The translations under genes and the position numbers were made by a program. This document shows, piece by piece, positions 1 through 64,000 of a stretch of 64,000 nucleotides of DNA. How positions within the stretch are numbered: position 1 is the stretch's first letter; each line of letters starts with the position of its first letter. The notes beneath the pieces are model-generated. The model had not been told where the DNA came from. It made no database searches and saw only the letters and a list, made by a program, of their open reading frames with translations. The stretch covers positions 13,512-77,511 of the forward strand of contig CAKXXW010000003.1 of assembly GCA_934378145.1 (NCBI GenBank). The letters are read 5' to 3'. This DNA comes from an uncultured Eubacteriales bacterium (GTDB taxonomy: Bacteria > Bacillota > Clostridia > Oscillospirales > CAG-272).

Positions 1-369
1 ACGCGAAAGTCCGCCCTGTGCGTAAAGCTCGGCGCAGGTCTTTGCCCCTATCGGAAAACCGCAGAAAAATCCGAGAAGGAGCGCGCACATCGCCTCGCCG
101 GGCAGGGAAAAGAGCGCGCGCATCGGGCGCTCGGCGATGCTTCCGAGCTTTTTTGCTCCTCCGAGCCGGACTATGATCCCCGAAAGCACCGCGCAGGGGA
201 AGACCGCCGGTACCACAGACATCACCGAGAGCTTCAGCGAGGATATAACGGCATCTCTTGCACCGCCCGTGTCAAGTATAAAAAGTATCGTCAGCGCCGC
301 CGCCGTGAGGGTCAGGGGGATCGCCCCGCCTGCCTTTCGCGTCGCCGTAATTTTTCGGGTATCAGTCAT
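1..369 (-). CDS. ylbJ: Sporulation integral membrane protein YlbJ-like, N-terminal part only; the gene runs off the left edge of the window
   Basis: My own minus-strand translation from the ATG at 367-369 gives MTDTRKITATRKAGGAIPLTLTAAALTILFILDTGGARDAVISSLKLSVMSVVPAVFPCAVLSGIIVRLGG...FCGFPIGAKTCAELY. This is hydrophobic and resembles a YlbJ/nucleoside-recognition-type N-terminus. It is missing from the ORF track because it is open-ended. It sits divergent from yqfC. Confidence 0.6.
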   Translation of the reverse strand, partial: MTDTRKITATRKAGGAIPLTLTAAALTILFILDTGGARDAVISSLKLSVMSVVPAVFPCAVLSGIIVRLGGAKKLGSIAERPMRALFSLPGEAMCALLLGFFCGFPIGAKTCAELYAQGGLSR

Positions 370-430
370 TCGTCCACCGCCTTTCACATAAATATACTTT
401 GAAAATGTTTTGTATATGAGGACGGGCGAT

Positions 431-727
431 ATGAAAAAGAAAAAAGAGAAGAAGGAAAAGAGCCTGCGCGGACTTACGAAGTTCTTTTCGGAGCGCGACA
501 TAGATACCGGCGCGGAATTTTACGCCGAACTTCGCGGCAGGAACAGCATAGCCGTCAGAGGCTGCTTCGGCATCGCGGAATATTCGGAGGAGCGGATAGG
601 TCTTCGCGTTCCCTCGGGCATCATGACGGTCATGGGCGTGCGCCTTGTCTGCGACAGCTATGTGAACGGTGCGGTCATCGTCAGCGGGCATATATCGTCG
701 GTGGTCTTCGGGGAGGATGAGATATGA
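431..727 (+). CDS. yqfC: Sporulation protein YqfC (YabP family)
   Basis: Small protein with a K-rich N-terminus followed by a YabP-like beta-rich core (IAVRGCFGIAEYSEERIGLRV...VIVSGHISSVVF). It lies immediately upstream of yqfD and overlaps it (ATGA), as in the Bacillus yqfCD-phoH-ybeY-era-recO block. I chose the start at the internal ATG at 431, which follows GAGGA. Confidence 0.7.
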   Translation: MKKKKEKKEKSLRGLTKFFSERDIDTGAEFYAELRGRNSIAVRGCFGIAEYSEERIGLRVPSGIMTVMGVRLVCDSYVNGAVIVSGHISSVVFGEDEI

Positions 728-1902
728 GGCTCTATTACCGTCTGTGCGGATACAGGAATGTCTGCTTTGCGCTGTCCGACGCGGCGGACGCGCTCAACAT
801 ATGTATGAAGTACGGGTACCCTTACCGTGATATGAGGGTCGAAGGAGAGAAGGTGAGCCTCACCTTCACGCTTTTCACGGCATCGCGGTTCGTCTCAAGG
901 TGCCGCGGCATGGGTATAGAGGTCGTATCGGGACCCGCCCGCGGGATCCCCGCCTTTTTCGGAAGGTACCTTGCCCGCCCGGGGGTGGTCGTCGGAGCGC
1001 TTGCCGCCGGACTGCTCGTTTTCCTCTCGGGCAGATTCGTATGGGACATACGGGTGAGCGGGAACGAGAGCCTTACTTCCGACGAGGTGAAGACCGTGCT
1101 TGCCGGCTCGGGGCTTTCGGTCGGGAGCTACATACCGTCCCTTGACACTAACCGCGCCGAGGGGCGTGCGATGCTTCTTTGCGACAGGATCGCGTGGATC
1201 TCTGTCAATATGAGCGGCAATGTCGCCTATGTCGAGGTGATGGAGAAGATCCCGAACGATCCGGAGAAGAAGTCAGACAGACCCGCGAACCTTGTCGCGG
1301 CGAGGGAAGGGACTGTCGTGGAGTTCATAGCTTTCAGCGGACACTGCGAGCTTTCGGTCGGCGACGCGGTGAAGGCGGGCGACCTTCTCATCGGCGGAGT
1401 CTACGGCGAGAAGACCCCGGGAGTCGTCCTGACGCGCGCCGCGGGATATGTCAAGGCGAAGACCTTCCGCGAATTTGAGGTGAAAGTGCCGCTCGAACAC
1501 ACCGAAAAGGTGCCTGTTTCTACCTATATCGGGGGCAGATCGCTGATTTTTTTCAATAAAAAAATAAAAGTTTTCGCAAAGAGTAGAAATTCGGGGGTGA
1601 CTTGTGATACAATAGAAGAGGAAAAGTATCTCTCCCTGTTCGGTGCCCGTCTGCCGCTCGGGATCGTGACCGAAAGAGTATGCGAATACAGGGAGGAAAG
1701 CGCCCGTTACACCGAAGGCGAGGCTTCCGCCGTTGCGCTTGAAAAGCTCAGGGCTATGATACAGGAGGAGCTTGCCGACGCGAAGATTCTTTCAAGGCAG
1801 GAGAGCGGCGAGGTACGCGACGGGGTCTATATCCTCCGTTGCGGGATCTCCTGCATAGAGAATATTGCCGAGCTTCGTGAGATAGGAACGGGAGACAAAT
1901 GA
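724..1902 (+). CDS. yqfD: Stage IV sporulation protein YqfD
   Basis: 392 aa with a central TM segment (VVVGALAAGLLVFL) followed by WDIRVSGNESLTSDEV, which is typical of YqfD. Conserved position between yqfC and phoH. Confidence 0.75.
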   Translation: MRLYYRLCGYRNVCFALSDAADALNICMKYGYPYRDMRVEGEKVSLTFTLFTASRFVSRCRGMGIEVVSGPARGIPAFFGRYLARPGVVVGALAAGLLVFLSGRFVWDIRVSGNESLTSDEVKTVLAGSGLSVGSYIPSLDTNRAEGRAMLLCDRIAWISVNMSGNVAYVEVMEKIPNDPEKKSDRPANLVAAREGTVVEFIAFSGHCELSVGDAVKAGDLLIGGVYGEKTPGVVLTRAAGYVKAKTFREFEVKVPLEHTEKVPVSTYIGGRSLIFFNKKIKVFAKSRNSGVTCDTIEEEKYLSLFGARLPLGIVTERVCEYREESARYTEGEASAVALEKLRAMIQEELADAKILSRQESGEVRDGVYILRCGISCIENIAELREIGTGDK

Positions 1903-1921
1903 TAAAGGACGGTGATCCGAA

Positions 1922-2968
1922 ATGATAAAAGAGACAGTAATGACCGGCTCGCCGGAGGATACCGCAAGGATATTCGGCAGCTTTGATTTCAACGCGAGGA
2001 TGATAGAGAAGGTCTTCGGCGTGTGCGTCCGCAACCGCTCCGAGGAGGACGGGAGCGACGCGATAGAGATAACCGGAGAGGACAACGAGACCGTCGGCGC
2101 GGCAAAGCGCACTGTCGAGTGCTTAAAACAGCTCGCCGCGTACAGCGACAGCATCCCCGAGCAGACCCTTCGCTATGTCATCGATATGGTGAAGGACGGA
2201 CGCGAGGGAGAGCTGCTCGATCTCTCCGACAACTGCATCTGCATCACGACGAAGGGCAAACCGATAAAGGCGCGTACGGTCGGGCAGAAATATTATGTCG
2301 ACTCGATAAAGAACAATACGATAATATTCGGTATAGGTCCCGCCGGAACGGGCAAGACCTTCCTTGCCGTCGCGATGGCGGTGAAGGCTCTGCGCGAAAA
2401 GCAGGTGTCAAGGATAATCCTCACAAGGCCGGCTATCGAGGCGGGGGAGAAGCTCGGGTTCCTTCCCGGCGACCTCCAGAGCAAGATAGACCCCTACCTC
2501 CGCCCGCTGTATGACGCGCTATTTGAGCTTATGGGCTACGAGAGCTATCAGAGGAATGTCGAAAAGCAGATAATCGAGATAGCTCCGCTCGCGTATATGA
2601 GGGGCAGAACGCTTGACGACTCCTTTATAATCTTCGACGAGGCGCAGAACGCGACGGGAGAGCAGATGAAGATGTTTCTGACCCGTCTCGGAAACAACTC
2701 GAAGGCGGTCATAACCGGCGACCTTACTCAGACCGACCTGCCCTACGGGCAGGTGAGCGGGCTTGCGACGGCGGTGAAGATCGTCGGCGGGATAGAGGGT
2801 ATAGCCGTCCACCGTTTCACCGACCGCGATGTCGTGCGGCATCACCTTGTGCAGAAGATAATCGTGGCTTACGACAGGTACGAGAAGGAAGCTGCGAAAA
2901 AGCACGCCGAACACACCGACGAAAGACAAAAACAGAGATTCAAAAGATACGGAGATACAAAGCAATGA
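1922..2968 (+). CDS. phoH: PhoH-family ATPase
   Basis: Walker A GIGPAGTGKTFLAVAMAV. ILTRPAIEAGEKLGFLPGDL and FIIFDEAQN motifs. Confidence 0.9.
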   Translation: MIKETVMTGSPEDTARIFGSFDFNARMIEKVFGVCVRNRSEEDGSDAIEITGEDNETVGAAKRTVECLKQLAAYSDSIPEQTLRYVIDMVKDGREGELLDLSDNCICITTKGKPIKARTVGQKYYVDSIKNNTIIFGIGPAGTGKTFLAVAMAVKALREKQVSRIILTRPAIEAGEKLGFLPGDLQSKIDPYLRPLYDALFELMGYESYQRNVEKQIIEIAPLAYMRGRTLDDSFIIFDEAQNATGEQMKMFLTRLGNNSKAVITGDLTQTDLPYGQVSGLATAVKIVGGIEGIAVHRFTDRDVVRHHLVQKIIVAYDRYEKEAAKKHAEHTDERQKQRFKRYGDTKQ

Positions 2969-3480
2969 AACTGATGATCTACTTTGACGACTCACAGAAC
3001 AAAATAAAGGTCACATATGCGCTCGAGCTGCTCCTGCGCCGCGCGATAGAGGCGACCCTCGGATATGAGAGGGTCAACGGAGGGTGCGAGGTCTCGCTGA
3101 CCTTCACCGATGACGAGGGGATACGCGAGCTTAACCGCCGTTACAGAAACATCGACCGTGCGACCGATGTTTTGTCCTTCCCTCAGATAGATTTTGGGAC
3201 TGACGGGGTAGACCTTTCGGACAATTCGTATAAGATCCTCGGCGATATAGTGATATCGCTCGAGCGTGCGAGGGCGCAGGCTGCCGAGATAGGTCACAGC
3301 CTCGAGCATGAGGCGGCGTTCCTCTGCGTTCATTCGACCCTGCATCTGCTCGGATACGACCATGTGACCTCCGAAGAGGACGAGAAGATAATGTTCGGAA
3401 AGCAGAAGGAGATAATAGAGTCTCTCGCTCCCGAGCTTGCCGCGTTTGACGGAAAAGGAAAGGAAGGCAAAACCGAATGA
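2965..3480 (+). CDS. ybeY: rRNA maturation endoribonuclease YbeY
   Basis: Metal-binding motif HSTLHLLGYDH. ATGA overlap with phoH. Confidence 0.9.
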   Translation: MKLMIYFDDSQNKIKVTYALELLLRRAIEATLGYERVNGGCEVSLTFTDDEGIRELNRRYRNIDRATDVLSFPQIDFGTDGVDLSDNSYKILGDIVISLERARAQAAEIGHSLEHEAAFLCVHSTLHLLGYDHVTSEEDEKIMFGKQKEIIESLAPELAAFDGKGKEGKTE

Positions 3481-4370
3481 GAAAAACAGGATTTTTTGCG
3501 ATCGTGGGACGCCCGAATGTGGGAAAGTCCACGCTGCTGAATACGATACTCGGGGAGAAGGTCGCGATAGTTTCGGCTAAGCCCCAGACGACGCGCAACC
3601 GCATCACCGGCATCCGTACGAGGGGAGAGGAGCAGTTCGTCTTCATCGACACGCCGGGAATATTCAGACCGAGAAACAAGCTCGGCGACTATATGGTGAA
3701 CAACGCCGAAAGCACGATGAAGGATGCCGATACCGTCATCCTTGTCGTCGAGGCGGGGAGAGAACCGGGAGATGTCGAGAAGAAGGTCATTGACTATCTG
3801 AAATCGAGCGGTACTTCTTCGGTGCTTGCGATAAACAAGGTAGACCTCTCCGACGGGGAAAAGGTCGGGCAGACTATCATGAGCTACGCGGAGCTTCACT
3901 CCTTTGACGCGGTCGTGCCGATCTGCGCGAAGAACGGGAAAAAGGTGGACGAGCTTCTCGACGAATGCTCGAAGTTCCTCACCGAGTCCGAATGGTTCTT
4001 CCCGGACGACACCGTGACCGATCAGCCCGAGCGACAGATAGCCGCCGAGGTCATCCGTGAAAAGCTGCTCCGTGCGCTCGACCGCGAGGTGCCTCACGGT
4101 ATCGCCGTCGTTATCGAGGAATTCACCGACGAGGGGACTCTTCTCCGCATCAGAGCCGAGATATTCTGCGAGAAGGCATCGCACAAGGGGATAATCGTCG
4201 GAAAGAACGGCGAGACCCTGAAGCGCGTCGGAACATATGCGAGAGAGGATCTTGAGAAGATGCTCGGGGTGAAGGTCTACCTCAATCTCTGGGTAAAGGT
4301 CAAGGAGAACTGGCGCGATTCGGCGCACCTTATCAGCAACTTCGGCTACAAAAAAGAAGACCTTGAATAA
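3477..4370 (+). CDS. era: GTPase Era
   Basis: G1 motif GRPNVGKSTLLN, DTPG and NKVD motifs, and a C-terminal KH domain (VKVKENWRD). Confidence 0.92.
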   Translation: MRKTGFFAIVGRPNVGKSTLLNTILGEKVAIVSAKPQTTRNRITGIRTRGEEQFVFIDTPGIFRPRNKLGDYMVNNAESTMKDADTVILVVEAGREPGDVEKKVIDYLKSSGTSSVLAINKVDLSDGEKVGQTIMSYAELHSFDAVVPICAKNGKKVDELLDECSKFLTESEWFFPDDTVTDQPERQIAAEVIREKLLRALDREVPHGIAVVIEEFTDEGTLLRIRAEIFCEKASHKGIIVGKNGETLKRVGTYAREDLEKMLGVKVYLNLWVKVKENWRDSAHLISNFGYKKEDLE

Positions 4371-4372
4371 AA

Positions 4373-5164
4373 ATGTACACAACTGACGGATTCGTGCTGC
4401 GCTCAAAGCCCTTCGGCGAGAACGACAGGCTCATAACCCTTCTGACCCCGAAGGAGGGCAGGATCACAGCCGTCGCAAAGGGCGGGCGGTCGCTGAAAAG
4501 CGGGAGCCTTCCGGCAACGCAGCTCTTTTCCTACGGCAATTACGAGATAAACCACCGCGGGGATTACAAATGGATACGGGGAGCCTCTGTACTTCGTCAG
4601 TTCCCGAATCTTACCTCCGATATTGCGAAGGTCGCGCTCGCGTCCTACCTTGCTTCGGTCGCGGACGAGCTTTCGGGAGAGAACGAAGAGGGTGAGGAGA
4701 TCCTTCGGCTGATGCTCAATTCCTGCTATGCCCTTGACACGGGCATGCGCCCGGATGCGCAGATAAAGGCGTCGTTCGAGCTTCGTGCGGCGGCTGTGTC
4801 GGGTTTTATGCCGGATCTTTCCGTCTGCCGCGGATGCCACCGTGAGAGTGCCGATGTGATGTATCTCGATGTGATGAACGGTCGGATACTCTGCGACGAC
4901 TGTATGAGGCGCGCAGCTCTCCTTTCGGCGCGGGAAAAAGCTGTCAGCGAGGACATACGCGAAGCCGAGATCTTCCTGCCGCTCTCGCCGTCGGTTACTG
5001 CCGCTATACGCTTTGTACTGAACGCCGGAGAGGGAAGGTTCCTTGCTTTTTCGCTTGACGCGGGAGAGCTTGAGGGTTTCTGCCGCGCCGCGGAGACATA
5101 CCTGCTGAGCCATCTCGGGCATGGATTCGACACACTTGAATTTTACAGATCCGTAAAGGACTGA
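4373..5164 (+). CDS. recO: DNA repair protein RecO
   Basis: N-terminal OB-fold pattern (GFVLRSKPFGENDRLITLLT) and a Cys4 zinc motif (CRGC...CDDC). Conserved position after era. Confidence 0.85.
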   Translation: MYTTDGFVLRSKPFGENDRLITLLTPKEGRITAVAKGGRSLKSGSLPATQLFSYGNYEINHRGDYKWIRGASVLRQFPNLTSDIAKVALASYLASVADELSGENEEGEEILRLMLNSCYALDTGMRPDAQIKASFELRAAAVSGFMPDLSVCRGCHRESADVMYLDVMNGRILCDDCMRRAALLSAREKAVSEDIREAEIFLPLSPSVTAAIRFVLNAGEGRFLAFSLDAGELEGFCRAAETYLLSHLGHGFDTLEFYRSVKD

Positions 5165-5176
5165 GATCGGAACAAA

Positions 5177-7567
5177 ATGAATATATCTGAAAAAATACTG
5201 AAAACGCTTGAATTTGACAAGGTAAGGCTGATGCTTGCCGAGTCGGCTCTGACAGAGGGAGCAAGGCAGAGAGCCATGCTCCTCTCGCCCTCGGACGACA
5301 GGGACGAGATCCTTCGCTGGCAGAGCAGGACGACCGATGCAAAGCGGCTGATGAATATCAAGGGCGCACCGTCTTTCGGAGAGGCGAGGGACATATCCGA
5401 CGCCTGCGAGCGCGCGCTCAAGGGCGCCGTGCTGACTCCGCGCGAGCTGCTTGACATTGCCGACATACTGAAGGTGTCGTCGCGCCTTGTCGAATATATA
5501 AGGGTAAACAAGCAGTTTGACACGGTGCTTGATGAGATATTTGAGCTTATCACGCCCAACCGTGTGCTTGAAAACAAAATAACGAGGGCGATAATCGCGG
5601 AGGATATGATCTCCGACGATGCCTCACCCGAGCTTGGAAATATCAGACGGAAGATAAAGTCGGTGAACAGCCGCATCCGCGATATGCTCCAGCATTACAC
5701 GCAGAACAACGACTATTCAAAGTATCTTCAGGACAACATCGTGACGATGAGGAACGGAAGGTATGTTATCCCCGTCAAGGTCGAATGTCGCAACGAGATC
5801 AAGGGACTCGTGCATGATACCTCGGCTTCGGGAGCCACTCTCTTTATCGAGCCTATCGCCGTCGTCGAGGCCAACAACGACCTCCGCGAGCTTTCGGCGA
5901 AGGAGGCAAAGGAGATCGAACGGATCCTTGCCGATATGTCGGCGGATGTGGCGGAGTTCAGCTCGGCGCTAAACTTCAATTACCGCAACATAACCGAGCT
6001 TGCTTATGCCTTTGCCTGCGCCGAGCTGTCGTTCAGGATGGACGGAAATCCTCCGGTGATCACCGAAAAGCGCGAGATAAAGCTCATGCGCGCGCGGCAT
6101 CCCTTAATAAACAAGGACAAGGTCGTGCCGGTCGATGCGATGATAGGCGACGGTTACGATACCCTTATCATAACGGGACCGAACACCGGCGGAAAGACGG
6201 TCACTCTTAAGACCTTCGGACTGCTTGCGCTGATGGCGCAGGCGGGGCTTCATATTCCGGCGTCGGACGAGTCTTCGGTCTGCGTCTTTGACCGCATCCT
6301 GCCCGATATAGGCGACGAGCAGAGCATAGAGCAATCGCTCTCGACCTTCAGCTCGCATATGGTGAATATAGTTTCGATAGTCGGGCAGATCACCGACCGC
6401 TCGCTGGTGCTTTTTGACGAGCTCGGAGTCGGTACCGACCCGGTGGAGGGCGCGGCGCTTGCCGTTGCCGTCATCGAAAATGTGAGAAAGAGAGGCGCGA
6501 TGTGCGCGGCGACGACGCATTATGCCGAGCTTAAGGTCTACGCCCTCAACACAGACGGCGTTAAGAACGCCTCCTGCGAATTCGATGTCGAGACGCTCAA
6601 GCCGACCTATAAGCTCATTATAGGCACGCCCGGAAAATCGAACGCCTTTGCCATTTCGGAGAAGCTCGGACTTCCGCCCGAGATCGTCTCGCGCGCAAAG
6701 GGGATAGTCAGCGTCGACGACCGGCGCTTTGAGGATGTCATCGAACGGCTCGAAAAAACGAGGCTCGAGCTTGAGCGCCAGCGCGACGAGGCTGCGGAGC
6801 TTCGCGCCGATTACGAGCGCTTCAAGGAAGAGTCCGAGAAAAAATACAGGGAAAAGCTCGCTGCCGCCGAACATGAGCTTGCCGTGGCTCAGAAGAAGGC
6901 GACCGAGCTTCTCAACAGCGCGAAGGCTTCAAGCGAGTTTGTCTTTGAGCAGCTTGACAAGGCGAAAAAGGCGAAGGACGCTGAGAACTTCGGCGAGCAG
7001 CTTGACGCCCGTCGCCGCGCCGTGAGACAGCACCTGCGCGAGAACGAGGACAGGCTCGATCCGGTCGTCAACCGCGAGGACGAGGAATACACGCTCCCGC
7101 GCCCGCTTAAGGTCGGGGACAAGGTACTGATCGCCAATATCAACAAGCGCGCGGTCGTAATGTCGCTTCCCGACAAGCGCGGCAATGTCTCGGTCCGCGC
7201 GGGGCTTATCGACACCCGCACGGGGGTCGGGAACCTTCGCCTTATCGAGGATGAGCCTGAGATAACCGACAAAAACGGGAAGAAGGCGTCAAAATCCGAC
7301 TACCGTGCCTCGAGGTTGCGCGAGATCTCGCCCGAGATAGACCTTCGCGGCAAGACGGGCGACGAGGCTTGGGCTGCCGTTGACAAATATTTCGATGACG
7401 CGCTTGTCGCGGGCATCGGGACCGTGAGGCTCATTCACGGAAAAGGGACCGGAGCGCTCCGCAATGCCCTCTGGAAGATACTCAAGACCGACGGACGGGT
7501 GAAGTCCTTCCGTATCGGACAGTTCGGAGAGGGGGACAGCGGCGTCACCGTCGTTGAGCTGAAATGA
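5177..7567 (+). CDS. mutS2: Endonuclease MutS2 (MutS domain V ATPase plus C-terminal Smr domain)
   Basis: Walker A GPNTGGKTVTLKT, DELGVGTDP, a long coiled-coil segment, and a C-terminal Smr region (IDLRGKTGDEA...LIHGKGTGALR). Confidence 0.92.
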   Translation: MNISEKILKTLEFDKVRLMLAESALTEGARQRAMLLSPSDDRDEILRWQSRTTDAKRLMNIKGAPSFGEARDISDACERALKGAVLTPRELLDIADILKVSSRLVEYIRVNKQFDTVLDEIFELITPNRVLENKITRAIIAEDMISDDASPELGNIRRKIKSVNSRIRDMLQHYTQNNDYSKYLQDNIVTMRNGRYVIPVKVECRNEIKGLVHDTSASGATLFIEPIAVVEANNDLRELSAKEAKEIERILADMSADVAEFSSALNFNYRNITELAYAFACAELSFRMDGNPPVITEKREIKLMRARHPLINKDKVVPVDAMIGDGYDTLIITGPNTGGKTVTLKTFGLLALMAQAGLHIPASDESSVCVFDRILPDIGDEQSIEQSLSTFSSHMVNIVSIVGQITDRSLVLFDELGVGTDPVEGAALAVAVIENVRKRGAMCAATTHYAELKVYALNTDGVKNASCEFDVETLKPTYKLIIGTPGKSNAFAISEKLGLPPEIVSRAKGIVSVDDRRFEDVIERLEKTRLELERQRDEAAELRADYERFKEESEKKYREKLAAAEHELAVAQKKATELLNSAKASSEFVFEQLDKAKKAKDAENFGEQLDARRRAVRQHLRENEDRLDPVVNREDEEYTLPRPLKVGDKVLIANINKRAVVMSLPDKRGNVSVRAGLIDTRTGVGNLRLIEDEPEITDKNGKKASKSDYRASRLREISPEIDLRGKTGDEAWAAVDKYFDDALVAGIGTVRLIHGKGTGALRNALWKILKTDGRVKSFRIGQFGEGDSGVTVVELK

Positions 7568-8217
7568 AGAAACTTGAATATATAATGTTCGACCTTGACG
7601 GGACGCTGACCGACCCCGGCGAGGGCATCACGAACTCGCTTGCCTACGCGATAGGCAAGGCGGGCTTTCCCGTTCCGTCAAAGGACGGGCTGAAAAAATA
7701 TATAGGTCCGCCGCTTATCCCTTCGTTTATGGAGGATTTCGGCGTTGACGAGGCGTTTTCGCGGAGGATGCTTGATTTTTACCGCGAATATTACGAGCCT
7801 CACGGGATCTTTGAAAATGAGGTCTATTCGGGTATTCCGGAAATGCTTGCCGACCTTCAAAGGAAGGGCGCGACGCTTATCGTGGCGACATCGAAGCCCG
7901 AGCCTTACGCCGCCGAGATCATAAAGCACTTCGGGCTTGCGGAATATTTTTCCGCCGTCTGCGGCAATACTATGGACGAGAGGCGGACGACGAAGACCGA
8001 TATTATAGCCTATGTGAAGGAGTGCTTCCCGAAAATATGCGGGGACAACGCTGTGATGGTCGGCGACCGCAGGTACGACATCGAGGGCGCGACGGCGAAC
8101 GGGATCGACGCCGTTGGTGTACTTTACGGTTACGGAAGCGAAGCCGAATTCAGCGGTGCGGCATTTGTCGCGGACAGCGTGGAAGCGCTTCGGGATCACC
8201 TTGAAGAAAGCCTCTGA
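7564..8217 (+). CDS. HAD-superfamily hydrolase (phosphoglycolate phosphatase-like, subfamily IA)
   Basis: Motif I FDLDGTL, motif II TSK, motif IV GDRRYD. Substrate cannot be told from the sequence. Confidence 0.75.
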   Translation: MKKLEYIMFDLDGTLTDPGEGITNSLAYAIGKAGFPVPSKDGLKKYIGPPLIPSFMEDFGVDEAFSRRMLDFYREYYEPHGIFENEVYSGIPEMLADLQRKGATLIVATSKPEPYAAEIIKHFGLAEYFSAVCGNTMDERRTTKTDIIAYVKECFPKICGDNAVMVGDRRYDIEGATANGIDAVGVLYGYGSEAEFSGAAFVADSVEALRDHLEESL

Positions 8218-8368
8218 TGCCGTGACTCTCCGTTTTGCACATTCGCGGGAGATCATAGCGGGCAAATTTCATTGAAAAATTCTGTCGCAAAATGCCGTGA
8301 TACCGCTTTTCAAAGCGCGGTTTATATGGTATAATAGCTATATATAGGATTTGAGAAAGGAAAAAATT

Positions 8369-9514
8369 ATGAAGGAAGCACTTTTCGGGGACCTCAGCGT
8401 GATCGGCATGAGAGGATGCGAGCAGTTCGTATCGCAGGTCGATTACTATCTCAAGGATTGGAGACGGCACGGCGGGGACGAATCGTTCACGATCGATGCG
8501 GAATGTCCGAGATTCGGAACGGGTGAGGCAAAGGGTCTTATCCACAAATCTCTCCGCGGACACGATGTTTACATCATATGTGACCCCTTCAATTACGGAG
8601 TTACATACAAGATGTACGGTCAGACAGTTCCGATGAGTCCGGACGATCACTTTGCCGACCTCAAGCGCATACTCGGTGCCATCGCCGGCAAGGCAAGGCG
8701 CACCTCTGTGATCATGCCGATGCTCTATGAGGGCAGACAGCACAGAAGGACGAGCCGTGAATCGCTCGACTGCGCGCTGATGCTTCAGGAGCTTGAGAAT
8801 ATGGGCGTGGCGAACATCATTACCTTCGATGCCCATGACGCAAGGATCCAGAACGCGATCCCGCTCTGCGGCTTTGACAGCGTACGCCCGACATATCAGA
8901 TGCTTAAGGCGTTCGTCAGAAATGTTCCCGATGCGATGCTTGATAAAGACAACCTCACAATTATCTCTCCTGATGAAGGCGCCATGGGCAGATGTATGTA
9001 CTATTCATCCGTTCTCGGCGTGGATATAGGAATGTTCTACAAGCGCCGCGACTACTCGAGAATAGTCGACGGCAAGAACCCAATCACGGCTCACGAATAC
9101 CTCGGATCCGACCTCCACGGCAAGGATGTCATAATTGTCGACGATATGATCTCCTCCGGCGATTCGATCCTTGATGTTTCGGCGCAGCTCAAGGAAAAGG
9201 GCGCGAAGAGGATATTCACCTTTGCGACCTTCGGACTCTTCACCGACGGTGTGGACAAGTTCAATAAGGCGTATGAGGATCACCTTATAGACAAGATCTT
9301 CACGACGAACCTTGTTTACCGCCGTCCCGAGCTTTTCTCGTGCGATTGGTATGTCGAGGTCAATATGTGCAAGTATGTTGCGTATATAATCGATACGCTG
9401 AACCACGACGAGAGCATAAGCGAGCTTCTCAATCCCGTAAAGCGCATAAACAACCTTCTTGAAAAACAGAAAGCGGCAAACGCTCAGCAGATCAGGATGT
9501 CTTTCGATAACTGA
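8369..9514 (+). CDS. prs: Ribose-phosphate diphosphokinase (long-form PRPP synthetase family)
   Basis: PRPP-binding loop IIVDDMISSGDS and ITFDAHDARIQN. I chose the start at the ATG at 8369, after AAAGGA, rather than the TTG at 8351. Confidence 0.7.
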   Translation: MKEALFGDLSVIGMRGCEQFVSQVDYYLKDWRRHGGDESFTIDAECPRFGTGEAKGLIHKSLRGHDVYIICDPFNYGVTYKMYGQTVPMSPDDHFADLKRILGAIAGKARRTSVIMPMLYEGRQHRRTSRESLDCALMLQELENMGVANIITFDAHDARIQNAIPLCGFDSVRPTYQMLKAFVRNVPDAMLDKDNLTIISPDEGAMGRCMYYSSVLGVDIGMFYKRRDYSRIVDGKNPITAHEYLGSDLHGKDVIIVDDMISSGDSILDVSAQLKEKGAKRIFTFATFGLFTDGVDKFNKAYEDHLIDKIFTTNLVYRRPELFSCDWYVEVNMCKYVAYIIDTLNHDESISELLNPVKRINNLLEKQKAANAQQIRMSFDN

Positions 9515-9520
9515 ATAAAA

Positions 9521-9562
9521 ACAAAACACACCCGAAGGTCTTTCCTTCGGGTGTGTTTTTTG
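9521..9562. terminator. Bidirectional intrinsic terminator between convergent prs and pheT
   Basis: 13-bp stem ACACACCCGAAGG / CCTTCGGGTGTGT, flanked by an A-rich run upstream and TTTTTT downstream. Confidence 0.8.
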
Positions 9563-9563
9563 T

Positions 9564-11957
9564 TTATGCTCTGAGACCTATACCGAGCTGAGTGGCAAGG
9601 GCTGTAAGGATCTTCTGCGAAGCCTTGTCAGCCTCCTCAACGGTAAGGGTGCGGTCGGCGGCGCGGAGGGTGACTCTCATGGAGACGCTCTTCTTGCCGG
9701 CGCCGACCTGCTCTCCGCGGTAGACATCGAAGAGCTTTACCGATTCGACGAGCTTTCCGCCGGCGCGGCTCATGACATCCTCGATCTTGCCGACCTCAAG
9801 GTCGTCGTCGCAGACGAACGAGAAGTCGCGTGTGATCGCGGGGAATTTCGGGAGCGGTGTATACTCGGGCTTGTGGTTTATGTGGGCATACATGGCGGGA
9901 AGATCAAGCTCGGCGCAGAATACCTCACGCGTGAAGCCGTAATTTTTTGTCACGGTCGGATGCACCTGACCGAGAACACCGAGGTATGTGCCGTCGGGAG
10001 CGATCGCCTCGGCACAGCGTCCGGGGTGATAGGACGGGTCGTCGGTGCGCGCCGTGTAGGTCACGCCGAGGATCCCGAAAAGCCCGAAGAGCTTCTCGCA
10101 TACGCCCTTGAGGGTGAAGAAATCACACTCATCGTACATTCCTACGGTGATGAGCTTCTTCTCGTCGGGCAGCTCGTCGCGGCTCTCGTGGGGGATATAG
10201 ACGCTCGCAAGCTCCCAGAGTCTTGCCTTTTCGTTGCTGAACTTGTCGTTTCTCGCAAGGACCTCGAGCATGGAGGGCAGGGCGGTCGTGCGCATGACGC
10301 TCGTATCCTCACCGAGCGGGTTGGATATGACGACCGAGCGGCGCTGTTCTTCGGGAAGTCTTATCTTCTCGTAATATTTCGGGCTGATGAAGGAGAAGGT
10401 CTGGATCTCGTCAAAGCCGAGCGCCGCCATGGTCGGGGCGAGCTTTGCTTCAAGAGCCTGACGCGGCGTCCTGCCACCTCTTGTCGTCGTGCCGCCGATG
10501 TAGGTCGACTCGAGCTTGTTGTATCCGTAGATCCTGATTATCTCCTCGGCGACATCCTGCATACATTCGATGTCGGAACGGAAGGAAGGCGGGGTCAGCT
10601 CCGAGAGGTCATCGCTGACGGTGAATTCGAGCTTGCGGAGTATTTCCGCCATATATTCCTTCGTGAGGTCAACTCCGATGAAGCGGTTGATCCTGTCGGC
10701 GTCGAGCGGCAGGGTGGGCTGTTTTTTCTTTGTCGGGTAGAGGTCTATTATCTCATCGACGACCTCACCCGCGCCGAGAAGCTCCACAAGCTCGCAGGCG
10801 CGCTGCACCGCGGGCATGGTGTTCTCGGGGTCAAGGCCCTTTTCAAAGCGCGAGGAGCTTTCGGTGCGCATACCGAGCTTCTTTGCGCTGACTCTTACAG
10901 AGGAGCCGAGGAAGCTCGCGCTCTCGAAGACGACAGTCTTCGTCGCGTCGGTTATCTCGCTGTTCGCGCCGCCCATGACTCCGGCGAGCGCGACCGCCTT
11001 GTTCTTGTCGGCGATGACGAGCATCGAGGGATCAAGGGTATGATCCTTGTCGTCGAGCGAACGGAAAAGCTCGTTTTCCGCGGCACGGCGGATGATTATC
11101 TCGGATCCGTCAAGGCAGGAATAGTCAAATGCGTGCATAGGCTGACCGTATTCGAGCATTACATAGTTCGTGATGTCGACGATGTTGTTTATCGGGCGCA
11201 CACCCTCGGCACGGAGCCTCATACGGAGCCAGAGCGGAGAGGGAGCGATCTTCACATTTTTCACGACCCTTGCGGTATAGCGGAAGCAGAGGTCGGGAGC
11301 CTCGTCCTTTACCGTGAGGTAATTGTGTACACTGTCGCCCGAGCCTTTCACTACCGGGGAGTGGAGGGTGAGGGGCAGGTCAAAGGACACGGCGGATTCG
11401 CGGGCAAGGCCTATCACCGAGAGGCAGTCGGGGCGGTTCGAGGTGATCTCGAACTCGACAACGGTGTCCTTCAGCATAAGGGCGTCGCGGATGTCCTCAC
11501 CGACCTTGTCGGCAAATTCCTCTCCGAGGATAAGGATGCCCTTATCGTCAGCCCCCGGCATATCGTGTTCGGTGAGACCCAGCTCGTTTATCGAGCAGAG
11601 CATACCGTTCGATTCGACGCCGCGGAGCTTGCCGGCTTTGATGTTCACACCTCCGGGGAGCTTTGCGGGAGCCACGCAGGCGGGGACTATCGCGCCCTCG
11701 AAGACATTCTGCGCGCCCGTGACTATCTGAACTGTCCTGTCGCCGATGTCGCACCGGCAGACCCAGAGGTGGTCGGAATTTTCATGGCGGGTCATGGAGG
11801 TCACGCGGGCGACCTTCACATTTTCAATATCGTTTGCAAGTATCTCGAAGCCCTCGACCTTCGAGCCGGTGTCGGTCATACGGTCGCAGTAGCTTTTTGC
11901 GTCTTTTTCCTTGGTTCCCGGTACGAATTCGGAAAGCCAGTTGAGTGAAAGATTCAT
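9564..11957 (-). CDS. pheT: Phenylalanine--tRNA ligase beta subunit
   Basis: 797 aa. N-terminal MNLSLNWLSEF..., and tRNA-binding, B3/4 and B5 domain-like sequence throughout. Confidence 0.93.
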   Translation of the reverse strand: MNLSLNWLSEFVPGTKEKDAKSYCDRMTDTGSKVEGFEILANDIENVKVARVTSMTRHENSDHLWVCRCDIGDRTVQIVTGAQNVFEGAIVPACVAPAKLPGGVNIKAGKLRGVESNGMLCSINELGLTEHDMPGADDKGILILGEEFADKVGEDIRDALMLKDTVVEFEITSNRPDCLSVIGLARESAVSFDLPLTLHSPVVKGSGDSVHNYLTVKDEAPDLCFRYTARVVKNVKIAPSPLWLRMRLRAEGVRPINNIVDITNYVMLEYGQPMHAFDYSCLDGSEIIIRRAAENELFRSLDDKDHTLDPSMLVIADKNKAVALAGVMGGANSEITDATKTVVFESASFLGSSVRVSAKKLGMRTESSSRFEKGLDPENTMPAVQRACELVELLGAGEVVDEIIDLYPTKKKQPTLPLDADRINRFIGVDLTKEYMAEILRKLEFTVSDDLSELTPPSFRSDIECMQDVAEEIIRIYGYNKLESTYIGGTTTRGGRTPRQALEAKLAPTMAALGFDEIQTFSFISPKYYEKIRLPEEQRRSVVISNPLGEDTSVMRTTALPSMLEVLARNDKFSNEKARLWELASVYIPHESRDELPDEKKLITVGMYDECDFFTLKGVCEKLFGLFGILGVTYTARTDDPSYHPGRCAEAIAPDGTYLGVLGQVHPTVTKNYGFTREVFCAELDLPAMYAHINHKPEYTPLPKFPAITRDFSFVCDDDLEVGKIEDVMSRAGGKLVESVKLFDVYRGEQVGAGKKSVSMRVTLRAADRTLTVEEADKASQKILTALATQLGIGLRA

Positions 11958-11981
11958 AGCATTTTCCTTTCTTTATTCGGA

Positions 11982-12887
11982 TCACATACTCTGACGGAAT
12001 CCGTTTCCGATTATCTCGGAGGAATTTGAGATGAGGACGAAGGATGCCGGGTCGGCTTCCTTGATGAGAGTGCGCAGGCGGCGTGCCTGTGACGCTGTCA
12101 TTACCGAGAGCAGGACGGATTTATCCTGCTTTGTGTAGCATCCCTCGGCGTCCCAGCGCGTGGCATCGCGACCTATCGTTTTGAGGATGATCTCCGCCAC
12201 CTCATCGGGCTTGTCTGTGATTATAATGAAGTATTTCGTGCGGTTAAGGCTCTCTATCGACGAGTTGATGATAAGTGTCGCGATGAACACGCCGAAGAGA
12301 GAGAAGAGTCCGGTCTTCGCGTCGAAGGTGAAGAAGGCGGTCAGCACTATCAGAAGATCGGCGATAAGCATCGCGTTGCCTATGTCGATATTGAGCTTCT
12401 TCATAAGGATCATACCGATGATGTCGGAGCCGCCGGTCGAGCCTCCGAGATTGAATATCACCGCCGTCGCGAAGGACGACAGGGCGACCGCGAAGAAAAG
12501 CTCAAGGAAGGGCTGGTCGGTCATAGGCTCTTTCGTGCTGAAAAGTCCGGCTTTTTCGAGCAGCTCGAGTACCTGAAGGAAAGCCGACAGCAGTATGCTG
12601 CAATAAACGGTCTTCGCGCCGAAGCCCCTGCCGAGGAAGATGAAGCCTATTATCAGCAGTATGACATTGGAGATAGTGACGAAGGTCGCGGGCGTGAGCC
12701 ATTCCATAGCCGTTCCGGCGGTGAAATGTCCGACGACGACCGAGAGACCGGTCATTCCGCCGAGGACGAAGTGATTCGGGTACTTGAAGAAGTAGAGCGC
12801 GGCGGCGACTATCGCTATGGCTACCGTCATAATGCCGTAGTCCCTGACGGTGAGAAGGACTTTCTTCCTGTTTAACTTTTTCTCCAT
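11982..12887 (-). CDS. YitT-family membrane protein (DUF2179 C-terminal domain)
   Basis: Multi-pass hydrophobic N-terminal part, GGSTGGSDII motif, and a soluble C-terminal domain. Its start lies 2 nt after the pheS stop. Confidence 0.7.
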   Translation of the reverse strand: MEKKLNRKKVLLTVRDYGIMTVAIAIVAAALYFFKYPNHFVLGGMTGLSVVVGHFTAGTAMEWLTPATFVTISNVILLIIGFIFLGRGFGAKTVYCSILLSAFLQVLELLEKAGLFSTKEPMTDQPFLELFFAVALSSFATAVIFNLGGSTGGSDIIGMILMKKLNIDIGNAMLIADLLIVLTAFFTFDAKTGLFSLFGVFIATLIINSSIESLNRTKYFIIITDKPDEVAEIILKTIGRDATRWDAEGCYTKQDKSVLLSVMTASQARRLRTLIKEADPASFVLISNSSEIIGNGFRQSM

Positions 12888-12889
12888 TA

Positions 12890-13900
12890 TCAGAACTCTC
12901 CGAGGAAGCGTGTATCGTTCTCGTAGAGCAGACGCATATCGTCGATGTGGTATTTGAGCATTGCGATCCTCTCGATACCGAAGCCGAAGGCGAAGCCCGA
13001 GTAGACATCGGGGTCGATGCCGCAGTTGCGGAGAACATTAGGGTGTACCATTCCGGCACCGAGGATCTCTATCCAGCCCTCACCCTTGCAGATGCGGCAA
13101 CCCTTTCCGCCGCAGGCGAAGCAGGAGACATCGACCTCTGCCGACGGCTCGGTGAAGGGGAAGTGGTGGGGTCTGAAACGGATCCTTGTCTCCTCGCCGA
13201 AGGTCTGCTTCGCGAAAAGCTCAAGCACGCCCTTGAGGTCGCCCATCGAGATGCCCTTGTCGACGACAAGCCCCTCGAGCTGGTGAAAGAGCGGCGAATG
13301 TGTCGCGTCGACCGCGTCCGAGCGGTAGACCCGTCCGGGTGAGATTATCCTTATCGGGGGCTTCTGCTTTTCCATCGTTCTGACCTGCACGGGCGAGGTC
13401 TGCGAGCGGAGAAGGATATTGTCGGTGATATAGAAGGTGTCCTGCGTATCTCTCGCGGGGTGGTTTTCGGGGATGTTGAGCGCCTGGAAGTTGTAGTAAT
13501 CAAGCTCGACCTCGGGACCCTCGACGATCGTGAAACCGAGACCGATGAAGATGTCCTCAAGCTCTCTCTGAGTCATCGTGAGCGGGTGGATGTGACCCAT
13601 TTCGCCTTCGGCGGGAAGGGTGACATCGATCTTTTCTTTGTTCAGCTTAAGCTCAAGGAGCCTGTCCTGCATCTGTCTGCGGCGCTCTTCTATCGACGCC
13701 TCTATGTCGGCGCGGACTTCGTTCGCGAGCTGACCGATAAGGGGGCGTTCTTCTGCGGAGAGCTTTCCCATGCCGCGAAGCACGGCGGTAAGCTCGCCCT
13801 TTTTGCCGAGATAGCGGACTCTCAGCGCCTCGATGTCCGCGGCATTGTCGCTGAGCTGCGCCTTTGCGTCGGCGCGGATCTTTTCAAGCAGTTCTCTCAT
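12890..13900 (-). CDS. pheS: Phenylalanine--tRNA ligase alpha subunit
   Basis: Class II motifs ([35 protein letters not shown]). Confidence 0.93.
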
Positions 13901-13921
13901 ATTTATATCCTTTCAAATGAT

Positions 13922-14272
13922 TTACTTGTTTTTTCCTTCGGGATCGAAGGGAATACCGCATGGGTAGCGGCGGTTGCTTATCTCTTCCTTGAGCGGGATC
14001 CATTTTTCGAGGTCTACCCCGCTTGCGTTTGCGACCATCAGGGTGTAATAGAGGATGTCGTAAAGCTCCTCCTCGACCGAACCCTTGAGGTCATCCGCAC
14101 CCGTCGCGTGGCGGTTCCCGCGGGTCTTGACCCGGGCAAGCTCGCCGACTTCCTCAACGAGCTTTATGAAGTAATGCTCGGGGTTTTCACGGGCAAGACG
14201 GCGATCCTCGTCGTCCTTTGAGGCGAGGTAGCTCTGGAGATATCTTATCGTGATGCTGCCTTTTTCGTCCAT
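13922..14272 (-). CDS. MazG-like nucleotide pyrophosphohydrolase (small all-alpha NTP-PPase)
   Basis: EEVGELARV ... EELYDILYYTLMVANASGVDLE is the EExxE/D pattern of MazG-type NTP pyrophosphohydrolases. I chose the start at MDEKGS (14272) because the longer ORF would run through the T-box terminator. Confidence 0.6.
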   Translation of the reverse strand: MDEKGSITIRYLQSYLASKDDEDRRLARENPEHYFIKLVEEVGELARVKTRGNRHATGADDLKGSVEEELYDILYYTLMVANASGVDLEKWIPLKEEISNRRYPCGIPFDPEGKNK

Positions 14273-14285
14273 CGGAAAATTCCTT

Positions 14286-14530
14286 TCAAAAAAATATGTC
14301 CCGCCGTAAAAACGACGGGACGAAACGCTTTTCGCGTACGCGGTACCACCCATGATTCCGGATCTCTCCGGCACTCTGCGCCCTTTAACGGAGGCTGACC
14401 GGGACGGACTACTTTTTTCACCCATCCGGCTCGGAAGCGAAAGGCGAGGCAGAACGCATGACCGCTCTCAGCCGCAGGCGGTCTTCTCTGTGATGCGTCG
14501 GACTGCTTTGCCGACTTCGTCATTGCTTTT
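14286..14530 (-). promoter_or_regulatory. T-box leader (probable Phe specifier) controlling mazG-like/pheS/yitT/pheT
   Basis: On the minus strand: an AGAGA box and GCTGAGAG in stem I, and a candidate UUC in GCCUUUCGCUUCCGAG. The conserved T-box sequence GGGTGGTACCGCG is the reverse complement of 14339-14351. It is followed by a terminator hairpin, GTCCCGTCG-TTTTTA-CGGCGGGAC (14298-14321), and a T-run. Confidence 0.85.
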
Positions 14531-14536
14531 TAGCTT

Positions 14537-14564
14537 ATTATAACACGATTTTTCCGAAAATCAA
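14537..14564 (-). promoter_or_regulatory. Sigma-A type promoter for the Phe T-box leader
   Basis: Minus strand TTGATT, 16-nt spacer, TATAAT (with TGT immediately 5' of the -10). The -35 overlaps the stop codon of the DUF1294 gene. Confidence 0.55.
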
Positions 14565-14848
14565 GGGGTAAACGCAAAAATTGCGCAGCCCGCGACCACC
14601 TGAAGCAGGAGGATAACGGGTATCCCTACCATAAATTTCGGGTGCTTTGTCTTGTGACGGATGATCAGCATCGTTACGAGCATTGCGAAAGAGCCTCCGA
14701 GTACGGAAAGAAGCATCAGCGTAGCCTCGGGGACTCTTTGTGAGCCGCTCTTCGCTTTTACCTTGTCGGCGACCGTCACGATGACCGAGATCAGCGAGAT
14801 GAGTATCAGCCATCCGGGCAGGACGCGGAAGAAGATAAGCTCCTTCAC
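14561..14848 (-). CDS. DUF1294-family small membrane protein
   Basis: RVPEATLMLLSVLGGSFAMLVTMLIIRHKTKHPKF matches the DUF1294 signature. It probably uses the GTG start at 14848, which overlaps the glnS stop (GTGA). The longer 190-aa ORF lies inside glnS in another frame. Confidence 0.6.
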   Translation of the reverse strand: MKELIFFRVLPGWLILISLISVIVTVADKVKAKSGSQRVPEATLMLLSVLGGSFAMLVTMLIIRHKTKHPKFMVGIPVILLLQVVAGCAIFAFTP

Positions 14849-16503
14849 GCCTTTTTCGGGAAGCTGTCCTTGAGTTCGACGACGCGGTTGAAAACGCCGG
14901 GATTCTTCGTGTCGAGGCAGAAGTAGCCCGTGCGGACGAACTGGAACTTTTCGCCCGGCTTTGCGTCGGCGAGCGAAGGCTCGACCATTACATTTTCGAC
15001 CTTTTCCGCAGAGGTCGGGTTGAGGAAGTCGATATAGGATTTGCCCTCGGGAAGGTCGTTCATATTTTCCTCTGTAAAGAGTCTGTCGTAGAGGATCGCA
15101 GTCGCGGGCTTTGCGTAGTCGGCGGAGAGCCAATGGATCGTGCCCTTGACCTTGTGTCCGTCGGCGGGCATGCCGCAGCCCGTTTCAAGGTCGGCGTTGA
15201 CATGGACGGCTTTGACGCTTCCGTCCTCGTTGGTCTCGAGCGAGGCGAACTTCACGATATAGGCTCCCATAAGCCTTACTTCGCCGTCGGGCTTGAGGCG
15301 GAAGAACTTCGGAGGCGGCACCTGCGCGAAGTCATCCGCGTCGATATAAAGCTCGCGGGTGAAGGGAAGGGCGCGTGTTCCCGCCTCGGGATCGCCGGGG
15401 TTGTTCGGAAGGTCAAAGTATTCGGTCTTGCCCTCCGGGAAGTTGTCGACGATGAGCTTTATCGGCGAGATAACGGCTATGCGGCGCTGTGCGTGGGCGT
15501 TGAGGTCCTCTCTGATGCAGTGTTCGAGAAGCCCTATATCGACCATGCTGTTCGATTTGGAGACTCCTATCCTCTGACAGAAGTCAAGGATAGATTCGGG
15601 GGTATAGCCGCGACGGCGCAGACCGCAGAGGGTCGGCATACGCGGGTCGTCCCAGCCGTCGACGATGTTGTTTTCGACGAGGTAGCGAAGGTATCTCTTC
15701 GACAGTACGGTGTTCGTTATATTGAGGCGCGCGAATTCGATCTGGCGCGGCTTGCAGTTCACGCTGACATTGTTTATGACCCAATCGTAGAGCGGGCGGT
15801 GGATCTCGTACTCAAGCGAGCAGAGCGAGTGCGTGATGCCCTCGATCGCGTCCTGTATCGGGTGGGCGAAATCGTACATCGGGAAGATGCACCATTTCTT
15901 GCCCTGCCTGTGGTGGTCGATGTAGCGTATGCGGTAGATGACCGGATCGCGCATACAGAAGTTGCCCGAGGCAAGGTCGATCTTCGCGCGGAGCGTGTAT
16001 TTGCCTTCCGGGAATTCTCCGTTCTTCATCCTCTCGAAAAGGTCAAGGCTCTCTTCGACAGGTCTGTCGCGCCAAGGCGAGACTGCCGGATGCGTGAGGT
16101 CTCCGCAGTATGCCGGATCGCGGAACTGCTCGGCGCTCAGCTCGCATACATACGCAAGACCTTTCTTTATCAGCTCGACGGCGTATTCATAATCCCGATC
16201 AAAGTAATCCGAGCCGTAGTAGAAGCGGTCGCCCCAGTCGAAGCCGAGCCAGTGGATGTCTTCCTTTATCGCATCGACAAATTCGGTGTCCTCCTTTGCC
16301 GGGTTGGTGTCGTCCATCCTGAGGTTGCATTTCCCGCCGTACTTTGCCGCGGTGCCGAAGTCGATTATCAGCGCCTTGCAGTGACCTATGTGAAGGTAGC
16401 CGTTCGGCTCGGGCGGGAAGCGGGTGTGTATCTCGTCGGCGCGGTATTTGCCTTCTTTTATTTCTTCGTCGATTATATCGTGTATAAAATTGGTACTTTC
16501 CAT
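14845..16503 (-). CDS. glnS: Glutamine--tRNA ligase
   Basis: Very close to the E. coli GlnRS pattern: TRFPPEPNGYLHIGHCKA (HIGH), NLRMDDTNP, VLSKR (KMSKS). Confidence 0.92.
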   Translation of the reverse strand: MESTNFIHDIIDEEIKEGKYRADEIHTRFPPEPNGYLHIGHCKALIIDFGTAAKYGGKCNLRMDDTNPAKEDTEFVDAIKEDIHWLGFDWGDRFYYGSDYFDRDYEYAVELIKKGLAYVCELSAEQFRDPAYCGDLTHPAVSPWRDRPVEESLDLFERMKNGEFPEGKYTLRAKIDLASGNFCMRDPVIYRIRYIDHHRQGKKWCIFPMYDFAHPIQDAIEGITHSLCSLEYEIHRPLYDWVINNVSVNCKPRQIEFARLNITNTVLSKRYLRYLVENNIVDGWDDPRMPTLCGLRRRGYTPESILDFCQRIGVSKSNSMVDIGLLEHCIREDLNAHAQRRIAVISPIKLIVDNFPEGKTEYFDLPNNPGDPEAGTRALPFTRELYIDADDFAQVPPPKFFRLKPDGEVRLMGAYIVKFASLETNEDGSVKAVHVNADLETGCGMPADGHKVKGTIHWLSADYAKPATAILYDRLFTEENMNDLPEGKSYIDFLNPTSAEKVENVMVEPSLADAKPGEKFQFVRTGYFCLDTKNPGVFNRVVELKDSFPKKA

Positions 16504-16515
16504 ACGCTCTCTCCG

Positions 16516-18219
16516 TTAAAGATTATTTATCATCGAATTTATTCTTGCTCTGACCCTGTCCTCACCGAGGATATTCATAACGGTGAACATATCGGGCGAG
16601 TTGAGCTTTCCGGTCACGGCGACGCGGATGAACATACTGATGTCGGCGACGCTTCCGCGGTACTGTGTCGGATCGGCTTTGTAAGCCTTCATATCCGAGG
16701 CATAGCCGAGATCATCCGCGATAGCCTTGATCTTGTCGAACCATACATTCTGGTCGTCTGCGGGATCATAGCTGCAGAGGAAAGATGCGAGCGCTTTCTT
16801 TATGTCGTTCTTATCTGCCGTTTCGGGATAGGCATCGGTCACGGCAAAGCTGTCGTCATAGAAGAGGCTCGTGTATTCTTTAAGCTCGACATAGGTGCCG
16901 TAGTCCTTGCGCGGCTTTTTGCCTCCCCTGCCTATGGAGATTATCGCCTTCGCGTAATCGGGGTCGGCTTTGAGCTTTTCGGAATAATCGGGGTCGAAAT
17001 CCTCCGCCCAGCCGAGAAGTCCGGCATAGACCTTGTCGGCGGTCATGCGTGAGAAGACATTCTTCGATACATCCCCGAGCTTGGCAAGGTCGAAAAGGCA
17101 TCCCGATGCCGACATTTTTTTTATATTGAAGGGGAAGTCGGTGTAAGGCTTGTCGGGGTTCTGCATATGCCATTCCTCGTAGTTCGAGTTGAGCAGGGTC
17201 ATGATGTATTCGCAGACACATTCGGGAGCGTAGCCGAGGCGCGAGTAGTCCTCAAGGTTCGCGCCCATGTCCCTCTTCGAGAGCTTCTTTTTATTGCCGT
17301 TCTCGTCAAGGCGCATGATCTGCGAGTTGTGCATATATTTCGGGAGTCTGAAGCCGAGGTACCTGAAGAGCTGGATATGCTTTGCGACGCTCGGGAGCCA
17401 TTCCTCGCCGCGTATGACATGAGTCGTACCCATGAGATGATCGTCCACCGCGTGCGCGAAGTGGTAGGTAGGGATGCCGTCGGATTTGAGAAGCACGAAG
17501 TCCTCGTCGTTTTCGGGTATCTCAAGAGTACCCTTCACAAGGTCGGTGAACTTGGTCTTTTTCGACGGGTCTCCGTCGGCAAGCAGACGGAGGACGAAGG
17601 GTTCGCCGGCATCAAGGTGAGCTTTGACCTCTTCAAGGGTTATCGAGCGCTCGCGCATCTTCTGCTCTTTCCTTGCCGCTTCCTCGGCGAGCCATGCCTG
17701 CTCGTCCCATTCCTTCTTTTCTTTTATCTCTGCCTTCTTGTCCTTCGCGTTAAGTTCGTCAAGCTCCTCCGCCGTCGAAAAGCAGGGATAAGCGAGTCCG
17801 CGTCTGACAAGGTCTTTCGCATAGACATGGTATATCGGTCCGCGAAGGCTCTGCTTGTAGGGACCGTAGTTTCCTTTATCGACTATATTTCCGTTTTCGT
17901 CAAGAGCGGCGCCCTCGTCGAAATGTATCCCGTATTTCGCAAGGGTCACGATGAGAGCCTCGGCAGCGCCGGGGACCTCGCGCTTTGCGTCGGTATCCTC
18001 TATTCTGAGTATGAACACGCCGCCCGATTGGTGGGCGAGCCTTTCGCCCGTCGTCGTGGGAAGGAGTCCGCCGAAATGCACAAAGCCCGTTGGACTCGGG
18101 GCAAAGCGCGTCACCTTCGCGCCCTCGGGCAGTTTTCTCGTGGGATATTCAGCCTCCATATCGGCGGGGGTTTTCGTAACTTCGGGGTAGAGAAGCTCTG
18201 CGAGCATATTGTAGTCCAT
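16516..18219 (-). CDS. gltX: Glutamate--tRNA ligase (long form)
   Basis: RFAPSPTGFVHFGGL (HIGH-type), KLSKR, and the class I catalytic core RIEDTD. Confidence 0.88.
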   Translation of the reverse strand: MDYNMLAELLYPEVTKTPADMEAEYPTRKLPEGAKVTRFAPSPTGFVHFGGLLPTTTGERLAHQSGGVFILRIEDTDAKREVPGAAEALIVTLAKYGIHFDEGAALDENGNIVDKGNYGPYKQSLRGPIYHVYAKDLVRRGLAYPCFSTAEELDELNAKDKKAEIKEKKEWDEQAWLAEEAARKEQKMRERSITLEEVKAHLDAGEPFVLRLLADGDPSKKTKFTDLVKGTLEIPENDEDFVLLKSDGIPTYHFAHAVDDHLMGTTHVIRGEEWLPSVAKHIQLFRYLGFRLPKYMHNSQIMRLDENGNKKKLSKRDMGANLEDYSRLGYAPECVCEYIMTLLNSNYEEWHMQNPDKPYTDFPFNIKKMSASGCLFDLAKLGDVSKNVFSRMTADKVYAGLLGWAEDFDPDYSEKLKADPDYAKAIISIGRGGKKPRKDYGTYVELKEYTSLFYDDSFAVTDAYPETADKNDIKKALASFLCSYDPADDQNVWFDKIKAIADDLGYASDMKAYKADPTQYRGSVADISMFIRVAVTGKLNSPDMFTVMNILGEDRVRARINSMINNL

Positions 18220-18268
18220 TATGTGACCTCCGTTGCCGCCTTACGGCGGGTTATGATGAAATCAGGTC

Positions 18269-18892
18269 TTACTGCCTGTTGTATATTTTGTAAAGTGCGT
18301 CCGAGAGCCTTGCCGTATTGCCGTGACCCGGGCAGATCATAAGGTCTTCCTTTGCGGCGAGCGCGCGGAGCTTTCCGAGCGAGTGATTCATCTTCGCGGG
18401 ACTTCCCGAATAAAGGTCGAGCCGCCCGAAGCTGTCAGCCATTATCGTGTCGCCCGTGAAGAGGAGCTTTGCGCAACGGTAGCAGACCGAGCCTTTCGTA
18501 TGCCCCGGCGTGTGCATCACGCGAAGGCGCATATTGCCGAAGGGGATCGTGTCGCCTTCTATCAGGAGCTTGTCCGGATTGCCGAAGTCGCGGTCCTTCG
18601 AGAAAAAGTCGAAGAAGGCGTTCTTATGTCCGTCGGGCATAAGCTCGGCGTCGTCGGCGTGTATCATTACCGGAGCCGAGGGATTTTGCGTGCGGAGCTT
18701 CTCAAGTCCCAGCATATGGTCGAAATGACCGTGGGTCAGAAGGATCGCCTTCAGCGTCAGTCCGTTCTGCGTGAGGTATTTCATTACCTCCGCCGCCGAT
18801 GCGCTCGGGTCGATGACGACAGCTTCTCCTTTGTCGGAGACGATATAACAGTTGGAGCCTATTGTTTGCGGTGTGATTCGGAACAGATTCAT
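18269..18892 (-). CDS. MBL-fold metallo-hydrolase (glyoxalase II-like)
   Basis: LLTHGHFDH metal-binding motif plus later HTPGHT and GH residues. Confidence 0.8.
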   Translation of the reverse strand: MNLFRITPQTIGSNCYIVSDKGEAVVIDPSASAAEVMKYLTQNGLTLKAILLTHGHFDHMLGLEKLRTQNPSAPVMIHADDAELMPDGHKNAFFDFFSKDRDFGNPDKLLIEGDTIPFGNMRLRVMHTPGHTKGSVCYRCAKLLFTGDTIMADSFGRLDLYSGSPAKMNHSLGKLRALAAKEDLMICPGHGNTARLSDALYKIYNRQ

Positions 18893-18985
18893 AAGTCCTC
18901 GCTTTGTGTGCTTGATTATTATTCTATCATTATATCATACAAAAGCGGGTTTGTCCACAGGCTTCGGGCATTTTTTGGCAAAAAA

Positions 18986-19888
18986 TTAAAGGTCCTGCCC
19001 GAGGTCGACACCGAACGCGCGGTTGATCGCCGTTGCGAAGAGGCGGCAGAGGCTCCTTATCAGCGCGTCACAGTCCTTCGGCGAGACGAAATAGCTTTTT
19101 CCGCTCTCAAGGACTTCGGAAAGACTTTCCGGGATTTCGGAAAAGCCCGCCTTGCCGAGTGCATCGGTCACAAGGGTGGAAGAATCGACGACTGTCGGGA
19201 CTCCGAGGGCTATAACGGGGACTCCGAGCGTGCGAAGGCTCAGCTCGCTTCTCCGGTTTCCGATGCCCGAGCCGGGGGCGATACCGTTGTCGCAAAGCTG
19301 GACGGTTGAAAAGAGCCTTTCGCACGACCCCGCCGCGAGAGCGTCGATGGCTATGACGGCGTCGGGTCCCGCGGCTTCGGTCGCACCGAGGATGAGCCTG
19401 CTTGCCTCAATGCCGGTCTGGCCGAGGACGCCCGGAGCCACCGCGCTGAGCTTTGCACATCCGAGCCGCGAGAAGAGTTCCGGCTCCGCGTCGGCAAGGT
19501 GCCTTGTCGCGTTCAGCCGCGCGACACTGCCGGGACCGACCGCATCGGGGGTCATTTTCGCGTTCCCGAGTCCGGCAACGAGTACACCGAGGCCGTTTCC
19601 GACGCTCTTGCCGGTCACTCTTTTCACATATGCCGTAAGTTCGGAGGAAAGAAGGTCGCAAAGCTCCGAAAATTCCCGATCGCTCAGCTCTCCGATCCTG
19701 CCGAAGCCTATTGTCGTGTAGTTTCCGGCGGGTTTTCCGAAGGCTCTGCCCGAGCTTTCGGAGAGCCTCATGCGCTCGACGGTGAAGCCCCCGACGCTTT
19801 CTGTACGGTATCCGGCGTCGCGCGGAAGCCCTCTGCCCGACGGAAAATTCTCGGCGGCGAGATCCGTTCTGAAATGTCTTTCTGTCAT
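18986..19888 (-). CDS. gpr: Germination protease (GPR endopeptidase)
   Basis: The N-terminal RTDLAAENF... and GLGN...TPDAVGP, IAIDALA motifs are typical of spore GPR. Confidence 0.8.
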   Translation of the reverse strand: MTERHFRTDLAAENFPSGRGLPRDAGYRTESVGGFTVERMRLSESSGRAFGKPAGNYTTIGFGRIGELSDREFSELCDLLSSELTAYVKRVTGKSVGNGLGVLVAGLGNAKMTPDAVGPGSVARLNATRHLADAEPELFSRLGCAKLSAVAPGVLGQTGIEASRLILGATEAAGPDAVIAIDALAAGSCERLFSTVQLCDNGIAPGSGIGNRRSELSLRTLGVPVIALGVPTVVDSSTLVTDALGKAGFSEIPESLSEVLESGKSYFVSPKDCDALIRSLCRLFATAINRAFGVDLGQDL

Positions 19889-20065
19889 ATACGGTTCACT
19901 TCCTTATTTTTTTATACGGTCATAGTATGCCCGATAAGTCATACAATAAGCAAAAAGGGAACCATATAGCTCTCCCGTAGGATTTTTTCATATGTAAAAA
20001 ATGCACATAACGGCGGCTCCGGATTGTGCAAATGACCGAAAGTTTATGCAAAGCCGAAGAAAAGA

Positions 20066-20094
20066 TTGATTCCGGACGGAAAATATGCTATAAT
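20066..20094 (+). promoter_or_regulatory. Sigma-A type promoter upstream of the first solute-binding protein gene
   Basis: TTGATT (20066-20071), 17-nt spacer, TATAAT (20089-20094). Confidence 0.55.
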
Positions 20095-20161
20095 GCCTTG
20101 TATGGTATCGTGCAATGCTGTATCCAAATATAAGTCCTTAAAGGAGGATGTTCGCAAGATC

Positions 20162-22078
20162 ATGAAAAATCGTATAGCAGCCATAGCACTCTGTCTGATA
20201 ATGCTCGTTCCTCTCTTCGCCTCGTGTTCGGGTGAGACGAACGATTCGTATCTGCAGATGTATATTTCCCATCAGGTCTATGACCTTGACCCGCTGAACG
20301 CTTTTACGAACGACGCTCAGCTCAAGATAGTCAGCCTGATATTCTCCGGACTTTACAAGATAGACGAAAACGGAAAGGTGACGGAGGATCTTGCGCAGAG
20401 CCTTACCGTTAACAACAATCCGTCGAAAAAAGAGTATAAGATGGAGATCACCCTGAAGGACACCTATTGGAGCGACGGTCAGTCGGCGATCACGGCAAAC
20501 GATGTCCTCTTTACATTCGAGCGCGTACTTAAATCGCAGAACAACAACGACGCCGCGGCGCTTCTTTACAAGATAAAGAACGCAAGGGATGTCAAGAGCG
20601 GCGAATGCTCGATCAGCGACCTTCGCGTTTACGCCGATAACAAGGTCGTTACGATCTATTTTGAGGACGAGATAACCGACGCGGATGTCGAAGAGTTCAA
20701 GATGAACCTCACAAGCCCCGCGCTCTTCCCGCTCCGCTCGAACCTTGTCGACGGAAACCTTAAGATAGACTGGGCAAAAAAGAAGTCCACCATGGCTTGC
20801 AGCGGACCCTTCATGGTCTCGAGAACGAACTATGTGAACGGCAGAAAGACGCTCCAGCTTGAGCGCAACAGCTTCTACTTCCGCAACAGGGAGAAGGATG
20901 CCGAAGATAAGTATGTTCTTCCCCGCAGGATCATCATAAACTATGAAGAGAGCGCGGAAAATCAGGTCAACCTTTACAATCAGGGTCAGGTCCTCTTCCT
21001 CGGAGAGATCCCGCTGGCGCTCAGATCCGAGTATGCCTCGAAGGCGAAGGTAACGCAGGGCATCTCGACTCATACATACCTCTTCAATCAGAACGCGGTC
21101 ATCAAGTCGACGAAGGCGGGCGAAACCGAGGGCGTAAAGCTCTTCGCCGTCAAGGAAGTGCGTCAGGCGCTCTCCCTTGCCATCGACCGTCAGGCGATAG
21201 CGAATCTCGCGGTCTTCGCCGATCCGGCGACTGGACTCCTCTCGGATAAGATCTATACCGATGCGACGGCAAAGAAGCTCTTCCGCAAGGATGCGGGCGC
21301 GCTCCTCTCGTCATCCGCCGATCTCGATGCGGCGAAGAAGCTGCTCGCCGACGCGGGGATCAACCCGTCCGATTATTCCTTCACCATCTCGGTCCGCGCC
21401 GGCGGCGGCATGAACGACGCGGGCGGTGATGTCGAAAACAGCAAGCCGACTGTCGATAAGACGGCGGGATTTGCCGACGGCTTCGAGCTTCACAAGGCGA
21501 TAGCCGAAAACATCGCGCAGGTGTGGCACGACGAACTCGGATTCAATGTAACGGTCAAGCCCGTTACCACCGAGGAAAAGCAGGACGGCGAGGTCGACGG
21601 TACCGGTGAGACTCAGAAGGACATCGTCGACGACCTCTTTGATGAGGATTACAAGAACGGAAACTTCGAGGTCATGGCAATAGACCTCGTACCGAAGGCT
21701 CCCACGGCGTTTGCGGTGCTGGCACCCTTCGCCTATGATTTCACGGGCAACCGCTCGGTCGACGGCAGAAACACCGTTGAGACCACCTATGTCACCGGAT
21801 ACAACAGCGAAGCGTATAACGAACTGATCGAGAAGGCATTCGATGCTGCCGACGAATCGGAGAGGGCAGAATATCTCCGTCAGGCGGAGAAACAGCTCCT
21901 TGACGACGCGGCTGTGATGCCCGTTGTGTTCAACAAGACCGCAGTGCTTGTTTCCGACAAGCTCTCGAAGGTCGGGATGACATATTACGGCACCTTCAAC
22001 TTTACGAAAGCAAGACTCAAGGCGTGGCAGGATTACAAGAACGCCTACTTCCCCGAAGAGACCACCGCAGCACAGTGA
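20162..22078 (+). CDS. ABC transporter substrate-binding lipoprotein, family 5 (peptide/nickel type)
   Basis: Lipoprotein signal MKNRIAAIALCLIMLVPLFASCSG, then SBP_bac_5-like sequence (LDPLNAF...AQSL..., LERNSFYF). I chose the start at the ATG at 20162, not the upstream ORF start. Confidence 0.7.
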   Translation: MKNRIAAIALCLIMLVPLFASCSGETNDSYLQMYISHQVYDLDPLNAFTNDAQLKIVSLIFSGLYKIDENGKVTEDLAQSLTVNNNPSKKEYKMEITLKDTYWSDGQSAITANDVLFTFERVLKSQNNNDAAALLYKIKNARDVKSGECSISDLRVYADNKVVTIYFEDEITDADVEEFKMNLTSPALFPLRSNLVDGNLKIDWAKKKSTMACSGPFMVSRTNYVNGRKTLQLERNSFYFRNREKDAEDKYVLPRRIIINYEESAENQVNLYNQGQVLFLGEIPLALRSEYASKAKVTQGISTHTYLFNQNAVIKSTKAGETEGVKLFAVKEVRQALSLAIDRQAIANLAVFADPATGLLSDKIYTDATAKKLFRKDAGALLSSSADLDAAKKLLADAGINPSDYSFTISVRAGGGMNDAGGDVENSKPTVDKTAGFADGFELHKAIAENIAQVWHDELGFNVTVKPVTTEEKQDGEVDGTGETQKDIVDDLFDEDYKNGNFEVMAIDLVPKAPTAFAVLAPFAYDFTGNRSVDGRNTVETTYVTGYNSEAYNELIEKAFDAADESERAEYLRQAEKQLLDDAAVMPVVFNKTAVLVSDKLSKVGMTYYGTFNFTKARLKAWQDYKNAYFPEETTAAQ

Positions 22079-22080
22079 AT

Positions 22081-22110
22081 TGATTTAATTTACATAAATC
22101 AAATTTTTTT
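22081..22110 (+). terminator. Weak AT-rich hairpin plus T7 between the two solute-binding protein genes (possible partial terminator)
   Basis: TGATTTA (22081-22087) / TAAATCA (22095-22101), followed by TTTTTTT (22104-22110). The stem is only 7 A/T-rich bp. Confidence 0.3.
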
Positions 22111-22123
22111 CAGGAGGAAAACC

Positions 22124-23650
22124 ATGAAAAAGCAAACGCTTGTAAGAATCCTTGTCTGTATGCTGATCCTTGCAATGATCGTGCCGATCGCCGCCTGCAC
22201 GCAGACGGGCAATAACGGAGGAAACGGTACGACGACTGCGGACAACGGCGAAAACAGCAATACGCCGTCCAGCAGTGATGACAACGGTCAGGTAACGGAC
22301 GCGCCCGTAGTCCCCGAAGATGTCAGATATGACGGTCAGGTCATAAGGACCCTTTTCTGGAGCGATGTTGAACACAACGAATTCGACATCGAAGCCGCCG
22401 ACGGAGACGATGTAAACAACGCTCTCTGGAACCGCAACAACAATGTTGAGGACCGCTTCGGCATCACCCTTGAGTGGGTCGGTGAAAAAGGAAACGGCGA
22501 CAACATCGGTAACTTCAACAACAAGATGAAGGCTATCCACGAAGGCTCGGACAACGAAAAGTATCACATGTTCGCTACATATTCGATCACCGCAACCACG
22601 GCATCGGTCAACGGATACTGTAAGAACCTTCTGTCCGATGATTGCGAATACCTTGATTTCTCGAACGAATGGTGGCCGAAGAACCTTATCAAGCAGATCA
22701 CCTTCGGTGACAACCTCTACTTCGCGTCGGGCGATATTTCGCTGAACACCCTCTACATGATGTATGTCTGCTATGTCAATACCGATCTTCTTGCGGCACA
22801 TCAGCTTCAGAACCCGCAGGAACTTGTCGGAAGCGGCGAATGGACTTACGACAAATTCTTCGAGATGTGCGAGAACATCTATGAGGCAAGCGGCGATAAT
22901 AAAACCGGCACCAAGGCAGTCGGCGATACCTTCGCTTACATGACGAGAACTATACATGCCGACCCGTGGTTCTACGGCACCGGTGCCCTCATCTGCTCCT
23001 ACAACAGTCAGGGCAAGCTCACCGTATCGAACTCCATGAAGAGCGATGCGGTCGATGATACGATCAAGAGACTCAGACACCTCTTCTACGAGACCAACGA
23101 CGGTATCTATACCTCAAAGGTATATCATCAGAAGGAATTCGCAGCCGGACACCTTCTCTTCATGACCGACCGTGCGCGCGTCAGCTTCAAGGTAATTGCA
23201 AAAGAAGAAAATCCGCCCGCTTTCGTCATCGTTCCTTGCCCCAAGTACTCTGCGGGTAAGAGCAGCTACTCCACCGTTATCGGTAACCCCTTTACCTTCT
23301 ACGGTATTTTTGAGCGTTGCGATGAGCCTACGAAGGCTTCCGCAGTCATGGAATACTATGCATACGAGAGCTGGAAGGAAGTCACTCCCGTTGTTTACGA
23401 GCGTACCCTCAAGGGTAAGTATGTTGACGACCAGAAGTCGCGTGAAATGTACGACATAATCAGAGAAAACCTTGTTTTCGATATCGGTCGTATGTACAGC
23501 GAACAGCTCGGCGATAGCCAGAGTTACTTCAAAAAAGCAATTTCCTCAACCACAGATGTCAACTGGAAAGCGGAAGTAAAGTACGCAGAGGAAGTTATCA
23601 ATCCTCTCTGTAATAAGATCCAGGAAAAGCTCGAGAAGGGCAGCAAATAA
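22124..23650 (+). CDS. ABC transporter extracellular solute-binding lipoprotein, family 1 (large sugar/oligosaccharide type)
   Basis: Lipobox MLILAMIVPIAAC followed by an N/G/T/S-rich linker. The ~500-aa length is typical of LplA/YtcQ-like sugar-binding proteins. Confidence 0.6.
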   Translation: MKKQTLVRILVCMLILAMIVPIAACTQTGNNGGNGTTTADNGENSNTPSSSDDNGQVTDAPVVPEDVRYDGQVIRTLFWSDVEHNEFDIEAADGDDVNNALWNRNNNVEDRFGITLEWVGEKGNGDNIGNFNNKMKAIHEGSDNEKYHMFATYSITATTASVNGYCKNLLSDDCEYLDFSNEWWPKNLIKQITFGDNLYFASGDISLNTLYMMYVCYVNTDLLAAHQLQNPQELVGSGEWTYDKFFEMCENIYEASGDNKTGTKAVGDTFAYMTRTIHADPWFYGTGALICSYNSQGKLTVSNSMKSDAVDDTIKRLRHLFYETNDGIYTSKVYHQKEFAAGHLLFMTDRARVSFKVIAKEENPPAFVIVPCPKYSAGKSSYSTVIGNPFTFYGIFERCDEPTKASAVMEYYAYESWKEVTPVVYERTLKGKYVDDQKSREMYDIIRENLVFDIGRMYSEQLGDSQSYFKKAISSTTDVNWKAEVKYAEEVINPLCNKIQEKLEKGSK

Positions 23651-23665
23651 TTATACCCAATAAAT

Positions 23666-23701
23666 AAAAAACCTTCCGGAGATTTCTCCGGAAGGTTTTT
23701 T
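23666..23701. terminator. Bidirectional intrinsic terminator between the SBP gene and araD
   Basis: AAAAAACCTTCCGGAG-ATTT-CTCCGGAAGGTTTTTT. Confidence 0.85.
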
Positions 23702-23705
23702 ATGT

Positions 23706-24383
23706 TCAGTTGTCGGAATGTTTTCTCTTGAAATGAAGGGTCAGAAGATCCTGCTGCATCGGGACACCGCATTTTGCGAGCTGTAAGAGCTCTGTCTGAA
23801 ACGCCATCTGCGCGATGCCCTCAAGCACTATTGCCGATTCGACGGCGTCCGCGGCATCCTTTCCCCAGGTGAAGGGGCTGTTCGAGTGAACGAGAACGGC
23901 GTGTAGCAGGTCATAATCGAGGTCGGCGAATGTCTCGGCTATCACAAGCCCCGTGTGACGCTCGTAATCGGAGGCTATCTCGTTCGGGGTCATCTTCCTT
24001 GTGCAGGGAATGATCCCGGGGAAGAAATCGGCGTGCGTCGTACCGTAGGGCTTTATCCCGCGCCCCGCCTGCGCGAATGAAGAGGCGTAGAGCGAGTGCG
24101 TGTGCGCGATGCCGCCTATGTTCGGGAACGCCTTGTAAAGCTCGATGTGGGTAAGGGTGTCGATAGAGGGCTTCATCGCGCCCTCGACGATATTGCCGTC
24201 AAGGTCGACGACGGGGAAGTCTATCGCGGACATCCTGCTGTATGCAACGCCCGAGGGCTTTATTACGACAAGTCCGCGCTCGCGGTCGATCCCGCTGGCA
24301 TTTCCCCAGGTGCCTATCACGAGGTTCCGCTCGGCAAGGCACATATTGGCTTCATATACCTGCTTTTTGAGATTTTCAAGCAT
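23706..24383 (-). CDS. araD: L-ribulose-5-phosphate 4-epimerase (class II aldolase fold)
   Basis: Collinear with E. coli AraD: MLENLKKQVYEANMCL...TWGNASGIDRERGLVVIKPSGV...THIELY...GGIAHTHS...HADFF. Confidence 0.85.
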   Translation of the reverse strand: MLENLKKQVYEANMCLAERNLVIGTWGNASGIDRERGLVVIKPSGVAYSRMSAIDFPVVDLDGNIVEGAMKPSIDTLTHIELYKAFPNIGGIAHTHSLYASSFAQAGRGIKPYGTTHADFFPGIIPCTRKMTPNEIASDYERHTGLVIAETFADLDYDLLHAVLVHSNSPFTWGKDAADAVESAIVLEGIAQMAFQTELLQLAKCGVPMQQDLLTLHFKRKHSDN

Positions 24384-24412
24384 TGTTTTCTTAATTCTCC
24401 CGAGATAAAAAA

Positions 24413-25522
24413 TTATTTTTGCAGGAAAAGCTCCGAGTATATCTCGAGCTTTTCTTCATCATTCAGTACATAGGGGCTGTTCCCGAAATTTTTCGCGTCC
24501 TTTATGAGCGAGACGCGCTCTTCTATCCCTTCGGCAGTCATCGAGAGCTTCACTCCGGCAAGCGACGGGATGAGGTCGGCGATATCCTCCGGCGAAGAGG
24601 TGCCGAGCGCCTCACGGCAGAAGTCGCCGAGGAGCTTTTCACCCGCAGGGACTTTCAGGTTGTATCCGATATAACTTTTGTAGAAGGCGGCGCAGGCAAA
24701 GCCGTGCGGTACACCGTCAAATGTCGTGAGCGAATAGCCCAGCGGGTGCGGGAAGCCGGTACCTGTGATGCTTATCGCATATCCGGCGGCGCAGGCGGCG
24801 AGCTGAAGCTCTTCGCGCTCCTTTTCGCCAAAGGACACGGGACGGTCTTTTATGATGCTCCAGATGCTCTTCGCAGCGAAGACCGCCGCCTCGCGCGAAG
24901 CTTCGGTCGCCTTCGGAGAGAGGTAGGATTCGGTCGCGTGTGCGAAGGCATCAAGGACACAGCTCAGCGCCGTGCGGTAGGGAAGCGACGCCGTATAGTT
25001 CGGGTCAAGGAAGGATACGCGCGGAAATTCGGAGGCGAAGGACTTTTTCACGAGTCCGCCGGGAAGGGTCAGCACTCCGGTGGCGTTTGCCTCGCTCCCG
25101 GTGCCCGAGGTGGTCGGGATCGCGACAAGCGGGAGCGGCGGGGCTTTCTTCAGTGACTTATCGAATATTTTTTCGCCGTCGAGCTGAGGGTTTTTCGCAA
25201 AAAGGGCAACAGCCTTCGCCGCGTCGAGCGCCGAGCCGCCTCCGATGCCTATCACGAAGTCGGCAGAGTCGGCGGCACATTCGCGTCCGCCCTCCATGCA
25301 CAGCTCAAGCGGAGGATTTTCGCGGCTTTTGTCGAACAGGGTGTATCCGATCCCGAGCTTTCCGAGTGCCGCCGTGACATCACCGAGCGCTCCGCAGGCA
25401 GCGGCGCCGTGCCTGCCGCATACGATAAATGCCCGCTTTCCGAGGGCGAGCGCCTTGTATTCGCGTCCGATACAGCCTTTTCCCCGTATGATCTTTACGG
25501 GCATTCCTGACATAATATCCAT
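24413..25522 (-). CDS. Iron-containing (group III) alcohol dehydrogenase
   Basis: GIGGGSALDAAKAVA dinucleotide-binding motif and IPTTSGTGSE, with later H-rich metal ligands (FPHPLG). Confidence 0.8.
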   Translation of the reverse strand: MDIMSGMPVKIIRGKGCIGREYKALALGKRAFIVCGRHGAAACGALGDVTAALGKLGIGYTLFDKSRENPPLELCMEGGRECAADSADFVIGIGGGSALDAAKAVALFAKNPQLDGEKIFDKSLKKAPPLPLVAIPTTSGTGSEANATGVLTLPGGLVKKSFASEFPRVSFLDPNYTASLPYRTALSCVLDAFAHATESYLSPKATEASREAAVFAAKSIWSIIKDRPVSFGEKEREELQLAACAAGYAISITGTGFPHPLGYSLTTFDGVPHGFACAAFYKSYIGYNLKVPAGEKLLGDFCREALGTSSPEDIADLIPSLAGVKLSMTAEGIEERVSLIKDAKNFGNSPYVLNDEEKLEIYSELFLQK

Positions 25523-25705
25523 GGAAAGTCTCCTTCCGGCAACTTTATTTTCCGTAAAATTATATCACTTTGCCGCCGTCGTGTCAAGGATAAACGCATT
25601 TGCCGCGCTATAAATGCGTTTATTGACAATTTGACCTTTATTTTTCCGAAAATATATGCTATAATAATAGTAATTGCGATAATGGCAGGGAAGGAGGCGG
25701 TCAAT

Positions 25706-28180
25706 ATGAAAAGAAGCGCGGCGTTTTGGGCTGTGATCCTTGTCTGCGCGCTGATATTGCCGAACCTTTCGGTGCTTACGACCCTTGCCGCGGATGAAGA
25801 CAGCGGACTTATCGGCAAGGGCTTTGCCGTCTCCGCCGCATCCGGCAGCCTGCCGGGGAGCATCTCGTCCTGCGTTTACGATATGAAGACCGGCAGGGTG
25901 AGGATAAAAGGCTCGCTCTCGACCTCTGCGGTGCGCGATCACGCCGACTGCACGATAGCGATCTTTGCGCTCGACACCGGCGAGGAGGTCGGAGATATCG
26001 AAAAGGGCAAGCTCATCCCCGTACTGTCGGGGATCTCCATGACGACCCTTATCTCGGTCGACATCACGCCGAAGTCGTCCGAACTTTTCCTTGCGAGGTG
26101 CGCAAGGTATGTTCTGACTATCGAGACGAAGGGCGGGACCTATATAAGAGTCTCGGATCCCTCCGTTCCGTCGGCGAAGACCGGAAGGCTCGATATCGGC
26201 TTCAAGGGGATAGAGAGCGTAAGGCTCGCCTCCGATCTTCGTGCCGAGGCGGGGACCGTCATAGTCGAGGTCAATACCGACCGCGTCATCAGCACAGGCA
26301 GCGGCGGGTACCTTTATACCGTCTTCGGAAAGACTGTGAGGATAAGCAAGGAATACCTTGCCGAGATAGACACACGGGTGAAGATACTGACCGGTGCGGG
26401 CGCCGATGTGCTTATAAGGCTCGTCCGACGGGGAAAGGCCAAACCCTATGCCGTGAATGCCGTCACCGATACCGACGGGAGCTTTGAGGCGTATGTCTGC
26501 GCCTCCTTCATCGCGTCAAGGTATTCGGGCGGAGAATACGGTAAAATAAGCGGCTTTGTTGCCGGTAAGCGGGTCAACGATACCGCCGCGGTGAACGATG
26601 CCGGCGGGCTCGGAGATCCCGAGTATGTGAAGGCTTACTATGAATATCTCCGTGCGGTCGCGGCGGCGATCGACGACACCGGAAGCGGGATATCGCTGAT
26701 CCTTCCCGTTTCGTCCGACTGGACGGTGAGCGAAAACGGCATATGTGCGGAGGATTTTCTGACCGCCGTCGCCGAGCAGGCGAGCCTTTACGGCAGTCCG
26801 GACTTTTGCGTTATGATAGAGAGCGAACACAACCCCTGCGGGATGAACAATGATATTACCGAGCGGATCGACGGAGTGAGCGATACCGACTCTGCGGATG
26901 ATCCTTCTGCAGACTCTGCCACGGATGCTTTTGAACCTTCCGATCCCGCGGAGACCGCCGGGGAAGACTCCGGATCCTCCGAAAATGCCGAAGCTTCCGC
27001 GACCGAAGAAGCCGCCGAAGCTCTCGAAGCCGACGGAACCGGCGAAGTCATCGCGGAGCCTTCGCCAAAGCCCGCCGACAAGAACAGCGGATATATCTCT
27101 TCGGAGAACCTGTCGGTCGCGACGGCGTTCCTTATCTCGCTCGCAAGGAAGTACGGGCATGTGTCAGAAGCGCTGATATACCTTTGGGAACCCGACCGTG
27201 ATACGACCGGGAATGCACTCTCGGCGTCTTATGTCTACAATTATTACAGGCTGTATGCCCAGAAGGAGAATGTTTCCTCGTTCATCGTATCCTTTGCGGA
27301 GAAGGAGAACGCGGGCGATACCTACGCCGCTAATGAGCTTATCCACAGGATACGATATATCGATGTGAAGGGCGCCGACGAATATGTCCGCGCCGACGAG
27401 GTGCTGAAATACTTCGGACTGTTTGACTGGAGAGAGGTCATATCCGATGAGGACAGGCAGAGGCTTGCCTCAAATGTGATCGGCGGCGGGGATTTTCTCC
27501 GCACGGCACCGTCGGGGATAAAGGGGACATATATCTACTTCGATTTCAGGTCGACCGTGGGACTCAACGGCTGGTACGCCGGTACCGGATGCAGCTCGGT
27601 CGCTCTCGACCGCGACGAATACGGAAGGGCGCTCGTAGCCGGCTTCAACGGTGAGGGCGAGGCGCTCGGCGAATACTGCTTTGCGGCTTACGGCTACAAA
27701 TACGAGGAGAGCTTCCGCTATACCGACTATATAGCCATAGAGTTCTCGGTCGGTGACCGCGGCAGCGATGAAAAGGAGTACGAGATACTTCTCAAGCTCG
27801 GCGGAGACGGATTTACGAACGAATACAGGGGCGGCGGCTTTGTCGCCGGAAAGAAATATACTGTCTACATTGATGTGTCGTCTATGACCTCCGACAATGT
27901 TGTGCAGTACCTTCGCATCGGTGCAAAGGGTATCGAAGGCACGGAACACGATTATTCGCTGAATATCTATTCCGTGAAGGCTCTCAGCACAAAATACAGT
28001 AATGCCGAACTCGGCGACAAGATAGCGGAGGAACGCGAGAGGATAATGAACGACGACACCGACAGCGGTACAGATCCGCGCGCCGTGGTCCTCACGATCG
28101 CAGTTATCGCGCTCACCGCCGCGGTTATAGTCCTCACCACAGTGCAGGGACGCAGAAGAAAAGAAAACGAAAAAGATTAA
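25706..28180 (+). CDS. Large secreted protein with a C-terminal membrane anchor; function unknown
   Basis: Signal peptide MKRSAAFWAVILVCALILPNLSVLTTLAADE after AAGGAGG. An acidic low-complexity linker (DSADDPSADSATDAFEPSDPAETAGEDSGSSENAEASATEEAAEALEADGTGE). C-terminal TM AVVLTIAVIALTAAVIVLTTV followed by QGRRRKENEKD. Confidence 0.6.
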   Translation: MKRSAAFWAVILVCALILPNLSVLTTLAADEDSGLIGKGFAVSAASGSLPGSISSCVYDMKTGRVRIKGSLSTSAVRDHADCTIAIFALDTGEEVGDIEKGKLIPVLSGISMTTLISVDITPKSSELFLARCARYVLTIETKGGTYIRVSDPSVPSAKTGRLDIGFKGIESVRLASDLRAEAGTVIVEVNTDRVISTGSGGYLYTVFGKTVRISKEYLAEIDTRVKILTGAGADVLIRLVRRGKAKPYAVNAVTDTDGSFEAYVCASFIASRYSGGEYGKISGFVAGKRVNDTAAVNDAGGLGDPEYVKAYYEYLRAVAAAIDDTGSGISLILPVSSDWTVSENGICAEDFLTAVAEQASLYGSPDFCVMIESEHNPCGMNNDITERIDGVSDTDSADDPSADSATDAFEPSDPAETAGEDSGSSENAEASATEEAAEALEADGTGEVIAEPSPKPADKNSGYISSENLSVATAFLISLARKYGHVSEALIYLWEPDRDTTGNALSASYVYNYYRLYAQKENVSSFIVSFAEKENAGDTYAANELIHRIRYIDVKGADEYVRADEVLKYFGLFDWREVISDEDRQRLASNVIGGGDFLRTAPSGIKGTYIYFDFRSTVGLNGWYAGTGCSSVALDRDEYGRALVAGFNGEGEALGEYCFAAYGYKYEESFRYTDYIAIEFSVGDRGSDEKEYEILLKLGGDGFTNEYRGGGFVAGKKYTVYIDVSSMTSDNVVQYLRIGAKGIEGTEHDYSLNIYSVKALSTKYSNAELGDKIAEERERIMNDDTDSGTDPRAVVLTIAVIALTAAVIVLTTVQGRRRKENEKD

Positions 28181-28202
28181 GGTCTTACCGAAAGGAGATA
28201 CT

Positions 28203-29654
28203 ATGAAAGACATAAGCAGAAACCTTACGATGCTCTTCGACTTTTATGAGCTTACGATGGGGAACGGGTATTTTGAGAAGGGAATGGGTGACAGGATAGT
28301 TTACTTTGACCTTTTCTACCGTGACAACCCCGATCACGGAGGCTACGCGATCGCCGCGGGACTTGAGCAGATCGTCGATTACATCAACAAGCTTCATTTC
28401 GACGACGACGATATTGAGTACCTCAGATCGAAGAAGCTCTTCTCGGAGAATTTTCTCGCATATCTGAAGACCTTCAGCTTTACGGGTGACATCTGGGCTG
28501 TTCCCGAGGGCACCGTGGTCTTCCCGGGTGAACCTCTCATCACCGTCCGTGCAAGGGCGGTCGAGGCGCAGTTCATCGAGACCTATATGCTCTGTATGAT
28601 AAATCATCAGTCGCTGATAGCGACGAAGGCTTCAAGGATAGTCCGTGCAGCCGACGGCAGACCGGTCAGTGAGTTCGGCTCGCGCCGTGCGCAGGGAGCC
28701 GATGCCGCGATCCTCGGCGCCCGTGCAGCTTATATCGGAGGCGCATCAAGCACCGCCTGCACGATAAGCGACGAAGCCTTCGGTGTTCCCGCGTCGGGAA
28801 CCATGGCACATTCTTGGGTGCAGATGTTCGACAGCGAGTATGAGGCTTTCCGCACTTACTGCGAGGTATATCCCCACGCCGCGACTCTGCTCGTCGATAC
28901 CTACAATGTCCTGAAATCGGGTATCCCGAACGCCATACGCGCCTTCAAGGATGTCCTTCTGCCGCAGGGCATCACGAAATGCGGGATAAGGATAGATTCG
29001 GGAGATGTGACCTACCTTACGAAAAAGGCGAGGCGTATGCTCGACGATGCGGGACTTTACGAGTGTAAGATCGTCATTTCCAACTCGCTTGACGAGTATC
29101 TTATCCGTGAGATGCTCCAGCAGGGCGCGCAGATAGACGCCTTCGGTGTCGGCGAACGCCTCATCACGGCGAAGAGCGACCCGGTCTTCGGTGCGGTCTA
29201 CAAGCTGGCGGCTGTCGAGGACGAAAACGGCAATGTCATCCCGAAGATCAAGGTCAGCGAGAACCCCGGAAAGATAACTACTCCGCATTTCAAGAAGACA
29301 TACAGGCTTTACAGCAACGAGAGCGCGAAGGCGGAGGCAGACCTTGTCTGCATCCACGACGAGCATATAGACATCACAAAGCCGCTCGAAATATTCGATC
29401 CCGAGTACACATGGAAGCGCCGCACGATGGAGGACTACACCGCGAACGAGCTGATGGTGCAGGTGTTCAGGGGCGGAAAGCAGATCTACAAGCTCCCGCA
29501 TCTTGACGAGATCCGCGACCGTTGCAAGGCTTCGCTCGGCAGTATATGGGAAGAGGTTCTCAGATTCGAGAACCCGCATAACTATTATGTCGACCTTTCG
29601 GAGAAGCTCTGGCAGCTCAAGCACGATATGATAAACGAATACAGGAACAAATAA
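28203..29654 (+). CDS. pncB: Nicotinate phosphoribosyltransferase
   Basis: 483 aa. FYELTMGNGYF, GTMAHSWVQ and RIDSGD motifs of the NAPRTase family. Confidence 0.88.
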   Translation: MKDISRNLTMLFDFYELTMGNGYFEKGMGDRIVYFDLFYRDNPDHGGYAIAAGLEQIVDYINKLHFDDDDIEYLRSKKLFSENFLAYLKTFSFTGDIWAVPEGTVVFPGEPLITVRARAVEAQFIETYMLCMINHQSLIATKASRIVRAADGRPVSEFGSRRAQGADAAILGARAAYIGGASSTACTISDEAFGVPASGTMAHSWVQMFDSEYEAFRTYCEVYPHAATLLVDTYNVLKSGIPNAIRAFKDVLLPQGITKCGIRIDSGDVTYLTKKARRMLDDAGLYECKIVISNSLDEYLIREMLQQGAQIDAFGVGERLITAKSDPVFGAVYKLAAVEDENGNVIPKIKVSENPGKITTPHFKKTYRLYSNESAKAEADLVCIHDEHIDITKPLEIFDPEYTWKRRTMEDYTANELMVQVFRGGKQIYKLPHLDEIRDRCKASLGSIWEEVLRFENPHNYYVDLSEKLWQLKHDMINEYRNK

Positions 29655-29657
29655 AAT

Positions 29658-29695
29658 AAGGGAGACGGCTTTCCGGAAGGAAAGCCGTCTCCCTT
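29658..29695. terminator. Hairpin terminator shared by convergent pncB and thrS
   Basis: 17-bp stem AAGGGAGACGGCTTTCC / GGAAAGCCGTCTCCCTT. A U-rich tail is present on the thrS (minus) side. Confidence 0.75.
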
Positions 29696-29716
29696 AGTCT
29701 GTGATATTTTCTTTTA

Positions 29717-31624
29717 TTATTCCGCATCAAGGGCGCGGGTCTTTATCTGCTCCTCGATCATGGCAAGGAATTCTTCTTTCTTCATAGATACGAGCTGATT
29801 GCTGTCGCGGCGGCGGACCGAAACTGTGCCTTCCTCCTGCTCGCGGTCGCCTATGACGAGCATATAGGGTATCTTCATAAGCTGAGCCTCACGGACCTTG
29901 AAGCCGGTCTTTTCCTGACGCTTGTCCACCGTGCAGCGGATGCCCTTCGCCTTCATCTCGGCGATGAGCTGATCCGAGTAGTCGTTGTTGCGGTCGGTGA
30001 TCGGAAGCACCCTTACCTGCTCGGGAGCGAGCCATGTCGGGAACTTGCCGGCGAAATGCTCGATGATGACACCGATGAAGCGCTCGACCGAGCCGAACAC
30101 GACGCGGTGGATCATAACGGGGCAGTGCTTTTCACCGTCGGAGCCGGTGTATTCAAGGTTGAATCTTCCCGGGAGCTGATAGTCGAGCTGGATAGTGCCG
30201 CACTGCCATGTGCGTCCTATGCTGTCGCGGATGTGGAAGTCGAGCTTCGGACCGTAGAAGGCGCCGTCGCCTTCGTTGACGACATAGGTCTTACCTATGC
30301 TCGTGATAGCGTCGGCAAGGGCATCGGTCGCGACCTTCCAATCCTCCTCGGACCCTATGTGATCCTCGGGCATTGTCGAAAGCTCGATCTTGTAGGGCAG
30401 ACCGAACTGCGAATAGACCTCGTCAAAGAGCTTGGTGATACGGATGACCTCGTCCTTTATCTGATCGGGAGCGAGGAGAATATGCGCATCGTCCTGCGTG
30501 AAGCATCTCACACGGAAGAGGCCGTGAAGCGCGCCCGAAAGCTCGTGGCGATGCACTCTTCCGAGCTCGCCGTAGCGGAGCGGAAGCTCTTTGTAGGAGT
30601 GGGGCTTGAGCTGATAGACAAGGATGCTGCCGGGGCAGTTCATCGGCTTTATCGCGAAATCCTCGCCGTCGATGACGGTCGTGTACATATTTTCCTTGTA
30701 GTGATCCCAGTGACCCGAGGTCTCCCAGAGCGTACGCTTCATGATCTGCGGCGTCGAGATCTCAAGGTATTCCCACTTGTTGTGTACCTCGTGCCAATAG
30801 TCGATCAGCGTATTGCGGAGAAGCATACCGTTCGGGAGGAAGAAGGGCATACCGGGAGCCTCGTCGCGCAGAGCAAAGAGTCCGAGTTCGGTACCGAGCT
30901 TCCTGTGGTCGCGCTTCTTAGCCTCTTCGAGCATATTGAGGTATTCGGTAAGCTCGGGCTTCGAGGGGAACGCGACGCCGTAGATACGGACGAGCATCTT
31001 GTTCTTCGCGTCGCCCTCCCAATAGGCTCCGGTGCATTGAATGAGCTTGAATGCCTTCACGGCGCCGGTCGAGAAGAGGTGAGGTCCCGCGCAGAGGTCG
31101 GTGAACTCGCCCTGACGGTAGAAGGAGATCTCGTCTCCGTCGGGTATGCGGTCGATGAGAAGGACTTTGTACGGCTCGTTCTTTTCCTCCATGAGCTTCT
31201 TTGCCTCGTCCCTCGGAAGGGTGAAGCGCTCGATCTTGAGGTTCTCGTGGACTATCTTCTGCATTTCCTTCTCGATAGCGCCGAGATCGTCGTTTGAGAG
31301 GGGCTTGTCAAAGTCGATGTCGTAATAGAAGCCCGTTTCGATGGCGGGACCTATCGTCAGCTTTGCATCGGGGTAGAGGCGCTTGACCGCCTGCGCGAGG
31401 ATGTGCGATGCAGTGTGACGGAAAACATGCTTTCCGCCCTCATCCTCGAAGGTGAGGAGCTTTACCTTGTCGCCCTCGGCAAGGGGCTGCGTAAGAGCGC
31501 AAAGGTTGCCGTTTACCTCTGCGGCGATGACCTGACGGCTGATAAGCTCAGCCTCACGCGCGGCGTCGTAAACGCTGGCGTTTTCTGTTACATCGTAAGA
31601 TGTACCGTTGATTATGACTTTCAT
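29717..31624 (-). CDS. thrS: Threonine--tRNA ligase
   Basis: TGS domain start MKVIINGTSYDV, editing-domain HTASHILAQA, and class II core motifs. I chose the start at 31624, after GGAGGT; the upstream ORF extension overlaps the T-box terminator. Confidence 0.93.
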   Translation of the reverse strand: MKVIINGTSYDVTENASVYDAAREAELISRQVIAAEVNGNLCALTQPLAEGDKVKLLTFEDEGGKHVFRHTASHILAQAVKRLYPDAKLTIGPAIETGFYYDIDFDKPLSNDDLGAIEKEMQKIVHENLKIERFTLPRDEAKKLMEEKNEPYKVLLIDRIPDGDEISFYRQGEFTDLCAGPHLFSTGAVKAFKLIQCTGAYWEGDAKNKMLVRIYGVAFPSKPELTEYLNMLEEAKKRDHRKLGTELGLFALRDEAPGMPFFLPNGMLLRNTLIDYWHEVHNKWEYLEISTPQIMKRTLWETSGHWDHYKENMYTTVIDGEDFAIKPMNCPGSILVYQLKPHSYKELPLRYGELGRVHRHELSGALHGLFRVRCFTQDDAHILLAPDQIKDEVIRITKLFDEVYSQFGLPYKIELSTMPEDHIGSEEDWKVATDALADAITSIGKTYVVNEGDGAFYGPKLDFHIRDSIGRTWQCGTIQLDYQLPGRFNLEYTGSDGEKHCPVMIHRVVFGSVERFIGVIIEHFAGKFPTWLAPEQVRVLPITDRNNDYSDQLIAEMKAKGIRCTVDKRQEKTGFKVREAQLMKIPYMLVIGDREQEEGTVSVRRRDSNQLVSMKKEEFLAMIEEQIKTRALDAE

Positions 31625-31639
31625 AGTAACCTCCGTTAC

Positions 31640-31835
31640 AATTATTTTTATAGAGAAGACACCCCGGACGCGGTCTGCCGCGTCCGGGGTGTCTGTATTA
31701 ACAGGCACGGTTCCACCCGGTCGTTTAACTCATTGAAATATTCTCTGTGCCGCGCAGGCGGTACCTTTCCGCCGCCGCCGGGAGCTTTCACCGACCGCTC
31801 TCTCTCTGAAGGCACATTGCGGAAAGACATATTCT
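31640..31835 (-). promoter_or_regulatory. T-box leader (probable Thr ACC specifier) upstream of thrS
   Basis: On the minus strand: AGAGAGAGAGCGGTCGGTGAAAGC (stem I), ACC in GGAAAGGUACCGCC, and a T-box sequence GGGTGGAACCGTGCC (reverse complement of about 31704-31720). Then a 15-bp terminator stem GACACCCCGGACGCG / CGCGTCCGGGGTGTC (31658-31693). Confidence 0.8.
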
Positions 31836-31852
31836 GCGCAGAAAATTTATGC

Positions 31853-32266
31853 TCAGTTGTTCCTGTTCTTGGGATTTACGATATTGCGCCAATCAAGGTC
31901 GCCGCGCTCAAGGGCGCAGATAAGCGCCTCAGCCGTAGCGATATTCGTCGCCGTAGGTACATTGTACATATCGCAGAGACGGAGAAGCTCATGTTCACCG
32001 TCATCGGGTACGGCGTTCGGACGCGTATCGCGGAAGTAGAGAAGGACATCTATCTCGTTGTAAGCGACCCTTGACGCGATCTGCTGTTCGCCGCCCTGCT
32101 CACCCGAGAGGAGGCGTTCGATCGTAAGTCCGGTAGCTTCGGAAATATATTTGGCTGTGATACTCGTGGCGCACAGGTTGTGTTTGCTGAGTATGCCGCA
32201 GTATGCGATGCAGAACTGCGTCATCAGCTCTTTTTTCATATCGTGTGCGATTATTGCTATTTCCAT
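31853..32266 (-). CDS. mgsA: Methylglyoxal synthase
   Basis: MEIAIIAHDMKKELM... with GGEQQI and TNIATAE. The length (137 aa) fits MgsA. Confidence 0.8.
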   Translation of the reverse strand: MEIAIIAHDMKKELMTQFCIAYCGILSKHNLCATSITAKYISEATGLTIERLLSGEQGGEQQIASRVAYNEIDVLLYFRDTRPNAVPDDGEHELLRLCDMYNVPTATNIATAEALICALERGDLDWRNIVNPKNRNN

Positions 32267-32369
32267 TTCCGGCTCCCTTCCTGAAAACTTGATTATATTA
32301 TAGCCGAAACCTTTGCGTTTGTCAACGGGATTCCGTGCAATAAATAAAATTTTATTCTTAAGGAAAATG

Positions 32370-32398
32370 TTGAAAATCCGCCCCGCTTATTGTATAAT
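32370..32398 (+). promoter_or_regulatory. Sigma-A type promoter of glyA
   Basis: TTGAAA (32370-32375), 17-nt spacer, TATAAT (32393-32398). Confidence 0.55.
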
Positions 32399-32427
32399 AT
32401 TAAAAAGTACACTAAAGGAGGCTTATA

Positions 32428-33678
32428 ATGATAACAGATAACATTTACGAAATACTTGAGAGAGAAGACCCGGAGGTCGCCGCCGCCGTTGACGCGGAAT
32501 ACAGGCGGGAATGTGACGGGATAGAGCTTATAGCCTCCGAAAACTTTGTTTCCGAGGCAGTCATGGCTGCGGCGGGAAGTATTATGACAAACAAGTACGC
32601 CGAGGGCTATCCGGGGAAGAGATATTACGGAGGCTGTGCCTGCGTCGATGTTGTCGAGAACCTTGCGCGGGAGCGCGCCTGCCGACTCTTCGGAGCCGAA
32701 CACGCGAATGTTCAGCCCCACAGCGGCTCGCAGGCGAACGCCGCGGCTTACTTTGCCCTTTGCGATCCCGGGGACACAATAATGGGAATGTCACTTGCGC
32801 ACGGAGGGCATCTCACGCACGGAAGCCCGGTGAACTTCTCGGGGCGGCTCTATAATTTTGTGTCCTACGGCATAACCGACCCCGACGGTATGATAGATTA
32901 CGACTCGCTTGAGAAGAGCGCAAGGGAGTGTCGCCCGAAACTCATCGTTGCCGGCGCCTCGGCTTACCCGAGGATCATAGATTTCGAGCGCATCTCGGCA
33001 ATCGCAAAGAGCGTCGGGGCGTACTTTATGGTCGATATGGCGCACATTGCGGGGCTGGTTGCCGCGGGACTTCACCCGAGTCCGATACCCTATGCCGACA
33101 TCGTCACGACGACGACTCACAAGACCCTTCGCGGTCCGCGCGGAGGCATGATACTCTGCCGTGAGGAATTTGCGAAGGCTGTCGACAAGTCGGTCTTCCC
33201 GGGGAATCAGGGCGGCCCGCTTATGCACATAATAGCGGCGAAGGCGGTGTGCTTCGGCGAGGCGCTGAAGCCCGGATTTGCCGATTATCAGAGAAGGATC
33301 GTCGAAAATTCAAAGGCATTTGCCGCGTCTCTCCTTGCCGAGGGCTTTGACCTTGTTACGGGCGGCACCGACAATCACCTTTGCCTGCTCGACCTCCGCT
33401 CTTTCGGGATAACGGGCAAGGAGTTCGAGAGCCGGCTTGACGCGATCCATATAACGGCGAATAAGAACGCGATACCGAACGATCCGCAGTCGCCGTTCAT
33501 CACCTCGGGACTGCGCGTGGGGACGCCCGCCGTCACGACGAGGGGCTTCACGCCCGAGGATATGGCTCTTGTCGCAAGGCTTATGAGGCTCACGGCAGAG
33601 GCACCCGAGGAGAACGACGCCTTCTGCCGCGAAAAGGTCGCCGAGCTTTGCCGCAAGCACCCTCTTTATGACAGGTAA
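32428..33678 (+). CDS. glyA: Serine hydroxymethyltransferase
   Basis: [25 protein letters not shown], and the PLP site [14 protein letters not shown]. Confidence 0.95.
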
Positions 33679-33713
33679 GGGCTGACAGCGGGGAAACGGG
33701 AGATACGAAGGAT

Positions 33714-33749
33714 GCGGGGGAAACTTTCTTGGAAGAAAGTTTCCCCCGC
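33714..33749 (+). terminator. Perfect 17-bp-stem hairpin downstream of glyA (terminator-like, no U tract)
   Basis: GCGGGGGAAACTTTCTT-GG-AAGAAAGTTTCCCCCGC, 36 nt after the glyA stop. Confidence 0.4.
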
Positions 33750-33780
33750 GCCCTCTTCAAAGAACTTTGCCCAAGGGTTT

Positions 33781-34203
33781 GTAGGGGAGGATATTATCCT
33801 CCCGCCCGGCAGTGTCGGGAGCCGACCCTCGCGGATTATATGCCGAATGACGAAATCTTCACCCGGAGATGATGCTTTACTAAGGGTAAGAAAAACCTCA
33901 CTTCTATCGAATGATGACCACCTAAGCCGAGGCTCCCTCCGGGAGGGAGCTGGATTTCCGACCCGTAGGGGAGGAAAGACTGAAGGAGCCCGCGGTATAA
34001 AAATTTTATACAGGCAACCGGATTGTTTGCGATCGTAAATCGTTAGTGCCGCGGGCTCTTTCAGTCGCCTTCGGCGCCAGCTTCCTCCCGGAGGAAGCCT
34101 CTTGTCTGCATAAATCGTTCTTTCATTTATAGGGCGATGCTTTTAATTGAAACGGTAGGGGCGACCATTGGTCGCCTGCCGGGAGGATAATATCCTCCCC
34201 TAC
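33781..34203. repeat. Non-coding ~420-bp element built from three nested inverted-repeat pairs (MITE-like or a long structured RNA)
   Basis: Outer pair 33781-33812 / 34176-34203 (GTAGGGGAGGATATTATCCTCCCGCCCGGCAG versus CTGCCGGGAGGATAATATCCTCCCCTAC). Middle pair 33929-33953 / 34077-34101. Inner pair 33978-33995 / 34049-34066. ORFs in the region show no coding character. Confidence 0.6.
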
Positions 34204-34258
34204 GGGTATGCGGAAAGCGATCACAGGCGCACGCACAAAACGAATATGAAAATGCCGC

Positions 34259-34286
34259 CCCCCGCGAGGGAAATTCCTCGCGGGGG
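34259..34286 (-). terminator. Hairpin terminator downstream of the pilin-like adhesin gene
   Basis: CCCCCGCGAGG-loop-CCTCGCGGGGG. On the minus strand it is followed by the U-rich GCGGCAUUUUCAUAUUCGUUUU. Confidence 0.5.
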
Positions 34287-34343
34287 CGAACACATATTAT
34301 TATTTATTTTGATTCGTTGGCAATGTTACTATTCCGACGGCAA

Positions 34344-35699
34344 TTACCAAGATTTCGTCATTTTATCCGGAGTAAAGTCCTTATCGTCTATCGCTTTCCA
34401 GTTTGTAACGGTTTTGTTCTCTTCGTCGGTAACAGTTGTCTTAGCTTTGTTGCTCTGATTTATACCGTAGAATCCGAATTTTGCGGTTGCCTGTCTGTAC
34501 GAATTTTCATCCTTGACAACACACTGCATACCGTTGACTGTTTTAAGAGTGGCATCGGGGCTGATATGTGCCGAAGAATTATCGTTGACTGTGATGTTTG
34601 AAAGCGTAATGCTGCTATTTTCAAGACTGGTATGATTGTCACTGCTACCTGTTACAACACCGAAAAGCAGTCCGCACTCGCCGCCCTTGGAATAAACATT
34701 TGAGTTTTCGACGGTTACATTGTTTATTTTGACATTATAATTATCTTTGGTTACATATCCGAACAGAAGACCTGTCTTATTGTCGCCGTACACAGTGGAA
34801 TTTTTGATCTTGACATTTGATATTTCGACATCGCCACTCACATGAGAAGCAAATATTGCACCTTGGGATTTTTCATATGTACCGACTACCGCACTGTCGA
34901 TTGTTAGGTCTTTTACGGTCAGATCTTTGACCCATCCGAACATCGCGGCACCGTAGTTGGTGCTTTCAGATCCGTCGGAACTAGTTCCGAATCCCGAATG
35001 ATTATCCGATATATATAATCCGGTAATCGTATGATTATTTCCGTTGATTGTAACTTTAGGCGCATTGCCACTGTTGTTCTTATCAACAAAACATACATCC
35101 GCGCCGTTGAGGTTCATATCAGCGGTGATATTAATCGTGATGTTTTTGTCATTGAGTTCATTGGTAGTATACTGCATAAAATATTCCGCTATCTTTACAA
35201 GGTCGGCAGCGCTTTTTGCTTCGTATGTGTCATTGTCCTGCGGTGCATTGGCAGGTGTTTGGAATTTTGCCTTTGATGTATCAATCTTTCCGCTGAGGGA
35301 GAACCACTGGTTGCCGTTCGTGGTGTCATCGGATTTGGATGTGACATCCTTGTATTCATCGGGGTAAAGGACTTTGTTGTCCTTGTCGGTGTAAAGAACG
35401 CGGTTCAGCTTGCTGTCCCAGAAGAAATATCTGTCGGAGACGAGCGGACGGTAATCTTTTGCAGTCATGCCGCCGGCTTTCAGCGCGGCATATACATCGG
35501 TGATGTCCTTGTTGCCCGTGACCTCGTTCACTGCGAGGAAGGTGTTCATTTCGCGGCACGCCTGAATGTCCGCGCTGGTGTTAGCTTTCTGAATGAGGCT
35601 CGCGAAGGTGGGGATAAGCACTGCCGCGAGTATGGCAATTATCGCAATCACGATGACCAGCTCGACGATAGTGAAACCCTTTTTGGTGCTTCTTTTCAT
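34344..35699 (-). CDS. Prepilin-type N-terminal cleavage/methylation domain protein fused to a beta-helix (GLUG-like) adhesin domain
   Basis: N-terminus MKRSTKKGFTIVELVIVIAIIAILAAVLIP is the class III signal (G/FTxxE plus hydrophobic helix). The C-terminal ~300 aa show periodic beta-helix repeats (INGNNHTITGL, GAAMFGWV, GLLFGYV, GLLFGVV, N[IV]x[IV]xN). AAGGAG RBS. The gene is visibly AT-rich compared with its neighbours. Confidence 0.75.
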   Translation of the reverse strand: MKRSTKKGFTIVELVIVIAIIAILAAVLIPTFASLIQKANTSADIQACREMNTFLAVNEVTGNKDITDVYAALKAGGMTAKDYRPLVSDRYFFWDSKLNRVLYTDKDNKVLYPDEYKDVTSKSDDTTNGNQWFSLSGKIDTSKAKFQTPANAPQDNDTYEAKSAADLVKIAEYFMQYTTNELNDKNITINITADMNLNGADVCFVDKNNSGNAPKVTINGNNHTITGLYISDNHSGFGTSSDGSESTNYGAAMFGWVKDLTVKDLTIDSAVVGTYEKSQGAIFASHVSGDVEISNVKIKNSTVYGDNKTGLLFGYVTKDNYNVKINNVTVENSNVYSKGGECGLLFGVVTGSSDNHTSLENSSITLSNITVNDNSSAHISPDATLKTVNGMQCVVKDENSYRQATAKFGFYGINQSNKAKTTVTDEENKTVTNWKAIDDKDFTPDKMTKSW

Positions 35700-35745
35700 G
35701 GTTTTTTCTCCTTTTTTGAATTGTTTTTCGCGGTAAGACGCGAAT

Positions 35746-35928
35746 TTTTTTTCGCAGAGTTACCAACTCTACGAAGTCAAAAGGGCTTTTAAGACCATAA
35801 AAATGAAGCGTTCGTGGCGCTTGTTCACAAATGGATGGATAAACAAAATATTTTTTTGAAATTCTATTGACATTGAAGGCAATATGTGGTATAATCGTGT
35901 CGTAGAGTTGGTAACTTTACGAAAAAAA
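35746..35928. promoter_or_regulatory. Candidate invertible promoter segment (inverted repeats flanking a consensus promoter)
   Basis: AGTTACCAACTCTACGA at 35758-35774 has a perfect reverse complement at 35900-35916. The repeat extends to 29 bp with 2 mismatches (35746-35774 / 35900-35928). The enclosed 125 bp carry the promoter listed next. Confidence 0.5.
35867..35895 (+). promoter_or_regulatory. Perfect consensus sigma-A promoter, currently directed away from the pilin-like gene
   Basis: TTGACA (35867-35872), 17-nt spacer, TATAAT (35890-35895). Confidence 0.65.
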
Positions 35929-35954
35929 CCTCGCAGGAATCTGCGAGGTTTTTT
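35922..35954. terminator. Bidirectional intrinsic terminator (radC terminator; also stops plus-strand transcripts from the 35867 promoter)
   Basis: AAAAAAA-CCTCGCAG-GAAT-CTGCGAGG-TTTTTT. Confidence 0.8.
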
Positions 35955-35978
35955 CATTATATTTATTTTTTTGCCGGT

Positions 35979-36692
35979 TTATCTTCTTTTGAGCTTCGGG
36001 ACATTGTCAAACCTGTCGCTGTGGCTGCGCTTTTCGTGGATTATCGCATAATATTGATTTCCCGCCACCACATAATGCTCTATCAGCGGCACGCTCATCT
36101 GATTACATATGAATTCGAGCTGATGCGTTATCTCGATGTCGCTGCCAGACGGCGACGCGATCCCGCTCGGGTGATTGTGCGCGAGGACTATGCAGGCGGC
36201 GTGCGACAGTATAGCCTCCTCGATCAGCGGCTTGACAGAAAAAGCCACAAGGTTCGTCATACCGTCGGCGAGTTTGCGGCAGGACAGCATCTCCATCTTG
36301 CCGGTGAAGGTAAGGATATAGACCTCCTCGACCTTTTTGCCGAGAAAGAGGCGTTTCAGGTAATCCCCGAGCTTTTCGACCGTTTCAAAGCGCTCGTTCT
36401 GCTTCGCCTCGGAGAGCAGGTAGCGGCGCGAAAGCTCCGCCGAAAATTTTATCAGCGTTGCCGCGTGTTCGCCGATGCCCTCGACCTCGAGAAGCTCCTC
36501 ATATGATGCTTCAAGCACCTCACGGAGCGAGCCGAAGCGATTTATAAGCCTGTGTGCGATAACATTCGTGTCCTGTCTCGGGATACCGAAGAAAAGCAGA
36601 AGTTCGATGACCTGATGCTCGTCAAAACAGTCAAGACCGTTTTTCAGAAATCGGTTTTTCATTCTCTGCCGATGTTCGGCGTGTTCGTTCAT
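35979..36692 (-). CDS. radC: RadC-family JAB-domain protein
   Basis: N-terminal HhH region (LELLLFFGIPRQDTNVIAHRLI..FGSL) and the JAMM motif LAHNHPSG. Confidence 0.88.
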   Translation of the reverse strand: MNEHAEHRQRMKNRFLKNGLDCFDEHQVIELLLFFGIPRQDTNVIAHRLINRFGSLREVLEASYEELLEVEGIGEHAATLIKFSAELSRRYLLSEAKQNERFETVEKLGDYLKRLFLGKKVEEVYILTFTGKMEMLSCRKLADGMTNLVAFSVKPLIEEAILSHAACIVLAHNHPSGIASPSGSDIEITHQLEFICNQMSVPLIEHYVVAGNQYYAIIHEKRSHSDRFDNVPKLKRR

Positions 36693-36718
36693 AGTCTTTT
36701 CTTTGTCCCTCCCTCGAT

Positions 36719-38224
36719 TTAACCGTGATACAGCTTTTTTGTCTGATACATGGGTTCACAGGTGAGGTTCACCCCGAGCTTGCCGAAGACCGAAGCGTCG
36801 ACCGATGAGAGGATGACGGTCGAGTGCGCCTCGCACCCCGTCAGCCCCGAGAGGCAGTCGAGCGCACGCTTGGCGTTTTCGTCGGTCAACGCGCAGATCG
36901 AGAGCGCGATAAGGATCTCGTCGGTATGAAGTCTCGGGTTATGGTTGCCCATATGGTTGGTCTTGAGGTGCTGGATCGGCTCGATGACGGTCGGCGAGAT
37001 CAGCTTATGCTCGCTGTCGATGCCGGCAAGCTCCTTTAAGGCGTTGAGAAGCGCCGCAGAGGACGCTCCGAGCAGGGCGGATGTCTTTCCGGTGACGATC
37101 CTTCCGTCGTTCAGCTCGATGGCGACTGCGGGAAGCGAGGTCTTTTCGGCTTTGGCGAGTGCAGCCTTCACGACCGGGCGGTCGTCGGGCGACACTCCGG
37201 CGGTGTTCATCAGAAGTTCGAGCTTCATTACCTCGGACTGGGACGCCTCGCCCTTTCTCACGGCGCAGAGAGCCGAATAGTAGCGGCGGACGATCTCCTG
37301 CTTTGACGCGCGGCAAACGGCGTCGTCGTCGGTGATGCAGAAGCCCGCCATATTGACTCCCATATCTGTGGGACTCTTGTAGGGACTCTCACCGAAGATG
37401 CGCGAGAACATAGCGCGAAGAACGGGGAATATCTCGATGTCGCGGTTATAGTTCACCGTGGTCGTCCCGTATTCGGCGAGGTGATAGGGGTCTATCATAT
37501 TGACATCGTTGAGGTCGGCGGTCGCCGCCTCGTATGCAAGGTTCACGGGGTGTTTGAGCGGCAGGTTCCAGACAGGGAAGGTCTCGAATTTCGCATATCC
37601 CGCCCTTACTCCGTGCAGATGTTCGTGGTAGAGCTGGGAGAGGCAGGTCTCCATCTTTCCGCTTCCGGGACCCGGGGCGGTAACGACGATGAGAGAGCGG
37701 CTCGTTTCGATATAATCATTCTTTCCGAAGCCGTTTTCGCTGATTATGGTGTTCACATTCGACGGATAGTCGGGAATCGGGAAATGGCGGTAGACCTGAA
37801 CCCCGAGCGATCTGAGCTTCTGCTCGAATTTCTCGGCGGCGGGCTGACCAGAACACATGGTGACGACGACGCTCCCGACATAGAGTCCTATCCCGCGGAA
37901 GGCGTCGATGAGCCGCATGACCTCCTGATCGTAGGTTATTCCGGAATCCCCGCGCCGCTTGTTCTGCTCGATCGCGTTCGCCGAGATAGAGATGATTATT
38001 TCAGCCTCATCCTTCAGGGCGAGCAGCATCTTTATCTTGCTGTCGGGGCAGAAGCCGGGAAGCACGCGCGAGGCGTGGTAATCGTCGAAGAGCTTGCCTC
38101 CGAACTCAAGGTAGAGCTTGCCTCCGATACCCGCGATCCGGTCACGGATGTTCTGTGTCTGGAGCCTTATGTACTTGTCGTTGTCAAAACCGAGTTTTTG
38201 CATATTCACCGCCGTAAAATTCAA
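36719..38224 (-). CDS. DUF1846 (UPF0371) family protein
   Basis: GFDNDKYIRLQTQNIRDRI...LYLEFGGKLFDDYHASRVLPGF is the characteristic N-terminus of the UPF0371 family. The true start may be the internal MQKLGF (38203). Confidence 0.7.
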   Translation of the reverse strand: MNFTAVNMQKLGFDNDKYIRLQTQNIRDRIAGIGGKLYLEFGGKLFDDYHASRVLPGFCPDSKIKMLLALKDEAEIIISISANAIEQNKRRGDSGITYDQEVMRLIDAFRGIGLYVGSVVVTMCSGQPAAEKFEQKLRSLGVQVYRHFPIPDYPSNVNTIISENGFGKNDYIETSRSLIVVTAPGPGSGKMETCLSQLYHEHLHGVRAGYAKFETFPVWNLPLKHPVNLAYEAATADLNDVNMIDPYHLAEYGTTTVNYNRDIEIFPVLRAMFSRIFGESPYKSPTDMGVNMAGFCITDDDAVCRASKQEIVRRYYSALCAVRKGEASQSEVMKLELLMNTAGVSPDDRPVVKAALAKAEKTSLPAVAIELNDGRIVTGKTSALLGASSAALLNALKELAGIDSEHKLISPTVIEPIQHLKTNHMGNHNPRLHTDEILIALSICALTDENAKRALDCLSGLTGCEAHSTVILSSVDASVFGKLGVNLTCEPMYQTKKLYHG

Positions 38225-38315
38225 AAATATCTTTATTATTATAAAACGGATGCCCCCTGTTCGTCAAGAGATTTTCCGACATTTTCCGGGTCATACAAAA
38301 ACTCTTTTTATTGTG

Positions 38316-38344
38316 TTGCATTTTTGCCGGAAATAATGTATAAT
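38316..38344 (+). promoter_or_regulatory. Sigma-A type promoter of mreB
   Basis: TTGCAT (38316-38321), 17-nt spacer, TATAAT (38339-38344). Confidence 0.5.
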
Positions 38345-38381
38345 AAACAGTGAATGAGAACTTATGGCTCCGGAGGCAGAA

Positions 38382-39419
38382 ATGTTCGAGAAACTGAAAT
38401 CCTTTTTCGGAAATGATATAGGTATTGACCTTGGTACCGCGTCGGTGCTTGTCTATGTGAAGGGCAAGGGCATCGTACTCAGGGAACCCTCGGTCGTGGC
38501 GATAGATACCTCGACGGATAAGATACTTAAGGTCGGGAGCGAGGCGCAGCAGATGCTCGGAAGGACTCCCGGCAATATCGTTGCGATCCGCCCTTTGCGT
38601 GAGGGCGTCATAAGCCAATACGAGGTCACGCTGAAAATGCTTCAATATTTTATCCGCCGCGCCTGCGGGAATATGTTCTTCAAGCCGAAGGTCATGATCT
38701 GCGTTCCCACGGGGATCACCGAGGTCGAGGAAAGGGCGGTCGTCGCCGCCTCCAATCAGGCGGGCGCGAGGCAGACTCACCTCATAGAGGAGCCGGTCGC
38801 CGCGGCGATAGGGGCCGGACTTGACATTTCGGATCCCACCGGCAGAATGGTCGTCGACATCGGCGGCGGTACGACCGACATCGCGGTAATCTCGCTCGGC
38901 GGGATAGTCGTTTCCGATTCGATAAAGGTCGCCGGAGACAAGATGGATGAGGCTATCATGAGGTATGTGCGCAGGACCTACAATATGCTGATAGGCGAAC
39001 GCACCGCCGAACGGATAAAGATATCGATCGGCGCGATCTACGAGCATAAGCGCCCGAAGACTATCAAGGTAAAGGGCAGGGATCTGCGTGACGGACTTCC
39101 GAAGGAGGTACTTATCAGTTCAACTGAAATGCTCGAAGCATTATATGAACCGATAGAGAGCATCCTTGATTCCGTGTGTTCGGTCATCGAGCGTACACCG
39201 CCCGAGCTTGTAGGCGATATACTTCAGCACGGCATCACTCTGACAGGCGGAGGAAGCCTCATCTACGGCTTCGATAAGCTCATTACGAAGGTGACGGGCA
39301 TAAGCGCAAGAGTCGCTGACGATCCCATCTCCTGCGTCGCCATAGGCACCGGCGAATCGCTCGAAAACCTTGCCGCTATCCCCGAGGGCAGCGTCAATTT
39401 CTCGAAATATAAAAACTGA
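38382..39419 (+). CDS. mreB: Rod shape-determining actin homologue MreB
   Basis: DIGIDLGTASVLVYVKGKGIVLREPSVVA, DIGGGTTDIAV, and LTGGGSL. I chose the start at the ATG at 38382, after GGAGG. Confidence 0.92.
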   Translation: MFEKLKSFFGNDIGIDLGTASVLVYVKGKGIVLREPSVVAIDTSTDKILKVGSEAQQMLGRTPGNIVAIRPLREGVISQYEVTLKMLQYFIRRACGNMFFKPKVMICVPTGITEVEERAVVAASNQAGARQTHLIEEPVAAAIGAGLDISDPTGRMVVDIGGGTTDIAVISLGGIVVSDSIKVAGDKMDEAIMRYVRRTYNMLIGERTAERIKISIGAIYEHKRPKTIKVKGRDLRDGLPKEVLISSTEMLEALYEPIESILDSVCSVIERTPPELVGDILQHGITLTGGGSLIYGFDKLITKVTGISARVADDPISCVAIGTGESLENLAAIPEGSVNFSKYKN

Positions 39420-39450
39420 TATACTGCTACATATATAAGGAGGTTGTTTT

Positions 39451-40881
39451 ATGGAATACATCATACACGGCAGGAAGCCCGAAAATCTTTTCCGCTTCTT
39501 CGAGGAGATCTCCGCAATCCCGCGCGGGTCGGGAAACGAGAAGGGCATCGCCGACTATCTTGAAAATTTTGCGAAAGTCAGGGGGCTTGAGTGCTACCGC
39601 GATCGGGTGAATAATATATTTATTAAAATGAAGGGAAGCGCGGGGCGCGAAAATGAGCCTGCCGTGCTGCTTCAGGCTCACACCGATATGGTCTGCGAAA
39701 AGAACGAGGGAGTCAAACACGATTTTCTGAAAGACGGACTCGAGCTTTACCTTGACGGAAGGTTTCTCCGCGCGCGCGGGACGACTCTCGGAGCCGATGA
39801 CGGTATCGGAGTCGTGACGGCGCTCGCCTTCCTTGACGGTGCGTCGGAATCTCACCCGCCGCTCGAGTGCCTCTTTACGACCTCGGAGGAGACGGGAATG
39901 GACGGCGTGAACGGCTTCGATTTCTCGCATGTTTCGGCGCGGAAGATGCTCAACCTCGACTCGGAGGACATCGGCACGGCAATCGTCGGCTGCGCCGGCG
40001 GAGTCAGAGTGCGCCTCACCCTTAAGGGAACGCCCGAGGCGGCGGTGGGGAAGACCCTGCGCCTCTGCGTAAAGGGGCTTGCCGGCGGACATTCGGGCAG
40101 CAACATTGCCGACGGGCGCACGAACGCTAATAAGCTGATGGGAAGGATCCTGCTCGCACTCGGCGATGATCTGAGGCTCGTAAGCCTCACCGGAGGAGGC
40201 AAATCGAACGCTATTCCGCGTGAGTGCGAGGCGCTTATCGTCACACCCGACGCAGAGAAGACCGCAAAACTCGCAAAGAGCGTCGCGACGGGCATTGCCG
40301 GAGAGCTCGGCGAGTGGGATAACGGCTTTGAATTCATCTGCGAGGAGGTTTCGGATCAATCGAAAGCATTTAGCGCTCAATTGACCGCAAAAGCTCTTGC
40401 AATGATCGGAATCCCCGCAAACGGCGTTCTTGAGATGAGCAAAAGGATCGACGGTTTCGTCGAATACTCGAGGAACCTCGGGGTCATCAGAACGAAGGAA
40501 GACGGCATCTCCTTCACCTTCTTTGCCCGCTCGGCGATCGAGGGTCAGCTCGACGCGACCTGCTGTGAGCTTGCGTCGCTTGCGAAGCTCTGCGGCGCGG
40601 AGATGAAGATCAACGAGCGCTACCGCGGATGGGACTATTCGCCCGAGTCCGAGGTGCGCGATGCCTACGCGGCGGCATATAAGAGGGTCACGGGCAAGGA
40701 TATAAACATCGCCGCGATCCACGCGGGACTTGAGTGTGGAGTGATAAAGGAGCGGATCCCCGATATGGACATCATAGCGATCGGCCCCGACGCGATAGAC
40801 ATTCATTCGCCCGACGAAAAGCTCGACCTTGACACGGCGGAGACATTTTTCGCGGTTATCGCCGAAATGCTGGCGAAATAA
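39451..40881 (+). CDS. pepD: Aminoacyl-histidine dipeptidase (PepD, M20C family)
   Basis: FEEISAIPRGSGNEKGIADYL, LQAHTDMVCEK, and GADDGIGV. Confidence 0.85.
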   Translation: MEYIIHGRKPENLFRFFEEISAIPRGSGNEKGIADYLENFAKVRGLECYRDRVNNIFIKMKGSAGRENEPAVLLQAHTDMVCEKNEGVKHDFLKDGLELYLDGRFLRARGTTLGADDGIGVVTALAFLDGASESHPPLECLFTTSEETGMDGVNGFDFSHVSARKMLNLDSEDIGTAIVGCAGGVRVRLTLKGTPEAAVGKTLRLCVKGLAGGHSGSNIADGRTNANKLMGRILLALGDDLRLVSLTGGGKSNAIPRECEALIVTPDAEKTAKLAKSVATGIAGELGEWDNGFEFICEEVSDQSKAFSAQLTAKALAMIGIPANGVLEMSKRIDGFVEYSRNLGVIRTKEDGISFTFFARSAIEGQLDATCCELASLAKLCGAEMKINERYRGWDYSPESEVRDAYAAAYKRVTGKDINIAAIHAGLECGVIKERIPDMDIIAIGPDAIDIHSPDEKLDLDTAETFFAVIAEMLAK

Positions 40882-40900
40882 GCGTATATATATTTTAATG

Positions 40901-40929
40901 AAGGAGAGGCGCGTCCGCCTCTCCTTTTT
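40901..40929 (+). terminator. Intrinsic terminator of pepD
   Basis: AAGGAGAGGCG-CGTC-CGCCTCTCCTT followed by TTT. Confidence 0.75.
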
Positions 40930-41015
40930 GCCGCCGGACAGGCATAATAGATACCAAAAATGCCCTTCACGATTTGTGGAAAGTATTCAAAAATTCACGA
41001 AAATTCGCAGATGTG

Positions 41016-41044
41016 TTGACATTTTTTACGACGGATGATATAAT
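41016..41044 (+). promoter_or_regulatory. Perfect consensus sigma-A promoter of the first beta-helix surface protein gene
   Basis: TTGACA (41016-41021), 17-nt spacer, TATAAT (41039-41044), bracketed by the 8-bp inverted repeat GTTGACAT / ATGTCAAC. Confidence 0.65.
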
Positions 41045-41098
41045 GATGTCAACTATAAAGCCGAAAGGCGTATAGAAAAAACAACAAGGAGACAAATA

Positions 41099-44000
41099 AT
41101 GAAACGCTCACTTTCACTTGTTCTTGTGTTAGCTTTGGTCATCGGTATGTTCTCTGTATTCGCGATTTCCGCGGGTGCCGAAGATACGACCGCAGCGCCC
41201 GAAGCTCCCACAGAGCCCACGACTCCTACGGAACCTACATTCCCCGAGGGTGCCGTGGCTATTGCCACCGCAGAAGAATTTGCGGCGATGGAAGCCGGTA
41301 AGTACTACTATCTTACCGCCGACATCACTGTCGCAGCTACTTACGAGACCGATTTTACCGGAACATTCGACGGTAACGGTCATACCGTCACGACCTCTGT
41401 GGCTCTTTTCAAGACACTGAAGGGTGCAACTGTAAAGAACCTTACTCTCAATGGTGAAGTCACTGCGGCGGCTGACGACAATCGTGCGGCAGTTCTGGCA
41501 AAAAATGCAAGTAAGGTCACGATTGAGAATGTTGTCAACAATGCCAACCTCAATGCAAGCTGCAAGGGCGGCTATGTCGGCGGCTTCATTGCACAGGGCT
41601 CGACCGGCGGCGGAACGGCGAAGACTCATGAAAAGAGCTATTTCACCAACTGCGTCAATAACGGTAATATTACTTATGTTTACGAAGACGCCGCGAATCA
41701 GGATACTCCCCGTGTTGCCGGTATAATCGGTAATGTCGCGAAGTATCAACACGGCGTATATACCAACTGCGTAAACAACGGTAAAGTCAGTGTCACCGGA
41801 GCCGGACTCAAAGGCGCTCCCTACGTAGCAGGTATTGCCGGAAGCTCATTCGGCGGAGATTTCGTAAACTGCGTCAACAACGGCGACCTTTACTGCACCG
41901 CGGGTGCCCATATGGGCGGTATCCTCGGCAGAGGAACTCCCTCCTCGCAGGACACCAATCAGTCGTCGACTGCTACCGGATGCGTCAACAACGGTAACCT
42001 TACGATAGCAACCGATCCCGCCATAACAAGCGGCTCGCTCGGCGGCATCTTCGGTCATTGCGGTGTTACGATGAAGAAGACCGCAAACGCCATTTACACT
42101 GTCGAGAAATGCGTCAACACAGGTACTCTTACCTGCAGCGGTTCGCAGGCCGGCGGTATGATCGGTTATGTCTGGGGATCCAACAACGAAAAGACATGGT
42201 CGTATCCCGTGATAAAGGATTGCATCAATGTCGGTAAGCTCGTCGGTACGAAGAATGCCACCCCCGAGACCGAACCCGACACCACATTCTTCCGCGCTAC
42301 CTACCTTTCGCACTTCGTTGGTTATGTCAACGCCAGCAATACCATTATCGATAATTGCTTCGGTCTTGGCACGCTTGAGAACACCAATGACGATTATAAT
42401 GTTATCTTCGGACTTTCCTCCGATGTTGCTCTTAACTTTAAGATAGGTAATATTTACCTTGCTCCCAACGACGGAACAAAGAACTATTCCTACGGTCATG
42501 ATGCTTGGGTTGATACCAAAGACGAAGCAGGCAATCCTGTTAAGGATGATGCGGGCAAGACAGTTCAGCATCTCGAAGACAGAAGCGCAAACCGTATCAC
42601 CATTGCGGCGTATCAGGCAAATACTGACATGGCAGGCAATGTTGTCAACGACAAGGATGTCTTCGCGACAGACGGAACCACTGCTTCTCTCATCGAGGCT
42701 ACCGTTACTGCTATCAACGCAAATGACAACGGATTCTTCTTCGTTGACGGCGGCAAGGTCAACAGCCTTGAGGCTGCTGTTGCGGCGGTCAAGGACGGCG
42801 GAACGATCGTTCTTCTCAACGATGTCACCCTTGCGGCTGCTGCTACGGTCGAGAAGAGCAATATGACCTTCACGATCGACGGCGCGGGTCACACCCTTAC
42901 CGGATCGGTCACTCTCAAGACCCCCGGATGCACTGTCAATGTCAACAATCTTAAGGTAGTCGGCAATGTTGTCACCGATGTCAACACTGCCGAAACTATG
43001 GCTACACTCAATGCAAACGGTCTCGAGATCGACGCTACCGCAAAAGGTACTGCTCTCACCAACAACGGTTTCTGGAATATAAACCTTGAAGGTTGCAGAT
43101 TTGTTTCCAAGAGCGCTGCATTCGACAACAAGCTTTCGGGCGGTTGCGATAATGCAAAAATCGTTATCAACAAATCTTATTTTGAAGGTAAAGAATCTTA
43201 CGCTATATACCTCAGACAGGGTTGCGAAGCCGTAATCACAGATTCTACCCTTATCTCGTCCAAGAATTCGGGTATTCAGATGATTACCGCTACCGAGGGC
43301 AAGGGCACGACCCTCAGACTCAATAACTGCAATATCACATCGACAACCGCTTATTGCGTGGCTGTCAACCCCTTCAACAAGGTCTATATCAACGGCGGTG
43401 TTTATGCTACCACTAATAAGGATGCCTGTATAAATGTCAACGGAGAAAACGCTTACTGCGAAATCAGAAGCGGTTCGTTCACATCCAACCAGAACTGCGC
43501 GGCGAGAGCCTACGGTGCAGGTGCAACTCTTGATATCTATGACGGTGAGTTCTACTACACCGGAACCGCCGGCGGAAGCGCTATCCGCGGCGGAACCAAG
43601 GATAAGGGCGGCACGATCAATATCCACGGCGGCGTGTTCAGCTCGGCGGGAACCGAGTATGCCGTTATCAACGGTGTACATGCCGACAGCGTTATAACCA
43701 TCAACGCAGGTAAGTTCATCAACGCCGGTACGGCTGTCATTCCGGTTTACACGAAGACCGGCTCTGCCGGAACCGATTCGATCGACTTCCCGGAAGGCCA
43801 GAAGGAATTCGTGCTTGGGAATCCCACTCCTTCCGACACCACCACTGAGAACAAACCCGGCGACACCACCACCGAAAACAAGCCCGGTGACACCACCACC
43901 GAGAATAAGCCCGGTGACACTACCACCGAGAACAAGCCCGGCGACAACACCACTACCGAAAGCAAGCCCACCGATTCCAACAAGCCCGGTGACACCACCA

Positions 44001-44116
44001 CCGGTGCTACCGAAGAGGGCGGATGCAACGGTTGCGGCGGTTTCGCAGCAGCGGCTCAGGTAGTTGCTCTTCTCGTTGGCGTCGTGGGCGTTGCCCTCGT
44101 CGTAAAGCGCAAATAA
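41099..44116 (+). CDS. Large secreted beta-helix (GLUG-like/PbH1-like repeat) surface protein with a Thr/Pro-rich stalk and a Cys-containing C-terminal anchor
   Basis: Signal peptide MKRSLSLVLVLALVIGMFSVFAISAGA. FTGTFDGNGHTVTTS module. Periodic GG[FIM]I[AG] motifs (GGFIAQG, AGIIGNV, AGIAGSS, GGILGRG, GGIFGHC, GGMIGYV). 4x TTTENKPGD repeats. Tail EEGGCNGCGGFAAAAQVVALLVGVVGVALVVKRK. Confidence 0.8.
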   Translation: MKRSLSLVLVLALVIGMFSVFAISAGAEDTTAAPEAPTEPTTPTEPTFPEGAVAIATAEEFAAMEAGKYYYLTADITVAATYETDFTGTFDGNGHTVTTSVALFKTLKGATVKNLTLNGEVTAAADDNRAAVLAKNASKVTIENVVNNANLNASCKGGYVGGFIAQGSTGGGTAKTHEKSYFTNCVNNGNITYVYEDAANQDTPRVAGIIGNVAKYQHGVYTNCVNNGKVSVTGAGLKGAPYVAGIAGSSFGGDFVNCVNNGDLYCTAGAHMGGILGRGTPSSQDTNQSSTATGCVNNGNLTIATDPAITSGSLGGIFGHCGVTMKKTANAIYTVEKCVNTGTLTCSGSQAGGMIGYVWGSNNEKTWSYPVIKDCINVGKLVGTKNATPETEPDTTFFRATYLSHFVGYVNASNTIIDNCFGLGTLENTNDDYNVIFGLSSDVALNFKIGNIYLAPNDGTKNYSYGHDAWVDTKDEAGNPVKDDAGKTVQHLEDRSANRITIAAYQANTDMAGNVVNDKDVFATDGTTASLIEATVTAINANDNGFFFVDGGKVNSLEAAVAAVKDGGTIVLLNDVTLAAAATVEKSNMTFTIDGAGHTLTGSVTLKTPGCTVNVNNLKVVGNVVTDVNTAETMATLNANGLEIDATAKGTALTNNGFWNINLEGCRFVSKSAAFDNKLSGGCDNAKIVINKSYFEGKESYAIYLRQGCEAVITDSTLISSKNSGIQMITATEGKGTTLRLNNCNITSTTAYCVAVNPFNKVYINGGVYATTNKDACINVNGENAYCEIRSGSFTSNQNCAARAYGAGATLDIYDGEFYYTGTAGGSAIRGGTKDKGGTINIHGGVFSSAGTEYAVINGVHADSVITINAGKFINAGTAVIPVYTKTGSAGTDSIDFPEGQKEFVLGNPTPSDTTTENKPGDTTTENKPGDTTTENKPGDTTTENKPGDNTTTESKPTDSNKPGDTTTGATEEGGCNGCGGFAAAAQVVALLVGVVGVALVVKRK
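43835..43942 (+). repeat. Four in-frame 27-bp tandem repeats encoding DTTTENKPG, followed by degenerate copies
   Basis: Units at 43835-43861, 43862-43888, 43889-43915 and 43916-43942. The copies differ only at synonymous positions. Confidence 0.85.
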
Positions 44117-44149
44117 TCCCAACGGTTAAAAAGTAAAAAACTTTTTTAA

Positions 44150-44191
44150 GCGCATCCTCCCCTTCGGAGGGGAGGATGCGCGGTATTTTTT
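44150..44191 (+). terminator. Intrinsic terminator between the two surface protein genes
   Basis: 13-bp stem GCGCATCCTCCCC / GGGGAGGATGCGC followed by GGTATTTTTT. Confidence 0.8.
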
Positions 44192-44212
44192 GACAGAACA
44201 GGAATTATTATA

Positions 44213-46009
44213 ATGAAAAAGATTATTTCAATTGTCGTTGCTGTCCTCATGGCAGCAACACTTTTTGCGGCTCTCCCCTTCGCCGTTTCGGCTGACGAGA
44301 CGCCCGCAACTCCTGCCGCCCCCGAAGGCACCGCTGTAAAGACCACAGAGGAATTTATGGCTATGGTCGACGGCGGTACATACTATCTTGACGCGGACAT
44401 CGTTATTTCCGAGACAAAGGCGTCCTTCACCGGAACCCTTGACGGAAACGGTCATGCGATAGTTACCTCTGCACCTATATTCCAGAACCTCGGAGATGCG
44501 ACAATTAAAAATCTCACCATTACCGGTGAAGTCGCAAAAGACACCACCAAAGATTGGAGCGCCGCCCTTGCCGTATATGTCGTTTCTTCTGCGACCGTCA
44601 CGATCGAGAATGTTGTCAACGCCGCAAATGTCAGCGGCAAACGCGTCGGCGGCTTCATTACCGACACTGTTGCCGGAGCTACCGTTGACGGCGTCTTCAA
44701 GCCCACGACCGTAAAGTTTATCAACTGCGCAAACACCGGCGCAATGAACGGCACCGAGCTTGTCGGAGGCTTCCTCGCCTACCCGCACGGCGATGTTCTC
44801 GAGATGACCAACTGCAAGAACACCGGAAAGATCACATCTACCGGTTATGCTGCCGGTCTGGTCGCGCGCTTCGGTCCCAATGCGACATATTCGGCTGACA
44901 TGAAAGCTACCTTCACAAACTGCGTCAACACCGCTGAAGTAAACAGCAGCGGTGAGTATGCCGGCGGTATCCTTGCTTATTCGCGCGGAAGCTACCTTAA
45001 GTTCGACTCCTGCGTCAATGAGGGCAAGGTCACCAATACCTCGAAGGGTGTCGGCGGTATCGCCGGATACCTCGGATACAAAAACGGGCAGTCCGTCGTT
45101 GCGGATTTCGTAAAATGCGTCAACAAGGGCGAGATCGTTCTCAACAAGGTTGATGCCGGTGGATCTGCAGCCGCCGGAGCTATGGTCGGTTATGTTTACG
45201 GAATCGGAAAAGATGAAACCGGCAGAGCCGGTGTGGATTCCTGCATAAACCTCGGCACGATAACTACCGGTTGGTACGGCTCGCAGTTCATCGGTTACTG
45301 CAACTCGAAATACTGCTTTATTAAGAACAGCATCGCTGCGGGAAGCGTAAAGGCTCTTGAAGGTACCTCGAAATTTTATTCCTGCGTTATCGGATGCTCG
45401 AGCGCCGATCTTACCGCATGCGAAATAAAGAATGTTTTCTACCTTGAAAACGACGGCACCGAATATTATTCTTATGCGACCGCCGATGCCAACAGCGGCA
45501 ACATAGTGAAGCTCACAAATTACCTCAGCGCTGATGCGACCAAGGACAATATCACGGTCGTCACCGCAGAGGATCTTGCAAGCGGTAAGGTCGCGTACAG
45601 GCTCAACAAGGCTGCCGGCGAGACTGTCGTTTATCAGACCCTCGGCACCGATACCGTTCCTGTTCTCGACAATACTCACGGTGTAGTTTACCTCAACAAC
45701 GGTGCCTACTCGAACACCGCTCCCGACCCGAATGACACAAGCACGGAGCCTGTCGAAGATACCACCGCTGACGGCGGTGACAACACCACCACCGAAAGCA
45801 AGCCCAACGAATCCGACAAGCCCGGTGACAATACCACTACCGAAAATCAGCCCACCGACTCCAAGCCTACTGATTCTAAGCCCACCGACACCACCGGTGC
45901 TGCCGAAGAGGGCGGATGCAACGGTTGCGGCGGATTCGCAGCAGCGGCTCAGGCAGTTGCTCTCCTTGTCGGCGTTGCGGGCGTTGCCCTCGTCGTCAAG
46001 CGCAAATAA
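44213..46009 (+). CDS. Paralogous secreted beta-helix surface protein with the same Cys-containing C-terminal anchor
   Basis: Signal peptide MKKIISIVVAVLMAATLFAALPFAVSA. FTGTLDGNGHAIVTS. GG[FI]xx motifs (GGFITDT, GGFLAYP, AGLVARF, GGILAYS, GGIAGYL). Stalk NTTTESKPNESDKPGDNTTTENQPTDSKPTDSKPTD. Tail EEGGCNGCGGFAAAAQAVALLVGVAGVALVVKRK. Confidence 0.8.
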   Translation: MKKIISIVVAVLMAATLFAALPFAVSADETPATPAAPEGTAVKTTEEFMAMVDGGTYYLDADIVISETKASFTGTLDGNGHAIVTSAPIFQNLGDATIKNLTITGEVAKDTTKDWSAALAVYVVSSATVTIENVVNAANVSGKRVGGFITDTVAGATVDGVFKPTTVKFINCANTGAMNGTELVGGFLAYPHGDVLEMTNCKNTGKITSTGYAAGLVARFGPNATYSADMKATFTNCVNTAEVNSSGEYAGGILAYSRGSYLKFDSCVNEGKVTNTSKGVGGIAGYLGYKNGQSVVADFVKCVNKGEIVLNKVDAGGSAAAGAMVGYVYGIGKDETGRAGVDSCINLGTITTGWYGSQFIGYCNSKYCFIKNSIAAGSVKALEGTSKFYSCVIGCSSADLTACEIKNVFYLENDGTEYYSYATADANSGNIVKLTNYLSADATKDNITVVTAEDLASGKVAYRLNKAAGETVVYQTLGTDTVPVLDNTHGVVYLNNGAYSNTAPDPNDTSTEPVEDTTADGGDNTTTESKPNESDKPGDNTTTENQPTDSKPTDSKPTDTTGAAEEGGCNGCGGFAAAAQAVALLVGVAGVALVVKRK

Positions 46010-46027
46010 TCTCTTCTGAAAATTTAT

Positions 46028-46060
46028 TCAGCCTCCCGAAAACGGGAGGCTGAATTTTTT
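46028..46060 (+). terminator. Intrinsic terminator after the second surface protein gene
   Basis: TTCAGCCTCCCG-AAAA-CGGGAGGCTGAA followed by TTTTTT. Confidence 0.85.
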
Positions 46061-46317
46061 GCTTTGTCCTGTGAGGAAAACTTGCTTTTCCACATAGGAC
46101 CTTCCGGCCGAAAATTTATGTCCGGGTGCAAAGTGGGGGACTCTTTCGGGGAGGACTGTTTTTCAACTAAGCAAAATACAAACAGAACTGGCAAAATATA
46201 ACACGATTTTTGGCCGGTTTGAACTCTGCACTCGAAAAAGAGCGTTTTTCTCGTCCGGAGGTCGTAAAAAGGCGTAATTTTCAGCCCTGTTTTTGCCCTT
46301 AAAATTGAAAAAACCTC

Positions 46318-46346
46318 TTGAATTTCCGAAGGTTATGAGATATAAT
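46318..46346 (+). promoter_or_regulatory. dcw cluster promoter (Pmra)
   Basis: TTGAAT (46318-46323), 17-nt spacer, TATAAT (46341-46346). Confidence 0.6.
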
Positions 46347-46359
46347 ATAAACACCCGCG

Positions 46360-46394
46360 GTGGTGGAAAGTGGGGCAAAGTGGTGCCGAGTGGC
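46360..46394 (+). promoter_or_regulatory. MraZ operator: four GTGGN boxes with 10-bp periodicity
   Basis: GTGGTggaaaGTGGGgcaaaGTGGTgccgaGTGGC, starting 14 nt after the -10 and ending 24 nt before the mraZ ATG. Confidence 0.7.
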
Positions 46395-46418
46395 AAATAT
46401 CAGAAAGGAGGTCCGGCT

Positions 46419-46853
46419 ATGACACTGGTTTTCAGGCATAATCTTGACGCGAAAAACCGTCTTTTTATACCCGCGAAATTCCGTGAAGAGCTGGGGACCG
46501 AATTTGTGATCGCCGCGAACCTTCACCCCGGGGTGCATTGCCTCAACATTTACACGGTCGAGGAATGGGAAAAATACATCCGGCCGATAATGGAAAAGCC
46601 GAGGGTCGAGGCGGAGAAGATACTCCGTAAGCTCAACCGGCTGGCAACACGGGTCACACCCGATTCGCAGGGGCGCGTTCTCCTTCCCGAATCGCTGACC
46701 GCTTACATCGGCGCCGGCGGAGAAGACCGCGAGATGGTCATCAACGGATGCGGCTTCTATGCCGAGATCTGGACTGCGAAGGCTTACGACGAGATGCTCG
46801 CCGAAGAGGATTCGGACGAGATCGCCGCGACCCTCCTGTCCTACGGAATGTGA
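46419..46853 (+). CDS. mraZ: Transcriptional regulator MraZ
   Basis: Duplicated SpoVT/AbrB-like halves (LDAKNRLFIPAKFREEL and PDSQGRVLLPESL). I chose the start at the ATG at 46419, after AAAGGAGG. Confidence 0.85.
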   Translation: MTLVFRHNLDAKNRLFIPAKFREELGTEFVIAANLHPGVHCLNIYTVEEWEKYIRPIMEKPRVEAEKILRKLNRLATRVTPDSQGRVLLPESLTAYIGAGGEDREMVINGCGFYAEIWTAKAYDEMLAEEDSDEIAATLLSYGM

Positions 46854-46859
46854 TCTTTG

Positions 46860-47807
46860 ATGGCAGAAGACAATATTGAATTTTCACATAGCCCGGTCAT
46901 GCCGGACGAGTGTATAGAGGGGCTAAACATTCGTCCGGGAGGGATCATCGTGGACGGTACGGCTGGGGGCGGCGGTCATTCTTTTCTGATCGCCGAACGC
47001 CTTACCGAAGGGGAACTGATAGCGATAGACCGCGATTCAGCCGCGATCCGGGCGGCGGGCAAAAGGCTTGAGCCGTTTGCTGACAGAGTCAGATTTGCCC
47101 GCAACAATTTTACGGAACTGCGTCGGGTCTGCAATGATCTCGGCGTAAACAGGATAGACGGCCTTCTTCTCGACCTCGGTGTGTCGTCTTACCAGCTCGA
47201 CACTCCCGACCGCGGATTCTCGTATATGGCGGATGCTCCGCTCGATATGAGGATGTCGCAGGACGACAGCCTTACGGCTTACGATGTCGTCAACGGGTAT
47301 TCCGAGGGGGAACTGAGAAGGATACTGTTCGAGTACGGAGAGGAGCGCTTCGCACCGAAGATCGCCGCGGCGATAGTGAGGGAGCGGAAAAAAGCTCCGA
47401 TAAGAACGACTCTTGAGCTTGTCGGCATAATCAAGTCGGCAATGCCCGCGTCGGCGAAGGTCGGCGGGCATCATCCGGCAAAGAGAAGTTTTCAGGCGAT
47501 AAGGATCGAGGTAAACGGCGAGCTTGCCGCGATAGAACCCGCGATCCGCGATGCCGCCGATATGCTGAATCCGGGCGGAAGGATCGTTATCATCACCTTC
47601 CACTCGCTTGAGGACAGGATAGTGAAGCAGACCTTTGCCGACCTGTCAACGGGCTGTATCTGCCCGAGAGAGCTTCCGGTCTGCGTCTGCGGACGGAAGC
47701 CTGTTATGAAACTGATAACGAAGAAGCCTTTGCTTCCGAGCGAGGCTGAACTTGAAAAAAACCCGCGCTCACGGAGCGCAAAGGTAAGGATAGCCGAAAA
47801 AATCTGA
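46860..47807 (+). CDS. rsmH: 16S rRNA (cytosine1402-N4)-methyltransferase RsmH
   Basis: HSPVM, VDGTAGGGGHS, LLDLGVSSYQLD, and ITFHSLEDRIVK. Confidence 0.92.
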   Translation: MAEDNIEFSHSPVMPDECIEGLNIRPGGIIVDGTAGGGGHSFLIAERLTEGELIAIDRDSAAIRAAGKRLEPFADRVRFARNNFTELRRVCNDLGVNRIDGLLLDLGVSSYQLDTPDRGFSYMADAPLDMRMSQDDSLTAYDVVNGYSEGELRRILFEYGEERFAPKIAAAIVRERKKAPIRTTLELVGIIKSAMPASAKVGGHHPAKRSFQAIRIEVNGELAAIEPAIRDAADMLNPGGRIVIITFHSLEDRIVKQTFADLSTGCICPRELPVCVCGRKPVMKLITKKPLLPSEAELEKNPRSRSAKVRIAEKI

Positions 47808-47828
47808 TGTGAAAAGGGGGGCGACGCC

Positions 47829-48761
47829 ATGTCCGGACAGAATAAGAGCGGATACGATGCAACTGTAGATCAGCTTTGCGATCGTTTCAGGGGCAGAGGA
47901 GCCGCCGCCAACGCAAGAGATGAGGCTGGGCGTCAGAATGCCGCCGGCCGTGAGGCTCCCAATGCCTACTTCCTTTCCAGAATGGATCGCGGAGAGATCC
48001 CGCCGAAGTTCAGAAGCGGAGAATACAACGGCAAAAAGTATATGACCACCGGCGACTTCCTTGAAAAATACAGATCTCACAGGACGGAGTCGGGCGCATA
48101 CATACCTCATAAGCCTTCTGTAAACACAAGGGAGTTCAGAAAGCCTCAGGTACAGCAGGAGCCTTCGCAGCAGCGCAACGGCGCGGCGGGAAGACCCGTG
48201 CAGGAGATGCAGAGACGACCCGCGCAGAGCGCTGCTGAGTACGCGACAAGAACGCCGCAGCAGAGAAGCGTCGGACGCTTCGATCCCCGCGCCGATACGA
48301 TAGTGATGCCGGCGCAGAAGACTGCCGGTAAGGTCAAGGGGCGCATCAGAAGACTCTTTGAGAAATGGTTCCCCGCGGATACCGAAAAGAAGCGCGAGGA
48401 AGGAAAGAAAAAGAAGAATATTCCCGTTGCCATGATAGGCTTTATCGTCTCCGTGGCTGCGGCAATGTCGATGATAGTCGGTACGACCGTTATGAGCGGA
48501 GAGGCTCAGAGTCAGGTCGGAACGCTTAAGTCGGAAATAAAGAGCCTTGAGGCGGAGCGCCTGCGGCTCGAGGAGGAGCTTGTCAGGAAGGATGACCTTG
48601 CCATGATAAGCGACTATGCCGAGGAAAAGCTCGGCATGATAAGAAAGGATTATGTGTCATCGGTCTACCTTCCCTCTGCCGAAGGCGACAGCGTGCAGGC
48701 GACCGAGAAGAAGGACGGCAAAGGTCTTGCCTCGCTTCTCAGCGCCATCTACGGCGGCTGA
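47829..48761 (+). CDS. ftsL: FtsL-like cell division protein with an unusually long cytoplasmic N-terminal extension
   Basis: Single TM IPVAMIGFIVSVAAAMSMIVGTTVM at about residue 198, followed by a coiled coil (LKSEIKSLEAERLRLEEELVRKDDL). Conserved position between rsmH and the PBP gene. Confidence 0.6.
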   Translation: MSGQNKSGYDATVDQLCDRFRGRGAAANARDEAGRQNAAGREAPNAYFLSRMDRGEIPPKFRSGEYNGKKYMTTGDFLEKYRSHRTESGAYIPHKPSVNTREFRKPQVQQEPSQQRNGAAGRPVQEMQRRPAQSAAEYATRTPQQRSVGRFDPRADTIVMPAQKTAGKVKGRIRRLFEKWFPADTEKKREEGKKKKNIPVAMIGFIVSVAAAMSMIVGTTVMSGEAQSQVGTLKSEIKSLEAERLRLEEELVRKDDLAMISDYAEEKLGMIRKDYVSSVYLPSAEGDSVQATEKKDGKGLASLLSAIYGG

Positions 48762-48969
48762 GAATATTCCGTACCGTATAGTAATATATATGGTATGAGT
48801 GCGCGTGATCCGAAAAACAGCAATGAGGAACGGTGAAGAGCGATGCTCCGGTCTGCCGAAAACGGGCAGGCAAGGGCGACGGAACTGTTTACACGGCGGC
48901 CCATCCGTGTATCTGCGTCCGGGTCTCGGCACCGTTCATTTTTGATAGTAAGAAAGGAAGGCACGATAT

Positions 48970-51300
48970 ATGCCCGGAAAGAAACCGAAAACCCTGCCGA
49001 AAAGAACAGTTGTCCTTGCCGGGATGCTTGCCGTTGCCGCGTCGCTTTTGCTCATAAGGATACTTATCCTTCAGACCGTGAGCTACGGAAAATATCAGGC
49101 AAAGGTGCTTGACGAGGTTACGACAGAGGTCCCCGTCGAGGCAAAGCGCGGCACGATATATGACAGAAACGGAAAGATCCTTGCCTATAACCGCACGGCG
49201 TACAGACTTTTCATCTCGCCGAAGGATATTGAGACTGCGCAGAAGGACAGAAAGGACAAGGAAAAGACCCAGGCAGAGATGATCGCCGAGGGGATCGCGG
49301 AGATACTCGGGCAGGAATATTATGAGAAGGTCCTTCACGAGGCGACATACACGAATAAGCTCGACCGAACGATACTTAAAAATATAGTAGACGACGATAT
49401 TTATAAAAAGCTGTTGGCTTTTATCAGCGAGAACGACCTGTCGGCTCAGGTACACCTCGGAGTCGGAAGCATAAGAGCTTACCCCTACGGAAGCCTTGCC
49501 TGTCATGTGATAGGCTTCTGCAATTCCGACGGCGACGGGCTTTACGGGCTTGAATATCAGTATAACGATGTCCTTTCGGGGACTGACGGAAAGATACTCA
49601 AGATGCGCGATGCCTACGGAAGCGAGATGGAGTACAACTATGAGACCTATGTTGCCGCCGTGGACGGATGTGATATCTACACCACGATAGATGTCGATGT
49701 CCAGCGCGTGCTTGACGAGCAGTGCAAGCAGTCGCTCATCAATACAGGCTCGCGCAACGGTGTCTGCGGAATAGTTATGGATCCCGAGACCGGCGGGATA
49801 CTCGCGATGTCGACGGCTCCTGCGTTCGATCTCAACTCGCCGTGGACCCTCGTTGACTTCTATCAGAAGCAGCTTGACGAATACGCGACCGCGAACGGTC
49901 TGCTCATCGGCGACGAAAAGTATGTCGACAAGCAGGCGGAGCTGAGACAGAAGATGTGGGCGAATAAGGCGATAACCGAGGCGTTCATACCCGGCTCTAC
50001 CTTCAAGATGGTGACCTCCGCCATGGCGCTCGAAAACAATGTCGTGACGGATGTCTATGCGACCGATTCAAGGTGTTACTGCGACGGAAGCGGCAGGCTC
50101 GGCTCGACCGTTGTCGGCGGGGTGAGGATACACTGCCATTCAAAGCACCATGCCCAAAGCTTTGCCGAGGGGCTTATGAACTCATGCAATGTTACCTTTA
50201 TCAATATCGGTCTTGATATAGGAAGCAAAAATTTCTACAATGCCTTCAAGGCGTTCGGATACCTCTCGAAGACCGGAATAGACCTCCCCGGTGAGGGAAC
50301 GAGCATCATGCACAAGTATGAGAACCTTAAAACGGTCGAGCTTGCGACCTCGGCATTCGGTCAGAACTTCAAGATAACGGGAATTCAGCACATAACCGCC
50401 GAGAACGCGATAGTCAACGGCGGAAAGCTGCTCCAGCCCTTTGTCGTCAACCGTATAGTCGATACCAAGGGGATAACGACCTACACGCACGGCGTCGTTG
50501 TCGTCCGTGAGGTAGCGAGCGCGTCGACCTGTGAGCTGCTCCGCACTATCCTTGAGGAGTGCGTATCGGGCGGCTACGGAGGAAAGAACTGCTATGTTCC
50601 CGGTTACCGTGTAGCGGCAAAGACGGGTACATCCGAGAAGGTCGGCGATGACAAGGATCTTCGCATAGGCTCGGTCATGGCGTTCGCACCCGCCGAAAAG
50701 CCTGTTGCGACAGCCTTCTTTATGTGCGACGAACCCGACCCGACCTGCGGAAGCACCTACGGAAGCACGGTCGCGGCACCGTATATGCAGGAGCTTATGC
50801 AGCAGACCCTTCCGATCCTCGGCGTCGAGGGCAGGTATTCGGACAGCGAGAAGGAAAATATAAACCGTCGCGTTCCTGATTTTGTGGGCTGGTCTGTCTC
50901 CGCGATCCTAAATAATATCAAGGATTACGACATAGAATATGAGATAGTCGGCAGCGGAAACATTATCCGTTACCAGAACCCGAAGGGCGGAACATATGTA
51001 AAGGATGCCGGATCGAAGGTCATCCTCTACACCGATACGAAGCTCAGCGACGACAATGTAAAGCCGGTGCCGAACCTTGTCGGAATGACCGCTGCCGCGG
51101 CGAACAAGACACTGACGAATCTCGGCTTCAATGTGGTGATACAGGGTTCATCCTATTATAAAAACAGCACGACGGCTACGGTGAAGTCACAATCGGCAGC
51201 TCCCGGTACTATACTTGAGAAGGGGAGCGTTATAATACTTTACTTCGACGATGATTACGATAACGGAGAATACGATCCGATAATCGGCGGGGTAGGGTAG
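48970..51300 (+). CDS. Class B penicillin-binding protein (PBP2B/SpoVD type) with two C-terminal PASTA domains
   Basis: N-terminal TM anchor and dimerisation domain. Transpeptidase motifs STFK (PGSTFKMV), SCN (MNSCN) and KTGT. Two PASTA-like repeats (VPDFVGWS..., VPNLVGMT...). Confidence 0.88.
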   Translation: MPGKKPKTLPKRTVVLAGMLAVAASLLLIRILILQTVSYGKYQAKVLDEVTTEVPVEAKRGTIYDRNGKILAYNRTAYRLFISPKDIETAQKDRKDKEKTQAEMIAEGIAEILGQEYYEKVLHEATYTNKLDRTILKNIVDDDIYKKLLAFISENDLSAQVHLGVGSIRAYPYGSLACHVIGFCNSDGDGLYGLEYQYNDVLSGTDGKILKMRDAYGSEMEYNYETYVAAVDGCDIYTTIDVDVQRVLDEQCKQSLINTGSRNGVCGIVMDPETGGILAMSTAPAFDLNSPWTLVDFYQKQLDEYATANGLLIGDEKYVDKQAELRQKMWANKAITEAFIPGSTFKMVTSAMALENNVVTDVYATDSRCYCDGSGRLGSTVVGGVRIHCHSKHHAQSFAEGLMNSCNVTFINIGLDIGSKNFYNAFKAFGYLSKTGIDLPGEGTSIMHKYENLKTVELATSAFGQNFKITGIQHITAENAIVNGGKLLQPFVVNRIVDTKGITTYTHGVVVVREVASASTCELLRTILEECVSGGYGGKNCYVPGYRVAAKTGTSEKVGDDKDLRIGSVMAFAPAEKPVATAFFMCDEPDPTCGSTYGSTVAAPYMQELMQQTLPILGVEGRYSDSEKENINRRVPDFVGWSVSAILNNIKDYDIEYEIVGSGNIIRYQNPKGGTYVKDAGSKVILYTDTKLSDDNVKPVPNLVGMTAAAANKTLTNLGFNVVIQGSSYYKNSTTATVKSQSAAPGTILEKGSVIILYFDDDYDNGEYDPIIGGVG

Positions 51301-51345
51301 CAGGTATTTTTGAGGCGCTCTTCCGGAATCTTACGGGAGGCGTAT

Positions 51346-52797
51346 ATGAGATTATCGGAGCTTTGCAGGCGGGCGGGGATATATTTTGATCCGACCCGTG
51401 AGGACGCTGAAATCACACGGATAACCTCCGATTCGGGGAAAATGATCCCGGGCGGGCTTTTCGTTGCTTTGCACGGGCTGAAGCACGACGGTGATGACTT
51501 TATCGCCGATGCGAGGGAGAAGGGAGCAGTAGCTGTCCTCAGCGAAAGTGACCCCGGCGACCTGCGGACGGATGACGCAAGGCTCGCGCTCGCAAGGCTT
51601 TGCAGAGCCTTTTACGGTGAGGGCATCGAACGCCTGAAGCTCGTCGGTGTGACAGGAACGAACGGAAAGACCACGATCGTGAGCCTTCTTTCCTCGATCG
51701 CGCGTGCGGCGGGTAAGAAATGTGCGTGCATCGGGACGCTCGGGTGCCGCTTTGTCGACTCTGACGGAAGTGAAAAAGAACTTACCGGCGAGGGGCATAT
51801 GACGACCCCCGATCCGGAGGTGCTTTACCTTGCGCTTTCGGAGGCGGCGGGGCTCGGCGCGGAGTATGCCTTTATCGAGGTGTCATCTCACGCGCTCGCG
51901 ATGAAGAGAGCCGACGCGCTGCGCTTCGATGTCGGGATATTTACGAATCTTACGAGAGATCACCTTGATTTCCACGGGACAAAAGAGGAATACATCAGAG
52001 CCAAGGCAAGGCTTGCGCCGCTCTGCGACAGCTTTGTCGTGAACTCGGACGATCCCGCGGCGGAGCTTGTCGGGCGTGAGGATTCGCTGACCTGCTCCTG
52101 CCGTGAAAAAGCCGATTTTTACGCCGGTAATATACGCCCGAACGGGGACATAGGCAGGAGCTATGAGCTTGTTTCCCCTTACGGCTCGTTTGAGGCAGAT
52201 ACAAGGATGCCGGGCGATTTCTCGGTGATGAACACGCTCGAGGCATCGGCGGCGGCACTTCTGCTCGGCTTTGAGAAGGACAGCATAAGGGAAGGGATAG
52301 CCGGACTTTCCTGCGTTCCCGGACGGATGGAGCCGGTAGCACTCGACGGAGCCGACTTCAGGGTCTTCATCGACTACGCGCACACGCCCGATGCGCTGAA
52401 AAAATCCCTGATAACGGCAAGGGAGCTTGCCGGTGCGGGGCGGGTGATACTGCTTTTCGGCTGCGGCGGAGACCGCGACCGGGGCAAGAGAAAGAGCATG
52501 GGGAGCATCGCGACGATGCTTGCCGACCTCACGGTGGTGACCTCCGACAATCCGAGGAGCGAACCGCCCGAGGCAATAATTTCGGAGATCCTTCGCGGTG
52601 TCGACCGCGAAAAGCCCTACACCGTCATATGCGACAGGAGAAGGGCGATAGAATATGCAATAGACGAAGCCCGTGCCGGAGATGTCGTACTGCTCGCCGG
52701 CAAGGGGCATGAAAAATATGAGATCGGCGCGTCGGGGACATTTCCCTTTGACGAAGCCGGGGTCGCAAGGGAGGCTTTTTCGCACCGACGCGGATGA
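51346..52797 (+). CDS. murE: UDP-N-acetylmuramoyl-L-alanyl-D-glutamate--2,6-diaminopimelate ligase
   Basis: GVTGTNGKTT P-loop and a DNPR motif (TSDNPRSE), which indicates meso-DAP addition. I chose the start at the ATG at 51346, after GGGAGG. Confidence 0.9.
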   Translation: MRLSELCRRAGIYFDPTREDAEITRITSDSGKMIPGGLFVALHGLKHDGDDFIADAREKGAVAVLSESDPGDLRTDDARLALARLCRAFYGEGIERLKLVGVTGTNGKTTIVSLLSSIARAAGKKCACIGTLGCRFVDSDGSEKELTGEGHMTTPDPEVLYLALSEAAGLGAEYAFIEVSSHALAMKRADALRFDVGIFTNLTRDHLDFHGTKEEYIRAKARLAPLCDSFVVNSDDPAAELVGREDSLTCSCREKADFYAGNIRPNGDIGRSYELVSPYGSFEADTRMPGDFSVMNTLEASAAALLLGFEKDSIREGIAGLSCVPGRMEPVALDGADFRVFIDYAHTPDALKKSLITARELAGAGRVILLFGCGGDRDRGKRKSMGSIATMLADLTVVTSDNPRSEPPEAIISEILRGVDREKPYTVICDRRRAIEYAIDEARAGDVVLLAGKGHEKYEIGASGTFPFDEAGVAREAFSHRRG

Positions 52798-54218
52798 AAA
52801 AACCTGCAGCGACGGGAAGGACGCTTATGAAAATAACTCTGGAGAAGGGAAAAGAGCTTCCTTTTAAGGAAGCCGCGGAGAGGTACGGTTGGAGGCTATG
52901 CGGAGACCTGTCCGGGGTCGGCTCGGTCTGCACCGACTCGCGCGAGGCGGAGGCTGGAAGCCTCTTTGCCGCCATACGCGGCGAGAGGGTCGACGGTCAC
53001 GATTATATAGGCAAGGCTTATCTTTCGGGATGCCGTGCGGCGCTCTGCGAAAGGATACCCGACGGTGCGCCGGGGGATATGGCGTTCGCCGTCGTGCCCG
53101 ATACGGTCACGGCGCTCAATCACCTTGCGGGGCTTTTCTTTGAAAAGCGGAAGGGCAAGGTCATCGGCGTCACCGGAAGCGTCGGAAAGACGACGACGAA
53201 GGAATTTGTCGCCGCGGCGTTCGGAAAAAGAAGGGTCTACCGCACGAAGGGAAATTTCAACAGCACGATAGGCTTTCCCCTCTCGGTGATGGAGATACCC
53301 GAAAACACCGAATTTTCGGTGCTTGAGATGGGAATGAGCGGCAGGGGAGAGATAGCCCTTATGTCGTCGTCGGCAAAGCCCGACATTGCGATGATCACGA
53401 ATGTCGGCTCGTCGCACCTTGAGCTTCTCGGCTCGCGTGAGAATATCCGCGCGGCAAAATATGAGATAACCGAGGGGCTGAAGGATGACGGGACGCTCCT
53501 CATAAACGGCGACGACGCGATGCTGACCTCCTTTGAGACGGAAAAAAGGCGGCTGACCTGCGGCTTCGGAGAGAGCTGCGACATCCGCGCCGTAAATATA
53601 AGAAACGACGGAGCGTGCAGTATTTTCGATATTGCTTACGAGGGCAGAATGCTCCGCGATGTGAAAATACCCGTGATCGGGGATCACAATGTCCGTGCGG
53701 CGCTCTTCGGCTTTGCGGCGGCTCACCTCTGTTCCCTCGGGGAAGAGGAGATCGTCTCTGAACTTGCTCTTTTTGAAAAGCCCAAAATGAGACAGAATAT
53801 TTATGAGAAGAGCGGTATAATCTTTATTGAGGACTGCTATAACGCGAGTCCCGAGTCTATGCGTGCGGCGCTCGATGTGCTGAAAGGGCTGTCGGACAGC
53901 CGCGGCGGGGCAAGGACGGTCGCCCTTCTCGGCGATATGCTCGAGCTTGGCAAGACCTCGGCGGTGCTTCACCGTGAAGTGGGAGAATACGCCGCAAAGA
54001 CAGGACTTTCGGCTCTCGTGACCTTCGGGGAGCTTGCCGAAAATATAGCCGACGGCGCGGGGATACCGCTCACCGTGAGAGTGAAAGATAAAAACGACCC
54101 CGAAGCTGCCGCAGACGCGCTCGCGTCGATCCTTAAAAAAGGTGACATACTTCTCGTGAAGGCAAGCCGCGGAATTGCCGCCGAGAGGGTAATTAAAATA
54201 CTGGAGGAAAGACTCTGA
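52794..54218 (+). CDS. murF: UDP-N-acetylmuramoyl-tripeptide--D-alanyl-D-alanine ligase
   Basis: GVTGSVGKTTTKE P-loop and Mur ligase central and C-terminal domains. An alternative start exists at MKITLEKG (52827). Confidence 0.9.
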   Translation: MKKPAATGRTLMKITLEKGKELPFKEAAERYGWRLCGDLSGVGSVCTDSREAEAGSLFAAIRGERVDGHDYIGKAYLSGCRAALCERIPDGAPGDMAFAVVPDTVTALNHLAGLFFEKRKGKVIGVTGSVGKTTTKEFVAAAFGKRRVYRTKGNFNSTIGFPLSVMEIPENTEFSVLEMGMSGRGEIALMSSSAKPDIAMITNVGSSHLELLGSRENIRAAKYEITEGLKDDGTLLINGDDAMLTSFETEKRRLTCGFGESCDIRAVNIRNDGACSIFDIAYEGRMLRDVKIPVIGDHNVRAALFGFAAAHLCSLGEEEIVSELALFEKPKMRQNIYEKSGIIFIEDCYNASPESMRAALDVLKGLSDSRGGARTVALLGDMLELGKTSAVLHREVGEYAAKTGLSALVTFGELAENIADGAGIPLTVRVKDKNDPEAAADALASILKKGDILLVKASRGIAAERVIKILEERL

Positions 54219-54220
54219 CT

Positions 54221-55249
54221 ATGGATCGGGCTGTGTTTTATGAGTTTATAATCGTATTGCTGTCGGTTTTTGCACTGACTGCCTTTCTGCTCCGCCTGAT
54301 AATCCCCGTGCTGAAGAGCCACAAGCTCGGACAGCCGATAAAGGATATCGGGCCGCGTTGGCACAAGAGCAAGGAAGGGACACCCGTTATGGGCGGCATA
54401 GGTTTCATCCTTGCGACGCTGATAGTCCTTCTCATTATCAGCGTCGTGTCGTGGATACGGGGGACCGTCGCCGAGCTTGTGCCTCTCGCGCTTGCGCTCG
54501 GACTTGCCGTGGCGAACGGTATGATAGGCTTCTTCGACGACTACTGCAAACTCCTGAAAAAGCAGAACGAGGGACTCAAGGCTTATCAGAAGTACCTGCT
54601 CCAGCTCGTCGTGGCGGCTGTTTATCTGCTCTTTATGAGCATTACAGGCAATCTTTCGACAGAGCTTTTCATCCCCTTCGTGAAAAAGACGATAGTGCTT
54701 GACGGCTACCTGAAGATACTCTATTACGCGATAGCCCTTCTGCTCATCACGGGCATCGTCAACAGCGTAAACCTTACCGACGGGATCGACGGTCTCGCGG
54801 CATCGGTCACGGCTGTCGTCGGAGGCTTCTTTGCCGTGCTTGCTTTCTATATCAGCCGCACAAATCACGCGGCGGGAAGGTCGCTGAGCCTTCTTTCCTC
54901 GTCGGTCGTCGGAGGAACGCTCGGCTTCCTCGTCTATAACTGGAACCCGGCGCGGGTCTTTATGGGCGATACAGGCTCGCTCTATCTCGGCGGCGCGGTC
55001 GTCGGCGCGGCGTTTATGCTGAACCGTCCGCTCGTGATCCTTATTGCCGGCTTCGTGTATGTCTTCGAGGCGATCTCGGTCATATTGCAGGTCGGGGTGT
55101 TCAAGCTCTCGGGCAGAAAAAAGAGGCTCTTCAAAATGGCACCCTTCCATCATCACCTTGAAAAGTGCGGATGGAAAGAGGTCACGATAGTCTGCGTTTT
55201 CACGCTTCTGACTGTCGGCTTCTGCGTCGCGGCATGGTTTTCTATCTGA
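54221..55249 (+). CDS. mraY: Phospho-N-acetylmuramoyl-pentapeptide-transferase
   Basis: Ten-TM-like profile. GFFDDY, NLTDGIDGLA, FMGDTGSL, and APFHHHLE motifs. Confidence 0.93.
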   Translation: MDRAVFYEFIIVLLSVFALTAFLLRLIIPVLKSHKLGQPIKDIGPRWHKSKEGTPVMGGIGFILATLIVLLIISVVSWIRGTVAELVPLALALGLAVANGMIGFFDDYCKLLKKQNEGLKAYQKYLLQLVVAAVYLLFMSITGNLSTELFIPFVKKTIVLDGYLKILYYAIALLLITGIVNSVNLTDGIDGLAASVTAVVGGFFAVLAFYISRTNHAAGRSLSLLSSSVVGGTLGFLVYNWNPARVFMGDTGSLYLGGAVVGAAFMLNRPLVILIAGFVYVFEAISVILQVGVFKLSGRKKRLFKMAPFHHHLEKCGWKEVTIVCVFTLLTVGFCVAAWFSI

Positions 55250-55285
55250 AAAAGGCAAAAATTCTCCGAAGGAGGTCCTGCGTAA

Positions 55286-56590
55286 TTGAACAACGGTGAA
55301 AACAACAATCCGGAAAAGCCCCGCGGGAGCTTCTTCGGGAAGATAAAGAAAAAGATAAAGTCGGGGATCTCACGCTACGAGGAAAAGCGGGCGAGGAAGG
55401 ATATAATCTTCACCGAGACGATCACTCCCCAGCCCGTGGCGAAGGCTCCGACCATGGTATGCGGGTCGATAGACTATCAGTTCCTTCTGACAGTCCTTGC
55501 GCTGATAGTTTTCGGCGCGGTGATGTCATTTTCGGCGAGCTACGCCTTCGCCGAATACAGGTATGACGACAGCACATACTTCATAAAGAGGTACATACTT
55601 TTCGCGGTGATAAGCATAATAGGCACGGCGGTTTTCGTTATAATAGGCAACCCGAGATTCTGGAGGATCTTCGGCGCCGGCTCGTATGCGGTCTCGATAG
55701 TCCTTCTTCTCGTCGTTCTTGTCGTCGGAAGCACGGGAGGCGGCGCACAGCGCTGGATCTCCTTCGGCTTCTTCACGGTACAGCCTTCCGAGATCGCGAA
55801 GATGGCGGTCGTCATGATGCTCGCCCTCTATATGTCCTTCTACGAAAAAGAGATAAAATCGGTCCATGTCTTCGGCGGGAGCTTCAAGAAGGGCGTTCTC
55901 GTCCCGGGAGCCATAGTCGGACTCATATGCGGACTCGTTATGTTCGAGCGCCATATCTCCGGCGTCATAATCATCGGACTCATCGGACTTGCCGTTATGT
56001 ACCTCGGAGGGACTCACAAAAAGTGGATATTACTCATCCTCGGGATACTTGCGGCGGCGGCGCTTCTGCTGATACTTGTTTCGTCATATGCGCAGGATCG
56101 CGTCACGAGCTGGCTTAAGATAGCCTTCAGCCCCGAGACGGTAGATACGCACGGAGATGCGTGGCAGACCCTTCACGGGCTTGATGCGATAGGTTCGGGC
56201 GGACTCTTCGGCAGGGGACTCGGCAACAGCCTTCTGAAAGAGGGCTATGTTTCCCAGCCGCAGAACGACTTCATCTTCACGATCATCTGTGAGGAGCTGG
56301 GCTTTGTCGGCGCGGCAATGCTCATGGGACTTTTCGGATTCCTCGTTTACCGCGGATTCAGGATAGCCTCGCGCTGTCCCGACAAATACCTGAGCCTTGT
56401 GGCATACGGACTCTCGTTCAAGGTCGCGCTTCAGGTCATCCTCAATGTCGCGGTCGTCACGAACTCTATCCCGAACACGGGCGTTGCGCTTCCGTTTTTC
56501 AGCTCGGGAGGCTCGTCTCTCGCCGTGCAGATATTCGAGATGGGAGTCATCCTCTCTATCTCGAGATTCTCGGCGGAGAAGAAGGCGTAA
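55286..56590 (+). CDS. ftsW: SEDS-family peptidoglycan polymerase (FtsW/SpoVE)
   Basis: Polytopic. QPSEIAK, DFIFTIICEELGF, and PFFSSGGSS motifs. TTG start at 55286. Confidence 0.88.
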   Translation: MNNGENNNPEKPRGSFFGKIKKKIKSGISRYEEKRARKDIIFTETITPQPVAKAPTMVCGSIDYQFLLTVLALIVFGAVMSFSASYAFAEYRYDDSTYFIKRYILFAVISIIGTAVFVIIGNPRFWRIFGAGSYAVSIVLLLVVLVVGSTGGGAQRWISFGFFTVQPSEIAKMAVVMMLALYMSFYEKEIKSVHVFGGSFKKGVLVPGAIVGLICGLVMFERHISGVIIIGLIGLAVMYLGGTHKKWILLILGILAAAALLLILVSSYAQDRVTSWLKIAFSPETVDTHGDAWQTLHGLDAIGSGGLFGRGLGNSLLKEGYVSQPQNDFIFTIICEELGFVGAAMLMGLFGFLVYRGFRIASRCPDKYLSLVAYGLSFKVALQVILNVAVVTNSIPNTGVALPFFSSGGSSLAVQIFEMGVILSISRFSAEKKA

Positions 56591-56631
56591 GGACAGTAAA
56601 AATCTATTTCGGAAAGGACGGTTCGCAAAAT

Positions 56632-57765
56632 ATGAGATTTCTGCTTGCGGGCGGCGGCACGGGAGGTCACATAAACCCCGCGCTCGCCATAGCCGATATA
56701 ATAAAGAATAATTTTCCCGATCCCGAGATAGCCTTTGTCGGCACGAAGAAGGGAATGGAGAACCTTCTCGTCGGCAGGGAGGGCTATCCGATATATCACA
56801 TAGAGGCGAGGGGCTTTCAGCGCTCGCTGAGTCCGAGAAACATCGCGGCGGCGTGGTATTATGTGACCTCTCCGATGAAGGCGAAGAAACTGATGAAGGA
56901 ATTCCGCCCCGACATCGTGATAGGTACGGGCGGCTATGTCTGCTATCCTCCGCTGAAGGCTGCCGCAGACCTCGGCATACCGACCCTCGTCCACGAGTCG
57001 AACGCGACCCCGGGACTTGCGGTCAGGCTGCTCCAGCACAAGGTCGACCGGATACTCTTCAACTTCCCGGGAAGCGCCGAACTGCTTGACGAAAAGGACA
57101 AATGTGCCGTCGTCGGCAATCCCGTCCGCGGGAGCTTCGGAAGTTACAGCCGCGAATCGGCGAGGAAGGCGCTCGGGATAGACGATAAATACAGGCTCGT
57201 TCTGCTCTCCTACGGCGGGAGCCGCGGTGCGCCGGCGATAAACGATGCTGCGATACGGATAATGAAGGAATATACCTCGCAGCACCCCGAGGTGCTTCAT
57301 ATCCACGCGACGGGAAAAGAGAATTTTGCCGAGACGAAGCGGGCGTTTGACGCCGCGGGACTCGGGAAATATAAAAACATCGAATTCTGCGATTACCTTT
57401 ACGATATGCCGAAGAAGCTCTCCGCCGCCGACCTTGTCATCTCGCGCGCGGGAGCCATGACCGTGACCGAGATGGCGCGGCTCGCAAAGCCCTGCATCAT
57501 GATACCGTCGCCCCATGTTGCCGACGATCATCAGTATAAGAACGCAAAACTGCTCGAGGATGCCGGAGCGGTCAGGATAATCAGGGAGGACAAGGCGACT
57601 CTTAAGGTCGAGGACAGGATAGTCGGCGAAGTCTCGGAACTTCTTTCCGATCCCGCGGCGAGGCAGGGACTGAGCCGGAATATCGCCGCCTTCGCGGGTA
57701 AGGATGCCGGTGTGCTGATCCTGCGCGAGATAGAGAGCCTGCTTAAAAAATATGAAAAAAAGTAA
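56632..57765 (+). CDS. murG: UDP-N-acetylglucosamine--N-acetylmuramyl-(pentapeptide)-pyrophosphoryl-undecaprenol GlcNAc transferase
   Basis: GGGTGGHINPALAIA N-terminus, SRAGAMTVTE, and HQYKNA. Confidence 0.92.
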   Translation: MRFLLAGGGTGGHINPALAIADIIKNNFPDPEIAFVGTKKGMENLLVGREGYPIYHIEARGFQRSLSPRNIAAAWYYVTSPMKAKKLMKEFRPDIVIGTGGYVCYPPLKAAADLGIPTLVHESNATPGLAVRLLQHKVDRILFNFPGSAELLDEKDKCAVVGNPVRGSFGSYSRESARKALGIDDKYRLVLLSYGGSRGAPAINDAAIRIMKEYTSQHPEVLHIHATGKENFAETKRAFDAAGLGKYKNIEFCDYLYDMPKKLSAADLVISRAGAMTVTEMARLAKPCIMIPSPHVADDHQYKNAKLLEDAGAVRIIREDKATLKVEDRIVGEVSELLSDPAARQGLSRNIAAFAGKDAGVLILREIESLLKKYEKK

Positions 57766-58606
57766 ACCCGTTGCGGAAAATACGCCGCCCGTGCGCGGAA
57801 AAAAGCCCCCCCGTGTGAAAAAAAGCCCCGCTCCGAGGCGCTCACGCCCTCAACTCAAGGCAGGAAGCCTGAAGGTAATAGTCATTCTTGCCGCGGTGAT
57901 TTTCCTTATGATTGCGGGAATAATTGCCGTAAATATCGTCTCGTTCGTCCGGGGCGGCGTGATACTTGTCGGCGGAGAGTCACCCTACACCGATGAGGAG
58001 ATAATCCGCGCGACGGGGATAAACAGCCGGCTGCTCCTCTTTGCCGACACGGAAAAGGCGGAAAAAACGCTTCTTGAATCAAAGCCCTATATACGCGAGG
58101 CGAGGATAGAAAAGCTCCTCTGCTTCGCCGTCATCTCGGTGAAGGCGGACAAGCCCGCGTACTTTATAGTCAACGACGGCGAGAGCTTCATCCTGTCGGA
58201 GGATATGAGGGTCATCGACTGCCTGTCCTCTGTCGCCGAGGCGCGCGAAACGGGTGCCGTAAGGCTCGAGCTTCCCGACCTTGCCGTGCTTAAGGTCGGC
58301 TATCCCGTCGAATATGACGCCGACGGCAAGAACACCTATGTCGCGAAGATGCTTGAGCTTATAAAGTCGAAGGATTATGCGCCCTATGTGACCGAGATAG
58401 GTCTCGCGGGGAAGTACGACGATGTTTATATAACTTTTTACGGCAAGTGCCGGATATTCCTCGGAAGCATCAACGATTTCGAGGAGAAGATGAGGATCGC
58501 CGAGACGCTTCTTGAGGACAACCGCGACAGCATATACAGTTGTGCGGTCATAAATGTCTCGGTCCCCGACCGCCCGACCTTCAGACCGGTGGATTCGCTT
58601 GACTGA
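57752..58606 (+). CDS. ftsQ: Cell division protein FtsQ/DivIB (POTRA domain)
   Basis: Basic N-terminus, single TM (VIVILAAVIFLMIAGIIAVNIV), and a POTRA-like segment. Located between murG and ftsZ. Confidence 0.7.
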   Translation: MKKSKPVAENTPPVRGKKPPRVKKSPAPRRSRPQLKAGSLKVIVILAAVIFLMIAGIIAVNIVSFVRGGVILVGGESPYTDEEIIRATGINSRLLLFADTEKAEKTLLESKPYIREARIEKLLCFAVISVKADKPAYFIVNDGESFILSEDMRVIDCLSSVAEARETGAVRLELPDLAVLKVGYPVEYDADGKNTYVAKMLELIKSKDYAPYVTEIGLAGKYDDVYITFYGKCRIFLGSINDFEEKMRIAETLLEDNRDSIYSCAVINVSVPDRPTFRPVDSLD

Positions 58607-58700
58607 ACGAAAAACGGCGTAATATGGCATACAGCCTTCCCGAAGTCAGGAAAGGTGTAAAAAATCTTTGCGAAAATCCCGGAAAATTTCATAAAAGGGC

Positions 58701-58729
58701 TTGCAAAAAACGGAAAAAAATATTATTAT
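58701..58729 (+). promoter_or_regulatory. Possible ftsZ-proximal promoter
   Basis: TTGCAA (58701-58706), 17-nt spacer, TATTAT (58724-58729), within the 207-bp ftsQ-ftsZ gap. Confidence 0.35.
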
Positions 58730-58813
58730 ATATAGTGTATATGACTCGTGCCGTCTATTGTGCCGGGATGATGATATAAATATCAGGATAAATAAATTCG
58801 GGAGGACTCAGAC

Positions 58814-59980
58814 ATGACGTTTGAACACGACGATACTCTTGAAAGCGGTGTAAGTATAAGAGTTATCGGTGTCGGCGGCGGCGGAAACAACGCCGTCAAC
58901 AGAATGATTTCCACAAATATCCGCGGGGTCGACTTTATTGCGATCAACACCGACCGCCAGGCGATCCGCAGATCGGATGCCCCGACACAGCTCGTTATCG
59001 GTGAGAAGATCACGAAGGGCTTCGGTGCCGGCGCGAATCCCGCCATCGGCGCCAGAGCCGCGGAGGAATCCATCGAGGATATCAAGCAGGCACTTACCGG
59101 TGCCGATATGGTCTTCGTTACCGCAGGTATGGGAGGCGGAACGGGAACGGGTGCAGCACCCGTCGTTGCCCGTGTTGCAAAGGAAATGGGTATTCTTACC
59201 GTCGGTATCGTGACAAAGCCCTTCGCATTCGAGGGCAAGCGCAGAATGGATCAGGCTATGGAGGGTATCTCCGAGCTCAGCCAGTATGTCGACTCGCTCG
59301 TTATAATTCCGAACGAAAGACTGAAGCAGGTGTCCGATACAAGGATCACCCTTGCCAATGCCTTCGAGATAGCCGACGATGTTCTCCGCCGCGGTGTGCA
59401 GAGCATCTCGGAGCTTATCAATGTTCCTTCGTTCATCAACCTCGACTTTGCCGATGTGACCTCGGTCATGGCGGATGCCGGATACGCCCACATGGGTGTC
59501 GGCTCTGCAAACGGCAAGGACAAGGCGGAGCAGGCGGCGAAGGCTGCCATCTCCAGCCCGCTGCTTGAGACCACGATGAGCGGCGCTACGGGTATCCTTA
59601 TCAGCATCACGGCGTCGAGCGATGTCGGACTTGAGGATATAGACCTTGCCTCGACCCTTATCGCGAACGAGGCATCGCCCGAGGCGAATGTCATCTGGGG
59701 CGTTGCGTTTGACAACGACCTTGACGATGAGATGCGCATAACCATCATCGCGACCGGCTTCAACAAAAAGCCCGAAGATGACAAGCGCACGGTCACGGTG
59801 ACGGCGGAGCAGAATATTCCGAAGGCAACGGAGACTCCCGCCCCCGTACAGCAGGCGGCAAGACCCGAACCCGCCCCCGCACCGAAGGCTCCCGAAAGAC
59901 CGAGAGCGACCTCCGGCAAGGGAAGCGATATATCCGAGAGCGACTTCGAGGATATTATGAGCATCTTCAAAAAGAAATAA
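58814..59980 (+). CDS. ftsZ: Cell division GTPase FtsZ
   Basis: [15 protein letters not shown], the tubulin signature [11 protein letters not shown], and a disordered P/A-rich linker plus a conserved C-terminal peptide ([12 protein letters not shown]). Confidence 0.95.
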
Positions 59981-60048
59981 CAGATAAGAGAGAAAAGAGG
60001 GTTGACGGATTTTATCGCCGACCCTCTGTTTTTTAAGGGGAAAAAGCT

Positions 60049-60948
60049 ATGAAAGAGATACTTGAAAGACTTAAGGACGGAAGTGTCAAGGATGTCATCC
60101 TTGATACCGACTGCTACAACGAGATAGACGACCAGTTCGCGCTGGCGTACCTTATGAGATCGCCCGACAGGGTGAACCTGCTCTCGATAAATGCCGCGCC
60201 CTTCCTCAACAAGCGCGCGACCTCGGCGGGCGACGGGATGGAGAAGAGCTACAATGAGATATTCCGTATTATCAAGCTCGTCGATAAGAATGCCGACATT
60301 CCCGTGTACCGCGGCTCGCGCGAATTTATGACCGACAGGAATGTTCCCGTGGAGTCCGAGGCTGCCGACAACATCATAAATACCGTTATGAATTCCGAGA
60401 AGACCGTTTACATAGTTGCGATAGGCGCTATCACGAATGTTGCATCGGCTATCGTGAAATGCCCCGAGATATGCAAAAAGGCTGTTCTTATCTGGCTCGG
60501 AGGTCATGCGCTCCATTGGCAGGACACGAAGGAATTCAACCTGCGTCAGGATATTCCGGGCGCGCAGGTGGTCTTCGACTGCGGGATCCCGCTCGTTCAG
60601 ATACCCTGCGCCGGTGTCTGCACCGAGTTTATCACGACTGTCCCCGAGCTTAAATATTACCTCGGCGGCAAGAACGGGCTTTGCGACTATCTTGTCGACA
60701 TCGTGAGCAACTTCTCGTCGAAGCCCTATGGCTGGTCAAAGGTCGTATGGGATGTCACTGCGGCGGCGGTGCTTATAAAGCCCGAAGCGCTCGATTTCGT
60801 GATAATTCCCGCGCCGGTGGTCACTCCGGATTGCCGCTACGCCTTCGACCCCGCAAGACACCACTATATTTATGTCAGAAGGATAAAGCGTGACCCGATA
60901 TATGCCGATCTTTTCACGAAGCTCGCTGCGGTCGACGGAGGAAAATGA
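60049..60948 (+). CDS. Nucleoside hydrolase (IUNH family)
   Basis: N-terminal Ca-binding Asp cluster ILDTDCYNEIDDQFALAYL and the later GAITN. Confidence 0.75.
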   Translation: MKEILERLKDGSVKDVILDTDCYNEIDDQFALAYLMRSPDRVNLLSINAAPFLNKRATSAGDGMEKSYNEIFRIIKLVDKNADIPVYRGSREFMTDRNVPVESEAADNIINTVMNSEKTVYIVAIGAITNVASAIVKCPEICKKAVLIWLGGHALHWQDTKEFNLRQDIPGAQVVFDCGIPLVQIPCAGVCTEFITTVPELKYYLGGKNGLCDYLVDIVSNFSSKPYGWSKVVWDVTAAAVLIKPEALDFVIIPAPVVTPDCRYAFDPARHHYIYVRRIKRDPIYADLFTKLAAVDGGK

Positions 60949-62825
60949 TGAAGCTGAATATAAAGGGACTTGAAGAGAAGCAGAAACTCGCGCTTGCCGA
61001 GCTTGCGGATCAGCTCGGATTCGGGCTTTGCGGCGACGGGACAGAGGTCACGGTAAGTCATTCCGATTCGGTTTCGGTAACAAAAAAAGGTGACGGATAC
61101 TTTGTCACCTACACCCGTGAATGCGAGCTTTTCCGCGCCCTTTCGGAGCTTGCCGGAGTCATTTCGGGCGGAGAAGGGAAGAGCTACACCGGAAATTTCG
61201 GAATGCTCTGCTATATGGCTGATATGTCGCGCAATGCCGTCTACAATATGGCATCGGCGAAGAGGATGATAAGATACCTTGCGCTGATGGGCTACGATTC
61301 TCTTATGCTCTATACCGAGGATACCTACGAGCTTCGCGACTATCCCTACTTCGGGCATATGCGCGGGCGTTTCTCGGAGGAGGAGCTGCGCGAAATAGAT
61401 GATTATGCCGACCTTTTCGGCATTGAGGTCATCCCGTGCATACAGACGCTCGCTCACCTTGCGACGGCTCTCCGCTGGAGCGCTATGGGAAAGCTCCGCG
61501 ACACAGGAGACATCCTGCTCGTCGGAAGCGAGGACACCTATACTTTCATTGACGCCTGTCTTAAGACCTGCAAGCGTGTTTTCAGGAGCGGCAGGATAAA
61601 CATAGGTATGGATGAGGCACATTCGCTCGGACTCGGCAGGTACCTCGGAAAGAACGGTTACAGACCGGCGACCGAGATAATGCTCGAACACCTTGACAGG
61701 GTCGTGAAGCTCTGCCACGATAACGGCTACAGTCCTATGATGTGGAGCGATATGTTCTTCCGTATGGCGTTCGGTGGGGCGTATCGCGTACGCGAGGGCG
61801 AGATATCCCCGGATGTCATCGCAAAGGTCCCCGACGGGCTTACGCTGGTTTATTGGGATTACTACTCGATGGACGAGCAGATATTCTCGCATATGGTGGA
61901 CTGCCACCTCAAATTCAAAAATCCCGTAGTGTTCGCCGGCGGCGCGTGGAAGTGGTCGGGCTTTGCCCCGCACAACCGCCTGTCGCTGAGGTCTACCGAG
62001 ATGCAGCTCGATGTCTGCGAAAGGTACGGGCTTGACAATGTCATCGTGACCGGCTGGGGCGATGACGGCGGCGAGGCTTCACAGTTCTCGATCCTGCCGA
62101 CGATGCTCTACTTCGCCGAGAGAGCCTACATGAAGGGTCATCCCGACGGCGCGACGCTTGAGAAGAGAAGCCGCGAATGCTTCGGCATCGGGTATGAAGA
62201 GCTTCTTACATTCGACGCGCCGAACGAGCTGACGGGTATTACCGCGGCTCTCGGAAGCCCGAAGAATCCCTGCCGTTATCTGCTCTACAATGACCCGCTC
62301 GAGGGACTCTTTGACCTTCATATGGACAGGGAAAGGGTCAGCGAGGACTTTATGAAGAGCGCACAGAGGTTGCTCCTTCTCGGAGATGACGAGAACTTCG
62401 GATATGCCTTCACGACGCTCGGCGAGCTTTGCCTGCTGCTTTCGTATAAGGCGACGCTGGGGCTTGACCTGCGCGATGCCTACCGTGATGGCGACAGGGT
62501 AGGACTTGCCTACATCGCGCAGTCAAGGATCCCCGATATTGTCGAACAGCTCGATGTCTTTATCGAAGCGTTCAGGACTCAGTGGTACTTTGAAAACAGG
62601 ACCTTCGGATTCTCTGTCGAGGAGCTGAGGCTCGGCGGACTTAAGGAGAGGCTCCTTTCGACCGCATCGCGCGTTCAGGGCTATCTTGACGGCGAATACG
62701 AGAGGATAGAAGAGCTTGAACAGCCGCTTCTGAGCTTTGACGGAAAGACCGCGGAGCAGCTCGCAGAGATGCCCTATGTCTGCCATCAGAACTGGAAGAC
62801 GAATTCAAGCGTCGGGGTCTTCTGA
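60945..62825 (+). CDS. Glycoside hydrolase family 20 beta-N-acetylhexosaminidase-like protein
   Basis: MADMSRNAV, TEDTYE, and NIGMDEAH (the catalytic D-E pair context of GH20), followed by WSDMFF. Confidence 0.65.
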   Translation: MMKLNIKGLEEKQKLALAELADQLGFGLCGDGTEVTVSHSDSVSVTKKGDGYFVTYTRECELFRALSELAGVISGGEGKSYTGNFGMLCYMADMSRNAVYNMASAKRMIRYLALMGYDSLMLYTEDTYELRDYPYFGHMRGRFSEEELREIDDYADLFGIEVIPCIQTLAHLATALRWSAMGKLRDTGDILLVGSEDTYTFIDACLKTCKRVFRSGRINIGMDEAHSLGLGRYLGKNGYRPATEIMLEHLDRVVKLCHDNGYSPMMWSDMFFRMAFGGAYRVREGEISPDVIAKVPDGLTLVYWDYYSMDEQIFSHMVDCHLKFKNPVVFAGGAWKWSGFAPHNRLSLRSTEMQLDVCERYGLDNVIVTGWGDDGGEASQFSILPTMLYFAERAYMKGHPDGATLEKRSRECFGIGYEELLTFDAPNELTGITAALGSPKNPCRYLLYNDPLEGLFDLHMDRERVSEDFMKSAQRLLLLGDDENFGYAFTTLGELCLLLSYKATLGLDLRDAYRDGDRVGLAYIAQSRIPDIVEQLDVFIEAFRTQWYFENRTFGFSVEELRLGGLKERLLSTASRVQGYLDGEYERIEELEQPLLSFDGKTAEQLAEMPYVCHQNWKTNSSVGVF

Positions 62826-64000
62826 GGCTTTTTCACCGTTTTTAACGAATATTATCTTACCGCCGTCGGCGACAGCAGATACACTGTCTCCGGCGGCGAA
62901 TTCCTTTTTCAGGAGCGCCAGAGAGAAGGCATCGCCGACAAGGCGCGTGACCGACCTCCGGAGGGGGCGTGCGCCGTAATCGGGGTCGTAGCCGTCGTCA
63001 ACGACAAGGCGACCGACGCTTTCGTCAAAGGTGAGGTCGATGCCGTATGCCTTTGCGCGTGCGGCAAGTTCGGCGAGCATCGTGCCGGCGATCGTGTAAA
63101 GGTCGTCCTTTGTCAGCGGGCGGAATATCACGGTGTCGTCTATGCGGTTCAGAAATTCGGGTGGGAAGGCGTTTTTGAGCGAGGAAAGGATCCTTTCCTC
63201 GTCTGCGCGGCTGTCGTCCCTCTTTTCAAAGCCGAGAGTCTTCGCAAAGCGGCGGTCGCTCCCGAGATTTGAGGTCATTATGATGACCGTGTTCCGGAAA
63301 TCGGTGACTCTGCCCTGCGAGTCGGTCAGCCTTCCGCCGTCGAGTATCTGGAGCAGGATGTTGAAGATGTCGGGATGAGCCTTCTCTATCTCGTCAAAGA
63401 GGACGAGGGAGTAGGGATTGCGCCTGACCTTTTCGGTGAGAAGTCCGCCCTCGGCATATCCGACATATCCGGGGGGCGAGCCGATGAGCTTCGATACGCT
63501 GTGCTTTTCCATATATTCCGACATATCGAGCCGTATCATAGCCTTTTTGCTGCCGAATACTGTCTCGGCGAGGGCTTCCGAGAGGGCGGTCTTGCCGACT
63601 CCCGTGGGACCGAGGAAGATGAAGGAGCCCACCGGACGGTCGGGGTCGGAAAGTCCCGTCCTTCCGCGCCTTATTGCCCGTGCTACCCGCTCAGTGGCGT
63701 CGGGCTGACCGATAACGAGTTTTCCGAGCTTTTCTTCAAGGTTAAGAAGCCCCTCGTTTTCGTCCTCTGTCATCCTTCCGACGGGGATGCCCGTTATCTG
63801 TGCGACCGTTTCGGCGATGTCGGCGGGGCTGACCTCACAGGGTCTTGCGTCGTCCGAACCCGCCCATTCGCGCCTTGCCTTCTCGTATTCGCCGCGGAGG
63901 ATTATCTCGCGGTCGCGCAGGCTCGCGGCAAGCTCAAAGTCCTGATGCGTTATGGCTTCATCCTTCTCGTGCGAGAGCCTTGTCAGCTCGTCGGAGGTCT
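62805..64000 (-). CDS. clpC: ATP-dependent Clp protease ATP-binding subunit ClpC, C-terminal part; the 5' end lies beyond the right edge
   Basis: AAA-2 module (GPTGVGKTALSEALAE, VLFDEIEKAH, TSNLG, and the sensor-2 region). My own translation upstream of 63773 continues in frame through a UVR-like segment (EKDEAITHQDFELAASLRDRE) to the window end. Confidence 0.88.
   Translation of the reverse strand, partial: TSDELTRLSHEKDEAITHQDFELAASLRDREIILRGEYEKARREWAGSDDARPCEVSPADIAETVAQITGIPVGRMTEDENEGLLNLEEKLGKLVIGQPDATERVARAIRRGRTGLSDPDRPVGSFIFLGPTGVGKTALSEALAETVFGSKKAMIRLDMSEYMEKHSVSKLIGSPPGYVGYAEGGLLTEKVRRNPYSLVLFDEIEKAHPDIFNILLQILDGGRLTDSQGRVTDFRNTVIIMTSNLGSDRRFAKTLGFEKRDDSRADEERILSSLKNAFPPEFLNRIDDTVIFRPLTKDDLYTIAGTMLAELAARAKAYGIDLTFDESVGRLVVDDGYDPDYGARPLRRSVTRLVGDAFSLALLKKEFAAGDSVSAVADGGKIIFVKNGEKASEDPDA

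Follow-up and report, generated by a model that had tools for sequence, protein, structure and literature searches.

The 125-bp segment at positions 35775 to 35899 of the window, by which we mean the whole 64-kb stretch of DNA that was analysed, is probably a genuine inverton, that is a phase-variation switch in which promoter inversion would control the expression of a modular type IV pilin-like adhesin, and we estimate the probability of this reading at about 0.75. An invertible promoter had already been proposed in a preliminary description of the sequence, and the proposal is supported by the constraint pattern among copies of the cassette, the dyad structure of the repeat arms, the occurrence of copies at several loci and a flipped segment in a second cassette type (type 2), with the ON orientation seen in 0/14 cases for the type that is present in the window (type 1). 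The window belongs to the core chromosome of a spore-forming Firmicute and carries the genes for YqfD, PhoH, Era, RecO, MutS2, PheS, two Glx-tRNA synthetases, Gpr, ThrRS, SHMT, RadC and MreB as well as the mraZ-to-ftsZ division cluster. RadC, DUF1846, MreB, SHMT and MGS are the neighbours of the cassette, which is built up from the following elements:

34344..35699, minus strand: pilin-like adhesin gene, 451 aa, modular type IV pilin-like
35700..35751, minus strand: fixed part of the pilin-adhesin 5' UTR, with a hairpin without U-tract (35727-35744) and the RBS AAGGAG (35708-35713)
35740..35774: proximal (pilin-side) arm, with the perfect core at 35758-35774
35752-35774: proximal dyad site, TCGCAGAG-TTACCAA-CTCTACGA
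35775..35899: putative invertible segment, 125 bp between the core repeats
35806..35822, minus strand: weak terminator-like hairpin in the segment, directed towards the pilin gene when the segment is OFF
35821..35830: motif TTGTTCACAA in the interior, lying upstream of the -35 at a distance of about 40-45 nt
35867..35895, plus strand: sigma-A/sigma-70-type promoter, 12/12, with TG extended -10
35900..35934: distal (RadC-side) arm, with the perfect core at 35900-35916
35900-35922: distal dyad site, TCGTAGAG-TTGGTAA-CTTTACGA, consisting of inner half-site, 7-bp asymmetric centre and outer half-site
35923..35954: bidirectional intrinsic terminator, GC stem CCTCGCAG/CTGCGAGG, flanked by an A-run and, on the opposite side, by a T-run

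The segment is bracketed by a 17-bp perfect inverted repeat, AGTTACCAACTCTACGA at 35758-35774 and its reverse complement at 35900-35916, leaving a gap of 125 nt between the two cores. Both this repeat and its extension to 29 nt with 2 mismatches had been reported before and proved to be correct, and in our repeat search the arms could be extended to 35 nt at 89% (35740-35774 / 35900-35934). Just 2 matches to the 17-nt core are present in the 64-kb window, even if up to 3 mismatches are allowed, and 2 matches were reached in none of 100 shuffles. In second-order Markov simulations of the window, the longest perfect inverted repeat with a spacer of 20-500 nt had a mean length of 12.1 nt and a maximum of 16 nt, and a length of 17 nt was obtained in 0/100 simulations. 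The inverted repeat exceeds chance expectation.

Every arm is in itself a dyad in which two half-sites (TCGYARAG) flank an asymmetric 7-bp centre, the type-1 arm reading TCGYARAG-TTACCAA-CTCTACGA, and within the window dyads of this form are confined to the two arms. By its geometry this layout suggests the core site of a tyrosine recombinase. The crossover site of serine invertases of the Hin/Gin/Mpi type is an even-length dyad centred on a 2-bp crossover dinucleotide. Such an even-length dyad was found in none of the three cassette types that we describe here; in 3/3 types the arms are dyads around an asymmetric centre of 7-9 bp with an odd total length (8-7-8, 10-7-10 and 10-9-10), and as far as geometry can tell a tyrosine rather than a serine recombinase is therefore favoured.

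Inside the segment we could confirm the TTGACA-17-TATAAT promoter as a 12/12 consensus match, to which a TG extended -10 can be added, and the segment has no other strong feature. As assembled it is oriented away from the pilin gene, which corresponds to the OFF state, and as the end of the -10 is located 4 nt from the arm, the predicted transcription start lies within the arm. The adhesin gene had been described as having no promoter of comparable quality facing it, and indeed no minus-strand site reached the cut-off of at least 9/12 in the region 35300-36300. The hairpin with U-run downstream of the outward promoter, already recognised as a terminator, was found again at 35923-35954, where it is also bidirectional and adjoins the end of the RadC gene (35979-36692, minus strand); in 3/3 cassette types a hairpin of this kind is located directly next to the distal arm. 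For the hairpin at 35727-35744 on the pilin side we agree that it should not terminate on the minus strand, where AAAAACAA comes next, and it is terminator-like on the plus strand only. An in-silico flip of the segment places TATAAT about 65 nt upstream of the RBS with a predicted leader of ~73 nt, close to the distance that had been expected. No coding capacity was found in the segment. As to an ORF across the junctions that would be specific to the ON state, the in-silico flip gives a single 27-aa ORF and otherwise ORFs without ATG, and the 62-aa ORF of the OFF orientation is not called in any locus table. The gene-facing hairpin in the interior was considered as a defining part of the cassette and rejected, being weak in the window, strong in another copy (L017) and poorly conserved in the other copies.

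The identification of the gene behind the cassette as a pilin-adhesin was borne out by a prepilin N-methylation motif and a pectate-lyase-like adhesive domain. The class III signal or N-methylation motif is recognised by Pfam N_methyl with E = 8e-7, and the sequence MKRSTKKGFTIVELVIVIAIIAILAAVLIPTF shows the methylation motif KKG|FT(I/L)xE followed by a hydrophobic alpha-helix. Residues 3-80 match type IV pilins from the PDB with E down to 1e-8, and the adhesive domain is a pectate-lyase-like beta-helix. The sole name given to the protein family in the source is 'type II secretion system protein [Clostridia bacterium]'. In its C-terminal domain the adhesin is only 19-30% identical between strains whose SHMT genes next to it share at least 99.4% identity, and the adhesin gene is hypervariable between near-identical strains. 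Surface adhesins are the kind of gene that is usually placed under phase variation.

Using exact-protein look-ups and one metagenome pattern scan, we retrieved copies of the cassette from many independent assemblies. The related contigs originate from human-gut metagenomes, Hadza samples included, and the cassette is located upstream of pilin-adhesin genes in at least three chromosomal contexts:

After RadC: the window, L003, L004, L018, L020, L022, L023 and L043
After an AP-endonuclease gene: L041 and L042
Other settings, including a REP-rich region: L015, L017 and L044

One metagenome has given both L041 and the contig of the window. The layout is constant and consists of terminator hairpin, arm, outward-facing promoter, arm, conserved leader and pilin ATG. 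With copies of the cassette in front of pilin-adhesin genes at several loci, it is plausible that a recombinase acts in trans. The window itself had been said to lack a recombinase gene, and a comparison of its ~50 ORFs with Pfam confirmed this for both tyrosine and serine recombinases. Likewise, no recombinase gene was found to adjoin the other retrieved cassettes, and a recombinase encoded in cis as for fimS, either adjacent to or inside the element, was not seen.

Among 11 distinct type-1 copies the -35, the -10, the TG and the TTGTTCACAA motif are 100% invariant, followed by the arms with 87-91% (20/22 positions in the distal arm), the pilin 5' UTR with 82%, the promoter spacer with 64% and the remaining interior with 35%. 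Such a constraint pattern would be expected if a DNA promoter and two sites for protein binding were under selection, unlike the pattern of an RNA stem. The TTGTTCACAA motif, which was also found in type 2, is a candidate site for the binding of a regulatory or accessory protein.

The constraint data also bear on the idea that no inversion takes place and that the arms form a long-range RNA hairpin in a RadC-pilin read-through transcript, for example as an element for RNase III processing or stability. The 35-nt arms are 89% complementary, are conserved and would pair strongly if they were co-transcribed. However, the strong terminator just upstream of the distal arm would leave few transcripts with both arms, each arm is self-palindromic, which is needless for an RNA stem, and the promoter is conserved as DNA on the opposite strand of the interior. 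The differences between the arms are located in the outer half-sites and are not G-U-compatible compensations. A single orientation in all related genomes combined with compensatory changes had been named in the preliminary description as the pattern that would point to an RNA structure instead of a switch; the first part of it stands, as type 1 is uniformly OFF, and the second part does not, as no G-U-type covariation was found between these self-palindromic arms. No Rfam family scored above threshold (best 26.9 bits vs 49) and the weak matches were all on terminator hairpins. Since an RNA hairpin would also leave the flipped interior of type 2 (see below) unaccounted for, we regard it as highly improbable.

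For type 1 the OFF orientation was found in 14/14 independent assemblies or loci and the ON orientation in 0/14. These uniform OFF assemblies would still fit a minority of ON cells, because consensus assembly reports the majority state. Contigs repeatedly break off at the arms or close to them (L005 and, bracketing the cassette, L006, L030, L045 and L046), which we considered as a sign of mixed orientation and rejected as decisive evidence, as the cassette is a multi-copy and multi-strain repeat and this explains the breaks equally well. The end of L005, 1 nt past the core, was rejected in the same way since a strain SNP fits better: its final base is common to two strain variants whose sequences differ from the following base onwards.

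The shared orientation of all 14 copies could also mean that the cassette is fixed. Its outward promoter would then constitutively make a terminator-ended small RNA of ~50 nt or serve for insulation, the repeats would bind a palindrome-recognising regulator, and the pilin gene would be transcribed from an unrecognised promoter or with the help of an alternative sigma factor. Promoter and terminator together would indeed give a defined short transcript, and the invariant TTGTTCACAA could be an operator. On the other hand, the Rfam search gave no match above threshold for such an RNA either, a gene-facing promoter is not conserved, and L017 even has a strong gene-facing terminator. What a fixed cassette fails to explain in particular are the paired inverted dyad sites, which bracket a promoter in three cassette types with different arms, and the reversal of the type-2 segment between collinear flanks in L031 and L032 that is described in the following; a fixed cassette is thus unlikely in our opinion.

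Two sister types of the cassette with different arms and the same design are located upstream of more distant pilin homologues:

Type 2: arm TTTCGTRGAT-GGGACGA-ATCTACGAAA, segment of 148 nt
Type 3: arm TGTTCACCGA-TTAGATTAT-TCGGTGAACA, segment of 373 nt

The half-site TCGTAGA is common to types 1 and 2 while their centres differ. The interiors of both types are homologous, with an alignment score of 18 vs -4 +/- 4.7 for shuffles, and they also share an UP-like region, the TTGTTCACA motif and the RBS/UTR end. Type 2 was assembled both ways, ON in L031 and OFF in L032. The flanks of these two sequences can be aligned collinearly, with 71% and 89% identity, and the arms agree at 100%; for the 148-nt interior the identity amounts to 93% after reverse-complementing but to only 49% unflipped. 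With ten substitutions between their interiors, L031 and L032 represent independent sequences. The 12/12 promoter of L031 is directed towards the ATG, and there is no same-strand terminator in between. An inversion in situ would be expected to give just such a pair, with homologous flanks and opposite orientations at one site.

The single ON example is one scaffold of 2.1 kb (L031), of a cassette type other than that of the window, and its ON junctions are contained in a contiguous stretch of ~120 nt, with arms of 22-30 nt. Compared with L029 it is a mosaic: the adhesin body is identical from nt 99-1468 counted from the ATG (1,370 nt), while the 5' end, the cassette and the downstream DNA differ, and the mosaic might represent either a real module exchange or a chimeric scaffold.

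Both orientations might also be found if the cassette were a MITE-like mobile element with an outward promoter that had reached its sites upstream of pilin genes by independent insertions, in one orientation or the other. Its short length (about 160-195 bp), its terminal inverted repeats and its multiple copies at several loci would agree with such an element, and REP/MITE-like palindromic repeats are abundant in the surroundings. However, there is no direct target-site duplication, as the flanks are an inverted T-run/A-run within the extended inverted repeat, the position between the terminator and the conserved 5' UTR is constant, and cassette, UTR and pilin N-terminus co-occur as a unit. 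Moreover, the immediate flanks of L031 and L032 are homologous on both sides, which places the opposite orientations at one site. A search for the 17-mer core in 185,579 species-representative genomes gave only 8 single and unrelated chance matches, so that the element is not widely spread, and in viral contigs the arms of types 1 and 2 gave nothing but one chance match in AT-rich phage coding DNA (L028). Independent insertion of a mobile cassette is therefore a distinctly unlikely explanation.

For the promoter-inversion switch that we prefer, the following mechanism can be proposed. In the OFF state the promoter would fire into the abutting terminator and give an abortive transcript of ~50 nt with a predicted end at 35954-35960, and the pilin gene would be left without a recognisable promoter. 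The same terminator at 35923-35954 would end RadC transcription and insulate the pilin gene from upstream transcription. A putative trans-encoded site-specific recombinase would bind both half-sites (consensus TCGYARAG) of each arm, and strand exchange might take place within the asymmetric 7-bp centres (TTACCAA) at 35760-35766 and 35908-35914, flipping about 148 bp. The assignment to the tyrosine recombinases and the position of the crossover are both suggested by the geometry of the sites. The flipped junctions are predicted to read distal flank-arm-AGTCAAAAGG... and ...CACGATTATA(rc)-arm-proximal flank. In the resulting ON state, transcription would start inside the proximal arm, pass the U-less hairpin and enter the pilin gene. 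With a shared half-site and different centres, one recombinase family could flip each locus without recombination between the loci, and the outcome would be a combinatorial ON/OFF display of highly divergent adhesins.

It might be speculated even further that antigenic variation in these uncultured gut Clostridia has two layers, an idea that we put forward only tentatively. In the first layer, promoters bracketed by the half-site TCGTAGA and orthogonal 7-bp centres would be inverted by one trans-acting tyrosine recombinase, toggling each pilin-adhesin locus independently. In the second layer, adhesin modules would be swapped between loci, with the conserved pilin 5' region and 3' REP-like repeats possibly serving as homology arms. 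Such a module exchange is hinted at by the 1,370-nt identical adhesin body, as it is found behind two cassette types (L031 vs L029).

Promoter inversion is a well-known route to surface variation in gut bacteria, mostly from work on Bacteroides, enterobacteria and C. difficile. The switch described here would add a phase-variable family of type IV pilin-like adhesins in uncultured, spore-forming Clostridia of the human gut, from Hadza and other cohorts. The combination of a compact multi-locus switch with an extreme allelic diversity of the adhesive domain suggests a strong selection by host, phage or immune system on the fibres. The arm sequences can be used as PhaseFinder targets in existing metagenomes, the logic of half-sites and centres predicts the specificity of the recombinase, and it could also be possible to reuse the compact cassette as a genetic switch in Firmicutes.

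We found no publication on the arm sequences or on pilin invertons in gut Clostridia, in a search of the literature that did not extend to the tables of inverton catalogues. The motifs are absent from those supplements of the hCom2 inverton paper that were examined, and no mention of Firmicutes pilins was found in the general papers on invertons. Provisionally, we therefore consider the element as undescribed.

Among Clostridia invertons are a common feature, and the recombinase gene is often located elsewhere (PMC5903667, PMC11892184). This is also the case for the RecV-dependent switches of C. difficile (flgB/Cdi4, cwpV/Cdi1 and cmrRST), where a recombinase encoded elsewhere serves several loci (PMC5903667). 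Like the cassette described here, these switches are short intergenic segments in the 5' regions of surface or motility genes of Clostridia with imperfect inverted repeats of ~20 bp (PMC5903667). The repeats of the C. difficile switches are mostly unrelated to each other, with only Cdi2 and Cdi5 sharing theirs (PMC5903667), whereas here arms or half-sites are common to many loci and the target is a family of pilin-like adhesins. Several of the C. difficile switches act via terminator formation or the leader, while the segment in the window carries a consensus promoter. No RecV homologue was found among the window ORFs or beside the cassettes. That the RecV repeats of C. difficile contain AAGTTAC was not confirmed in the text of PMC5903667 and is not used. 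The layout of the cassette itself can be compared with two further promoter switches, those of B. fragilis and E. coli.

The promoter invertons of the capsular polysaccharides in Bacteroides fragilis are present at multiple loci with related inverted repeats and are flipped in trans by Mpi, a global serine invertase. Multi-locus promoter-bearing segments with related inverted repeats are a feature of both systems, flipping in trans and a combinatorial surface variation in a gut commensal being predictions for the cassettes described here. They differ in the phylum, in the genes that are controlled (pilin-adhesin genes vs capsule loci) and in the arm sequences, which are unrelated, and the odd-length dyads probably fit a tyrosine recombinase better than a serine invertase. 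In the single-locus fimS element of E. coli (314 bp with 9-bp inverted repeats) the tyrosine recombinases FimB and FimE are encoded immediately adjacent to the switch. Also there a sigma-70 promoter is located on a short element between inverted repeats, which gives ON/OFF control of an adhesive surface fibre in fimS and would do so here, and OFF is the majority state, for fimS in many conditions and here in the type-1 assemblies. Unlike fimS, the element described here has no adjacent recombinase, a size of 125-148 bp and multiple copies.

In its architecture the adhesin resembles modular pilins such as PilB and PilC of Streptococcus sanguinis, in which a type IV pilin N-terminal module is combined with a large adhesive module. 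No modular pilin is known to be under inverton control. DNA inversion for pilin variation is mentioned in PMC5903667 for Piv of Moraxella. The Moraxella inversion swaps pilin coding segments, whereas here it would be the promoter that is inverted. What is notable about the cassettes described here is the combination of a multi-locus family having shared half-sites and distinct centres with a modular type IV pilin as the target and the allelic diversity of the adhesin.

The pilin-adhesin gene of the window (34344-35699, minus strand) is hypervariable while keeping a fixed position, as became visible by comparison with the related loci L004, L018, L020, L021-L023 and L043. Among strains whose adjoining SHMT gene shares at least 99.4% nucleotide identity we could distinguish at least five allele classes encoding proteins of 449-514 aa. 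Between these strains the C-terminal domains of the adhesin are only 19-30% identical and the N-terminal 110 aa show 53-96% identity.

A mosaic was also found for the adhesin P0015, one protein encoded at two places, at L031 405-1873 downstream of a type-2 cassette and at L029 2501-3969, the RadC locus, downstream of a type-1 cassette. Counted from the ATG, nt 99-1468 of both genes are identical and 12 synonymous differences fall within the first ~100 nt, and the DNA on both sides of the gene, upstream as well as downstream, differs. This arrangement reflects either the exchange of modules between loci or a chimeric scaffold.

The 665-bp spacer 3' of the pilin gene (33679-34343) is crowded with nested palindromic REP-like repeats, including the following pairs:

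33781-33810 and 34174-34203, REP-like repeat pair in the spacer downstream of the pilin gene
33929-33953 and 34077-34101, REP-like repeat pair in the same spacer, GAGGCTCCCTCCGGGAGGGAGCTGG

Compared to the window, the corresponding spacer in L018 and L020 is only ~229 bp long. Members of the same repeat family are present upstream of other pilin loci, namely in L032 (1912-2086), L033 and L044.

Inside the probably invertible segment the motif TTGTTCACAA (35821-35830) shows no variation in any of the 11 distinct type-1 cassettes, and it also occurs in the type-2 cassette, as CTTTGTTCACAG. The half-site of the type-3 arm begins with TGTTCAC, too. The interior motif may be a site for an accessory or regulatory protein.

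Some close relatives of the pilin-adhesin lack the inverted repeats (L036 1416-2001, L037 579-1164 and L038-L040 1615-2000). The homologues P0003 and P0005, with 78-80% identity to the protein from the window, are encoded by second genes, each preceded by an uncharacterised ORF of 159-173 aa, an arrangement with a fixed TTGACA-17-TATAAT promoter. For P0016 the upstream region is GC-rich and full of repeats, and no recognisable promoter was found in it.

Elsewhere in the window, two neighbouring large ORFs (41099-44116 and 44213-46009; 1005 and 598 aa) resemble M26 IgA1-specific metallopeptidases in their N-terminal region only weakly, with scores below the threshold, and may be uncharacterised surface proteins. 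Two class-I Glu/Gln-tRNA synthetase paralogues lie in tandem on the minus strand (14845-16503 and 16516-18219), of which one resembles GlnRS and carries both anticodon-binding domains, whereas its neighbour resembles GluRS. No Pfam match at E ≤ 0.001 was found for the ORFs 22124-23650 (508 aa) and 57752-58606 (284 aa). The latter is located between murG and ftsZ within a division and cell-wall cluster, and this interval is the usual place of an FtsQ/DivIB-like gene.

Follow-up and report, generated by a model that had tools for sequence, protein, structure and literature searches.

A candidate cysteine-type C-terminal sorting signal shared by unrelated surface proteins of uncultured Clostridia

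Introduction

Cysteine-type C-terminal sorting signals are known from MYXO-CTERM and its relatives, but to our knowledge the enzyme that modifies their cysteine is not, and we know of no signal of this type catalogued for Clostridia. N-terminal lipoprotein maturation proceeds through Lgt and then LspA, at a lipobox of the form [LVI][ASTVI][GAS]C. For MYXO-CTERM, the protease MrtX cleaves the signal and the cysteine is required for cleavage (PMC11980579, mBio 2025), while Lgt-like lipidation has been proposed (PMC11980579; Haft 2023 preprint, 10.1101/2023.06.07.544157).

Here we analyse two tandem genes in a 64,000-nucleotide stretch of DNA from an uncultured Clostridia bacterium (henceforth the window). 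A preliminary description had proposed that their products, otherwise divergent, end in a shared, uncharacterised tripartite sorting or anchoring signal, and we followed this tail through the genome, its genus, and samples of its family (201 genomes) and class (399 genomes).

Results

Two tandem surface proteins share a C-terminal tail

Both open reading frames lie as first described and encode paralogous secreted proteins (Table 1). Their last 35 residues are identical at 32 positions, and the tail DNA at 99 of 108 nucleotides, whereas the beta-helix parts (N-terminal ~500 residues) share 33% amino-acid identity and a nucleotide comparison of the N-terminal parts gave no long alignment; the earlier picture of diverged bodies with a common tail thus holds. 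The tail coordinates were right for gene 1, while the start of the second tail had been placed at 45905, one codon short of its true position. The near-identity of the tail DNA, which extends to most synonymous sites, points to a recent conversion or duplication event at the 3' end, added to a conservation that is family-wide.

A signal peptide can be read at residues 1-27 of either protein (ending in SAGA in gene 1), and in both a Thr/Pro/Lys/Asp-rich stalk precedes the tail, as had been proposed, each consisting of tandem repeats. The AlphaFold2 model of the gene 2 product contains a confident beta-solenoid (residues 40-410, pLDDT > 90) and is disordered from residue 486. The best structural match of the solenoid was 3n6z (E 3e-6), with further matches to the IgA1 proteases 6xja and 7uvl, at low TM-scores of 0.27-0.31. 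Among domain models, Peptidase_M26_N scored 19.5-20.9 bits on the two proteins (cut-off 27.7); no peptidase catalytic-domain model matched either protein, and no HExxH was seen by eye in either. Rfam families had no match anywhere in the window.

Table 1. Features of the two tandem genes, in positions of the window.
Feature	Position	Strand	Description
Promoter-like site upstream of gene 1	41016..41044	+	TTGACA, 17 nt, TATAAT; 12/12 matches; TG-extended
Gene 1 (P0001)	41099..44116	+	1005-aa secreted surface protein; ORF and domain search
Gene 1 parts, N to C			signal peptide, GLUG / M26-N-like beta-helix, second beta-helix-like region, repeat stalk, Cys tail
Gene 1 stalk	43834..43953	+	27-nt tandem repeat x 4.4, encodes DTTTENKPG units
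Gene 1 tail	44009..44113	+	residues 971-1005, with motif GGCNGCGG; Cys979 (44033-44035), invariant in the family; Cys976 (44024-44026), optional; residues 982-1002 form the hydrophobic helix, followed by KRK at the end
Gene 1 intrinsic terminator	44150..44191	+	14-bp stem (10 GC pairs), then T run
Gene 2 (P0002)	44213..46009	+	598-aa paralogue of gene 1; signal peptide, beta-solenoid, disordered stalk, Cys tail
Gene 2 stalk repeat	45849..45893	+	15 nt x 3, encodes KPTDS units
Gene 2 tail	45902..46006	+	residues 564-598; invariant Cys572 at 45926-45928
Gene 2 intrinsic terminator	46026..46063	+	13-bp stem, then T run

The tail recurs on unrelated proteins in four Clostridia families

A scan of the genome and its relatives placed the motif well outside these two genes. 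Specifically, the same tail type ends 13 open reading frames of the 1.95-Mb genome; of the 11 others, some lie on contig C3 beyond the window and the rest on nine further contigs. Their passengers are unrelated (Pfam: CHAP+SH3, fn3/collagen, GLUG, MucBP, GDSL and Big_3), and N-terminal signal peptides are visible wherever the start is complete. Other secreted open reading frames of the genome end in transmembrane (TM) helices followed by K/R but lacking a cysteine.

Beyond this genome, the tail is present in 6 of the 9 other genomes of the genus, in many genera of the family (41 of 201 genomes in the family sample) and in three further Clostridia families, i.e., four in all; in the class sample it was detected in G353 (15), G522 (14), G603 (9) and G581. 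The distribution across genomes is patchy, yet the tail is multi-copy where present. A protein database search with the tail profile returned at least 41 matches, and a pattern built from a five-tail alignment gave 362 pattern matches, of which a single locus, in an uncultured Clostridia MAG, was confirmed.

The preliminary description had read the tail as a CxxC signature, a hydrophobic helix and a basic cluster. The tripartite layout stands, but the conserved unit is a single cysteine in G-C-[GSA]-[GS]: this cysteine is the sole invariant column when 27 tails from many genera are aligned, and the first cysteine of the pair is optional, occurring in only 11 of 63 distinct tails (the conserved one being the second). 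Around the invariant cysteine in these 63 tails, Gly occupies position -1 in 89% and position +1 in 75%, +2 is Gly or Ser in 95%, and the basic cluster follows after 20-26 residues, most often 23. Within the genus, species that keep the G-C-G-[GS] core have orthologous enzymes that are 36-90% identical.

The tail also escapes existing models. None of the CTERM models of NCBIfam release 20 and Pfam reached its cut-off on the tails: those for GlyGly-CTERM and PEP-CTERM gave sub-threshold matches only, Rumino_NPXTG and LPXTG_anchor gave weak sub-threshold matches that come from the helix, and TIGR03901 (MYXO-CTERM) had no match even at E <= 10 in the gene 1 and 2 proteins and 12 tails. An LPXTG-like motif is absent from the tails. 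The window had been described as free of sortase, exosortase and rhombosortase-like genes, and indeed neither it nor the whole 94%-complete assembly matched sortase (PF04203), rhomboid (PF01694) or exosortase (PF09721) models. Taken together, the motif's recurrence is far beyond chance and supports the reading of the tail as a portable, lineage-wide Cys-type sorting/anchoring signal.

An Lgt-paralog/CPBP pair tracks the tail outside the window's genus

The suggestion that a dedicated enzyme processes the tail fared differently inside and outside the genus: a search for a co-occurring protease or transferase recovered an enzyme pair that tracks the tails in the family and class samples, but this pair was not found in the genus itself. 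In all 12 tail-positive genomes outside the genus, a CPBP gene overlaps or follows the second Lgt, and in 5 of these 12 a tail-bearing gene stands directly upstream; by contrast, a CPBP occurred at none of the 14 second-Lgt loci of tail-negative genomes. The coupled Lgts group together as one clade in the Lgt tree (support 92). Lgt copy number alone predicts the tail weakly, two or more copies being found in ~90% of tail-positive genomes and also in about one third of tail-negative ones.

A profile of the coupled-type CPBP (A4) gave bimodal scores that track the tails. Across the family sample, tail and A4-type CPBP occurred together in 34 genomes, the tail only in 7, the CPBP only in 5 and neither in 155; the corresponding counts in the class sample were 4, 1, 1 and 393, although the compared genomes are related, so these co-occurrence statistics overstate independence.

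The window's genus is the one clear exception: its tails are strong and multi-copy and it has an Lgt paralog of the sister clade, but no cognate CPBP was found. In the window's genome (G000), the three Lgt genes and the four CPBP genes sit on separate contigs or at a distance from one another, and no overlapping pair belonging to the coupled clades was detected in this 94%-complete assembly. Neither it nor five further genomes of the genus had an A4-type CPBP: its best A4 score (CPBP_C32, 66.6 bits) lies within the generic CPBP range, against 208-375 bits (class sample) and at least 257 bits (family sample) in other tail-positive genomes. Against Mrt_core (NF040914) the four CPBPs reached 18 bits at best (cut-off 100), and none reached the cut-off of the MrtX/C/P, MrtJ or MrtS models. 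When the Lgt and CPBP proteins of this genome were compared by tblastn with the sequences flanking the first tail loci, nothing matched.

CPBP_C32 is the closest in the genome to the coupled CPBPs, but it lacks an ortholog in the five other genomes of the genus and was rejected as the cognate protease, as was CPBP_C46, which has orthologue-level matches in tail-negative genomes. Lgt_C2a (contig C2:92627-93343), an uncoupled gene, is sister (97*) to the coupled Lgt clade and scores 332 bits on the Lgt profile A5; the case for it as a tail-specific enzyme is weakened by G238, G301 and G555, three genomes that have the same type although no tails were detected in them.

Discussion

We favour, with somewhat better than even confidence, the reading that these tails (G-C-[GSA]-[GS], a hydrophobic helix of ~20 residues, K/R) are an uncatalogued, MYXO-CTERM-like sorting/anchoring signal of Clostridia. 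The proteins would be exported by Sec through the N-terminal signal peptide, after which the C-terminal helix would, by the positive-inside rule, hold them N-out/C-in and leave the basic cluster on the cytoplasmic side. The invariant cysteine would thereby come to lie at the outer membrane face, beneath the disordered stalk that bears the beta-helix. Co-occurrence and gene order suggest that in most tail-bearing genomes a dedicated Lgt paralog probably S-lipidates this cysteine, and that the translationally coupled Rce1-type (CPBP) protease then cuts the helix off, a sequence of events that would mirror N-terminal lipoprotein maturation and be analogous to MYXO-CTERM/myxosortase.

Given that no coupled pair was found in the window's genus and that G-C-G-G is nevertheless kept on 13 tails and across species, the proteins there would at the very least be anchored in the membrane by the helix. 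The cysteine is probably still read by some enzyme, candidate readers being the uncoupled Lgt_C2a and one of the genus's CPBPs. One quite improbable version of this is that the genus has a second machinery of its own, in which Lgt_C2a would read the tails and the genus-specific CPBP, whose gene is in translational coupling with an Lnt homologue, would cut them, or lipidated helices would stay uncleaved; Clostridia would then have more than one set of enzymes for the Gly-Cys signal.

The strongest competing explanation is a plain type I membrane anchor, i.e., a helix that tethers these proteins with neither cleavage nor lipidation in this genus, the Gly-Cys being kept, for instance, for an interchain disulfide, for packing at the interface or as a remnant of a sorting system since lost. 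That the genus lacks the coupled Lgt-CPBP pair and offers no tail-specific candidate enzyme is consistent with it, and the Cys-less TM and K/R tails on other secreted proteins mean that plain anchoring is in use in this genome. We nonetheless judge it doubtful, if a serious contender. A remnant should have decayed, yet the 13 tails here retain the G-C-G-[GS] core despite their unrelated passengers, as do tails in other species of the genus, and in other genomes this motif goes together with a dedicated enzyme pair.

Far less probable is that the shared tail only reflects a recent tandem duplication of the two genes, or a conversion between them, and has no signal function. Such an event fits a tail whose DNA is nearly identical down to most synonymous sites while the remainder has diverged, and conversion does account for the extra similarity of this pair, but not for the existence of the motif; with the tail on 11 further open reading frames of the genome and in other Clostridia families, this account is already contradicted. 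We give still less credence to a variant cell-wall sorting signal that a sortase-like enzyme would cleave and transpeptidate to peptidoglycan: the tripartite layout recalls LPXTG and the Rumino_NPXTG and LPXTG_anchor models do match weakly, but these matches are far under cut-off and stem from the helix, the tails have no LPXTG-like motif, and PF04203 found no match in the 94%-complete genome.

In sortase-less uncultured Clostridia, the tail is a marker for a large class of surface proteins that lack annotation (adhesin-like beta-helices, MucBP proteins, CHAP hydrolases and GDSL esterases), and a profile built from the tail alignment (A3) would improve how they are annotated. The cross-genome data point to the Lgt paralog as the missing lipid transferase, and the window's genus provides a natural control, with strong tails but without the usual enzyme pair, which can show whether the cysteine is still modified, and by what.

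Comparison with known systems

Like LPXTG proteins handled by sortase A, these are Gram-positive surface proteins in which a motif, a helix and a basic cluster follow a wall-spanning stalk; unlike them, they carry no LPXTG motif, in a genome where no sortase was found. The closer parallel is MYXO-CTERM/MrtX of Myxococcota (TIGR03901, NF040914), which shares the invariant cysteine in a Gly-rich GC(GC) context, a helix without charge or Pro, a basic end, multi-copy occurrence within a genome on secreted proteins that are otherwise unrelated and, in other Clostridia, co-occurrence with a CPBP/Rce1-type protease. The clostridial tail differs in that its end is Lys-rich rather than Arg-rich and that its CPBP is coupled to an Lgt paralog, with no cognate CPBP found in the window's genus; moreover, the type II secretion step known from Myxococcus would have no evident counterpart here, the host being a Clostridia bacterium. 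Other catalogued Cys-type signals with predicted CPBP processing likewise have a single invariant cysteine directly before the helix, but the tail lacks their DP after the cysteine, Pro in the helix or GP after the cysteine, and all matches to their models were under cut-off.

Eukaryotic and archaeal CAAX processing (prenyl transferase, Rce1, Icmt) resembles the proposed order of cysteine lipidation followed by an Rce1-family cut after the cysteine, although in CAAX three residues follow the cysteine on the cytoplasmic side, whereas here ~25 residues, including the TM helix, follow it on the extracytoplasmic side. Lipoprotein maturation offers a similar likeness: a cysteine flanked by small residues at the outer end of a cleavable helix, with an Lgt-family candidate modifier. 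The helix of the tail is C-terminal and its topology is reversed, a CPBP rather than LspA would act as the protease, and cleavage would leave a free carboxyl instead of an amine; read from the cysteine into the helix (C, G/S/A, G/S, hydrophobic), the tail is the mirror image of a lipobox.

A conserved, portable C-terminal module

Both ORFs are as the preliminary description has them (coordinates, strand and lengths in the table), and both proteins begin with what, judged from sequence, is a typical Sec signal peptide. The proteins share 33% identity over their N-terminal ~500 residues and both have stalks made of tandem repeats. For the gene 2 protein, AlphaFold2 predicts a confident beta-solenoid at residues 40-410 and disorder from residue 486; the top structural matches of this model, at low TM-scores of 0.27-0.31, were 3n6z (a putative IgA1 protease from Bacteroides) and the N-terminal part of IgA1 proteases from streptococci. 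The sub-threshold matches of the window proteins to Peptidase_M26_N and GLUG agree with these, and no protease catalytic motif was seen by eye in either protein. By eye, from translations, the pair lies between mreB with a 476-aa ORF resembling a pepD-type dipeptidase (38364-40881) and the start of a division/cell-wall cluster (mraZ-, rsmH- and ftsL-like ORFs; 46293-48761). G+C content dips to 0.44 at 34001-36000, against about 0.54 elsewhere in the window.

Features of the gene pair and candidate enzyme genes of the window's genome (G000)
Feature	Location	Strand	Basis
Gene 1 ORF, 1005 aa	window 41099-44116	+	ORF translation
Gene 2 ORF, 598 aa	window 44213-46009	+	ORF translation
Promoter-like site, consensus, upstream of gene 1	window 41016-44		
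Strong intrinsic terminator, gene 1's own	window 44150-44191		
Strong intrinsic terminator, gene 2's own	window 46026-46063		
Lgt paralog	contig C10:37128-37907		
Lgt paralog (Lgt_C2a)	contig C2:92627-93343		
Lgt paralog	contig C2:79033-79761		
Lnt homologue overlapping start of CPBP_C13	contig C13, L043:5887-8513	-	TIGR00546

The near-identity reported for the two C-terminal tails holds for protein and DNA alike (32 of the final 35 residues and 99 of the final 108 nucleotides); only the start of the second tail, placed one codon late at 45905, moves to 45902. Restriction of the motif to these two genes, raised earlier as the outcome that would refute a sorting or anchoring signal and fit a recent duplication or gene conversion, is not what we found: scanning all six frames of the 94% complete assembly (1.95 Mb in 70 contigs) gave 13 ORFs whose C-termini combine a Gly-Cys motif with a hydrophobic helix and Lys/Arg, on unrelated passengers (CHAP+SH3, fn3/collagen, GLUG, MucBP, two GDSL esterases and Big_3). 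The tail profile also detected tails in 6 of the 9 other genomes compared from the genus (at most 10 per genome), in many further genera of the same family and, within a 399-genome class sample, in three more families (15, 14, 9 and 1 copies).

Among 27 aligned tails the sole invariant column is one Cys, i.e., the second Cys of the CxxC originally taken as the signature; the first is optional, an extra upstream Cys being present in only 11 of 63 distinct tails. Relative to the invariant Cys, these 63 tails have Gly at position -1 in 89%, Gly at +1 in 75% and Gly or Ser at +2 in 95%, and the basic cluster follows after 20-26 residues (mode 23). These data show the tail to be a real C-terminal module, conserved and portable, whose juxtamembrane Cys is invariant. 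A recent conversion or duplication of the 3' end, on top of this family-wide conservation, best accounts for how closely the window's two tails match in DNA, at synonymous sites as well.

An 889-aa ORF in the window (25511-28177, +) ends in a Cys-less hydrophobic helix and RRRK, meaning that plain C-terminal helix anchors coexist with Cys tails. In relatives from the same family (L033, L039 and L041), some secreted proteins of related genera have Cys-less tails with T-G-D or P-A-T-G before the helix, which in these genomes may represent a separate signal of sortase type.

The tail is uncatalogued. No CTERM model in NCBIfam (release 20) or Pfam gave a match at its cut-off, whether to the two full proteins or to the 12 tails searched, which answers the question of catalogue membership left by the preliminary description; sub-threshold matches were to Rumino_NPXTG, LPXTG, PEP-CTERM, Loki-CTERM, PGF-CTERM and Synerg-CTERM. 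We found no description of such a Clostridia tail in the literature searched.

Linkage to a coupled Lgt-paralog/CPBP pair

In all 12 tail-positive genomes outside the genus, the second Lgt gene either overlaps a CPBP gene or has one directly after it, and 5 of these genomes have a tail-bearing gene immediately upstream; none of 14 loci from tail-negative genomes had a CPBP near the second Lgt. Scores of a profile built from the coupled CPBPs (A4) were bimodal: the class sample gave 375 (G353), 350 (G522), 344 (G603), 208 (G426) and 208 bits (G581), the next best being 107, and its tail-positive genomes are G353, G522, G603, G581 and the window's own. Tail and A4-type CPBP occurred together in 34 of the 201 genomes of the family sample (7 tail only, 5 CPBP only, 155 neither) and in 4 of the 399 genomes of the class sample (1, 1 and 393, respectively). 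This co-occurrence spans 16 genera and four families, with Fisher values (3e-26 for the family, 2e-8 for the class) that overstate independence because the compared genomes are related. The tail is shown to be tightly linked across Clostridia to the coupled pair; a co-occurring enzyme of the kind sought by the preliminary description exists in tail-positive genomes elsewhere and was not found in the window's genus.

In the tail-associated Lgt clade the canonical Lgt signature gives way to a Cys-rich form, GRIGCFFAGCCYG (alignment A5). Genome G013 carries the Lgt paralog and a coupled-type CPBP within a single 575-aa open frame (C90:3054-4691), apparently a fusion of the two genes. The coupled-type CPBP of G426 is accompanied by a clade-type Lgt of 224 bits (the two genes are at C3:123987-124760 and C6:66063-66881); no tail was detectable there with the tail profile (A3), even at E <= 0.1, and this genome may carry a diverged tail type.

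Candidate enzymes in the window's genus

Of the family sample's 7 tail-only genomes, 4 are members of the window's genus, with strong tails in several copies (best E about 1e-16), and the remaining 3 have marginal single matches; another five genomes of the genus likewise lack A4-type CPBPs. That the customary enzyme pair is absent at genus level is a new point. Sortase, rhomboid and exosortase genes were not found in the 94% complete assembly, which extends to the genome what had been noted for the window. The genome encodes one Lnt homologue, three Lgt paralogs (one canonical, two divergent), none of them adjoined by a CPBP gene, and four CPBPs, all with intact EExxxR, FxxxH and HxxxN motifs and none reaching the cut-off of a Mrt* model.

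CPBP_C32 (CPBP genes are named by contig) is the genome's top A4 relative (66.6 bits) and sister to the coupled CPBP clade on a long branch; we rejected it as the genus's tail protease because the genus's other compared genomes lack an ortholog. CPBP_C46 was set aside owing to orthologue-level matches in tail-negative genomes. Lgt_C2a is sister to the coupled-Lgt clade (SH-aLRT 97) and conserved across the genus; three genomes in which no tail was detectable carry this type too, so that it is not tail-specific. The strain-specific CPBP_C32 (contig C32, L003:450-2593, -) follows a 168-aa isochorismatase-like ORF, and its 3' end overlaps a 302-aa ORF that, by eye only, resembles a SAM-dependent carboxyl/O-methyltransferase; CPBP and putative methyltransferase together recall the Rce1/Icmt protease-methyltransferase pair.

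CPBP_C13 is a candidate tail protease on evidence confounded by phylogeny: its catalytic motifs are intact and clear orthologs were found only within the genus. The Lnt homologue (280 bits; cut-off 132.9) adjoins it in two further species of the genus as well, and the two genes may form an LnsAB-like lipoprotein N-acylation pair, or CPBP_C13 may be a substitute tail protease. Equally, a CPBP next to an N-acyltransferase could have a role in ordinary lipoprotein N-acylation, as LnsB, a remote CPBP homologue, does in S. aureus.

Proposed mechanism and comparison with known signals

We consider it rather probable that the tail is a cysteine-type sorting or anchoring signal of the MYXO-CTERM kind. 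Tail proteins would be exported by Sec and anchored N-out/C-in, after which the Cys would be S-lipidated and the protein cleaved after it. That the tail works solely as a plain helix anchor in the window's genus, where the pair was not found, seems unlikely: 13 paralogous tails, as well as tails from diverged species, have kept the G-C-G-G core, which argues against a decaying relic and for some enzyme in the genus still recognising the Cys.

MrtX has been shown by experiment to cleave MYXO-CTERM in a Cys-dependent manner, and Lgt-like lipidation before cleavage is an unproven proposal (PMC11980579). The nearest described class to the clostridial tail is that of Haft's Cys-bearing signals, i.e., MYXO-, JDVT-, Synerg- and CGP-CTERM, each the predicted target of a CPBP/Rce1-type protease (10.1101/2023.06.07.544157).
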